A DNA stretch of 64,000 bases from assembly GCA_030141605.1 (NCBI GenBank), contig JAQGDQ010000086.1, positions 429,418 to 493,417 on the forward strand. Direction: 5' to 3'. The notes below the pieces were generated by a model. The model did not search any database, was not told the origin of the DNA, and was given only the letters and a program-made list of their open reading frames with translations. This DNA is from Tubiluchus corallicola (taxonomy: Eukaryota; Animalia; Priapulida). Numbering within the stretch: position 1 is the stretch's first letter; every line of letters begins with the position of its first letter. This document shows positions 1-64,000 of this stretch, piece by piece. The translations under genes and the position numbers were made by a program.

Positions 1-1566
1 GTACTAATTATAATAAAAAAGGACTGACTATGCAATTAATGATTATTCAACATTTTTTCAAAATGCACAAATCATGTGACAATCAACGAACTACCAAGCA
101 TGAGACATGGACAAAAACATCTAAGTTATAGCCAGATTAAACCTCTTAGTTTTTAATACAAAATGTACGCTGGAAAACACATTTTTTGTCTTGGTATTTT
201 CACAAAAATTGTTGCTAAAAAGTTAGCTAAATAAAAGTATATTTTGTATAACGCAAAAATAATATTATAAAAATAGACTGATTAGAATTAGAGCAAAATA
301 TGTTAAAATACTTAAATAGCACCAAAGTCTAAAAGCAGCTGCTACATAAGAAAAGCTGTTATCGTGCTAAGAGCAAAAAAATCAGAAATATTTCAAAACA
401 AGCACAGCACTGTAATTAAAAGAACACACATTAACAACTGCAAAATCTCCAACAGCAAAATGCTGTTGTTTTTTGAAAAAAGAACAGCTTAAAGAATTGC
501 AAAAAGGAAGGGGAAAAAGTCGTATCCTATCTTACATTTTTTATAAATTCTCTAACTTCTATTGCGCACTAATAATTAAGCATTATGGATATGTAAGAAT
601 TCAAAGACTTATTATCGCTATATATTCTTAATAGTATTTCGTACATATGGTAGATTTTTGTAGTTAATTTATATGTATGTCACCGCTTTCTTGGCAATAA
701 AAAAATCCATGTAAACTATTTAAATTTTTTGAACTTATATATACATATATATATATATATGTATATATATAAATTTACAATTCAAGACTTGAAAATACTA
801 GTAATCATAAACGATACTAAATTAAGAAGCCTGAAAAAAGCATGTCACTTTCAAAATGTCTTAAATTCTATAAAAAAATAAATTAATAAATGACAGGACG
901 AAGTTTTTCCTGTTTAAATAACGACGTGATGAACCACCACAAATGTAAGTGACATTGGTAACTTACTTTAATTATGTGAAAAAATTTTCTAAAAAGTTAA
1001 ACAGACCATTTCTGAAGGATACTAATGCAAAAAATTAGATCAAAGCTAAAAATCAGCAAATTAATTAATTAGAGAATAGGTTTACTTATTATGCAGATAT
1101 AAAACATGTTTTTAATGACGGAGGTTGCAAAGCTGTGCAAAATACCATCACAGTAAATGAACTGCGATTACAAAAAAAGTTTTATATAAAAATAAATAAA
1201 AAAAAGTAAATAAAGTTTTTATTTTCCAGTCTCATATTTACGTACTTTGAAATATCTATGCCATCTATAACATTTCATTGGTCTCTTGTTATGTATAATG
1301 ATAATTTGCTTTCGCACAACTTCAAATCATATAATTGTTTATCTTTTCAAAATTAACAATTACATTATCAGTCATCTAAGTAGTAAGTACGAATTTCTCT
1401 TTATTGTCCAAAATTTTTCCAAAACTGTGTCAAAAGATTTACCAAAATGCCAAAACACAGTCACTACTATGTACAAAAACATTCTCAGAAAGCATAACTT
1501 TAGAAAAATTTGTAAATAATATGCCATGTTAAAATTTATATGTGGATGAATTATAAGAAAGACGTA

Positions 1567-1849
1567 CAGGTAGTCGTCAACTTAACACCACACTCGGTTC
1601 CGGGTGATTAGTTGTAAAATGAATTGAACATAAGTTGGACCCCTACACATACGAGGTTGTGTGTGAAGTAAGTATGGCGGCACCTACTTATGAATTTATC
1701 GAAAGAGATAAGGAGTTAAGATGAGCTTGCTCAAACCAGAAAGAAATTTTAATTACTATTATTTTTGTGGGATAAATTAACCGCTGTGCGTTTAGTTCGT
1801 AAAGTCGTGTGGTCGTAAGTTGCACAGATCTTAAGTCGAAGACTACCTG
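1567..1849. mobile_element. Tc1/mariner (pogo/Tigger-like) MITE
   Basis: TA|CAGGTAGTCGTCAACTTAA ... TTAAGTCGAAGACTACCTG; TIR match 17/19; left TA present, right TA decayed. Confidence 0.7.
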
Positions 1850-2139
1850 CTCAGTAAAATGGCATAGAGACGTGATGCACAAAAATATGATAAACCAAAT
1901 AAAATCATGTTTTATATCTAATCTTCCTGCAGTTTCAGTTATTCCACCACTGCTGGTCAAGCCATAAAAAGCATTAAAAGGTATAACAGCAAGGTTAAAG
2001 AAATAGGAGTTAATTTCAGCAACAGAGCAAGCTTTTACCTTTTGTATTGTCATCATCTGTAAATAGTAAGTTATCGTGAACTAGAGTGTGAACAATAAAA
2101 ACTAAAACTAAGTCAGTTATATATATATGCAGAAAATAT

Positions 2140-2400
2140 ACTGGCTCTGTTGCAAACTACATCTAAATGAGTCATAAGTGAAAAACCATGTTGCTCTGCT
2201 ACAAGTGTTGTAAGTGAAAAAAAATGATAGCTCAAGGGAAAACTACACCTAAGTGAGTTATAAGTGAAAAAATATGGCTAGCTCTAGTGAACACTACACC
2301 TAAGTGAGTTGCAAGTAAAAAAATATGCTAGTTTGGCAGAAAACTACACCTAACAGCATTGTAAGTAAAAAATATGCTAGCTCTCTTGAAAATTGCACGT
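2140..2400. repeat. Degenerate ~50-bp tandem repeat, about 5 copies
   Basis: Recurring aaaaatatgctagctct...aaactacacctaagtgagtt(g/a)taagtg. Confidence 0.75.
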
Positions 2401-2690
2401 TGAAGGTTTTTTCTCAAAAGGAAATTAACTGCAACAATCTTTAATATCAGAAATTTGTGCTTAACTTTGGATAATATTTAGGTTTTAATTCATAATTGGT
2501 GTTGCATTTTTGGCCTAGAAGAACTTATACTGATATTATCAAAACAACAATTGGCAGCCTACGTGGTTCAACAAAAAGCTATAAAACTAAGGCAAGAATT
2601 AATTTCTTATTTTGTATTAAGAATCTATTAATGCAAAACAAATTAGGCTTGATTGTAAGTTGCAAATAAAAATACATGTAAAATAATAAC

Positions 2691-3026
2691 TATTCATTTA
2701 GCAGCTACAAGAAGCTTGGCAAAAATAATCTTCAATGCATACGTATGTGCTATTATATCCTCAGAATTTTGAAACACAATATGAAAATCGAATGGCATGT
2801 TGTATTTGTAAAAAAATAAACCACACTAGCGACTAAAGGTGAATATCTGCTAGCAATATATTCATTTAGCAGCTACAAGAAGCTTGGCAAAAATAATCTT
2901 CAATGCATACGTATGTGCTATTATATCCTCAGAATTTTGAAACATAATATGAAAATCGAATGGCATGTTGTATTTGTAAAAAAATAAACCACACTAGCGA
3001 CTAAAGGTGAATATCTGCTAGCAATA
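2691..3026. repeat. Near-perfect 168-bp tandem duplication
   Basis: tattcatttagcagctacaagaagc...tgctagcaata starts at 2691 and 2859; one mismatch seen (cacaat/cataat). Confidence 0.9.
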
Positions 3027-5021
3027 TGTTGTCTGGTGCTCAAAAACTGTAAAATTCCCGTCAATAATTAGTATCAAACTAGCAATAATGAAATAAAATT
3101 GCTCTAACTACGATAACCCATAACTATTTAACGCATATTCAGCACGTGCTCTATGTTGCTAAAACATTGCAAAAGCATGTGGGTGTGCTAATTCACACCG
3201 TGGTCAGTCTATACCTGTACTATTTCTGTCTTCTGTGCCATACAAAATGGTGGTTGAGTCTGCAAAATTCAATTGCATCCTTGTACGCCGATGATATATG
3301 CTTTATTGCACTATTTAGTTTTATAGCAAGAGTAACGCCTCAACTACTTGAACGTGTTGCGAATGCGTTTTAGTTTTTGCTGAGCGCAAGTGCATTGCAA
3401 CTGTTGAAAAATTGTGTGCTGTGGTTTGATGACTTATTTAATTTATTACCTATCGTAGAATAATTATCGAATAACACAAGATATAAGATATTTTCACAAT
3501 TGATAAATTTATGATATCTGTTATGAAGCCATGACAGTCTTCTAAAATGCACCCAAATTAAGTGAAATACCTTGTAAAATCTGGATGATTTGTGAACCCG
3601 TAGTTGTTAATAAAATTCGAGTACTTGTATTTAACTTAATAAGATAACTGGAAGTAATTGCAAAGAAGTATATTATGCACGTCATTGAATCAATTGTTAC
3701 TATACTTCAGTTTCACCAATTTTCCCAAAGTTTTAACGGGAGTTTGCAAACAAAATGTTGCACACAAGTGAACAATTTTGCAAAAGCTTTAGCCATTGCA
3801 AACAAACGGTTTTGGTGGCCAATTCTCGATCTCTCCTTATTAAACTGAGAAAAACATGTTGCTCAAATAATCTATTGTTAAGCATGATCTTTGGCCAAGT
3901 GCTCTAAAGATCCAAGCATACACACAGAAAAGGAAATAAAGCCAAGACTATCCGTAATTATCATACAACATAGACATGCAAAATGACGAATAACTATTTA
4001 ACAATGTAGCACACCATTCAGTTTGATGCTCCTGTGATTCACATTCAGTACATGCAAATGCTTAGTAATATGTACAAGTATCACACATATATATACAGAA
4101 TACCCCAAAATGCATTAGCGTTTTCATTGACAAAATGAACTACTGTAATGAATACTGTGTACTGGCAATTTACTTACTAAACAGCAACAGCTGGAGCAAA
4201 TTTAGTATTCTTAATGGGACGGCATATCTTGTTCAGAACTAAAGTGCAGAAAATGGTCAAATTTTAGTGAAACAGAGCCAAAGCCTAGGAACTTCGTCCA
4301 AGCTCCAAAACTCAAGACAAAGAAATGGAGACACATCTCACACATTAGTTAAATGGAAAAAGAGTAAGTTTTGTAAACTCCGCTGAGTTCCAAGGGACGA
4401 GAAGCAATTACAACAAAATACCAAGGCACCTCATACCTTAATCAAAAGGACCACAAGCTTTCAAGACACAAAGGCTTCAGGACTCAAGGAAAGACACAAG
4501 TAGCTAAAACCTTCAAACCTTATTCAAATGAACCCTTCCGATTTTATTCATGTTCCAAGTAAAAAGAAATGCGACGTCAGATCTTCAACAAATTGAAAAA
4601 GCCAAAGGTAAAAAACTCATCCATTTCCAAAACCAAGAGGCAGTTTGTGTTTTGTGTTTAGAACGAATGCAACAGCATCAATGAAGCCAAGATTTAATAT
4701 AAGCTCACAGTCGCTAGTTCAAACAAGCTTGAGTCTCGTTTTTGTCACATTTTGTCCCGTTCGATCAACTATGGTACCAAAAACTTAATTGTGGGTCTGT
4801 TCCACCAATAAGCCAGATTATAAAATACCTGGGCTACAGCAGCTGCTGTGATACAGTTGAATGTCATCATAATAATAAATCCAGCGATTCAGATATCTGT
4901 TCCAACGACTGTCCGGCATTTTAGTTTGGGCTAACAAAAAATTTATGAGGCAAGCACGCCTTGTTACTAATCAGTTTTACTGTGTTCGAATGATAATCAC
5001 CTGATTGTCAAATATTTTTAA

Positions 5022-5527
5022 AGGAAAACAGGAAGATTTAAATAATAGATTAAAATCTTAATCTTAAGGTTTTAATCTTAATTTTATGGGGGAGCCCAGC
5101 AATTTTCAACAGCACAAACATTCCATTAGCATGCTGCACGTCTCCGAAAGCGAAAATTGAAGTACAGTGCTCTTGTACAACTTTCAGTGTGATATATTTA
5201 TAAACATTTGGCATATGTGAAGTTTAAAATTCAAATTTCAAGTTTACCATTGAGCTCACGCCTGAGATCTCGAACATATGCACTACGTTGCAACTGGACA
5301 CCCCTGGACTGAGAAGTAAGGAACTTGCTTTTTGCATAACGCGTTTCCGAAATGCAGGCGCTGGTGCCCGTCTAACTAGCAAATGGCGAAATGCATGTAA
5401 CAGTGAAAAACTATAACCGTGAATTTTCTGTTAGGTAGGTGAGTTATTCTTGAAAAATATTAACGTTCTCTTTCTGTATAGGGCAAATTGTCTTGAGCTA
5501 TAATTTAAGATTGCGTCCAGTTTTCCT
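5022..5527 (+). mobile_element. Non-autonomous TTAA-TSD DNA transposon with AGG termini (Kolobok/T2-like MITE)
   Basis: TTAA|AGGAAAACAGGA ... TCCAGTTTTCCT|TTAA. Internal sequence (ccgaaatgcagg..gtgcccgtctaactagcaaatggc) shared with copies at ~16570, ~23767, ~28820(-) and ~57715. Confidence 0.75.
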
Positions 5528-7032
5528 TTAAAAATGGACAATGGGATTGTCTTGATTCTTCAAAAGCAAAATAGTGAACAATTTTCTTGCAATGCACGAC
5601 AAAACCAGATCCACAGATTGGCAGCCATTGAGCTTATTTTTAACTGAGAGGTGAAACAAACATATATTATTAGCAATTATGAAATTATTGAAAAAAAACG
5701 AACAATTATTAGCAATAATAATAATAATATGTTGAAAATAGTATTCAAAAGTAACCTTTCTAATTATATATTTCACGATTACTAACAACAGTAACATGTT
5801 GGCCTGCACATGAAAGAATAGCTACAACAACAAATTCTAATACAACAGTCAGTGCAACAGTCTTAAAGGCATCACAATAATACATCACGAGCACAAATGG
5901 ACAACCAGGCATATGCAATGGACAACTATTTACTTTCAAGATCACTCTATATAAAAGCACATGAAACCTAGCTAGACATTGACAATATATGCCTACAATT
6001 TACACTGCAACAACAATCTTAGCAATACTCTACACAGATGCTGAACACTCTAGTTAAAAAAAAAGCATGGAAATGCACAGCATTTACCGTGCGAGTGCAT
6101 TTCCAACACATTCCCACTACAAGTGTACGACACTGACTAAGACAAAGTAATATTACCTTTGTGTTCTTTAACAATGGAAAATAAAAACAATCGGATAAAA
6201 CAGAGGTTGACTTCATAGCAACTTCAGTTGATCAACAATGCACAGCTTCAACTACATTGTTCTACTAAACAATGGTTATTAATCTAGACATAATGTGGTT
6301 CTCATATACCCAAAAGGGAGACTATGAAACAAGTACTGGACAAGAACAATGATTGTTAATGCAAAATGCAAATGCAGGTTTAAATCACTCTATTGTTATT
6401 TTTTCATGACCAGTAGCTATTTACGCAAAGCAATTGTTGATTATTTATCACACATATTTTGTGAAAATATTTCACACAGCACTGTTATCATAACACTACA
6501 ATACACAAAAAAAAACTATTCAAAACAGCTGCATCTATTTTAACTACATCGGACGAGGAAAAGAGTCACATTTACTGAGAATGGTGCACAGGAGTGGCAA
6601 GGAAGTGATTAGTAGTTTAATGTAAAACGATGAATGTAAATATTAATGCAAATAAATGAAATAAAAAAGCAAAATGGACGTGCCGCATTTATTAACCGAA
6701 ATTACAAAAAATTATAAGCGAAATGAATAATGGAGACTCGTGGCAAAAATTGGGGCAGCAATCATGTACGTAATAAATATATTTCAAAGCAATAAGCTTT
6801 TTTCTGATTGCTAAATTTACAGGTCACTCGGTGCCAAATTGAAATGAAAATCTATCAGTTAAATTAGAAGTATGTCACATTTGGATTTTCGGATAAAAGT
6901 CGAGAAACCGAATGACGGGGCAAGACTATCCAGTTGCACTCATGTTTTGAAATACCATCACCAGGGCAAATTTTATCCTTTGAAAACAAAAACATTGGGA
7001 TTTATTATTTAAGCAATTGTCTGCATCCAGAA

Positions 7033-7594
7033 CAGTGGCGGCTCGTATATAGGCTGCTGTGGAACTTCAGCACCCCTTATTTTCACTCAATATTCTCGAG
7101 TGAAAATTCCTCTTTAATTTCAAAATTCTTTCTTTATACTTGTGCATACTTATACAGAACTAGATGACCTAACAGAACCGTGCTCTTCAAAGCTCCAGCA
7201 ATGTAGTGTTTGGCTGTTGTGCACATGCGGCCATGCACACATGCCTGAGACAAGACACTGCACGCTAGACAGAGAAAGTACCATCACTCACGCAGTGTCA
7301 ATAAAGGAGAAAATGACTAATCTTTTTTTACAAAGTAAAACAAGAAGAATGGATTTTGTTTTTAAATTAATTTAAATTTAACTTAATAGATTAATCAATT
7401 AGATTAATTTAACTTGAACTGTAACAATTTAGGCTACTAGTAAGTAAAAATATTTATCTATTTAATCAATTAAGATTTTATCAAATTTATATATAAATAT
7501 TCTTTTTACAAGATTATTTCGTTTATACAATATTAAAGCAATAGCTAAAAAATTTTTGAAACAGCAACCCCACCCCCACTAAGAGACGCCACTG
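7033..7594. mobile_element. hAT-like MITE, copy 1
   Basis: CAGTGGCG...CGCCACTG termini; degenerate 8-bp TSD atccagaa/attcagtg; homologous to 21769-22225. Confidence 0.65.
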
Positions 7595-8837
7595 ATTCAG
7601 TGACCCATAAGCACAGTACTTATTTAAATGCAAACATTCGTTAACCAGTTGCGTACAGTTAAAAAAATTATGTATTAACAAGGATTAAATTTGGAATCTG
7701 CCAACCCCTTACACATGAACAAAACCATCCAACAATTTTTACTGAAAATTTATGCAGGAGAACTTGTAGTTTATAAGCTTTGCAAGTTGCCAAGTTGTAC
7801 AATTTTTTGACTTCCTCCAAATTAAATAATTCCAAAGAAAATGCATTCAAATATCGAAATTGCACAATTTGGATAAGCAGAAAGAAATTTATAATAGTTT
7901 TTTGGTGATACAAGAGGTGAATTTGTAAAATCTCAGTTGATGGATTTTAGTTTTAGAGATACTGCTGAGTGAGAGAGACTATTAATGTTAAAGGCTAACA
8001 GAGCAAATTACAATAATCTCTGTGGAATCAAAAAATCTTGGGAAGGCGCAACCGTGAAATAGCGCGAACAAAATTTTAATTTTTGCCTAAATTTATTATC
8101 ATGAAGTTTAAAAAAAATAAAAATAAGAAAAAATGTAAAGAATAAAAATAAAGAAATAAATTTGAGAAATATTGAGAAATAAAGAGACAAATGTTGCCAA
8201 ACATACAAAAACAATGTATTTCTACATTATGTATGTGACGTGTATAAGCTAAATAGTAATAATTACAAGAAATGAACAAATTGGAGGGCTGGGCAAACAT
8301 TTCACAATTGATCCATTCCATTTTAACATAAAAGCTATTAAAAACATCTTATTTTGAATACAATTTCAACATGCTTCCCGCAGCTTGCAGCATGTACCTT
8401 AAATGAATTTATAAGTGCACTTATCAAGAACGATTTTGTAACGTTAGACGATAAACACTTCTTTAAAGGGGGCAGAAATGGGATCACTGGTTATAAAAAG
8501 AATTACCCAGATATTTAAAAGAAAAAACAAAACGGTTGGCCATTATATTGATGGCTGAGACAGAGACCATACTGCGCTGCTGGACGATGAACTAGAAACT
8601 CGTGTAGAAAATAATACATTTCTCTGAAAATTTTTCACTGCAAATGTATCAATTGTGAAAGAATGAGTTACTGGCAAACTACTCAATATTGTATTACCAC
8701 AATTACTGGAAAATGATGCAATTCTACGACCGGTGGCTGACGTAACTGGGAGAAGAATGGCGGTACACAAAACGGGAAGGGGCACACAACACTAGAGAGC
8801 GTAAATGCCACGTAAGTATACCTACTTGATCGGTTAC

Positions 8838-8882
8838 CTCCGATTACTTGCACGGCACGAACACCCTTCCGAAACAGTGCCA
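8838..8882 (-). CDS. slo: Slo1 RCK1-RCK2 linker exon (45 nt, phase 1->1; second in-frame donor gives 8826-8882, 57 nt)
   Basis: cctgacag|TG GCA CTG...GGA G|gtaacc; LALFRKGVRAVQVIG, matching the recalled insect slowpoke linker segment LATFRKGVRAVQMVG. Confidence 0.85.
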
Positions 8883-10752
8883 CTGTCAGGGGAGATTAAT
8901 GACACAGCAGATTAGCAACAATGAAAAAGAACAATGTCCAACAAAGTACTTGTAAACAAGGTAAAACAAGGTGTGCATGTTTTGGCATGTTATCATCTGA
9001 GCACGGCTTCTGCCGTAATGATAAGCAGTGCCAAGGTTTAAACTGTGCACATGTTTAAGCACGTTATCATTATCGATCACATGACTGTTGTCCTGACGAC
9101 AACATAGGCACAATGTATGTCTCAACCATTCGTGTTGATCGTTGCGACATCACAAAATTGTTTATCCGAAGCCGTTGCTATAGTAACCGTACAGTAATAA
9201 CAATCATGTGAACAAGGGTAACAAACGATCATTTTACCGATGATAAAATGTATTAAGATGATTTGGTAACAAGGGAACAATGTGCAAGAGTTAATAGTCA
9301 TTACACAGTGATATGATCGCTAGCATCATTAGCAGTGATAGCCTAGTAGCAGCTTGTTAAATTAGGTTAAAATAGTTGATGGAGCAGGAATGGAAAAATC
9401 ATTTAAAGTTTAACGAATTATGCAAACTACTTTTCACGCAAAAGCTACATTCTTTTCGCAAAAAATAATTCATTTCTAGTCATCATTGTCATAATAACAT
9501 GGACAAATTCTCAATGGTAAGGTCTTAACGACCACATCGAGATAAAATGAGGGAAATTATCTGGCTTCGATTTTTAAAGTGCACGTTTTGCACAGCAGAG
9601 GTCGCTCCTGATGGTTGGAAGAAAATAACTGACAATGTTATGCTTGTTCAATACTTGAAGAAGTGTACCATGACACCTTTAACGTTGGAATAACTGACAG
9701 GTAAAAAATTGGTAACGATCACATCACTGATTCATACCATTTTGTGGTAAGATTAAACTGTTCTTACTAACATTTGAAATAACACGCACTCATACACACG
9801 CACGCGCACACATGCATATACACGCTGCCGCTCAGTGATGTAGATGCAGCGTGAAACGTGCATGGAAAGACGTGATAACTCGTGGTGCACACATGGTTCA
9901 AAACAAGTTAGTGTTCAATAGGAAGCATCGTGGCACTTCAGCGAATGTAAAAATAGGGGAAATCTTCTAAGGAAAAACTTGGGTAAAACACGTCTGCTAT
10001 TCTGTGTTTGAGAATTATGGCTGGATAAAATGTTCACATATAAGGATTAGAGGAAGGTAAATGTTTAATTGGAAAACAGCTTGCATCATTCGACTATTTG
10101 ACTAAATTTCATTTCACGAAACTGTACAACGCATCGCACACAAAAAGAATAATGCTCCACATCAACCCTAATAATGCACCATTTCCAAATTCAGTAATAA
10201 TTCACTGGTTAAGTGGAAAACAGATTAGCACGGGCCTTTCTTACAGAATATGTCTGCTAGTTCTGAGTAACTTTGATAGGTATCATAACATATCCTTTTT
10301 CATTCTGACGTTTTGCATGCTGACAAGTCTGTTATCGCAAGCGTGTAAATTTCTAAAAAAATGCACAGACTTAGTCTACATGCCCAAACCCTTCTACTGG
10401 TACATCATCATTTGCAAGTGAAGGGGTGTTAAGGCAAGAATGCACCCTAGGATAGGCCCTGCAGTCTCTTTTTCACGGAATGCCAACAGCGACTCTACGC
10501 TTCTTTTGCGCTTATGAAAATGGTCCTGGGACCTCTCGTAACTGGTTTCTGATAGTCAAAGTTTGTTCGGCACACTCACGTTGCCGCTACTTCTCATTTC
10601 CACAAGTCACACATTTTTAGATTAGCTCTTACAGATCTAGTTTTTCTACATCAGACCTCTACTCTGAAGCATTTTTTATGAGAAAATTATTTCACTTGTA
10701 GCTGCAACCTCATTTGCTTCCATGAAAAGCATGAATTGATATCACTTATCAC

Positions 10753-11077
10753 TAGGAGTAAGCATTGGATTCGATTCGAACCATGTTTTTAATTTGAATT
10801 TGATTCGAGCCTAAAATTATGAATTCGAATAATTCAATACTTCAACTCCATACGTCCTTTATCATTAAAACATGAAATAGCATGCAGGCAGTTCAATTCA
10901 GCTGTGAGTTCCATGCACAATTTTTAAATAAATATTAGTGTTTTTACTGCAGAACAAAATCAAGAAATACACATGTTTTTGCTAGACTGCATTTCACTAA
11001 TGATTCGAAATTTCATTCAAAAATCTTTAAACTGAATTCGATTCGAATATCCTTCCTGATAGAGAATGCTCATCCTA
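10753..11077. mobile_element. MITE-like element with TAGG termini and TTCGA-rich subterminal repeats
   Basis: TAGGAGTAAGCATT ... AATGCTCATCCTA; repeated attcga motifs; related fragments at ~11340-11457 and ~58440-58480; no clear TSD. Confidence 0.45.
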
Positions 11078-12272
11078 AATTTTATATTAGATATATTCTG
11101 ATTATATCCTTGTCAAGAAGTATAAAAATTGAATTAAATATGAACAGTAACTCTTGTTGATAAAGATGTACATAAAGAAGTACAAAGGCACTGTTGACAA
11201 GTTACAACGGTCAAATGCATTGTTGACACGTTAAAACAGTTGTTCTGCAGTAAAATCACTAATAACTTGTTTAAAAATTTGCGCACAGATATTGTAGCTA
11301 AACTCTGCTGATTGCATGCTGTTGAAGTGCTAAGTTACTCGAATCCATCATTTTAGATTAGAATCAATTTCAAATAAAAAAAACTCATCAAAATCGAACT
11401 CAAACATACAAAATCAATTTGAGCATTCAAACTCGAACATGTCGATACTCACTCCTAACGTACAACACTATCGAACACAAATGTCAATTATTACCGCATG
11501 TAATATCATAATCGTTATTGCCTGTTTTTATTAACACTGAATGGCAAAGTTACAAAAGCTTGTGAAATCTTCAAGTTCATTGTTGCACAATAGTCAACCC
11601 TTATTTCAGGTGGCAGGTTAGTAACAATAACTAAGCAAGCATATGCACACCGTATTTATAGTATATTAAATAATGTACAATCGAAAGCATGAATTCGTAA
11701 TCAAAACCAGTACATTTAACAGTATTATTTAACATTTTAATAAAACATTATGTATCTTTCACTCTTATACTTCGTAAATCGTGCATATAGTTAAAAACAC
11801 TTTTGCCACAAGAGCATGGCGTGGTACAATACATAGCAATTCAATGATGCACAATTTTGCAGTGCTCTCCAAAATTAAACACGCAAAAAACATTTCCGTC
11901 GACTAAAAGCCACTTTCGTGTTAGATCATGCATTCCTGAAGTGTTGTTAGTGCTGCTACCTGCAGGCATGTTAGCTAAATGACAAGTCCCGCGTGCAACC
12001 CAAAGCAAGCCGTAAACCAATATGTCAAATTTATGATAATATAAGACTACGGCAATCAATGGTATTATAGTTACAGTTGATACATGGAGTATATTTCCCT
12101 AGAATCCCAAGCGGGCAGTCATAATATGCTCATTCTAATTTTTAAAAGTGATTGATAATAGTGATGTGAGTAGTACAGAACATGAGGCTAATGGAAATGA
12201 ATCTATGACCTTTCCTGCATTAAAGAATCCAAAAAAGTGTATTAGTGGAAAATGATTTTCCAAAAATGAACA

Positions 12273-12509
12273 CGCTCATATTTCGGTTTGCTGGACCTCG
12301 CTTTTTCGGATATTGGAAAATTCAGACAAAATCTGGTCCATTAAAAAGTCCCGCATACTACAGACACAGTCCGTTGCTTCGCAAGCTGACTGCTAGTTGG
12401 CAGGCTTGTATGGCGCCTACTGTATTAGCTTAGTATCGATAAATGCGGACAATTGGCAAATTCGAACCGACGTCTCTCCGCTTTTGTCCGGCAAACCGAG
12501 GTATGAGTG
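12273..12509 (+). mobile_element. Tc1/mariner-type MITE (TA TSD), copy 1, internally deleted
   Basis: TIR consensus CACTCATATCTCGGTTTGCCGGAC at both ends; homologous to 18397 and 29824 copies. Confidence 0.8.
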
Positions 12510-13103
12510 TATAATGGTTATACAAATACATAAATGGTTATATACATATAAAAGATATATGATATATTTGTTTGTTATTTAATACCATTAAGGTGAAATT
12601 GCCAACTCAAGTAAGTTGTTAGGCTTAAAACTGCTATTTTCTTGCTTGCAAAAATGCTGATAGCTTTTCATAAATACCCAATTGATACATTTTGTTGCAG
12701 AAGGCCACATTCTTAATTATCATCCATTGCAATGATATTATTAAAATGAACCTGAATAGCGATTTGTTTGTATAGGATATGCTGCATGTATTTCAGTGGA
12801 GTACATCATACTTTAATGAAGTATTTCCACTAACAGTGCAAAGTAATAGTACTAAGTCACACGAGTTTATTTTCAGAAGTGTATATTTACCCTAAATCAA
12901 GACAGTTAATGACCATGCTGTTTGTAATATTACTATTGTAAAATATACTTGTGTTCGCTAATAATCATGGTAGATCATCTCTTTTAAAGCTAAATTAAAT
13001 GAAAACAACGCGACTTCATTATTCAAATCTTGTTCAATACATGTTGTTATTCATTGAAAAAAGTTTTGTACCACTAATTTTTATCTATGACTACAATACT
13101 CAC

Positions 13104-13180
13104 AGTTTTTGCACTTGCATTTCTTTATTGTTGCTGGATCTTGTACGTCTTCGTGACAATGTTTGCAATAATACCACACC
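13104..13180 (-). CDS. slo: Slo1 exon: CxxCH haem-binding segment (77 nt, phase 2->1)
   Basis: tacttttag|G GTG TGG...AAC T|gtgagt; VWYYCKHCHEDVQDPATIKKCKCKN. Confidence 0.94.
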
Positions 13181-14234
13181 CTAAAAGTAATGGCACACTG
13201 TTTATTTTTGTATGACAACATTTATGTCAACATTTATCATCTCGTGCCTAAATGCATTTGACATTGTGGCAGTTCTGTTCAAAAATTGTTACAGTAATAT
13301 CACATCTTAGATTTAGAAGGAATAACCAAAATTATTTACTTTAGCAAAAACCAAAACAGTATGTATGCTATTATTTCTTTCAAGTAAAAGTTATGGTTTC
13401 TTCATATATTACAGCTTTACATCGGTATTATTATAGAATACAGCTAGGAGATTTAACTTGTCAGCATTGGTTTTATAGTATAGGAGTTCAGTGCCAAGTT
13501 TGCGAGCTGCTTGTCAACTGTACCAACCATTGTTATGTTTGTGTGACAATATGCCTAAGTGGAAAAGTAAGGTGGTACTTTTGTATAACATTTCTTACAG
13601 TATCAACATGCCAGGGTGCGTGCAAAAATTGGCTGTAATACAGCAACAATAATGCCAGAGAATTACATTTTGTCAATGCATGTAACAGTCAATGTTTTCA
13701 TGGCAGCATAAGGACGTACGCATTTCTTTTCGCATTCCTCTGTTCACACAAACTGTGCATATAATTCTTTGGTACCACAAACTTGGCACACACTGACTTG
13801 GTACCCGCAAACCCCAGGACACTCTTCCTAGGTACTCACAAACTTGGCATAGACTGTATACTACAACACCTCTACTGACAAGTTAAATCTCTGCTAAAAC
13901 TTTATCCTACAATGATATCTAAGTAGAGCTATAACTTACCAAGAAATCATAACTTTTCACTGGAAAAAAGCAAAACCATACGTCCTGTTTTGGCTTTTAT
14001 AACTGCTTTCAATGTTGTTTTAGCAGCAAATTAATCATCGAAATGATAAGCTTTTTGACCTAATTTTGTTAATTTTGCAATAATGATAAATCTCTTTTGG
14101 TGATTTTGAGAAAACAACATTTAAAGATTTTAAGCTGCTCCACAAAATTAGGCATTGCACTCTGCAAAGTGAATGCTAAACATATTTAAGATAGTATGAC
14201 TCTCTTTTTAAATTGTTTGCAATTTGTGCTATTA

Positions 14235-14236
<2 letters not shown>

Positions 14237-14298
<62 letters not shown>
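14237..14298. repeat. (AT)n microsatellite, about 31 units
   Basis: Direct reading. Confidence 0.95.
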
Positions 14299-14301
<3 letters not shown>

Positions 14302-14569
14302 AAAACAGCCAGAAACTGGACATACTGCATATTTGGTACCTGATGAGCTGACAGTAATATGACCAGTTTTGGACATGTTAGTTCTGTGCTCAAGACCCTT
14401 GAATATGAAATTCATCAAAATAGACGTTTAATACTTTGATTATATTACAGTTTCAAAAGGACTGACACTGATGTTTAATTGTAAATTGTAAATTTGTTTG
14501 TTCTATAGCACAGAATTGTACTTGTAGAACAACTCATCATTCACAAAAATCAAATAGTGTGTGCGTTCA

Positions 14570-14750
14570 CCACCAGGAGGAACGTAACACTCCTATAAGA
14601 AGTTGACCATGAAACAGACTCCTCGACAAATCGTCTGTACAGTTTTGCGCGTCGAATAATGAAAGTACGGAACTGTTTGCCATTTGAAATCGTAAATATC
14701 CTAACTACTTTTAAAACTCGCCTTCACAGCCATCTCTACCAAAACTTATA
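14570..14750 (+). mobile_element. LINE (CR1/L2-like) ORF2 3'-end fragment
   Basis: Frame NRLYSFARRIMKVRNCLPFEIVNILTTFKTRLHSHL resembles the CR1-group C-terminal motif F..R....WN.LP..V....FK.RL. Confidence 0.55.
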
Positions 14751-15020
14751 ATTTTTTTATAATTTTGTACTTTCTGTTAATTACTATTGTCATACGTATG
14801 TAAAGTTTAGTACTAATGTTGACATCTACATTATTGTACTGTATGATATGCTGCAAAATGTTGTCCCCTTAGTAAGGCGACTACTTTGCGTAATTTAAAT
14901 TATTGTATTTTGTGGTACTTTAGGTTACCAGTGAGCTACCATTACTCATAAAATATTCATAATTAAAAAAAGTCTGAGTGTATTTCTCCAGGATTTTGAA
15001 TTACCCCAAAAATATCGTAC

Positions 15021-15182
15021 CTTTTCACTTCGTCCGCCGATTGTGCGATAAAAAAGCCCTGAGTATTTGCCTGTATCTTAGTCGTCGGCTTGGGATTTAT
15101 GGCTATTTGTGAATCTTGACCATCCTCACCACCTTTCACTTCTATTGCTATGACTAATAGCTCTAATTTTGTAAAACACAAT
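15021..15182 (-). CDS. slo: Slo1 exon: RCK1 end, S8 region (162 nt, phase 2->2)
   Basis: tgtttcag|A TTG TGT...AAA AG|gtacga; [53 protein letters not shown](R). Confidence 0.95.
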
Positions 15183-15207
15183 CTGAAACATAAAAACCAC
15201 TCTTTAA

Positions 15208-15666
15208 CTCCTTCAGGACTGCACTACTCAAAATAGGTCTTACAAGACATGTGACCGAGTTCCAGGAAAAACCAACCGGTCGGCAAAGGACAAATTTTCT
15301 CATCTTTTAACAGAAATTTCTCCTTAGAAATAGGCTAGTCTTGAGGCCAAAATGCATCAGAGTGTTGTGTCTGGGCAGTTGAAAGTTTCTGCATTAGTCA
15401 ATTTCATAGAATCGATACTGTACATTATTACATAACTACGTAAACACTGTAGTTACTGAAAGCTTTTTTCAAATTTTTCATCAAAAATCGATTTTCAATT
15501 TGTCTAAGGTAAGCAAACTCATTTCATACATAATTTTGCATGTAACACCTTTGTGTGAGGACTAGAAACCTACAAAAATTATCAAATATACTTAATAGTT
15601 GCTTAGTTAGACTAATTTGTCATGAAAACATGCAAAATGCGTCAAACACTTATGATCGTGAAGGAG
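15208..15666. mobile_element. piggyBac-like MITE (TTAA TSD)
   Basis: TTAA|CTCCTTCAGGA ... TCGTGAAGGAG|TTAA. Confidence 0.7.
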
Positions 15667-16232
15667 TTAAATGCTTTATTTATTACTAATAGAGATTAAT
15701 CTTCATAAAAATGTATTGTTATGCATTACATTTATTGGTATGTAGTTTATACATCAAGATAGTTTGATGTAATTTTGTCTGATGTGTTTAACTATTGTAC
15801 TGTATTGTGCAATGTATTGCATTATGCACCTACTGCACTGCGAAAGTGTGTATTAAATTATTGCTTATAGTTATAGTTTTATGAACCAGTAATTTTATGT
15901 TTCGCACGAGACGCGTTTGCCTATAGTAGTATTTTAATATGCAAAAATATTTTTATTTTACGATAATCCAATTTTATCCAATTAAATAAACTAATATTAT
16001 ATTAAATTACTATATTATATTACTATATATTAAACTACTATATTACATGATATATATACGAGTATTGGAGTGTTATGATCAAATTTCCAACAGCGAGTGA
16101 TTAAGCTAGCAGCTGAATTGTATAAATGTTGGAGCTTTTGAATTTGGTAGAGAGGAAGACCATATGATAAACAATTGCATCTACTTATTATATCTAGATT
16201 GTAATACTAATTACATTATGTAAATGACTTAC

Positions 16233-16345
16233 TCTGCAGCTTGCGGGAAAGTGAGACCGATGAACGCATTGGATAACGTCTCGGTGTACATTTCCATCCC
16301 CGATCCGCGTAGGTAATCATTCTGCCATTGTTGAAGCGTACTTGA
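16233..16345 (-). CDS. slo: Slo1 exon: RCK1 C-lobe (113 nt, phase 0->2)
   Basis: tacttgcag|TCA AGT...GCA GA|gtaagt; [37 protein letters not shown](E). Confidence 0.95.
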
Positions 16346-16569
16346 CTGCAAGTAGAAGGAAAATTGTTTAAGCCACATGGATTCGCAAATTGGAAACCGA
16401 ACTGACTGGGTAGCTCCTCTTTTTTAGAATATTTAAATTAAAAACTAATGCAAAATGCACTTAGATTTAAACGTTCGATTATTGTTTCCTCATTTAGTAT
16501 GGCAAACGGAGAAAGATACAGAGACATTTATACACTGGCAAATGACATGAACTGACACAGTCACTTATT

Positions 16570-16850
16570 CAATGAAAATAGGACCATTTTTCATATCTTA
16601 CCCATTTTGAAACACAGTAAAAAAATGCACATTTTAAGAAATATCAAAGTGTCTCTGATAACTAAATAGTAGGTTAAAAATTTTATTAATGGCTGGTGAG
16701 CCCAGTTGGTGATGATGTGACACGCTGTGCCAATGCATGAGCTCTTGAATGTATTTGTACCACATCATAACTGAACTGAGAGGTACAGTGTCTCTGTACA
16801 TTTTTTGTACAATGCATTTCTGCCCCATCTAACTAGCAAAAATTTTTTAT
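16570..16850 (+). mobile_element. Degenerate, internally deleted copy of the Kolobok-like family
   Basis: Shares aaagtgtctctgataa...aactgagaggtacag...tctaactagcaaa with the 23767 and 57715 copies. Confidence 0.55.
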
Positions 16851-17984
16851 TACCACTAAGTCAGTGCTGACATCTGCTTGTACACTTTGAAGTTTTCAAT
16901 ATATCTATGTACTTGCTACTGCTATATGTTTGTATGCAACTGGGTTACTTGGCTTCTCTGTGAATGTAGTAGTTTTTTACACTTGGTAGCAAGATGAGAA
17001 GGCAAGCAATGGGCTTAAACAGTTGTGTGTTCAAAACAACATTTTGACTCAGATGCCAGAATATATTGGCTGACAGATTTACTTTACCTTTTTTCTACTA
17101 CTGTTGATTACATTTACCATTTTAGTGCATATGTGGATTGACTATGGGACAATGACTTTGAGTACAATACAGATCGCAAAGCTAGACCACGTTTTCATTC
17201 ACTTATTTCATAGTGTGTAACACGAACATCGCAACTTCAAAAACAGTCCAGTAAACCTGCCAACGTCGGTTCTTGGTTCTCCCCAAAACACCCCAGCGAC
17301 TACTCTAGCATCACAACAGCATCTCAGAAACACGCTGAGCAAAAAACACGTCCAGTTCAGAGTTGTCCAGTTGCGATGCAGTCATCTGCAGTGCACATTG
17401 TGACGAAAGCTGATGCATAAGCACAGTAGTAAGCTTTAAATTTGAATTTTAAACTTAAAAATTGCCAAGTTCTTGTATGACTGCATCGCATATTGTGATG
17501 AAAGCTCATGCATGAGCACAGCAGTAAGCTTTAAATTTGAATTTTAAACTTAAAAGTTGCCAAGTTCTTGTATATCACGCAGAATGTTGTACAATAGTAC
17601 TGTACTTCAACTTTCATTTTTGCAAACACGCTTGTGGGACATTTGCACTGCTGAAAATTATGTTCAGCTGTGATGTCATCAGTAGTTGCGATCGCAGACC
17701 TTTAATTAAGTTTTTAGCCCATCATTTAATTACCAGAAATGCTTTGGCTCTATTATAGGTGTTAACATACATGTATACTTTTTACCCATACTTCAAAATA
17801 CAGTAAGATCTGAAAAGTCATCCTGTTTTCCATATAAAAATCATATGAGTAATACAGTTAATTTGCATCGATGTCAGCAAAAATAACAAATGACCAGAAC
17901 TAAAAGCCAAAGTCATTTATAACCGCCCTAAACTGGTGCCACCACTACTTGCCACAGATTGAAGTCTATTCAAATTCAACTCAC

Positions 17985-18140
17985 CGACTTGAAAGATCGC
18001 ATTGCAAATAAGTTAGCCATCATTGTTGAAAAGCCCGGAGCCAGGCAGCTTTGAGCGATAAAACCCAGCTTGAGCTCGGCTAAGCATATGACATCATCTC
18101 CCCTCTTCCAATCCCAGCTTGGAATATTGAGTAGATATGC
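17985..18140 (-). CDS. slo: Slo1 exon: RCK1, S7 region (156 nt, phase 0->0)
   Basis: ttccttccag|GCA TAT...AAG TCG|gtgagt; [52 protein letters not shown]. Confidence 0.96.
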
Positions 18141-18396
18141 CTGGAAGGAAAAATGGAAATTCCATCAACAAAACAAAAAATGGTGTACAATTCATGATGT
18201 AAGTTGCAGGCATTGGGACAAAGTTATAGGATAATAATATAGGTTATAGTAAGCGTAAAATCGTAATTTTTGAGAAAAACGAAGAGCCGTTCTGCTGCTA
18301 ATTGCTTTCTAATTAATATCTATTCTGTGCAAACGAAAAAGCCGTGACATAGTGACTGCAATTAATTAGCCTTACGGCTTACATCAGCTGCATGTA

Positions 18397-18807
18397 CACT
18401 CATATCTTGGTTTGCCGGACCTCGCTTTTACGGATATCGGCAGAATTGGACAAAATCGGATCCGTTAAAAGCCCCACATACCATGGACACAGTCCTCTGT
18501 TTCGCAAGCTGACTACTAGTGGCGGGCCCTCACTTTTGTTTACATCATTACGTCAGTGTAAAGCAAGTACAAAAAATATAGTCAGTTATGCAGAGTTAGT
18601 TGAGACAATTGCCGACAATTTTTGTATACTATTGCATAGGTGCGGCCAATACCAGATGTTTTTGAGATAATTAGGCGATTGATTCTACATTACCGTGAGT
18701 CCAATACACGGCGCCTACTGTATTAGCTTAGTATCAGTAAATATGGACAATCGGCAAAATTGGACCGACGTCTCCCCGCTTGAATTCGGCAAACTGAGAT
18801 ATGAGTG
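18397..18807 (+). mobile_element. Tc1/mariner-type MITE (TA TSD), copy 2
   Basis: TA|CACTCATATCTTGGTTTGCCGGAC ... CGGCAAACTGAGATATGAGTG|TA. Confidence 0.85.
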
Positions 18808-19736
18808 TATTTATTCAATAGCTGCAAATTGTGACTACAGTCATCTGGCCGTGACTACAATGCTGATACAGTGCTGCACACATCCAACTTGTTTTGCCTA
18901 TTCACAGAACACATAACTTATCTCAAAAAATTCAAATTTTTAATAATCATTTTGCTTACTAGATGGCAGCATCCGCACCTAGAAACACATTCACTCTGTT
19001 ACAAGCATCAGAAATCCAAAAACTCATACTTTGCCAAAAATACACAGTTAGATAGGAATGGCATTAGCATTGAAACAACATTTTTCACAATTCAGAAATG
19101 TAATCGTTGCATGCCTTTGTTCAAAAAACGAAGAAACGGAAGGAGCTTTCAAATACAGAAAAAAGACAAAACATTGTGTAAGTATGAGCATGAGGGTGGC
19201 GTGAAGTGAAACAACTCTTGCTTGTTGTAACATTATAGAAGCCTCACTAATGATGAGAAACTTTACTCTGAGAAACTTCTTAGCAAACACACCGATCAGG
19301 ACCTGCGATGGACAAGTTCCACTAGAAACGAACTTGTTCAAGTTTTTTTAGGAGTTTAGGAGTAAAAACAACTTCACTCAAGCTTAAGTTCATAATCGAA
19401 TTTTGGCAAAGTTCAATTACCAAGTTGGTAGTAACTACCCAAATGGCTCCACTAATGAAGAGTACGCAGGTTTATACAAGTAGATATTTAACTAACATTC
19501 TAAAATTTGCCTAACGAATTTGGCTTATTTTGGCTACTTTTCACATATAAATTTGGCTGAATTTGGTTGTGTTTGTCTTAAAACTGTTTTATTACACATT
19601 TTTAGCTCACAAAAATGTGGACGAGGTTGTCATATCATTCTGGACTTGGCATCGATCTTACAGCCAAATTTTGCTCTAGACAAAAAACTGACAAAAACAA
19701 TGCATCCAATTTTAAAATAACATTTATCATACTAAC

Positions 19737-19889
19737 CTTATTGTGATATTGCATCAACTGTATTATGACCCGAATCTCCTCACAGAAGTTTTTTATTGAT
19801 ATCACTCGCATGATGGCAGCAGCGTCTTCTGCATCCGGATCTATGCTATACCTATTAGCTAACACTAGGCAAGCATCCGCCTGCTTTAT
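19737..19889 (-). CDS. slo: Slo1 exon: RCK1 (153 nt, phase 0->0)
   Basis: tttcttccag|ATA AAG...AAT AAG|gttagt; [51 protein letters not shown]. Confidence 0.96.
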
Positions 19890-20279
19890 CTGGAAGAAAT
19901 ACATGGTTTTACTGACGAAAATTCAAATTCAAATCTCTTTCCCTCTCCCTCACTCACTCTCTCTTCTCCTGCCCTCCCTTTTTACACAAATTGAAGTGAG
20001 AAGCGCAGTGGTGACTCTAGGTAACAGACAAGGTTGAAATCAGAATGTAATCTCATAGCTAATCTGCTAGCGATAGTATGCATAAATTTGTTAGCACACT
20101 TCTTGAAGCAAGGTGGTGGCTATGGAAATGACTGATAGTCTGGTAATGAATTCCACAAATAACCGGTCCGATGAAAAATGGGTTTACAGCAATTTTTCTG
20201 CATTTAAAGATGACTAAGGTAAACCATTAAGAAGCAGCAGAAAAACCGCAGGTACACTGAGAAAAACTGTTTAGTCTTA

Positions 20280-20527
20280 ACTTCCCTCTTCCCTCCCTTC
20301 TCCACCCCGCCCCAACTCTTCTTTGTCCCCAATTCTGTCACACACACGCACGCACGCACTCACTCACGCACGCACGCACGTACGCACGCACACACACACA
20401 CACACACACATTCTTCCCTGCTCCCTGCCTCTCTCTCTCTCTGTTTCTCTCCCTGCTCCCTGCCCCCTCTCCTCCCTCTTGCCTCTCTCTCTTCCTCTCC
20501 CTCCCTCCGTCCATCTCTCTCTCTCTG
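20280..20527. repeat. (CA)n/(CACG)n and CT-rich low-complexity tract
   Basis: Direct reading. Confidence 0.85.
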
Positions 20528-20576
20528 GCCTTGCTAACATAACAGCTACGTCAACTAATTAGTAACAGCTACTTAC

Positions 20577-20682
20577 TTTCACCCGTTCCAAATCATTGGG
20601 ATCCATAACTGATCCTTGGAAAAACTCGACTATCGTAAAATGGCGCTTGAACAAGCCTTGAAGATCTAAATCTGGTAATTTC
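20577..20682 (-). CDS. slo: Slo1 exon: RCK1 (106 nt, phase 2->0)
   Basis: tatacag|G AAA TTA...GTG AAA|gtaagt; [35 protein letters not shown]. Confidence 0.95.
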
Positions 20683-20899
20683 CTGTATAAATATAAATAG
20701 GAAATAGTATTTTTTGATTAATTAATTATTAATTAATTTGATCTCCTATGCCATGTCATTTGCAGGTGTTGATTGTAGAATTGGTGATACTTAATGAAAA
20801 AATATCCAAATATCTTAAATCGAAATTTTATAGCGGTATGAACAATATGGTTGGCATCCTTCTGTCTCGGAAGACAATGGAGTGTGCGACAAAAGAGTC

Positions 20900-21270
20900 A
20901 GTTATTGATCACATTGATGGAGCTGCAGTGTCGACTGTGGCTGAGCAGTGCAATCCTTGAACGTCTCCAGGGTGCACGCCTGGGCAAGGTGTATGGAGAT
21001 CCTGAGTAGCCCAGACAACAGGAACCCCCTCTCTTCCTCGCTGGTGTAGTCCAAAGGAAAGCGGAGCGATACGTTTGGCACCAGGTTGGCTGCAGGAGCT
21101 CCCAGAGTCAGTGAGCATGTTGCAGTGGTCCGCCTTCGTGGCTCCACTCGTGATTTGGAAGGTTTATGAACAATAAGGCACTTCAAAATCCACAAGGTGT
21201 TGACACGAGTTCGATACTGTGCTTGGGTGATCTCTTTCACATCAGCTAAAATCTGCAGCAATGATGAATG
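20900..21270 (-). mobile_element. Possible decayed non-LTR retrotransposon ORF2 C-terminal fragment
   Basis: GC-rich island in an AT-rich intron; frames with QYRTRVNTLW and NMLTDS resemble zf-RVT-region remnants; frameshifted. Confidence 0.3.
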
Positions 21271-21768
21271 CCTTTCTACACATTTTAAAGCTATTTAGTA
21301 ACTCACTTAGTCAACAAACTTCTCTAGGGAGTGTTTTGCAGACTTGGTGTTTAGAAAACATGCACTTCCAGCAAATTTCATAATCCTGCAAGCGGGAAAG
21401 CTTTTCACTCACAAACTCAAGCCAGTGGTTTAAAAACTGGGCCATGTGTGTGCCTCATATATCAGTGAACTCAAGGAACTGATGCATGAACTTTCTGAAC
21501 TAGACTTATTTGTCACAATAAAACAAGAAAAATGAGACTATCGCCCCCAAACTTGCTTTGAAATAATACCTTTAAAAACAGGGAAAAGGATTTAATTAAT
21601 ATATGGATAATGACCATTTTCACGATACTGTTAGCTTTCTAAGAATTATGAAAAGTAAGAAACATGTAATTATATGTACTACACTATCATTATATTAACA
21701 CACATAGCCCTCATATGGAAAACAGGAACTTAACTGGCCATTTGTTAGGTAGGAAACAGATCTAATGC

Positions 21769-22225
21769 TAGTGGCGGCATGTGCATAGGTACTATGGAAC
21801 TGCAGTACCCGCTATTTTCATTCAATATTAACAATAATATTCAATGTATTAAGGCTTTTTTTCTTTAGTTCTTTCTTTATACTTGTACGGAAACAGAGTA
21901 CGTGAGGGCACTATTTCACAGCCCAGCACAGTGCACTCCAGCAATGCGGTGTTTGGCTGTTGTGCGCATGCGGCCATATGCATGTCAAAGCCCTGGCAAA
22001 GAAAGTATTGTCCCGCGCACAGTTTGTTGTCAATTGTCACGTGCTTACCGAGAATGGATCAAGCTTGAACTGCAACATTTTAGGCTATTAGCAAGCAAAA
22101 AAACATTTTTTGTTTAGGATTTTATTAAGCTACATATGTTTGTTTCGTATTACACAGTACTAAAACAATCGCTAAAAATTTTCTGAAGCACCTCCCTCAC
22201 TAATTTTAGTTACGAACTGACACTG
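21769..22225. mobile_element. hAT-like MITE, copy 2
   Basis: TAGTGGCG...GACACTG; degenerate TSD tctaatgc/tctaaacg; internal ctccagcaatg..gtgtttggctgttgtgc shared with the 7033 copy. Confidence 0.65.
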
Positions 22226-23495
22226 TCTAAACGCGTAAACACAAATGCTGCTCCAAACCGTACGAAAACTGTCAATAATATAGCGTAGCCTCGTGCAGTG
22301 GTATCGACTGAAATTTCTGGAAAACTTATAAAGCAACACTAAATAATGACTTCTGGTTAAATCAATGCATATGAGGAAAATATGTCTCCGAGAAGTTATC
22401 TGATTTTCAGTGTGACAAAATAAAATGAAGAATAAATACAGGCAGACAGAAATTGATGCTCAAGATAACCAGAAGTTTCAGCAAACGATATGATTAATCT
22501 TGTCGTATTACTATTTACATGTCAATCCATTTGTGACATATTTGACTAATGCTATTACTTGTCAATAGGTACGTGACATGCTCGACTCACGCTTTTCATG
22601 CAGAAAGCAATTCTGCCACAAACGGAACATTTTATCAGCAAAAACCGAAAGCAACTTCTTCAGATAAGTTGACAATGAATATGACACAATTAAATTAGAT
22701 TTTTGTTGGAAGAAATCACTACTGAGTGAACCCACAATCATTGTACCTTGAAATTAAATTTGTGTGAAGGGAAGACATGAAATGAAAGCTAGAAGAAGAA
22801 GAAGAAAAAACAGAAGAACGGACCCATGCCAGATGATGAATATACAAAAAGAGAAGTCATATCCATCTGCCAAATCTACATGTACACATCAAACTGGTAA
22901 AATTATTAACACAAAAAGCATCTGGGGTAGGGCTCGATGGATACAGCACCTACAAGTGCCTCAGCAAGCAACACAACATGCGGTTGACACGTCACTTGGC
23001 CACAAAAGTGAAATGGAATTTTTGCAACAATTGCATGACTGTTGCACGTAGAAAGAGCCCCGATCAAATTTTACATCCATTTCCTCTGGTATACAGATTA
23101 GATTAGATTTTATTCGTCTCATTTAAAGTTACACATATAATAATATACAATGTTTCTTAAACATGATAAACACTATATTGAGGCGGGGTGCCAAAACACC
23201 ATGAGGTCACCCAGCAGCCACCCTTATTTGTTCGATATTAATATTTGTTTAGTTAATCAAGTGACACTGCTAACAGCTTCTTGCAAGACATGTTTAATTA
23301 ATTTAATAATTATAAACACAGCATGTTTAATACTTATAATTATTATTTATTTATTAGATGCATTTGCTGTGAGTTAAAGGACTGTATAACAGTTACAAAT
23401 GTTGTCTGGTTGTGTACATCCAATGAGATGCAATATCCAACACTGTTTTTGTTTATGTTTATTTTTTAGTACTACAATCCAAGCAGAATGCTTAC

Positions 23496-23606
23496 CTGTT
23501 TATAAAAACAATTTCACATTCAACATCTTCCCGATCTTCGTGAAGAAAGTCCGTAAGGAAAGAGTTAACGGATTCGTAGGTGATGTGTCCACACACTACA
23601 ATGTGC
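23496..23606 (-). CDS. slo: Slo1 exon: RCK1 start (111 nt, phase 2->2)
   Basis: gtttctag|G CAC ATT...AAC AG|gtaagc; [36 protein letters not shown](R). Confidence 0.96.
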
Positions 23607-23766
23607 CTAGAAACAAGAGATACACCTTGCTAAAAGCTGCATATTTAATGAATCAATACAGGTAAAGCAAGAACTGTTTACATTGCAGTGTGGCGTAAAA
23701 ACTGAACATCGAGTTTAGCGAAGGTCGGCTAGCTCAGTTAAAATGGGTGTGCAAGAGTAATCTTAA

Positions 23767-24363
23767 AGGAAAAAATGATGATTTTTCATATACTACCCCA
23801 TTTTCAAATACGGTAAAAGTACATATTTTAGCACCAATAATACTGTAAAAGTGTCTCTGATAATCAAATAAAAAATTAAAATCTTAATAAACTTTGGGCG
23901 AGCACAACTGGTGAAGACATCACAAACTTAACATAATTTTGAACATCAAAAATGTTCCACGATCGTGTTGCACGTGTGTTTGCGAAAGTGAAAACTGAAG
24001 TATAGTGCTACTGTAAGATATTCAACGTGTTGTACTAAAACTCATCAAGTTTAAACATTCAAATTTGAAATTTACCGCTGTACTCACACATGAGCTGTCG
24101 AACGTGTACAGTTCGTCACAATCTAACACATATGAACTGAGAGGTACAGCACCTGTTTTTTCTACAACGTTGTCCGAAATGCAGATGCTAGTGCCCGTCT
24201 AACTAGCAAATGGCAAAATGAATGTAACAGCAAAGAACTAGTGACGTGAACGTGAAACTGTATTTGTGCGGTAATAATTGTTTTACGTAAGTCACTCTTT
24301 AAAAAATAGCATGTTTCCTTTCAATACTTTAAAGAACAGGTTGTTTTGACCTACAGATTAAAT
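23767..24363 (+). mobile_element. Kolobok-like family, longest copy
   Basis: Starts TTAA|AGGAAAA; colinear with 5022-5527 and 57715-58240. Confidence 0.7.
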
Positions 24364-25595
24364 GTCTCTGTTGGGCTGCTCTACATAAAAGGAACAGCTC
24401 TATATATATAATAATATCAAGTGGCAGTAACTAAAAATATTTTCAGTAAGAGCACTTGTACATTCCTATGCAAAGCATTGAGTTGTTCCCTAGCCACCAC
24501 AAGCGCACGCGCACATACGTTTTGCCTGTATGCATTTGTAAATGTGCAAATTTTAGTAATATACCATGTTTCAGATGATGTTGTTTTCTCCTTCAAGTCA
24601 TTTAAGAATTTTTATGCAATAGTGCTACATTGTGATGTCAATAAATTTATACATATGTTACTAAAATGCACAGCAAAAATGTCCTCAAGTCGGCAATTAA
24701 GCTTTTCTAGTATCACATTCTGAATTTGCATTTCATGAGGATCATTTTGATGCCAAGCTCATCACTCTAAGTTATTTCTAAGCTGAAATAATCCATGCTA
24801 CGCACTGAAAAACGTAATCCTGAGAAAAACGCTGTTAAAATCCGCCATTGTTTTATGTCGTGTCTCTAAAAACACTTAGCAACCGTACGAAATGTGGTTG
24901 CTATGGATTATACATGAGCAATTTGAAGTAACGTTTAAATTCAGTAGATGGCTCTTCCTGGCAAAGATCTCGGCTTCGCAGCAAAAGAAACCTGAAACAA
25001 AATGACTGCTTCCACGAGCTATTATCGAAGTTTGAAAATAAGTTTTTTTTTATAACTGCAGTACTGCTTTTGAGGCCGAGAAATGGGTATGGGATTATAA
25101 AACTGGATTTTTAATATTTCTTAACATTTTCCTAAGTCCAATATACTTAGCATTTGTTTTTATGCCAACCTTGTAAACGGTCGGTTTGCAAGCATGCAAT
25201 ATGGTTTTAAAGGTAATCAGGCAATAACAAGCGTACTGCAGTTTCACACCGAAATGCTACAACTAATAACAAATACCCATGTACGCTATACAACGGTCAA
25301 AGTCAACTTTGTAATTAATTAGCACACCTAGGCTTAATTAATGAGCTTACAGGAGTTTGCTGATATTGATTAATCAAGGCCATAAGATTTGCTTTGTTAG
25401 CAAATCATTAGATTTGCTGCTGGGTGCAGAACAGAATGGAATATCCATATTGTAACAAGCTCAAATTAAACATGGCGGATGATTACTACACCCACCGACC
25501 TGTACAAAATGTAATTACTGCACAATTTGTGAGTTTCATGAATCATACTTGTTTACTCATCTTGTATACTGTATCTTATAAATTAAGATAGTTTG

Positions 25596-26000
25596 CCCCC
25601 CGCCCTCTCTCTGTCTCACTCTCTCTCTCCCATCCTCCCACTACCCTCCCTCCTTCATGCACTCACTCTGTCCTACTGCCCCACCTACTCTTCCAGTCTC
25701 ATTTCATCATTCCCTCTGTCTCTCTCTCTCTATCTATTTCTCGTGATCTAGTTAATTAAAACCTTGTCTTAACACCACGTTACAAATTATTAATTTATGT
25801 AATTATCCATGTATATAATTGTGTGGAATCTACTTCACTCAATCACTCTTTCTCTCTCATTTTCAGTCCCTCTCCTGCTCCTCTCTCTCTGTCCTCCCCA
25901 TCTCTCTCTCTCCCCTCTTTCTCTCTCTCTCTCTTCCTCCCACCCCCTCTCTCTCTCCTTCCCTCCCTCTCTCTCTTCCTCCCTCCTTTCTCTCCCTCAC
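25596..26000. repeat. CT-rich low-complexity tracts
   Basis: Direct reading; source of three spurious S/L/P-rich ORFs. Confidence 0.85.
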
Positions 26001-27955
26001 ATTCAGCTCAATCTGGCAGGATCAATATTTACATAAACGTGTCTGCAAGGTTTTCCCTCTAATGGCTGGAAACAATCAGTAAAACCACGTCTATCAGACG
26101 TCCGTCACAGCAGCAGAAAACAGCTCTCAGCCTCCCAGTAGAGATTTCAATCTGACTGAGTATGACAAATGCGCTGGAGAGCTTGATGGAAAAATTATTC
26201 ATTCCGGATGAAATCCATCCGGTTCCCAGATGAATCTGTTTTTCACGTGAAGAGCTCATAACATCTATTAGATTGACACGATTATTCTTGCGAGTCATCC
26301 ATTACGGCTATGAGTTTCATCAGCCATTATTAGATCAGTTTCCTCACTTGAGATGTGCCCAGTAGATGTTTTGCAGAACGTGAAAGGCGGCAGTGGTGCT
26401 TTCAATGCAGGAATACATCAATGCACTTTCAACTCAATGCTATCATCATCTGACTGTTCAGTCATTTATTTATTTATTCCGTTTATGTGAGCTTAGTTGA
26501 CGAATGGTCTGGCCAACGTACAATTTATTCCAATTATGTGCACTGCCACACGGTTGCCTCGATACCTGCTTTTACATATATTACATACATCATCTGAATA
26601 TTCAGTTATTTATTTATTTATATCATATTTAGTTTATGTAGTGTGGTCTGAAGAGTGGTCTCGCCAATAAAATGATCAAACGACGTCATAGGGTTGCCGG
26701 GATACGTGTTCTTGCACATAGTAGCAGATTCTTATCCAATGCCTAGCAAAGTTACAAAGTGGGCTGCAGAATTCCCATCCATTCTGGAGCATTTTCCAAA
26801 TCGAGAATGCACAGCGATAAACATTGTAATGTCAAATTGCATGTCTTGCTTTGACGCTTTATAAAGTCGAAATTAATTTAAGTAATTTTCTAATTGTTTT
26901 CTAGCGTGTTCAGCCCTAAGCGTTTTTACAATTTTTAAGCGTTTCTACACTGATTACAGATTTTATCCCTATTATTATATACTGAATAAACCAAGAGGCC
27001 ATGCTTTCTGTTTATTGAACCAAAGTCTCGTGGTAAGCACTGCTGGAGATGTCTTCAGAAAAATTAACTGAAACAGTTCGTGTGATTTAACTGCTCAATG
27101 GTACCTCTACATCTTCTGCAATCGTGTTTTATCCAGGCTTTTTATCGTGCTTTGTTCGACAACTTCTTGGCAAAACATGATTGCTGTAGGTGTAGTTAAA
27201 TCAGTAGTCAGTAGTCAAATCATACCAATCTTTTCACTAAATTTTTCTCAAGACATCTGCATTGGATGAAATTTTGGTCGAATAAATTCGAAATGAGGCC
27301 CCTTGATTTATTCGCTATTGACACATTTTTTCTATTAACTGTACGTATTTTTACTGTAAATAATTTTTGTAGTCTGTTTTTGAATTTTTTATGGGTGCCG
27401 TGTAATTCTCAATTAAAAAAGTCTTCTTTATTCAAAATTGCATGCTCTTTCTCGAGGTTTTTTGATTATCATTTCCTCACATTCTGTATACTATTCTACA
27501 GTATCACCTGCAACAGCTGAGCTAAATTCAAGGTTTGCCCAGGGATGCTGAAAACATGGCAAAAAGTTTTGAAGTAAGAGTAGTTTAGCAGCTGTTACTG
27601 TCTTAAAATGCGCCTCTAAAATGAAGTTATTCATTGTGTGCTTTGACTGAACTTGTGATGTGGTGTTGCTGAAGACAATGATATTATTATTGGTGACGTT
27701 AAATCTTCTGTTGAACAGCAAGAAACAACGATCCGTGGATTCACGAAAATGTCCCACCATCAAGCAACAAAACTTGAATAATAGATTAATTTCATTAACA
27801 CTAAAGTTCGCCACGCAGATACCATAAAAAGCTTAGCAGGGTGAGAAAAAAGTTCGGGCCAGTTTAACTTTGACAAAAATATGTCATGAATAACTTTGAC
27901 ATGAATGAAAACCAATAACCAAAACAAACTTAAGAACTGATATACACACTGGTTA

Positions 27956-28087
27956 GCATGAGCACAAAATTAAGATATTACGAAAAAATAAAAATCCATA
28001 GCTTTTGTTTAAAGGGGTTATGCATGAGCACAAAATTAAGATATTACGAAAAAATAAAAATCCATAGCTTTTGTTTAAAGGGGTTAT
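27956..28087. repeat. Perfect 66-bp tandem duplication
   Basis: gcatgagcacaaaattaagatattacg...aaaggggttat at 27956 and 28022. Confidence 0.9.
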
Positions 28088-28819
28088 CTAAGGAAATCCT
28101 GCCACACACGTCTTGCAAAATGTCACGCATTTAAGACAATGTCGTCAAACAAAAGCCAAATATAAGGCAGCGTTTTGCAAATGCTTTAATGTGTCCATGT
28201 GTAAATGTAAACTGGATAACACAGAATAATCTCTTACTCACAGCGAATATGATAGGACGAGAGCAAATAGATGAATTTTCAACAGGCGAATGAGAAGCCG
28301 CTAACCCATCAAGACATGTTAACAATTGCTTAAGTTACAAGCACAGTCTTACAGCAAATGCTGCTATTGACGGAAACTCTGAATACGAACGAAAGCGCTA
28401 TAATCGCACTTATATCGCTTGCCCACACAAGTTGAGAAAAGTACAAGAAACCCCAGAAATCACTAACGTCTCGGCCTACATTTGTGTAAAAGCAGCATTT
28501 TGGCAGACTGTCTCTTGTTCAGACCGTTTCGAAGTTTCTTGACTGGCATGTCTTATCATGCCCACGCTAATTAGGTTATATCACGCAGACAGAGCAAACT
28601 AACAACTGAACCATGGTAAGAATCGGGATGTCATTCTTAACAAAATGGATTAGGAGTTTAGAGAGAGTACGCGTTGTGAATGGTAATAAATCCATCACTT
28701 CTCGTAGCGTGCTTCGATGCAATAGCCAAACCGAACGAACCAACACAATGCAGTAATGACCTAGCAAAGTAGTTGTCTATTGCATGCATTTCGGCATTCA
28801 CTAGTTAGAAGGGCACGAG

Positions 28820-29000
28820 GACCAGCATTTTGGAAATGTAGTGTGCAATAAAAAGGTGTTGTACCTCTCAGTTCAGATGTGTTAGTTTGTGACAAACTGC
28901 ACACATTCGACAGCTCATGCATGAGCACAGCGGTAAATTTGAAATTTTATCTTAAACTTACTTAGTTTTAGTACAATACACTGAATATCTTACACTGAAA
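28820..29000 (-). mobile_element. Reverse-orientation fragment of the Kolobok-like family
   Basis: gtacctctcagttcagatgtgttagtttgtgac...catgagcacagcggtaaatttgaaattt is the reverse complement of 24060-24150 and 57920-58010. Confidence 0.7.
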
Positions 29001-29570
29001 ATTTGTTCATTCATGGCTTTATTTGTTTATCCAATCATTTATTTATTTGTTCATAGAGTTAAGAATGAGTTGCACATTTGTTCATCAAATCAAAATGAAA
29101 TCTTGGGACATTTAATGAATGAAGATACAATGGAATAAAAATGCGTTAAGAAAAGCAGCACTAATCCTGAAAAATAACAATTTAAACACGGCAAGAGAAC
29201 AGATCTCCATAAAGCAGCCATTCCGCTCACAAGAAAAGTGCATTAGCAGCATTTCTCAGATCTTACTTACAGTCACACATTTCACCATTATGGCTAACAC
29301 CACTGCCACCTGGTGATAATGAAAGCAATAGTGGTAACCTTTGGAGAAATTGAACAAAATATAGTTTGGTACACGAGTCAATTAGCACTCGGGGCTTTTA
29401 ACAACTAAAAGACTGTTTTAATGCTGATCTATTATAATATTTTTACGAGTGGCAAACCTTTCACAAACAATGATGCAGCCAAATGGTGCAACCATTATTA
29501 ATAGAACCATAAATAAACCACACTAAACTTTATGGCAACCCCTAACCACTTTAGTAACGGTTTCACTCAC

Positions 29571-29662
29571 TTTTTCCCCTTTTCGGCTTTGTATTCCCCG
29601 CCGTATTTTGGTCTTGTACCGACTAATTCAAATATCTCCGGCAGATAGCTTGCAAACATGGC
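29571..29662 (-). CDS. slo: Slo1 exon: C-half of S6 + S6-RCK1 linker (92 nt, phase 0->2)
   Basis: ttttatag|GCC ATG...AAA AA|gtgagt; [30 protein letters not shown](K). Confidence 0.95.
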
Positions 29663-29823
29663 CTATAAAAAACGTAAGAAAATCAATCATGTGCATTATC
29701 TCTAACAAAACAATGGACTCTTCTCAGCCATTAAAAACACGCCAGTCAGTAACAATAGGCTGCATACGTATAAAGAAAAGAACATGTACATCACATGATC
29801 AAATAACCCTCAGTCAGTAATTA

Positions 29824-30299
29824 CACTCATATCTCGGTTTGCCAGACTAAAACGGGGAGACGTCGGTCCGAGTTTGCAAATAGTCCGTATTTACCGGATA
29901 CTAAGCTAATACAGTAGACACCGTGTATTAGATTCACTGCAATGCAGAATCAATTGCCTAATTGTCTCAAAAATGTCTGTACGGGCCGCTCCTATGCAAA
30001 AGTATATGAAAACACCACATAATGGACTCTATATTTTTTCTGCATATACTTAAATAAGATACTTTTAAGTAAATAAGATACTTTTAAGTAACCAAAGAGC
30101 TTTTACTATCTTTATGTCGTCTTACTTCGCTGTTGTGCACTACAATATCTGCAGAAACAATAGCTACAAACTGACTAGCGGTAAGCTTGCGAAACAAATG
30201 GACTGTATCCGTAGTGTGCGGGACTTTTTAAGGGTCCAGATTTTGTCCGATTTTTTCAAAATCCGTAAAAGTTAGGTCCGGCAAACCGAGATATGAGTG
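29824..30299 (-). mobile_element. Tc1/mariner-type MITE (TA TSD), copy 3, inverted relative to copies 1 and 2
   Basis: TA|CACTCATATCTCGGTTTGCCAGAC ... GTCCGGCAAACCGAGATATGAGTG|TA. Confidence 0.85.
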
Positions 30300-30399
30300 T
30301 ACAATAATAAAAGCAAAAGCCGACTTGGAAATAGTGAATTGGCTGGCGAGTTTATTGGATTGAATTTGGGACATTTAGGGCACGCCTTACTCATAAACA

Positions 30400-30474
30400 G
30401 GCTATGTGTGGGTCTAATGGTCACAGCATTAACTTGCAGTCAAAAAGTTCCTGGTTTGAATCCTGGCTCAGTCC
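30400..30474 (+). pseudogene. Degenerate tRNA-derived sequence (tRNA pseudogene or SINE head)
   Basis: A-box-like ggtctaatgg, anticodon-arm-like ttaacttgcagtcaa, B-box-like ggtttgaatcc; stems mismatched. Confidence 0.4.
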
Positions 30475-32491
30475 CAATTGTTTCACAAGTCTTTTCTTTT
30501 GGTTAAATTGGTTTCAAAAGCGTAAAAACTAAAGGTGTATCTCACGCTTAATAACACTCAATGTAATTACCATTATGAACAACTAATTATACGTAGAAAG
30601 ACCAAGATACGTTTCTAGCATTACAAAACAAATAGAGCAATGCTTTTTCATGCAAGAAATGTAAAGGTATTTAAGAACACTAAACTAAATGTTCACCATC
30701 AAAGACATTTACTGCTTATCAAATAAAAAGAATTTATTTAAATTATTAAAACAATTAATACATAGGCAAAAAGAAAGATTTATAGCAAATTCACAGTTCA
30801 AATAATTAATTGACATTTGATAATGTTGGGGACCAAGAAGCATTTTGGCTTATTAAGGTAACCAGATATAATCTATAATAATGAGTTAATAAAACGTATC
30901 CACATACAGCACACAACAATAGGAGACAATTTGACATTATATTAAAAGAAAAGGAAAAAAACAGACACAGTATAATACAAAAATATATACATATTTACAA
31001 TAAAAGCAATATACAAAGTAGTACATTGAAACTAAAAAAATTGACAAGATAGCTTGATCAACAATACTGCTGGAGAAGAGAGTGTTTATGTTTATAAATT
31101 TGAGCAGTGTTTTTATTTCTATGTTAAATGAGCATAAAGAAGTAACTGGTTGATTTACGATCAGTTCTCTCAGACAACATCTATTTGAAACATTATGTCA
31201 AATAATTTTCATAATTTCGTTTCTCCCAGTGATTACCAAAGCTAAATACTAGAGGTTGTATGGATATGAATCACAAAGTTGCTCAAGTTACTTTTGCTCA
31301 TACCAACAAATGATAATATAGGCAAATTATAACTAGACGCCATCATCATTGTCGTCATAGTAGTCATCATCATCATCATCCTTACCACCACTACCACCAT
31401 CATCATCATCGTCAACTGTTCTTTACGTCTATTGCAGACATTGGGCAGGCAGAATTCTAATACAGAAGAACTCCAACCTTAAGACAGGTAAACACAGAAG
31501 TAATCCAGGAAAAACCTAGACACTGCTATGCCAAATGGAATAGACTGCAGCTCTGCAAAAGCGGCCACCTTGAGAAATTAAAACAAGGCTGTGAATATAA
31601 GGAGCAATCTTGATAAACAGATAAACAGCAGCAAGCGGAATAATAAAAATACACAAAAATGCTGACGCAATAAAAACGACAATGATGACGACAGCCTGGT
31701 GAAAACGTTGTTTATTAGTAAAAACCTACGCAGAAGTCTGTGTGCTTGCTACAAGATTACGTATTTCATGTAGGATGATGCCATGCTATAACAGGTAAGT
31801 CACATTACGATGAAATTCTAAAATCTGACATTAGGAGTGATTAATAATCGTGCCGCTATCATGCCTCGCAGCTGCACAATAGTCTGTAAATATTTGAAGA
31901 GAAAATCAGTCGGCCATGCAAACTCGATAGAGATTTGTTTACGAATCCTGTGGAAACAGTTTCATCGACTGTCAGGTTTTGCATCAGCTGCATCCATACC
32001 GGGAGAGAGAGAAGCTTTTTCAGCCCATTTGGCCAAGACAGTTAGTTCTTCCTAGAGGCGCTTTAGTTGTGGCCCTGAGTTTAGGAACTAATAATTTTGT
32101 TATTGAACACAGGTAAACTACTTTTACATCTAGGTTATTTCTAAAAACCTTGTTTCAAAAAGAGGTGTGTAGCAACATAATAAAGGTATATTTCTCTCGT
32201 ATGGTGAAAATGTTTCGATACATTATTATCATTAGTTCCCGAAATTCACATTAAGACTAGAATGCATTTAACGCAATTATTAAACCAAAAGTGCCATCAG
32301 ATGCTAGCATAAGGTTAAATAACTCTTGTATAGGTGGCGCATAGGTATATTCTATATAGGTATTGCAGCTCAATTGATGCTGCTGAGGTTGTTGCAGCTT
32401 TTGTTTTTGATGCCATTGTTTTTGTTCTTCCTGTGTCTATTAATTCTGTTGTAATTTTTTATTATTTATACGTACACACAAAAATACTTAC

Positions 32492-32662
32492 CAAGCCACC
32501 CATTATGAAGAATGTGATGAAGAATCGTCCCAGGATAGTTTTGCAGGAAATATCCCCATATCCCACGGTGGACATTGTTACTAATAGGAAGTAGATGCAT
32601 TCCCAATACGTCAGATTTTGCTTGTTCTCAAAGCCCAGGAATGGATCTCCCGAATTCTCCAA
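32492..32662 (-). CDS. slo: Slo1 exon: turret, pore helix, selectivity filter, N-half of S6 (171 nt, phase 0->0)
   Basis: ttttgcag|TTG GAG...GGC TTG|gtaagt; [57 protein letters not shown]. Confidence 0.97.
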
Positions 32663-35588
32663 CTGCAAAACCAAACTAGCATCAGTTCAGGAATACTACT
32701 TTATTGCTTATATGTATATTTAAGTGTGCACTGTGGAAATTTACTACAGTATAGTCACGTAATCACAAATTTGTGTGCAAAGCTAACAAAGTTAAGCACT
32801 ACTGAGCTTATAGTCAGTAAATTGATAGGTGACATATCTGCCGTAATGTCCCCAGCTATTTCTTTCCTGGAGAAAAGTTTGTATATCCAAACACAGCAAG
32901 GTCACTCGATCATGACTAGGATATTGTGCCTTCAGTATTTCATTTCACAGGATTATGCTTCATACGAGCAGAGTCCACGAATACGTGCATTAACTACACA
33001 ATGCCATTGAACATCATAAATGCAAATTATACCAATAAGAAGTTTTGACAACAGTCACCCATCCATTTAATAGCAGGCCCGGCACTGTTTCATTGTCTAG
33101 ACCCGACACGTTCCTCTGCAGAAATTCCAAAATTTTTCCAAGTCAGCAGATTGTAGCAGGCGCGCATGCATAATCGAGCATTATGCTTTTATAGTGAAAC
33201 AATAATGTCGCTCATATTGAAAGCGTCAGCCGTGCCCGTGAAACCTTTCAATTTAGATTTATTGCATCCATTAACATAACTTGAAGCGAACAAAGCAGTA
33301 ATTATGTTGAGCCGTAAAAGCAAAATTGGAAAATTGATGATCATGAACACGTAAGGAAAAAGCATGCCGTGAAGAAGTGGTTTCCTTTCTAAGAAAAATA
33401 CTCCTGCTGTAATAGCTTTGTTGTGATGTTATAAAACCTGATGTTGTAACGTTATAAAATCCTGTGGCCAAAGTTTCATACTACAAAAATTACTCAGTGG
33501 CAACGGCGACTGTCGCCGTCTTGCACACGATGCCGTAAATTATCATTCACACGAACGACTCTTGTTAGATTTTATCTAAAAATGTCTAGGCACCGTGCAG
33601 ACATTTTGTACTTTAATTTTTCAAGCATTGTTTAGCATAATGAGGTGTGTTGAGATTAAATCAAATACAGCATTATGTAAGTAAATTTTACACTACGCAG
33701 CATTTTTGTATGTGAAACAGAAGTCTTGGCATTGCACAGGCATTTTGTAATTTAATTTTTCACGCACTGTTTAGCATTGTTCAGCATGTTGAGATGTCTA
33801 AATCAACTACAACATTACATAAAAATTTTTACACTATGCTACGTTTTCTTACGTGGCGTAAGAAAAGTTTGTTTTTTGCTTGCTAAGTGACAGCTATTAC
33901 GACAACCATGAACTGCACATGTCATTTTAGTTCTTTTACTTCAAGGGATGTACATTTCTTTACTGACTGTAATTGATTGATCGATCAGTTATACAAACAT
34001 ATACACGCATACAATAAAATTTAAACTACAGCACACAATGTTAAAGATCTATAACTAAAAAAAAAATCACATAAAACTATATATTAGGGCAAACAATTAT
34101 ATACAAAGTAAAGTTACCGTATACGCAGAGGTTATATAATTGAACCTGATAAAAAGAAGTATCTGTGAGCAGAGGGCAACACAAAGTTTGACCTGTATCG
34201 TACGTCAGATACGCTAATAAAAACACTAATAATGAAATTATCAGTTTTTCGTTGATTCTTGACCAACTACTACATGCAGCTTCTCTTCTTACAGCAGTGA
34301 AATGTGGAATATGGTTCACTGCACACATATACGAAGCTCTAGTGCCACATTCATAATTAAAAAATTTGCTAACAGCAGTATTATGTCTAACACTGTAATG
34401 TGTTAGAAAAAGTGTTTATATATGTAACACACGGCTTCTACAAACGGCTTCAAAAATAATTATCACTTTTAGCAGGTGATAATAGTGCCTACGTGAACTA
34501 ATGTTTTGTGTACCTCATAATCGACTTTGTATAAACTGTGTACTAACTTACTACCCACCACGGGTACCAATATCAGTTTTTACAACTTAGAAAAGAAAAT
34601 TGTCTAGGTGCTGACCCATTTGATGAAATAAATATACCAGAATTAAACTTTATCCACGAATTTTACTAACATTTGATGATTTGATTATCAGCCTAATATC
34701 ATATGACATTAAATACTTGAAACAATTCAGCTTTCAACTGAAATTTAAGCAAATACGCATCATTTGAACAACTTTATGTGAAAAAGCCCGAGTGGCAAAA
34801 TAATGTGGAAAATGATTTGAGACCAATTTCACCCGCCGTCGATTTCTGAAGCTGTAACGATTAAGTTTACCAGCACAAATTTGATATAATAGGACTTTTC
34901 TGAGTCCACTGAAAACTTAGAGTTTGCCAGGGTTTGAGTCAATTACAAAATGTTTCTAAACTTGAATCATCACGTGCGAGTAACAGCATCAACTCTGAAC
35001 GCAAATTAATAAAATAAAGTTTGGTTTTTAATTTGTAATTTTCGCAAATCTGCTGAAATTTATTATTAGCGAGTGCTTAGTGCAAAAAATAAATCAGGAT
35101 TGCGACTTAATGTTTATCTACTGCTGATTGGGTCTGCTAGAATTGCCAGTCAATTTCTAATTAGAATTTGAAAAGAAATGGTGTTCAAAGAAAGCTACCA
35201 GATGTTTTTGCCATATCCAGCAGGATTCCCGCAATAATAAGACAGTTTTTGGAGCAAAATGGAAAAGCTCTTAAACAGTCTGTCACTGAACCAATGGTCA
35301 CTTCTTTTTACTTTTATGACAATTCAAGTCTCTTACTGTTATTGGAACCTGGACGAGTTCATTGGAACTCGCTTCTTACTGGTGAATATTCCACTACTTC
35401 TACAACAAGCAGAAGGCAAGAACATGAGTTGTATGTCAACTTATAAACTGCTGTTCAGTCACCTTATAGGTAACAGCAACAGGTAACTCATGTTAGCAGG
35501 TTAAATGTTATGCAACAAACGTGATCTGAACATGTCCTTGTTATAAAAATAAAATAATGACACAACAGTGATGCTAGTTCATACTTAC

Positions 35589-35740
35589 TAAATGAATAAT
35601 ACCAGCTCCAGTAAGCCATACACTCAGGAACGTGGACGCTAGCTGAGTGATTTGTATGGAAGCGCTCGTCTTTAGTAAATTTAAATACTGTAGTATGTCT
35701 GGAATAGTCATTAGCCTCAAAGCTCTGAGAAATCTCAAAC
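35589..35740 (-). CDS. slo: Slo1 exon: S4 + S5 (152 nt, phase 1->0)
   Basis: gcttcgtag|GT TTG AGA...CAT TTA|gtaagt; [51 protein letters not shown]. Confidence 0.95.
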
Positions 35741-36903
35741 CTACGAAGCAACAAAACAGACGTAATTAATTAAATGGTTACAAAAACCCAGACTGTTACT
35801 TTCAAAACTTTCTAAAATTTATAAATTCAACTTTTGGTCGTATACCCGAATCTTTTAAGAGTGCGAAATTAGGTAATCTAGCAATAATGTAATTATGTCT
35901 ATTATTATATGCTCCTTGTCTTTTATTTATGTCTGTGTAACTGCATTAGAATTGGTAATTATGTTTATTAAAATTGTATGTAGTTGTTTTTCATTATGTG
36001 TAATGCGCTTAGATTTTGTTACTATGTATTAAAATATGCTCGTAGTCTTTTATTATGTATGTATGTGTGATGCATTATAATTTGTAACTATGTTTATCGT
36101 ATCATTCATTGTGTGTAATGCGTTAGAGTCTAAAATTATGCACATGATAATATATGCTTAATGCTTTATAAATATTTTTAGCAATTTTAAAACATATACC
36201 TGCAAATAGAGAGAATTTTATTGTAAATAGGTTTTTAAAAATAAAGGACCGTAATAAAAGAAATTCAAAACTAAAAACATTGGAAAAATGGAGTTTCAAA
36301 TCTGTTGTCAGCTTTTTACATTAAAAGTGCAAATGCAGATGTCATTGTCTGCTCTTTTCTGCACAATTTCGATAAAGTAGAAATAAACCTACCATTGTAT
36401 TTATGTGCACTGCATTGTTATTTGTACTTTTTCTTGTTTTATATCACTTTTTTGAAATGATGCTGATTTCTGGCACCAAAAACTGTATTGTTTTTTCAAT
36501 TTTCAATTCAATCGATCTATTTTGCAATAAACAAATATTTATGCAACACAAGTGCATTGATAATCAATTTTTCGTTAATACAACAAAATCAATATATAAT
36601 TCTCGAATTCTGCGCTACAGACGAGCTTATTGACAAAATATAGGTGAAGGTGTTTGTTTATTTATTTGGGGCTTTTGCACCTCTTTACTTTAGACAATAT
36701 TTTATTTCAGCAAAAAACGTCTCCAATTTTAAAAAAATTACATGTATGCAATTTTTTATGTTTTGTATCACTTACGCGATTAGCCGCTTGTGTAATAGGG
36801 CACATTGTTCTGACATAAAAACAATCATTTTCATCAGAATGTAAGTATTTTTACATGTCTGTATGCGCCAACATGTAATAGTGATTGGAGGAACTCCACT
36901 TAC

Positions 36904-37015
36904 CTATCCAATTACGATCAAGATAGATTGCAAGGAATGATGGAGGGATAGTAAAATAATCAATGAACGAGTGAACCTCCAGTAGGAACCAGATTTTGTC
37001 ATTTGCAGCTATAAA
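36904..37015 (-). CDS. slo: Slo1 exon: S2-S3 loop + S3 (112 nt, phase 0->1)
   Basis: cgtttcag|TTT ATA...ATA G|gtaagt; FIAANDKIWFLLEVHSFIDYFTIPPSFLAIYLDRNWI(G). Confidence 0.95.
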
Positions 37016-37118
37016 CTGAAACGAAGCAAAAACAGTATAAAAAAAGATATTCAAAACTATGTGTTCACGACAGGTTTACATTCTAGCTAACACTGTTATC
37101 TATTATCAACGGTTGCAG

Positions 37119-37460
37119 TCGAGGCCAGATTATGATCTCTTGGGGCCCTCAGACGGAGCCATCCTCTAACTCGCCCGCACCCGTCTTAAATATTTTTTTA
37201 CTCGCGATTTGTTTTAGCAACATTTACATAGCTTGAAGTAAACTTAATGCAAATTCTTTAAATAAATTAGTACAGCTATCTTTCGTATGTCAATAAAAAT
37301 ATTCTTTAAGAAATACCTCTATTTTACTATTTAGTGAAAACCAAATTAGCACATATGTCAACACAGCCGTAGGAAGACAACAGATTTTTTACAAATGTTA
37401 CCAAAGCTTGAGGGCCCCAAGGTTACATCCATTAGTAGCCTATAGGATAATCAGGCCCAG
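37119..37460. mobile_element. hAT-like MITE
   Basis: 8-bp TSD ggttgcag/ggttgccg; GGCCAGATTAT ... ATAATCAGGCC; subterminal ggggccc/gggcccc. Confidence 0.6.
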
Positions 37461-38049
37461 GGTTGCCGTTATAGATTCCTGGGAACAAACAATCATTTAT
37501 TACACGCTGTTACTGGAATGAAAAATAAATATTAAAATCTCCTTCATGCAGTAAATTTACATACTTCCCGTCATCACTAAGCCTTGACCAACTCACAATT
37601 CTAAGACACTGACCAGCTTAGAAATAATTAAAAGCGAAGCCTGTCATTTCCCAGACCATGGAACATCAGCTTATAAGCCCCTTGGGGGACATGTATTCAT
37701 TATGCAAGCAATTGGTCGCCAGACTTCAAATTTCTGATGATAATCAGTAAAATGCGAGTAATTTACTGGAAATGAATAGTCTTTATGAGATTTATAAAAT
37801 TCATCTTGGGTGAAACAAGCATTGAATTTGCTCTTTAATAATGTAAGATGTTGCTTAAAGGACAAGAAAAGGGGAAAATGAAGTAGGTTTCAGAAACATC
37901 GCCTTAAAAATCATACTACTTTACATCATTTTTATGCATATATCATTCTCGCGACAAAAAGGAATTTTTGTTTGTTTTAATTTAAAAACTTCCGCAATAC
38001 TTTCCGACATCCGATAATGTGACGACATTAAACGTCACCTACGCAAACG

Positions 38050-39568
38050 TAAATCAGGGAAGAAAAGGCAATGTTAAATTATGTCCCAAAAAACTTTCCA
38101 TGCAATTCTATATTACTTAGCATTTCGCTTACCTGTTGGAGAGACTCATGTAACTAAAAATAATAATTTAAATGATTGTGCCAATTGGTAAAATGTCGCT
38201 GGCTCACCCTCCAAGGTGCACCATCACATGCTAAAAACGCATTTCTAATCTCATTGCCAAGATAACAGTAATTTAAAATTTTACTTAGTAACACGTATGC
38301 TGCGAATGCTCTGATTATTTTTTAAACGTCAAGCAATGTTATCTAAACTTGTTTCAAACGACCTACCATTAAAATGGCTGTGGCTAACCTGCAACGCGGG
38401 AGTTTAAATCTACGTTTTCCACTGCGCTATTGCCAGTGGAAGTTCTGCAGGTAAAAAGGCAGTACGTAAGTGGAATAAAATTTCAAGACAAAATTTTAAA
38501 GCTTTATGTAAGTGGAGGGTTTTCTTAGTGCTTTAGCACTGTGACGAGACAATTCAGAAAACAATTCAGAAAGATTTTTTTTACTAAATGAAGGACTACT
38601 GTTCCGCTACTTGGCTAATAATTCCTTTAAACAATTTTATCTAATGTTACACGGCCAAGAAGAAATTTTAGTAAAACATTGTCTGCAAATGCAATTCCAC
38701 GAAAATGAAAAAAACCCATCAACATTTGGACATAAGTTTATCCACAAACTTTGATAACGTCACTGTTCATCAAAAATTAAGCAAAACTGCGCCCGTCTTT
38801 GTCGTTAAACAAGAAGTAACTTGATTACGTCAAATTTTCTTGTGGCTAACATGCTGAACAGGTTCTGAAATCTAATAATGTCCGCGCCTGGCTTTCCTAA
38901 AATTTTGCGAAATTTTCAAAAAAGTTCTGCCACCATGCGGCCGGCTGCACGTATCAGCCATTAGATGTTAACAAGCATGACACAAAAGGCAGGCTGTTTT
39001 TTTTCTGTGAAAGTTGGATAGTGTCACTGAAACAATAGTGTGAAATGCTGTTGCAATATAACTCTTTAAACTTAAAGCACAAGAAAACCCTTTACTCGCA
39101 AAAAACTAAAAAAAAATTGTCTTGAAATTTTGCATCACTTACACGCTGCTTTGTTGCATATAGGACTTGCGTTCGCACTAACGCTATATAAAACTTGGTT
39201 AGATTCCTGCGATGACCGTTAGGCACAGCCATTTTGACGATAGGTCATATGAAACAAGTTCAGATAACAATGCGTAAACTTTGAAAAAATAGTCACAGTA
39301 TTCGTAACACTAACATTCACTAACTAAGCAAAAGTATAAATTAACGTGTTTTGTTAATAAAATCAAAAATAATTTTTTGGTGAATCAGTGGTGTACAGTG
39401 GGAAGGCAAGTCAGTGGCGTTTTATCAAATGGCATGAACATTTTAAATTACAAAGAACTTTCTCTTTTCTATTAGCATAAGTCATTCTTGGCAAGTGCTA
39501 TGCCAAGTAATATAACGTGTGGAATTTTTTTGGGACATACTTTAACATCGCCTTTTGTTTTCCTTTAA
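38050..39568. mobile_element. Foldback element with ~480-bp diverged inverted arms (Kolobok-like right terminus)
   Basis: aaaaggcaatgttaaattatgtcccaaaaaa (38062) pairs with ttttttgggacatactttaacatcgcctttt (39525); aaaatttcaagacaa...gggttttct (38477) pairs with agaaaaccc...ttgtcttgaaatttt (39082); right end GTTTTCCT|TTAA. Confidence 0.7.
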
Positions 39569-40353
39569 CTCTGTATGTGCCGAACCCTTCTTTTTATATG
39601 CTGATTGCAGCAAATGCAAAATACTGTAGCCTTGCATGAAATCGAAATATAACGTTACATTTTTTTGATGAGAAAATCCGTGCCATATTGTACCTCTAGT
39701 CAAAACGAAGTGCTTTAAAGTACCGTTTACTATACCGTCTGACATGCGTTTATGCAAAGTTATACACCAAGATACGAAAATAATTTTACTAATGCAAACT
39801 GTAGAAGAAAATACCTTAAATATTCTTCTCTAATGCAAATAATATTTTGCTAAAAACTTAATCAAGGATTTATTTACATCTGAGATTTATATTAATACCA
39901 TGATCTGTGCTCCGTAATTTGGCAAACAATTTAACCAAAACCAAGTTACGCTAGGTAGCTACATGTACAGAGAAAAACTTAAACATTTTGCTTGGTAACT
40001 GCACTGAATAACGCTGTCTTAAATTTATATACATCATTTAATAAACGTCTTGTTTCGCTGAACATGGCAGGGTGGAACGAAAGACTCCTATAAATTACAC
40101 GCAGCAGCCAAAGAGATGCCTGAAGCCAGATGGAACTTGACGTCATAAAGCTGTTTTAAGGCTTCATAAATACAGGCGTCCACATCGTATCTCTTTCTTG
40201 CACCATTAAATTATTGGTGATCAACTGGCGGCTATCAATATCAAAGGATCACAACTTGTGCATATCAAAGCAGTTCTTCAAATGTCCTTGGGCGACTCTT
40301 ACTGGCACTGTTGCCGTATATTCCTCCAGTACAAATCAACCTGTACGCAACGA

Positions 40354-41667
40354 GATACAGAATGCACAGATCCTGCGGTTGAGGAGGTATGGAATACACA
40401 GATTCTGCAGTTGAGGAGGTACGGAATACACAGATTCTGCGGTTGAGGAGGCACGGAACAGACAGATCCTGCGGTTGAGGAGGTACGGAATACACAGATT
40501 CTGCAGTTGAGGAGGTACGGAATACACAGATTCTGCGGTTGAGGAGGTACGGAACAGACAGATTCTGCGATTGAGGAGGTATGGAATACACAGATTCTGC
40601 GGTTGAGGAGGTATGGAATACACAGATTCTGCGATTGAGGAGGTATGGAATACACAGATTCTGCAGTTGAGGAGGTACGAAATACACAGATTCTGCGCTT
40701 GAGGAGGTACGGAACAGACAGATTCTGCGATTGAGGAGGTATGGAATACATAGATTCTGCGGTTGAGGAGGTACGGAATACACAGATTCTGCAATTGAGA
40801 AGGTACGGAATACACACATTCTGCGGTCGAGGAGGTACTAAATACACAGATTCTGCGATTGAGAAGGTACGGAATACATAGATTCTGCGACTGAGGAGGT
40901 ACGGAATACATAGATTCTGCGACTGAGGAGGTACGGAATACATAGATTCTGCGGTTGAGGAGGTACGGAATACATAGATTCTGCGGTTGAGGAGGTACGG
41001 AATACACAGATTCTGCGGTTGAGGAGGTACGGAATACACAGATTCTGCGATTGAGAAGGTACGGAATACACAGATTCTGCGGTTGAGGAGGTATGGAATA
41101 CACAGATTCTGCGATTGAGGAGGTATGGAATACACAGATTCTGCAGTTGAGGAGGTACGGAATACACAGATTCTGCAGTTGAGGAGGTATGGAATACACA
41201 GATTCTGCGGTTGAGGAGGTATGGAATACATAGATTCTGCGGTTGAGGAGGTAGGGAATACACAGATTCTGCGATTGAGGAGGTACGGAATACATAGATT
41301 CTGTGGTTGAGGAGGCACGGAATACACAGATTCTGCGATTGAGGAGGTACGGAATACACAGATTCTGTGGTTGAGGAGGTACGGAATACACAGATTCTGC
41401 GATTGAGAAGGTACGGAATACACAGATTCTGCGGTTGAGGAGGTACGGAATACACAGATTCTGCGATTGAGAAGGTACGGAATACACAGATTCTGCGGTT
41501 GAGGAGGTATGGAATACACAGATTCTGCGATTGAGGAGGTACGGAATACACAGATTCTGCGATTGAGGAGGTACGGAATACACAGATTCTGCGGTTGAGG
41601 AGGTACCGAATACACAGATTCTGCGGTCGAGGAGGAACGGAATACACAGAATCTGTAGTTGAGGAAC
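40354..41667. repeat. 32-bp minisatellite, about 41 copies (GAGGAGGTACGGAATACACAGATTCTGCGGTT)
   Basis: Period 32 (units at 40381, 40413, ...); contiguous units with point variants and no spacers. Confidence 0.97.
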
Positions 41668-43572
41668 AATAAAAACGAGCTAGGCAAATCTGGCGAACAG
41701 GTTCAACCGACATGCTGTTGGTAACGCCTCAAATTGAAAAAAACGTAAATGATTCCAGATGTGTACAGACAGAGCAAAAACTCCGTAAAAAGACAACAAT
41801 TAGTTTTTTTTGCTATCCATTACAGTTTAGAGTCCCATTATATTGACAATACAAATGGAAGAATTGTTAAATATTAAATGTCCATCCTTTTTAACTGACG
41901 CTTTTACATTTGTACTTATGATAAACTGTTTACTCAAAACAAAATTCCAGCTTGGTGGAATTAAAATTACATAGAATTAAATTAAACCAAACATGGTTAA
42001 CCACAGGTACAAAATGTCATGACAATAGTTATCACAATTAATCAAATTTGAAGAATCGCAGCTGCCTTTAATAATAAATAATAAAAAATCTACACAAATG
42101 TGCTGTACAATATTGGCAATATAAATTCTCTAAGAATTGCCTTATTTACATTCGGAATCCACCCAGTTCATAATTCTTTAATTACAGTAAATAAAAGCAA
42201 AATCAAATATCACATTCTGCTTAACTAAGATAAAAACTAATTAAGCTAAAATTAGTACAAACTTAATGAGTATAAAATGCACACACTTCATTAAATAGAA
42301 AGGCAGTTATAAATCTTAGTTTACTATTAGTTTGTTAGTGATCAATTCTAAACGTTACGTTTACTATTAGTTTCTTAGTAAAAAGACATCAGACAATCCA
42401 AGAGACAGTTAGTCTTCCAGTTGAAATGGAACAAATCTTACAAAATTAGCAAAAAAGGACGTTTTTAAAACTTTTATAGAGCGAAATAAAAAATGTAATA
42501 GCAATGAATTAAAAAAACAGTGCACGTCAATTTCTTTTCTTGTGATTTTTCTTCTGTTAGCTGTTCCCATTCTCTTTGTTAACAAATATGTCTAGATTAT
42601 TTTTTACTATGTAAATTATATGACATCAGACATGTTTATTTACCCAGTTAGCACAATGTTACAATATACAACAATTACAAATACATGATTGACAATGCAT
42701 GCCACTGCTATGACCATAGCAAAAGAAATTAACTTAGAAGCTACGCTCAACATGAATAGGCCTTAATTATGTCAAAAACTAACGTTTCTTTTTTGTATGT
42801 TTGTATAATTTTATTTTTATGACAAAAAAGCATTTCTACACCCGATGGACTATTTTTGGCTTTTACACATTTACTATAAAATTTCCTTGTCAGCCGATGG
42901 CAGAAAGTTAGAAAAATATAGCAGCAAAGATAAGAAATTTACAAAACTACATGGAATTCCTCAAGGCTCTATATAGGTACCATAAGTTATTAGAGCATCG
43001 AGTTTATATACAAAGTTTTATTTATGTTCTTTGCCCTTCAAAACTCCATGTACATATACAAACAGAAAATGAATTTCTTGATTGTTTAATAATAAGTTAT
43101 TAAGAGAAACGAAAGAAATTAAACGATAACTCTCAGCCGTCATTACTCATAAAAATTTGCAAATTACGCATGTTTTTACACAAGTACGAGAAAAGGATTT
43201 TTCTTAGAATTACATTAACTTTTCATTTCAGCTTATTAAGCATTTATCGTCATAATTTTGGAGAAATAAAGAACGCAAATAAGTTTTATTAAGATTTTAT
43301 CGTTCTAGGGAAAGCACGGAAATAACTTTTCGCAATTTGCTCACATGATCAAAACCATAAACCCAAGCCAAAAACCAATAAAGTTCAATTGAAAGGAACT
43401 GATAACGTTGTTGCCATTGGAGCCACAGGAAGTGACATTTTGATTTTCAACGTATTGCTAACTGAAGGAAGTAACAGGTCTTTTCTTGATAATCACATAG
43501 AAACTACTACAATGATAAATTTGGCTAAAGTTTACAATCCCGCACGCATAAGAAATTTGTTCCAGGGGCGAA

Positions 43573-43612
43573 TTAGGATTAGGGATAGGATTAGGGTTAG
43601 GGATAGGGTTAG
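43573..43612 (+). repeat. Short degenerate TTAGGG-like tract
   Basis: ttaggattagggataggattagggttagggatagggttag. Confidence 0.6.
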
Positions 43613-44292
43613 AATATTTAAATTGTGTGGGGAATTGTAAACTCCTTCCTTGAATTTTTTATTGTATAACAACTCGAGTTATAAATGTTCGAGACGCTAT
43701 ATTAGTAAAAAAAATTCCAGATTAATTGTACAGGTATTCCATAAACTTTTAAACCGAAACCATTATTGGTAGAACGAAGTTAAACGATTCTCAACATTAC
43801 AGCATTATTAAAGGCTACGGCATAAGAGCAATAGTGTCACTTTTATTAGGTTTACAGCGTAGTTAAATAAATCTGAAGTAAGTTTTAACTAATGTTTAAA
43901 TGTTTTCAACTGTGCTGCTTAAGCTGGGTAATCATATGACCTTGTTTCTAAAATAAAGTTTTAAAAACTACACTACGACTGTTTAAAACTACGGAAAAGC
44001 AACCTTTCCATACTGCATTTTAGTTTCTTGAAAAAATCTGCACCAAGCTTTTAAATGCGCAAAATATCAGCGCACCAGGAACCAATGGATTTTTTTCTAC
44101 AAAAACTCGCACAAACACAAACATATCTAGTTTTGTTATTGTTAGCTGAAGCTTCATGATGCTATCTCAAAAGTGAAGCAGCCAGAGCATCTGAAATTAG
44201 GGCAGCTAACAAGCTATTTTAGGTTTTTACGAGACACAGTCAGCAGGCCAATCACACGGATGCGGCAAACAACACGGGCAGGCGTCACTTAC

Positions 44293-44395
44293 CCGTATAA
44301 AAAAGTAAATTAAGAAAAATATGTTAAATGCGAGATCAATTTGCTGGGTCGTACTGTGCGTCCATTTCGGACACGTTTCCACATTTTCATGGCGT
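44293..44395 (-). CDS. slo: Slo1 exon: S1-S2 loop + S2, variant B (103 nt, phase 2->0)
   Basis: gttttgcag|A CGC CAT...ATA CGG|gtaagt; (E)[34 protein letters not shown]. Confidence 0.92.
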
Positions 44396-44932
44396 CTGCA
44401 AAACATTCGAAACACAATTTACTAGAAGACAAATTTACATTTAAATTTCAACATTCATAACTAATCCTATCCACTTATACAGGAAAATTCTGCCATCCAA
44501 GCGCAATCAATACACAACCTCTTGTTACAAGACCAGCATTTTGGAGGCAATAAGAACAATCTCTGTAACTGACTGCACTAAATTCTCGAGCGCCACAAGG
44601 TTCCATTTCTTGACCACTTGTTTTATACGTAAAATACCAAAAAAGTGGCATAAATAATTGCTAGAGAGTCACGCTACTAGCACATTATGTCAAAACTGTG
44701 GATTTTATCAAACTACAAGCACATCTTCACAGGACTTAGGTCGACCTATTCTACCACTTCCAGCTCTTAATGAATCAATTCAAAGAAATGAAATTGAGGA
44801 ACTGAGCAGAATTCTAATAACAGTTCATCGAAATAATATGACAACAAACTAACATCATCACTGAAGACGAGATTAGACAAAGTCCGATGTGAAGCTGTGC
44901 TTGGGTTGGTATACAACATCTACCATACTTAC

Positions 44933-45026
44933 CCTGAGAAAGAAGTACAGAAGAAAGAAAATATTGAAAGCTAAATCAATCTGTTGTGTTATGCTCTCTG
45001 CCCATGGCTCACACGTCTCTACAGAC
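44933..45026 (-). CDS. slo: Slo1 exon: S1-S2 loop + S2, variant A (94 nt, phase 2->0)
   Basis: gttttactag|G TCT GTA GAG...CTC AGG|gtaagt; (E)[31 protein letters not shown]. Confidence 0.92.
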
Positions 45027-48000
45027 CTAGTAAAACAGCGTTAGTTGAGTTAGTTAAAATGTTAGTAATAACAGACCAACCTGTAGAACAACTGATAAGC
45101 CTACTCAAACTGCAGAAGTATACAAACGATATTAGAAACAGATATTAGTAGTGTTAATTGAATAAGCTGGCAATACCAGTAGAAAAATGAAAGGTAGAGC
45201 TACCTATGTTCATTTCATGTCATCACAGTACTTTGTCATTTACCATAAATTCAATTCAATTCAACTTTATTTTCTCAATAACAGTTAAAAATTCCACATG
45301 ATTATTTTAACATTTTAATGTAACTGAGAAGGAGCAGCGATATTATATATAAAGGGTTATTAAACTAGGTTATATGACAAAAGGGTTACAAATTTTCAGA
45401 CACTAGAATTTGTATGTAAATGTTTTGAGGATCTGATGGATGTTGATGTTTTGCAGAGGATGCAAGAGCATCTAGTAGAATCAATTAAGAGCAAACTCAA
45501 TTTACATTAGGATGAAGCTAGGAACTGGTAATTTCAATTTAAATTCCCGAAGGTGTTTCTTTTTTTTTAAAGTATACGTTGAGTAATAGAAAGAGAGTGA
45601 AATTAGATGAATGTCAAAAACCAGAAAGGAAACTGCTCGGAAGAGTAAGTTAATCTGAATATCTCGGTATTTTATGCAGACACCACGTTAACTAAACATA
45701 TTTCTAGCACAGGGCTTAGGAAACAATGACAAAACGACCTTTTTCAATTCAGTTCTGAATTAGCAGCTAGTCAGTCAGATTAAATGCCCACATTCTGTGA
45801 ACAAGATTTCATCTAGCTTGAAAGAACAGACTGACGAAACATATACATCAAAGATAATGAAAATTTGGATACTTTTTAATGAAGACTATTTCAACAGCAT
45901 CCGTATCAGTGCCGGAAAACTGTTCATTTTTGGCATTTTGCTGAAAGGCAAGCATCCATAATGGATAAGAAGAAAAAGGTGCAAGTAAAAGGCAGAGCTA
46001 ACCTTGCCAGCACTTTCTTGTTGGAAAGTTAAGACAACAAATTCACTCGATGGCCGAGAAGTAAAGCATCAGAGTCATGCGCAGACGGAAAAAAACATAA
46101 AACTGACTTTATCTTTAACTCACCTCACCTGAAATGGAGTGCCGGGGGACTGTTTGGAGCCAGTGATAGTAAAAAATCATAAAACTGAAAGCAAGATAAG
46201 GTACAAAAACTACCTAAGAGCTGCTAATAAAACATCTACATTATCTTTATTACATGGCTATTTTCGAATAAAGTGCGAATCGAACTTTTCCACTCTTTCA
46301 TAAAAGCCAAATGATGGTGTTACACTCTTAAACGTCTAAATGTGCGAAATCGAGCAGCTTCTGTTATCTGTGCATGCTGTTTAGCGCATCTGCAGATCTC
46401 CGCAGTACCAGGTGAAGATTCTGGAAGAAGCATATGGGCGGTGAGTTCTCAATGCATGTGTGAAAAAGCCATAAAATTAGCAGAAAAACTGCCGATGATT
46501 CAACTGCAGCAGGCGGAGGATTCATTGTTGTTTATTTTCTTAAGAAAATTGTTGTCAACAGAAAAGTTTAGATGGAAGATTGAACTACCCAAATAAACGG
46601 CTTGCATGAGTTAGATAAGACAGAATGTTCTATGCACTAGAGCTGCGAGAAACGCCGAAAAGAACACGATTTCATCCAGTTTGAAAGAACGGACTGACGA
46701 AATATATACATGTATCAAAGATAATGAAAATTTGGACACTTTTTAACGAAGACTATTTCAACAGCATCTGTACATCATTTGCTTCAAAAACCTGCAAAGC
46801 ATTATAGAAAGCAATCAAGGATTAATTAGAGAGTCATAAGATCACAATTCACCGTGGGAGCAGCTGCGAGAAGATAAACAACTACACATTGAACTTGCTA
46901 ATATTAATTATCAATTGACTACTTGCCCAAGGCAATAACTTTGAGAAAGCAGGATACTTTCAGGAAAGCAGCAAGAAGTTCACTACAAAAGCAGCTCTGA
47001 AGAAAAACGAATAAAGCCATGCGATTGAAAATAATGCAATTACAAGTTTCATTGTTGTGCCTGATTAACTGGCCGGCCATTGAGAAATTTCACTTTTTAC
47101 ACAACATTCGCTAATATTGTTACAATAAGTATTTGCTTGTAAAAACAGCCAACGGATCTATTAAGAGGAGTTCTTAAGCTTTGTAATTATCACACTTTTG
47201 TGTCGAGACATTTTTATTTTTGTGCATTTTTGGTAAATTTGTTAAGTGTTTTATGCTGCTTCGTTCATTAAATGAGGCGTTTTTCATGGGACGTGTGTGG
47301 ATTTTTCTCAAGTAATTAAATTACTTGCCTACTTAAACACAAACAGCCAACATCCTCAAATAGCTAATGAAATATGCAACCAGAACAAGCTATTTGTGCA
47401 AATGCAGGACATAAATTTTTTGTGATATTTCTAAAAGAATTGTGTAAAATTTCACCCACAGATTAGCTGGAACAATTGGTTGCCATGGTGTTTGTGACAT
47501 GCAGCTGCTATGTTCATTGTCCTGCTGTAGCTTCTAGCATCACATGGGTATTGCTAAATTTGGTGTTACTATGGTGACTGAGCAACTTTTTGTCTGCCAT
47601 CTAGGTTCGAGTTAGAAAAACAATACAAGTGTGTAATTGCACTATTTGCAGTCGTAACGCATATTGGGTTTTTGCACGACAAACAACAGCATGATTTGAG
47701 CAGGTGTAGGGATAAGATGTGTAAATGAATAACATGCATGCATTTCACATCGGTCATCAGAAGGCTGCTAGTTCAATTCCTGACCTGGGAAATGTCTAAT
47801 TTTTCTGATAATGTATAATTATATAATCAGACGGTAATGACATTGTTAATTAGCTACTTAACGTGTGTGAAAAACTGTTGCTGAAACTTTAATTATCCAA
47901 AAACCAACAGTAGCCTATTATAAACACACATAACACATCAAACTCTTAGTAAGTATAAGTTACTAGTAAGCAATCATATGCTTAATATCCAGCATTAAAA

Positions 48001-49869
48001 TTTCTCCGATCTTCAGAGATCTTTGCTCTTTTCTGATGCCCTCGGCCATCTCAATGGCTTCAAAGCCCAGACGGAATTAAAACCTGACTGACGCTGTCAT
48101 CTGATTTGTCATCAAACCTGTGAAGGGATTACGCAAATACCTGTGAGAACCCAACAGCTGCAACGAATGTACCCTTTCTGACGTGAAAACAGAAAGCACC
48201 ACTTTCAAAATAATCAGAAGTGGCGGCTAGACATCGTAGTATGAAGGACCAAAGTGGTAGATGCCGATTCACCTGACTGCAGCTTAAATTAAGTAATTTT
48301 ATATTGAACTATGGTACTGGTAGAATTCCACAAAGCGGAAACTCTGGGAAACTGCACAGTGTATGTCACAGTTTGGTCCGCTAAATTTCTATGGCTGATA
48401 CAGAAGCAGCAGGCTGGATAAAAAATGACAACTTTTCATTAGATTCCGTAAAGCCCACTCTCCATTTGCCCAACAAAAATTGAAAGGCTGACATCAATGT
48501 AGCAGGATTATAGCTGGACAATCAGCAAAGATTTTATCTAATAGCTACAACTGATTAGCCGACTTAATGGAAGTATAAAAAGCTATCAGTGAATTGGGAA
48601 GGGTAAGCTCTTTAAAAGACCAAGTAGTTGATTGATTGATAGCTTCAGACTAGAGAAAGGCGAAAGTGGTTTTGTGGATCAATCGTTGATGATGATCGAT
48701 TACTGAAGTTTTTACAATTGCCTACCACCAATCTGACAGTTTCATCTGCTAACATTAAACTTAACTGCTTACTCTGTCTTAAAAACAAGATGTCATTATC
48801 TCTATCCAAAAATGTTCAGTTGTTAAGTAAAGCACTAATCCTATATAGACAAAATTATTGGTACGTCGTCTTTGCTGTGTTAACACCGATATCCCTTTGT
48901 ACTTTTGGTTCTTTAGAGGAGGCATCATCATGCATGTTGCTTTCTTGTCATTACTAATTATCTAATTTTTTACCAGCCCTTTTTAAATTGCTGCTAATAC
49001 ACGCCTATTGCATTTTGTGTTGTCTTTTTTAAGCTGCTTTAATGCATTGTTGAGTAGCTTTTCTACGCCTTATTATATTTCTTGTTGCCATTATGATTCT
49101 AGTCTTACACCCGCAAACTATTATATTACATAGCATGACTAGTGATTTAAATAATAATTACATATGTTATATTTTCACTCATAATTTTGCACTTTTTCAA
49201 TTCATATTTAATTTAAGCTTGAGTTTTTCACAATGAATATCAATTAAATTGATCTAATTTCACGCCCTTGCTTTTCAGGCACTACAGTTCATTGTTGATT
49301 TATTTAAGGTAGGGGTGGCTCGACTCGGCAACCGATTGGTTTTTCGCCACCCCGTCTCTGTGTATATATTGTATTATAATTGCATGTACTGTAATGTAAT
49401 GTGATCATCGAGACAAATAAAACGTACTGAGTATTGAATAAGCTAGGCCTTGATAAAAGTAAAGCATGTTTAAGTCCCCAGTCATTAGACTAACCTATTT
49501 ATCGAAATTGAAGTGCCACATAAAAATTGATTTTTATAATGGCTGAACGAACAAAAGTTGACATTTTTTGCACAAGTAAGCCGTTAAGATTCAAACATTT
49601 GTATGAGCAAACTTGAAGCATTACAGTTTTCGATTTTCTAAAAATACATCACTTAGATCACTGGCAGTCACCTAATGTCTAATTCAACATTAAGCAGCCA
49701 AAGACACATGCTTGCAGCAAATTTCTGGCATCAAACTGATTACCCATGCAGTCTCAGCAACTGCATTTATACAATAGTGAGGCACATTTAATTAAACGAT
49801 TGGTTAGATACTTAATTTATATGTTTAATTAATTTTCATGTCGTTACTGCTGGAAAGAATTGCAAACCC

Positions 49870-50174
49870 TTTTAGATTTTTTACTGAATTCAAAAAAATG
49901 TGAGTCTCCTCCCCAAGAATTGAACACAAGACCTGGGTGGTGGTGAGAAGGACAAACCATCACCCTGACAGATTATACTGATCGATTTATTCATTAATAC
50001 ACAACACAATGCTCTCGTTTTTAGATTTTTTTTACTGAATTCAAAAAATGTCAGTCTCCTCCCCAAGAATTGAACTCAAGACTTTCTGGGTGGTGGTGAG
50101 AAGGGTAAACCACCACACTAAACTACCAGGTTATGCCGTCTGATTTATTCATTAATACACAACACAACGCTCTC
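49870..50174 (-). repeat. Tandem pair of ~150-bp tRNA-derived (SINE-like) units
   Basis: Two copies of tttagattttttactgaattcaaaaaatg..agtctcctccccaagaattgaac..caagac...cattaatacacaacacaa; the reverse strand has B-box-like GTTCAATTC followed by a T run. Confidence 0.55.
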
Positions 50175-50506
50175 CCTGAAATTAATGCTTGTAATTCTGA
50201 CAGTTAGAAGTCAGTTTATAACTCACTCAATTGCTGAGAATTTCACAAACTTAATTGTTTTTCCAGGAACATTGGTTTCCTGTGACAAGCTTAATTCCAT
50301 CAAGTAACTGTAGATTATATAATTATTTGTAGACAAACTGGGCTGAAGTTGCAAGGAGCAAACAACACTGCATAAACTGTGCTTTTAACAATGAAAAAGT
50401 ACTGTGATTTTTGGATGCTACATGCCACTTTAGCTAAGAGCAAAACCATGCAGATGTATTAAATTGCAAACAGTAACTAGATATTCACATAGAAACAAAT
50501 ACTTAC

Positions 50507-50568
50507 TCAGAAGCATCGATGAAATAAATAACTAGCGAAGCTATGCTGAGCACAAATACAAGTACCAC
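50507..50568 (-). CDS. slo: Slo1 exon: S1 helix (62 nt, phase 0->2)
   Basis: tttctcttgcag|GTG...TCT GA|gtaagt; VVLVFVLSIASLVIYFIDAS. Confidence 0.95.
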
Positions 50569-53083
50569 CTGCAAGAGAAATAAATAAATTTAAAGATACT
50601 AATTAACAACCTTTTTTTACTTACAGTATTTTCAACTTGTACATCCTTAACTCATTAAGCATCTGTTTGTCAAAATTTCGACAAACAAGTTCACAATAAA
50701 TTAGTGAAGTAGGTCAACATACATTTCACAAATACCAATTTAGTTTTTGGTTTACAAAGAACAGAACATTTTCTTATATAGTGTTACACGTGTATTTGCC
50801 AATACATGTCATTTTATTGTTGTCCAGATGAAGTAAAGTTACCAGATGCCCCGTTTTCCATACAATCGTCCTGGCTCTTATACATTTGCGAATTCTCAAG
50901 AGACTTAGCAGACTTTTCCAGAATTTTGTTTTCATGTACCAGATACATATTACTGCTGTTAAGAACTTAGAATACACTTCAAATTTAAGAGAAAATAAGT
51001 TTCAGTGTAATAATATTATAACTTGCTGAGTAAAATGACATTTCATGAAGACTGTCAACACCAAAGTAAATATGACAGCTTCGATGGCCAAGTTGAAGTT
51101 ATTGTATGATGCCACTATTTAAATTTTTTAAAAATAATAATGATTATGATTCACGACAATTCAAACAAATTTGCTTGCCATGTGGTGCTTGTAACAGACT
51201 AATTCAGTAGGCTACATAAGTTTACGAGCAAGTTGCGGAAGTTAGTACGACATTAATTGTGTAACACTAACAGAACAAAAAGTCGTAAGTTCGGTAGCTT
51301 TTTTGCAAAGAAGCAGAAATGCAGAAATTTTTGCTAAACGCAAATATTCATTCATTCACATAAATTTGCAATAGCTGCCTTTGCAATATAAGCAACCATA
51401 ATTTCAGACGCACTATTGTACCTTATTCTTTATAATGAACGTTAATACGTTTTGTGATTAACATTTCATTTAACCAAAGTTATTTACAAAAATGTCAGTA
51501 ATATCAGCAACTATATTCTTCAAAATGTAACCACCGAGGTTCAAAGTTTTAAAATAATTAAACAAAGAGAGCAATGACCGAGGCAGACCTTTGTTACCAG
51601 CACACAAAGTAACCAGCAAAAAATAATGCGTATTGGCAGAAAGCACTGCAACCAAATAGTTCACATCTAATTGTGAATCTCGTGTTTTAGATTAACACCA
51701 ATATTGGTGTTTTAATTTTGTCCTTAATCGCAAAATCTTAATGAAATTAGCAATTAACCTGCCAATTAAATTCACTAAACTCTAATCAGCACAGCTCAAA
51801 ATTTCATAACAAGCAAAAAAAGAGTGCAATGACCTGAATAGATATTTTGTCTAGCAAAGTGTTCATCAAATACAAAAATTCCTGTCATGTTTGTTTTGTT
51901 GTCTGCACAATGTTTTTGAAATGTTGTGTGTGGATTTCAAATTTTTAAAGTACTGGCTGCGGGACAAGAGATAAAACATCGACAGGTTTTGGCGATAAAT
52001 TAACAGATTTGAAAAAAATAATTATGATCACAAAATGTCAGTGATAGCTTTAATGAAAAAGGCGGTTTGCGAAGTTTGTTAGGAAAGTGTGCAAAAAGTT
52101 TGAGGGTTTCATTAAAATTAATGGAAAATGTGCTGTAGGTCATGATGGATTGATTAAATTTTAGTGATGATGTAAATTTTAGTAAATGAGGAAAGAAACT
52201 CTTAATGATTAAACATGATTTTGCTTGGGGGAAATTTCAGCGTGATGCTATGGCAATTAGTATGTGCTACAATATAAACAATTTGATAGGCACAGCCAGC
52301 ATGACTACTGCTCCTGAGTGAAAACTTGTAGTGTTAAATTGGCAGTCTTGTGCTCACAGAAGTGCATTTATCATCTTATCAGTTATTATTATAGCGCAGT
52401 TATTATGTCTGAAGTCATACTGTTGATGTTCTGATGTTCATTCCAATACCAAACAATGTGTCCTGAAGAAATAACGAAATGTAAGCACGTTCTTTGCATC
52501 ATTAATGGAAAAAATATCCCGCAACAATTGGGATGTTCCGTAATCTAAACAAGAAAAAAGTTGTACTGCACTGTACCTGCCTTCTTGATTAATTATTTTG
52601 TAATAAGCGAACGTTTTCATCATAATTCATACCTAACAGCAAGATTTACTAGTGCAAGATATAACACCAGAGCAATAAAACTATTAATGGAATTCGTTAT
52701 CAATGCTATTGATGTGCACAACTCACGTCAATTTCATTTCTGCTACTATTATCACAACAATGTCGACTACCATCACGGGCAGGGCATTTGCAATTTTGAA
52801 TAATAATGCTCACCCAATAGATGCCAATTAACATCAATGTTAAAGAGTAACAAAGTTAGCTAGTGCAAGTGCATTCAACTTGTCATTGTTGGTTCCTAGC
52901 GATGAATAGCTGTCTAGCACGATTTCAACAGAATGAATTGTTTGACCAGAAAACATTGAATTTGTAAATCTCAGCAGGTGTGGCTTTTTCGGCACTAACA
53001 ATTGCAAAGTCCGTACTTTATGACATTAGTTCTAATTTATTTTGTGAATACAAGATGTTCTAAAGTTTATCTTAACTCATTAA

Positions 53084-53579
53084 CAGGGCTCGTACTCTAA
53101 ATTTCAAAAATTTAGAATTTAGGACATTATTCTAAAAAAATATAGGACATTTTTTGAAAAATATATAGGAATTATAGGTCATTTTTCCTTAAAAAGGAAA
53201 ATTTATAACCTTACACTACAGCGATTTTCACAATTTCTTTGCATAAGTAAATGATTTTTTCTACCTGTAACAGGAGAGCATTCTTTGGTTGAAGTTAGTA
53301 TTGCCATTGAGCAGCTTATACATTGAGCGACAGACAACTGTTATTTACATTCTATAAAATGATCAAATCATGAAGATATGTACTTATAATATCTAATTGT
53401 AGTTATGCGATTTCACATAACATTCACATTTCATTGAGAATTCATGATTTTATGGGAATTATAGGACATTTTTATAGTTGTATCAAGTTTTATAGGAATT
53501 ATAGGACATAACCCCAAAATATAGGAATTATAAGGCGTTTTCAAAAAATATAGGAATTATAGGATGAGTACAAGCCCTG
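53084..53579. mobile_element. MITE with CAGGG termini and TATAGGA subterminal repeats (hAT-like)
   Basis: CAGGGCTCGTACTC ... GAGTACAAGCCCTG (13/14); many (t)ataggaattataggac motifs; possible 6-bp TSD cattaa/tattaa. Confidence 0.75.
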
Positions 53580-56500
53580 TATTAATAAAAAATGACTGTA
53601 GAAATGTGCGGAATGGCAATGACGAGATAATGATGACGATGACAACGACATTTTATAAACACAACAAAAATCCTGCTTAATATATCATAAAAAACAACAA
53701 AAAATTAAACAGTAGGAAAAACAAAAGACATAATAATTACTGCAGAACAAGTCACGGCTGAGACTTTACCATTCAGATATAATCCTTACTTTCACTTGCA
53801 AATGAACTGTGAAAAAAACAAAAAAATTCATGCTCCAATTGGGAAATCTGACTGTTCTCGAGATAAGCTTCGACTAGCTTGGAAAAATCAAACACGTAGG
53901 CTTGCACACAGAAAACAGGCTAGTTATATCTTGCTGGTGCTATTAATCGGACCAATAATTCACAAAATAAGCAACAAAGTTTTGAGACTTTTATAGATAA
54001 CAAAAGCATTGATATACATCACACCATGCCATGCCCCACTTGACAGTCATATGGTTTTATGAGAATCAGTAGCTTCCATAAAAGTAGAACAAATTTAGAA
54101 GTAGTCTAGAAATTTAGAATTTGTTGATTTATTAAGTGCTTCAAAGTGGAATGTGCCAATAATGTGCTAGGACGGGTTTGACTATTACAGAGAAAACTGA
54201 ACTGGAATAGTAGATTGGACTAATTGGGCTGCACTTGTAAGGAGTGGATTAGGCTGGATTGGAATGGACTGAACAATACGGGATGTGATTTACTATTATT
54301 ATAAGGCATTTATTAGTTTAGAAAATCTGAAAAATTTATTGCACATACAGTCGAAGACATAAAGCCCATTATTTGAAGGGACACGTTTTTTAGACGATAA
54401 TGTAAAAAAATATTGAACATGATGATACTCTCGAAATGAATTAAGATACAGTGACAGAATATGAGGCGGATGTGTGGTGAAGGACTTAAGGGAATTTGGG
54501 TAGTGACGAACCAGATCTCACTACACATTGGAAGTTTTGGACGGTAAAATAGCAGTCTGCAAAACTTTACTGCACATAACGGGCTGCACTGATGGGAATT
54601 CCAGTTACAATTAACCAGCAACATTCCAAAACCTATTTACCAAGCTTTTGATTACTGGCTTTTGTAAACAAGTGAAGATGATGGTCTCCTGTGGTATTTT
54701 CGCGTATGTCTCTCAGCACGTCATCTATTATTTATCTATCTTTTCCAAGTTAGTTTCACAATACATGCAAAATAATAAAGCCAGCGCTCTCGTATAAATA
54801 ATGAAATGTAATTTTGCTTGCAGCGTATGCAGTTATTATCAACTGAATCGATGCCTTTGTTGCGTTATGCGAGTACCTATTCTAATTAATGTCGCCTGAA
54901 TGGGTGGCTTCGCTACAGATAATGGCCTAGTAGCGCAATGAAGCCATGCAATCCAGACTGCCTACGTTGTAGTAAGGTTTGTCTTCATTTTTATCTTTAC
55001 AGGAAACCACAAAGCCCTAGATACAGGTAAGGATCTTGTGGCTAACGAGAAGGAAAATAGCTCCTAAAATTCCCATCAGGACGGATGATTAGGCTCTCCT
55101 ACACGACTGTTGGGAGTCACTTGGTATCATTCAATCTTAATACAGGAAGAAATAAGATGTGCTTCAGTCGAATTTAGTAAATTACTAGAACGACTATGAC
55201 GTGAAATGAATTAAGAATAAAGGCTATTATCTTCACAAACGGTCAAATATCCAGTTACTCAAAAAATCGCACACTTCTAAGAAAATCAGTACGAGCTTCC
55301 CTTTTTTCTCATTATTTCCCTCATTCTAAACTTTTCTTCACCTACACATAATTGGCTTGTTGTTCCTTGCACGTGACACTACATGTAACTTTAACCATAA
55401 CATAACAACCACTAAATCTATAAACTTGTAACTTTCTCACCCAAAATCTTATGTACAGTAATATCAAGCACTGAAATTTAATTTTGTAGAGCACTTGCTT
55501 CTAATATTATTGTAATACAAACTTCGAATAGCATATTTTTTTCTGCACAAACCGATACATATATAATACATTTGTACAAGATTTAGCTTTTTCTATAATC
55601 AATTGCTGACCAGTTGACTTACAAGAAAGCCCAATTATCTGTTTTCCAATGAAAGAAAATAAATTGAAGCCATCTTTTGACCACAAATTAAAGCACGTGT
55701 AGAGTCAAACTTTGCAATTAATTTAATGAGCGTCCATAACCAGTTTTACCTGAACTACGCTTATCTGATCTTCGATTGAAAAATGCAGCATACAAAATTT
55801 TTTCGTGAAGAGAGACGTTACAACTCTTTTCTGCCAAATTCCTGATAAGCTAAAGTGTTGAGCCATCAATTACAGTCAGTCTATCTGTCTCATCCGTCTC
55901 TTTTCTAAACAAATGCGAAAGAATTAATCGAACAGAACTAAACCTGTCAGCCTCAGCAATCGAAGAAAGATCAGTACAGCTTCGGCAAATGGTCAGGATT
56001 CGTCAGTGACGTCACAACGATTCAGGCTTCTCTGGGGGATCGGTCAAATACCTACTATGACGCAAATTGGTACTTGACGAAGTTCTGATTACTTTTAAGC
56101 TTGGCAACCAAGTCCCATGTGTACAATTTACAGAAACGAACAAAGAGTGAAGCCATCTCTTCCTATCTGTCGCTGTGAACGACCGAAAATCATAAAAAAA
56201 TTACATTTAATTTGCATTTAGATTAATAACCTGTAAAACCGCTGTTACTGTAGTAGATATGACTTCTATCTATATGTTACCTATTCTAAAAATGGGCTTA
56301 ACCTAACAGTGAACAGCTTGCTCTAGCTTTGCTATGTTCTGTACTACTAGTTGGCTGTTACAAGACGTTACATGCAGACATCTTTTTACTTATATTTCTG
56401 TTGAAACTCCTACATCAATGAACGTTTAAAGTATATCGTATTGTTATACCACAAAATTGGTAGCAGAGAGTAATTTGCTGCTAATCAAAGGGCTGACGTT

Positions 56501-57714
56501 ACTTGATTGCAGTCTATCGTCTACTCGCTAGAAATCTGTCTACCGGGTAAATAATTTCGAGCATTTTCGTAATAACTAATTATCGTCATTACTTCTTGTG
56601 GTCAAAGAGTTGCAAGTAGGTTGACACGTGACAGCAGCGAACGTTCGTGGTGCATAAACTGTTATAGCTTTTGTCAACAGGACACTATCTCGACTCCCCT
56701 TGCCTCTCTTCCTCCTGCGCTTTTTCTCGTTGTCATTCCGCTCTTCCTATACTCCCAGTTCCTGCTCTACACACTTATTAACAACTAACACGCTAAATAA
56801 TTAGTCCCAGACTATCAGAACTCGCAATTTCCTCATCTGTCAACAGTTGAAAAACTGTGTCAAGCCTTCAATATTTGATCTATCCGGGATTAGTGTCAAT
56901 TTCCCAATGAAACAGATCCGCGAAAAAAATGCAGGAATTTCGGGAAAGTTGGAGAGAGGCGTATTAAGAGTGAAATATCTGCGGTGTTCCTTTACACCTC
57001 GCTGTACAGAGTAATTCAAAATAAATATTCAACTCAGTCATTGTGTTTGGGGCTACAAAGCTGGTCGATTTGCCCAATGAACTCGTGCATTAAAATCGGG
57101 AGGTAATTGGTGGACTTCGTGACGTTTCGTAAACACCACGTGGCTTTATGCACGTGCTGCTCAGGCTAATTCAAACTTCTGCACATGCAAAAATATCAAA
57201 AAATTAGCTATCCATTTTTTCCGTAAAACATACTTTTGACGGAAATTGGCAGTGCACCACTTTTCTTCATCCGATGAATGACGTCATTGGTGGAAGAATG
57301 GTCGTTCAAAATGGAAGCACCCAAGCGTGAAAGACTGATTTTATCAATTATACGGGGCGCTTGTCACACTTTCATTACCAAATCTTTCAAACACTTTTTG
57401 CGAGCACTGAAATAGGGCCTAACCTCCCAGGAGGCTTGGCCTTTCCTTTAATGGCTTGGCTGGAGAGTTCATCATCACTAGTCAACTGGCTTACCCGGTC
57501 AATATTAGTCCATCGGTCAACAAATAACTATTACAGATTTATGTTTGTTTATAGTCTGGTTCTGTGTCAGCGATATACAGTTAACAATAGTTCGCTAATG
57601 ACGGTATGAATAATCAGCAGAATTAATAATAAAGGACAATGAATCTAGACTGATTTCCAAAATTAAGAGACTAATGACAAAAATAGTTACTGCGTCTAAA
57701 CCTTAGAGATGCAA

Positions 57715-58240
57715 AAGCGTTTCTGATAATCATAGATTAAAACTTAACTAATGGCAGGCGAGCCCAACTATTGATGACCTCACAAACTAACATAATTTTC
57801 AACAGCAAAAATGTTCCACGAGCGTGTTGCATTTGTTTGTGAAAACGAAAATTGAAAAATTGTGCTACTGTAAGATATTTAGTGTGTTTTACTAAAAGTA
57901 CGCAGTTTTAAGATAAAAAATCAAATTTCAAATTTACCGCTGTGATCACGCATGAGCAGTTGAACGCGTGTAGTTCCTCGCAAACTAACGCATCTGAACT
58001 GAGAGGTACAGCAACCTGTTTTTGTGCAATGGGTTTCCGAAATGCAGGTGCCAGTGCCCGTCTAACTAGCGAATGGCGAAATGCATACAACAGTGAAGAA
58101 ATAATGGTACGAAAGCGAAATTTTGTTTGTGTGGTAAACTTTGTTTCACGTAAACTATTTTTCTAAAGAAAGAGTGTTTCCTTTCAATATTTTAAAGAGT
58201 ACATTGTCTTGATCAACAGTTTAAGATTGAGTCCGGTTTT
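57715..58240 (+). mobile_element. Kolobok-like family copy
   Basis: Colinear with 23850-24360 and 5022-5527; ends ttaagattgagtccggtttt. Confidence 0.7.
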
Positions 58241-61200
58241 GTATTAAGGAAAAAACGCCTCCAATGTTTCACTTTTCTGAAAATTGATACCAATCTATTA
58301 TAAGAATGCAGATAAGATTCAAAACAAAAGTACGAACGAAAGAACACTTGCTGTTTAATACTTGACTGACATTATCATAAAGAAGTAAATGAATTTCAAA
58401 TTGTGACCAATACGACATCTGTCAGTCGTTCAAATTGGTAAGGGTGAACGAACGCTCAAATTCGATTCGATTCGAATTCGTCTTTTGGTAGAGAATACAC
58501 AGTTTTTCGTTTGCCCCTACAAATTGCAGACCTGGAAGAAGGTGCAACAAGACATGCAAGAATGTCAAGTTCACATTGTAGCTGCCTAGTTTCTTCGGCA
58601 GGCAACACAGATTTTACTCAAACCTATTTTTAGGGCAGCGCCGAGGATTCTGCTGCTTTCTTTTCACCCTGATTATTTACGTTGTTTACTCTTTTCACCC
58701 GAAACTGTTTTTGCAGACTCGCTTAGCTACAGCTCCGCGAGTTATTTTGTGTTTTCTCTGCGAACAGCGCTGCAAGTTATTTTGTGTTTTCTTTGCGTTC
58801 ATTCCGCCTCTGCAGAGCCTGGCAGACGATGCATTTAGCAGCGCAAATGTTACTGTAAACTATAACTGGCTTCAGCTTCGGCTAGTGTACCAACCGATGC
58901 GGGCGTCGTAGAGCCTTGCCGAGCGCGGAAGCCAAAACTGACTTCTCTCTCTACAACTTTCTGCTGTACGGAAGTTTATAATTACATATTAAACATGTGA
59001 TTTTGCAACGGCAAAGACCTTTGTACGAAAACCGGGCTTCGTCTCCTACACATATGGAAGTATACAAATTTTGTACCTAACAGGCTTGTAAGGCCCTTTC
59101 CCCTACGACTGACGTTATTAATGCCCAACATGGTTTTCCTTTTTTCTACCAAATGTACTTACGGGAACTTAACTGTAGCAAAACATGACTTCTTTCTTCT
59201 ACAAGACTGGAGATACGCTCTCAAACCCGTAAAAGCTTAGTGGTATTAATTTATTGACTTCATTTTTCTGCATTTTTCTACGAAAGTCAGACTAAATACG
59301 GCCCTTTTCCATGTTCTTTCTTATAAAACCATAACTTCTGTTTGCCAAAAACGATGGAAGCTATCGCATTAAGCACGCCTCTTTATTGCAAAACGACGGA
59401 AGGAATTAAACCAGACTTCTTTTTCCAAGCATCATTCCCCCTTTCGTATCTCTCTCTCACACACACACTCCCTCCCTCCCCCTCTCTCTCTCCTTTCCCT
59501 CTTCTTATCCCGCTTTCAAGTCTTTTAAGTCTTCTAAGACAACTGCTAATTCGAAGAGAAAGCTAATTGCGCTAATGAAATCGAGTAATTAATAATCCCG
59601 AAAAATATAACTTTTTAGTAAGATTGGCTTCAGGAATTACTCGGCGAAATTCCCGAACGTGCGTCATAATTATATAGAAAAAGCAGTGGGTTTTAATTCA
59701 GTAAATCCCTTTCCAAACTGACTAGAGAACAGAGCAAAAGTTCAGCGTCTCATTCTACCCAAACCAGCGGAAGTACGACGACGCTGCTCAGAAAAATGTC
59801 AATTATTTTGCTATAAGTTCGGTTTTATGAGCCACATGTGTTGTAGGGTTATTGATTTTCTTTGTCAATAAGAGAATTTTCCTGTTCCTTTATATTTATA
59901 TTTATATTTATTGTATGCAATGCTAAGGCGTACCACTTCCTTGTTTGGAGTCGACTCGGACACTGATCTAGTAATTGCTGTCGATCCATCCGCACACCAG
60001 AAATGTCCCTTGGTAAAAAAGCTTCCTAGTTTAGTGAAGCATTAGCTGTTAAAAATATAATAAAAAAGCTGATACTCGCAGTAACTCACTGGCAGTCATT
60101 CAGTAAACTCTCTGACTAGGTCGCTCTCTTGAACTGCCTTTAAGTTTGGCAAACTTGGCTCATTGGAAGAAGTTGTCTCTCAGCACATATCTTTTATCAT
60201 TGTATGGTATTTGGAACAGTGAAGTTAGAAAAGTGAGCCATCTTAAAATAAACACGTCGAACACAAAACCTGCTGAACAATGCTTTTTCTCACAACGCAA
60301 TGTACTGCCAAACGATGGTCACAGAGAACAGTAACCAAGAGCTACAATAACAAATGGAACTACCCACGTCAAGGTCACTGTGCAGTGGAATTTGGCAAGG
60401 AGGAGAGGTGGCCGTTCGACACGATGACATGTTGCCAGGCAGAACCTGGGGCAATGGTAAGTTAAGTTACCAGAGAACATCTCTTCTCGCGTCCACGGAT
60501 TTCTATTTTCGACAAGTGGTAACTGACTGTCCCAAGAGAAATGAATTCACTGACAAAATTTCAAAATTAGTTTAGCGGCTTCATCCACGTTCAGAGAAAC
60601 ACATGAGACGTGTTCACAATAGTTCTTATCAGGGAGAGTAATTGGCTTCGTGCGAGTTTAACCTTAACCTTGGCATATAAGTCACTTTTCCGTACATTAA
60701 AGGAAAACCGACGATTGATTAGACTCAATCTGACTTTAATTTACTGTCCAAGCAATACATTTTCTTGCATATAAAAGTTAGCAATTGTTTCTAATATTTG
60801 AATAATTACCGTGGACAGTTAATTAACGGGAACCGAACACAGCTATAGGTTACGTCACAAACTAACCACAGTTTCGGCAATGGTAGGCATCTTCTGTGTG
60901 CGTCGAGCATGTCTGCATAAGCGAAGATTGCTATAAGATGCTGATATGATGTAACGAAAATGAGCTTTTCGACACATTGATGTCACACACGAACACGGCA
61001 GTTCACGATCGTGCTTATCACGGTGCTGCGCCTATTTGTCGGCCACGCGAATGAGACAAAAGGCACCATTGGCAGACTAAGTGGATTTGCTCAACCGCGC
61101 GCAGCTTTGAAAGTTTAACAAAATTTAACCATCAGAGGCAATTATTATTTAACCTAAAATCTGATTTAAAAAGCTATTGCAGTTTTCAGTACTTTAGAGC

Positions 61201-61734
61201 ATACTTTATTTTTAGTTTATCCAGTCATTTTAAACAAGTCACCTGATTGCATGGAATAAAAACATGGGGAACAATTTACGCACTTGTTGGAATCGAACTC
61301 TGAGTTAAGGCATTACGGTTTCTGTGCTCAATCTGGCAGACATGCATCTAATCTCTGAAAGTATTTTACGGTTTGCTGTGGCGAACACATAATCTGATTA
61401 GGGTGAAACAGCAAACTATAGGCGTGGTGGAGATGTAAATATTTTCCTATTATATAGCCTCTATTGGCGAGAAATCCAATGGGCTTCGGGAGGTAATGGC
61501 TCTCTTATTGGCTTCAGGAAGTAATGGTGCTTTATTGGACCGCAAGAAGAAAATACAAGCACTGCGAGATTCCAGCTCAGATAGGTTAGAGTTATTGCTG
61601 GGAAAAATCAAAAACAGACCAGAGACAAAATGCTATACAGAATAACAAGCAAACTGGTGGAGCCAACAGAGTGTAGAGACCACAGTAGGGGCGCTGATAT
61701 CGGCACAAAGAAAACATGGAGCATATCACAGAGG

Positions 61735-62170
61735 AAACGAGGAAGGAGACATCGAAAAAAATAACAAAGAAAGAGGAGAGAAACAGAAAGGAACGAAGAT
61801 GAGGGGCGAAAGAGTGTGAAGGGGAGAGAGAGAGAGGGAGGGAGGGAGAGAGAGGGCGAGAGAGAGTGTGTGTGAGAGAGAGAGAGGGAAGGAGGAAAAG
61901 AGGGGAGAGAGAAAGGGAGAGGGAGGAACAAAAAGAGTGAGAAGACGAGATTCAAATTATTAGGCCCGTGAGTAGCCATGTTTTTGCACAGAGGAGGAAA
62001 TATCCCTGTTTCTTAATGAGATAGTGACAGAAATTGATTGAAAGTGCAGGAAAAAGAAAGAAGGGAGAGAAGGAAGTATGGAGAGAGATACGCGACAGTG
62101 AAAAGTTGAAAAAGTAAGATGAAAAAGAATTGGGGCTAAACAGGAGATGAAGCAAAGAAAATACGAAAGC
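61735..62170. repeat. AG-rich low-complexity tract
   Basis: Direct reading. Confidence 0.8.
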
Positions 62171-62754
62171 AGGAAAGAAGGTACAAAATAATACAGGTAG
62201 AAGTCAGTAAGGTGTTTTACGCATAGTATATATAGTACTACGGTATGGTACTATGATATACACACACACACACACGCACACGCACACGCACATGCACACA
62301 CACGCATATACACTGTTTGCGAAATTATATCTCCAGAATTGTAATAACTATTTGCACATTTTTTACATTTACATAACACAGCAAAGGCTGAGCCACTTCT
62401 TATTCCAGACAGTCTACATCTTTTTGAACATTTTATACACAGTGAAATTGCCTTATGTCTACGGAGCTTGATAACCTCTATATAGATCATATGGCAGCCA
62501 GCCATCTTAACTGATTAAAGCAGCATGTGAAACTCAACATGTCAACTGGCGAAGGGCGATAATTATTTCTAAACTATACCAGTATGCTTCAGTTGCTATC
62601 AAGACAGAGGCACTGAATGACAGACAACGGCCTGAACATTGAAGCTTTGAGCTTTGTGGCTCTGAAGACATAGTAACCTCCTCAATAAAGATAACAAATT
62701 TTATTATGAGATGTATTCTTGAGAAAGACAGAGAGACAGAAACAAAAGAAGACG

Positions 62755-62755
<1 letters not shown>

Positions 62756-62820
<65 letters not shown>
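62756..62820. repeat. (AG)n microsatellite, about 32 units
   Basis: Direct reading. Confidence 0.95.
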
Positions 62821-62825
<5 letters not shown>

Positions 62826-64000
62826 CGACAAAGAGAGAAAGAAGGAGGTAGAAAGACAGCCAGAGAAAGAAGTTAAAGCCATTAGGCCTCTGAGTAGGCC
62901 AGCATGCGTTTGCATAATAGACAAATTGTAAAGAAACTATATAAGCTTACAGAAATCTGACAACTAGTTTCATCTGCTTAAAATGAAAATGAAACATAAT
63001 AAGTGAAGTCACCATGTCCTCAAGCAAGGCCCTTCTCTCGCTATTCGTAAATTTTTGCAAAGTGCTGCAGCTGTGCACGATATTTGGATGCTTTTAAAGT
63101 GCAACTTAAAAGCCGATCAAGAAGTCATTAATCCTGAGAGAAAGTTCGGTCTGAATGCAAGTGGTAAACCATTTAAAATAGTGCCACCATTTATCAACTG
63201 CCAAAGTAGTGGTTTTTTCCACAAAGCAATGGTTCGAACTCACAAGAAAAGTTCAGTATTAAGCTTGAGAGTTTTTCTTAATCAGTAAAAACGAATTTAA
63301 TAATCACTTTACTTCAAGAAGCCATTCGTCATTGGCGCTACTAAAAGGAGTCATTCATGGTACTTGGTGATTATGCTTGGGTTGCCAGAACTCGGAAAGG
63401 GAGAGGCAACTTAATAATACGTGAAGGACATGGAGTCGTCTACTATCGTGCAAACGAACTGACTACATTAAATTTTCATCTCAATTATGTTCCCCTAGGC
63501 GGTGTCAAGAGACCTTTTCTGATAAACACACACAGAATTTAACCAGCTATAATATTTAATGGGCAAGCCATAAATACATTGATAGCCTGTGGGTTATTTA
63601 TTGTACAGTATCAACTAATACAAATTACAAATCAACAACTACCCCTGAAAAGTATATGCCAGCTTTAATTAATTATCCTGACAAGTATATAAGCTGTCAC
63701 TGTATCTTATTCCCTACTTTCTTTGCTAACATCCCTTTTCACTTCACCTCCTGTTTCGTTTGATGTTTATTATTAGAATACGCCTACAGAGGTAATGTAT
63801 CTCATACTCCATACTATTTTTAGTATAATTAAGCTGATTATAATCCACTGTATTTTTTACTTTCCTGTTTCGAAACCTGTTTGTTTATTGAGTTTTAGGT
63901 GAAGTTCGATGGAATCTGGCCTTTCGTTTCTTGCTAGATGGTTTTTCTCTTTAATTTGAGTGTGTTCTATTGCTAGATGTTTTCTGTAGATCTATATCTA

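Follow-up and report, generated by a model that had tools for sequence, protein, structure and literature searches.

The question raised by this locus is whether a BK channel gene carries two interchangeable versions of the exon that encodes the S1-S2 loop and the S2 helix of its voltage sensor, and whether splicing chooses between them. On its minus strand, the window (the whole 64,000-nucleotide stretch of Tubiluchus corallicola DNA that was analysed) carries 14 exons belonging to one Slo1 (BK) gene; they begin with the S1 exon at 50568 and run as far as the RCK1 end at 13104. Thirteen of them, with exon A (Table 1) as the S2 exon, give 520 residues with zero stops. The predicted product, in which S1-S6 with the K+ filter are followed by RCK1, is 66-76% identical to 26 bilaterian Slo1 proteins and 48% identical to that of Hydra (tblastn and tree set), as expected of a Slo1/BK alpha subunit. 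In a 28-row Slo1 tree, assembled without deuterostome, chelicerate, priapulid or flatworm rows, the window sequence fell outside the supported pancrustacean, clade-I nematode, annelid, mollusc and brachiopod sets. A tblastn search with 16 orthologues found no exons for the S0 helix, RCK2 or the calcium bowl in the window. The same search detected no Slo1 exon in 50569-64000 and 1-13103, so both flanking introns are likely either longer than 13 kb or furnished with poorly conserved cassette exons.

Exons A and B align to residues 126-156 of Aplysia Slo1 and 138-167 of the human protein, with the Cys, Asp and Arg at 141, 153 and 167. The original prediction had described two homologous exons of 94 and 103 nt, 537 nt apart, and coordinates and splice sites bear it out: each has an ag acceptor and a gtaagt donor, and each runs from phase 2 to phase 0. 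When the exons were joined by script to the S1 and S3 exons, S1-A-S3 and S1-B-S3 were both open, while double inclusion led to a stop at the third codon of B and skipping of both to a stop at the third codon of the S3 exon. The earlier claim that either event breaks the frame is therefore correct, both cases terminating within three codons. A and B thus have the sequence properties of a tandem mutually exclusive pair, being adjacent, homologous, similar in length and identical in phase, with intact splice sites and a non-productive double product. No other exon among the 14 in the window has a homologous second copy. The pore, S6-end and RCK1 exons (32492-32662, 29571-29662, 20577-20682 and 23496-23606), which are doubled in insects, nematodes or vertebrates, are single here.

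Table 1. Positions of the exons and candidate regulatory elements around the A/B pair
Feature	Position	Strand	Basis
S1 exon, constitutive, 62 nt, ends in phase 2	50507..50568	-	tblastn with Slo1 orthologues; splice sites; RNA contig end, 12/14 letters
Intronic element E, about 640 nt upstream of A; predicted pairing with the B acceptor (26 bp, two small bulges, G-U pairs)	45659..45687	-	one genome
ACUAAC in three copies, with starts 40, 28 and 19 nt before the A acceptor; candidate branch points and STAR-protein site	45040..45066	-	motif count
Exon A, S1-S2 loop and S2, short acidic loop, 94 nt	44933..45026	-	spliced between S1 and S3 exons in one X2 contig
GT-AG intron separating A and B, 537 nt	44396..44932	-	partly covered by X1 contig
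B acceptor region (pyrimidine tract, AG, first 8 exon bases) with predicted pairing to E	44388..44415	-	1,381-nt fold
Exon B, S1-S2 loop and S2, 103 nt; loop longer by three residues and containing Arg, Lys and two His	44293..44395	-	X1 337-nt contig, 0 differences; no transcripts with B seen
S2-S3/S3 exon, constitutive, 112 nt, starts in phase 0	36904..37015	-	tblastn, splice sites, joint 44933->37015 in X2

The introns around the pair are rich in repeats. High-copy elements (summed X1 depth in the hundreds to thousands) occupy 37068-39737, 43476-44009 and 46680-47747, and a short degenerate TTAGGG run lies at 43572-43612. A 32-nt minisatellite of 41 copies with 91% matches (40352-41665), situated in the intron between B and the S3 exon, accounts for the long repetitive open frames found there.

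The two exons share 23 of 30 aligned residues and 58 of 90 bases, and 16 of the 23 conserved codons differ between them. Synonymous sites are saturated (pS 1.03) against a pN of 0.18, which falls to 0.10 in the S2 part and rises to 0.32 in the loop. In neutral simulations with the same 32 changes, none of 100,000 runs retained 23 residues without a stop. The intron flanks of A and B are unalike, 136 and 185 of 200 shuffles scoring as well. Saturation of synonymous sites together with 23 shared residues indicates an old, selected duplication and not an allele, a recent duplication or an assembly error. We conclude that, as far as sequence comparison can tell, A and B are an old tandem duplication under purifying selection, in agreement with what had been proposed from their synonymous differences. 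Among 130 distinct orthologous segments, in whose residue table several invariant columns are fixed by the search pattern itself, B was closer than A in 76, tied in 33 and farther in 21, and at residue 166 B has the Ile found in 129 of the 130, while the Leu of A occurs in none. B is accordingly not a decayed copy; on this comparison it is the more ancestral-looking of the two, and any loss of its use would have to be very recent.

Read data came from two runs, X1 and X2; X2 is small (13 million letters) and is taken to be RNA as a guess. One 242-nt X2 contig covers A exactly and continues from 44933 directly to 37015, leaving out 7,917 nt bounded by CT..AC. Its loose end of 14 letters matches the 3' end of the S1 exon at 12, both mismatches being synonymous. 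A product in which S1, A and S3 are joined without B therefore exists. Within exon A, the contig and the window disagree at 6 of the 94 bases, which points to a close relative or another population as the source of the run; the six differences with readable letters (two in A and two in each neighbouring exon) are all synonymous. No X2 contig covers B, a fact uninformative about B use. In X1, a 337-nt contig (44131-44467) spans B and both its flanks with 0 differences, a second (44478-44771, in the A-B intron) shows 4 substitutions and a 9-nt insertion in 303 nt, and another intronic contig shows 0 differences in 324 nt; none lies over A or bridges A and B. X1 may derive from the window's own source. 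As regards the predicted mutually exclusive use, then, splicing of A alone is observed in one contig of a probable RNA run, while inclusion of B is what we infer. Of the junctions by which the prediction was to be checked, 44933->37015 is present, with the S1 end beside A at 12 of 14 letters, and 50507->44395 and 44293->37015 occur in no contig of these two runs, of which X2 is small.

We consider it likely that the S1-S2-loop/S2 exon of a single Slo1 gene was duplicated in tandem long ago to give A and B, that A is spliced alone in the likely RNA contig, and that B is its mutually exclusive partner, giving a second form of the channel with a longer and less acidic outer loop. Very probably B would still be in use, with wrongly spliced products removed by nonsense-mediated decay.

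Two simple devices that could enforce exclusivity were rejected. Steric exclusion is incompatible with the 537-nt intron and with another AG lying 28 nt before the B acceptor, and U2/U12 incompatibility with ordinary GT-AG introns whose donors are all gt(a/g)ag-like. A structural candidate is the predicted helix between element E and the B acceptor. In the 1,381-nt fold, pair probabilities were 0.96-1.0 at 10 of 13 sampled paired positions and 0.49-0.61 at the three in the middle stem, and the helix closes a domain in both the minimum-energy and the centroid folds. The duplex (-27.7 kcal/mol) was the strongest of 28 acceptor-flank tests (next, -22.8); it was equalled by none of 150 shuffles and by none of 535 GC-matched YAG sites (closest, -27.5), figures to be read with the fact that the helix was picked post hoc from 59 inverted repeats. 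Element E looks single-copy. When queries of 45-51 nt were run over the full 64 kb, E scored -33.8 elsewhere versus -33.3 with B, and the B acceptor -32.8 with E versus -32.3 elsewhere, so that chance partners are equally strong. Tested against the acceptors, E gave -31.3 with B and -13.6 with A (cluster mean, -11.4).

Neither a competing partner for E nor strong partners for the A acceptor and the donors were found beyond the range of control sites. Docking-site/selector systems, in which one element pairs in turn at each exon, thus differ from this locus, where E pairs with the B acceptor and not with that of A, and a two-way switch is unsupported because E has no competing partner at the A acceptor. 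The closest parallel is ATE1, in which the choice between exons 7a and 7b is controlled by pairing that masks 3' splice sites (PMC7797038; here and below, papers with PMC or bioRxiv numbers are cited for the portions of them available). In both genes an intronic element pairs, here by prediction, across the acceptor of one exon of a mutually exclusive set. The ATE1 element, according to the same portion, is located between the exons and pairs with either acceptor, whereas E is upstream of A and is predicted to pair only with the acceptor of B. By analogy, E may hide B while A is chosen, a step that we hold to be somewhat doubtful; the model leaves unexplained how the helix would open when B is wanted, and the same helix might act with the opposite sign, favouring B by looping A out.

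The helix also lends itself to another reading, namely that B is a former working alternative exon that is now silent or nearly so, A being the one exon used and E, if real, keeping B shut. The sole spliced contig does use A, the AG of B lies within the predicted helix at a probability close to 1, nothing was found that would open it, and the pyrimidine tract of B (9 of 15 pyrimidines) stands at the weak end of the 9-14 range over the 14 exons. Against this, B has no stop, no frameshift and consensus splice sites and is closer than A to the orthologue consensus, so that its loss would have to be very recent. The small size of X2 and the dropping of rare variants by contig assembly also reduce what the single spliced contig can say. 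The unchanged X1 contig over B, compared with the altered neighbouring intron, points weakly the same way, another intronic contig being equally unchanged. We regard a silent B as rather unlikely and retain the reading in which B is the partner of A.

A second candidate for regulation lies in front of exon A, where the three ACUAAC motifs are spaced 9 and 12 nt apart. Within 100 nt upstream of the exon, three such motifs are present at A and none at the other 13 exons. One of 2000 dinucleotide shuffles contained three, and 17 of 6,390 overlapping 100-nt windows of the strand, the A site included, contained at least three. ACUAAC is also the plain branch-point consensus. The run likely provides branch points and, as a prediction from the motif, likely a site for a STAR protein (Quaking/How/ASD-2). 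At the level of sequence it has what STAR-repressed exons have, tandem ACUAAC at the branch region. In mammals, tandem ACUAAC branch sites cause strong QKI repression of RAI14 exon 11, which is skipped in muscle (PMC13004596), and in C. elegans muscle ASD-2 represses unc-60 exon 2A, at the first acceptor, through CUAAC repeats at the branch site (PMC3875643). Exon A resembles QKI on RAI14 exon 11 and ASD-2/SUP-12 on unc-60 exon 2A in carrying the tandem motifs at the branch region of the first acceptor. It differs from RAI14, which has two motifs at 34 and 43 nt, in having three at 19, 28 and 40 nt.

No UGUGUG stretch was found beside the A motifs in the 174 nt examined, a supposed YGCY cluster of Muscleblind type downstream of B was discarded because 8 copies were observed against 9.2 expected, and two CUAAY after B were indistinguishable from the 0-1 after other exons. 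A second AG with a fair pyrimidine tract is located at 45081 on the minus strand, 54 nt upstream of the A acceptor; splicing to it would bring the ACUAAC run, along with an in-frame stop, into the transcript and could possibly yield a decay-targeted product if the branch region of A were blocked.

The extracellular loop is where the two forms differ most. Loop A has 4 acidic and 0 basic residues, and loop B has 3 acidic residues, 2 basic residues and 2 His, for net charges of about -4 and about -1, respectively. The prediction of a longer, His-containing loop thus stands, but the B loop is not basic. The distance from the S1 Asp to the Cys is 7 residues in A and 10 in B; among 50 distinct orthologous loops A is the shortest, all others having at least 8 and mostly 8-9 (loop geometry is judged here from residue numbering). 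The S1-S2 loop carries long insertions in Lingula, Darwinula and two further proteins (P0203, P0092, P0289 and P0299), and from these it tolerates changes of length. In the Nucella lapillus gene model P0124, part of the S1-S2 loop is repeated in tandem at the start, before the complete segment; the cause may be that this same exon was partly duplicated in recent times or that it is wrongly modelled.

Swapped positions are 142, 143, 145, 146, 148, 162 and 166 (human numbering). Several of the B residues occur in single-exon orthologues, in 130 segments Lys143 in 32, His146 in 7 and Thr148 in 85, and Pro142 in none, the table being the one with columns fixed by the search pattern. The equivalents of C141, D153 and R167, the last of which has a role in BK gating, are kept in both exons, as had been stated and is confirmed against human and Aplysia. 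In mouse BK, C141 forms a disulfide with the N terminus (PMC2391247), and D153 is both a voltage-sensing and the main extracellular pH-sensing residue, with contributions from D133 and D147 (PMC6054526). None of these pH positions is swapped: 133 is encoded by the S1 exon that both forms share, and A and B agree at 147 (Ser) and 153 (Asp), so the known pH-sensing residues are unchanged. S1-S2 linkers influence gating in other channels (PMC9693521; bioRxiv 10.1101/2025.09.16.676508). Judged from these residues, the functional effect of the swap is probably modest, and the case for the proposed tuning of V1/2 and of pH or metal sensitivity is weaker than claimed, given that the loop does not become basic, that the known pH residues are the same and that most swaps are found in single-exon orthologues. 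His146, next to position 147, may be one lead for a pH or metal effect. Since the gating core (C141, D153 and R167) is unchanged, the swap would act by way of the loop, making fine adjustments to voltage dependence or to surface interactions, and would not make a new sensor.

These similarities also fit a reading in which both exons are used as a near-neutral pair with similar loops and no tissue regulation, the ACUAAC run being a strong branch site and the helix a product of chance. Identical gating and pH residues, the presence of Lys143, His146 and Thr148 in single-exon orthologues, and chance duplexes of like energy within 64 kb all agree with this. Yet maintenance of two copies until synonymous saturation implies that each is needed somewhere, and three ACUAAC before A and none before 13 other exons, a loop shortest of 50 (A) and a Pro142 absent from 130 segments (B) also speak against it; we find this reading quite improbable. 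That the pair is an assembly or haplotype artefact, or that B is a fragment belonging to another Slo1 gene, is hardly credible: although A and B are never spanned together by one read or contig (X1 covers 44131-44467 and 44478-44771), alleles never reach saturated synonymous divergence, the flanks are unrelated rather than near-identical, B with both flanks and most of the A-B intron are present in independent contigs, and no other exon of the gene is doubled.

Control of the pair by tissue is probable, and the following arrangement can be proposed for it. A would be the default exon and would be shut off where a nuclear STAR protein (Quaking/How/ASD-2) is abundant, via the three ACUAAC motifs, and B would be the muscle-type exon; we put this at a little short of an even chance. 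The tissue rich in nuclear STAR protein is muscle in both mammals and C. elegans (PMC13004596, PMC3875643), and by analogy repression at the branch region of A in muscle predicts A outside muscle and B within it. Carried to its full extent, the proposal is a BK voltage sensor switched between nerve and muscle, in which B is normally concealed by the helix, A is blocked in muscle by a Quaking/How-type protein, and the B form, which has the longer loop and His146 adjoining 147, becomes sensitive to extracellular protons or transition metals at close to physiological levels. This complete scheme is unlikely to hold in all its parts. If true, it would be the first splice-encoded S2 swap in a BK channel and a natural pair for testing the role of the S1-S2 loop.

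Known Slo1 clusters include the fly A, C and E sites, vertebrate exons 9/9alt and the nematode RCK1 site, and tandem duplicated Slo1 exons are reportedly covered by Copley 2004 and by Fodor and Aldrich 2009. A and B, at human 138-167, belong to none of these clusters in pore/S6 or RCK1. Exons 21/22 of CACNA1C, a calcium channel gene, encode IIIS2. Tandem exon substitutions are enriched in ion channels; Slo1 acquired them separately in the human, fly and worm lineages, in the pore mouth and the gating ring (PMC9741552; PMC3245913; PMC3342872; PMC4270693; PMC6901604); Drosophila slo (three events), C. elegans slo-1 and human KCNMA1 all have tandem mutually exclusive exons (PMC9741552, PMC3245913, PMC4270693). 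A and B are like these clusters in gene family and in consisting of homologous in-phase exons that arose by tandem duplication in an independent lineage. They differ in site: the known events, in the part of PMC9741552 available, map on structure 3naf to the pore mouth/S6 and the gating ring, whereas A and B replace the S1-S2 loop and S2 of the voltage sensor. In Trichuris suis, alternative exons near S4 are tied to truncated forms (PMC4270693). Cav and Nav channels likewise exchange transmembrane segments, including voltage-sensor segments, by mutually exclusive exons (CACNA1C/D, cacophony including IS4A/B, and para; PMC9741552; bioRxiv 10.1101/2025.09.16.676508), but these are four-domain channels in which, as far as those sources extend, other segments are swapped.

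A survey of 181 sequences, 174 of which cover the region, from 15 distant taxon groups found no species with two homologous versions of the segment among the members listed (15 per large cluster). Intraspecific variation among those members was confined to alternative acceptors at the same junction in hymenopteran slo (RefSeq isoforms of Diprion similis and Aphidius gifuensis); like A and B they vary the S1-S2 loop, but they add one or two residues and leave S2 unduplicated. Copepod loop variants were rejected as alternative exons because they differ elsewhere too and hence come from different species, and a Biomphalaria pfeifferi variant because it is a paralogue, 75% identical overall. Protein P0121, from another animal, has two tandem copies of the Slo1 pore exon in one open frame, likely a further mutually exclusive pair. 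Homologue and representative searches found no close relative's locus with the A/B pair; taken segment by segment, the highest agreement was 27 of 30 with B, in a mermithid nematode, and 25 of 30 with A. A metagenome scan covering 3 of 64 parts gave three loci, of which the two genomic ones had one copy between the segment exon and the S3 exon, with 204 and 1,119 nt of upstream sequence only. The literature searched, which excluded most BK splicing papers as beyond its reach, contained no description of a Slo1 S2 exon pair. Within these 174 sequences, 15 taxon groups and a literature search of limited reach, the claim of a new Slo1 site is not contradicted, and the locus can be described as a known device, tandem mutually exclusive Slo1 exons, at a new site.

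Slo1 is a textbook case of convergent exon duplication, with described events at the pore and gating ring, and A and B extend this pattern to the domain of D153 and R167. They provide two naturally occurring versions of the S1-S2 loop in an otherwise identical channel, which allows a clean test of whether the loop tunes voltage, pH or metal sensitivity. The regulatory anatomy, three ACUAAC motifs and a predicted masking helix, is contained within 1.3 kb; it is thus of minigene size and predicts the choice of exon by tissue.
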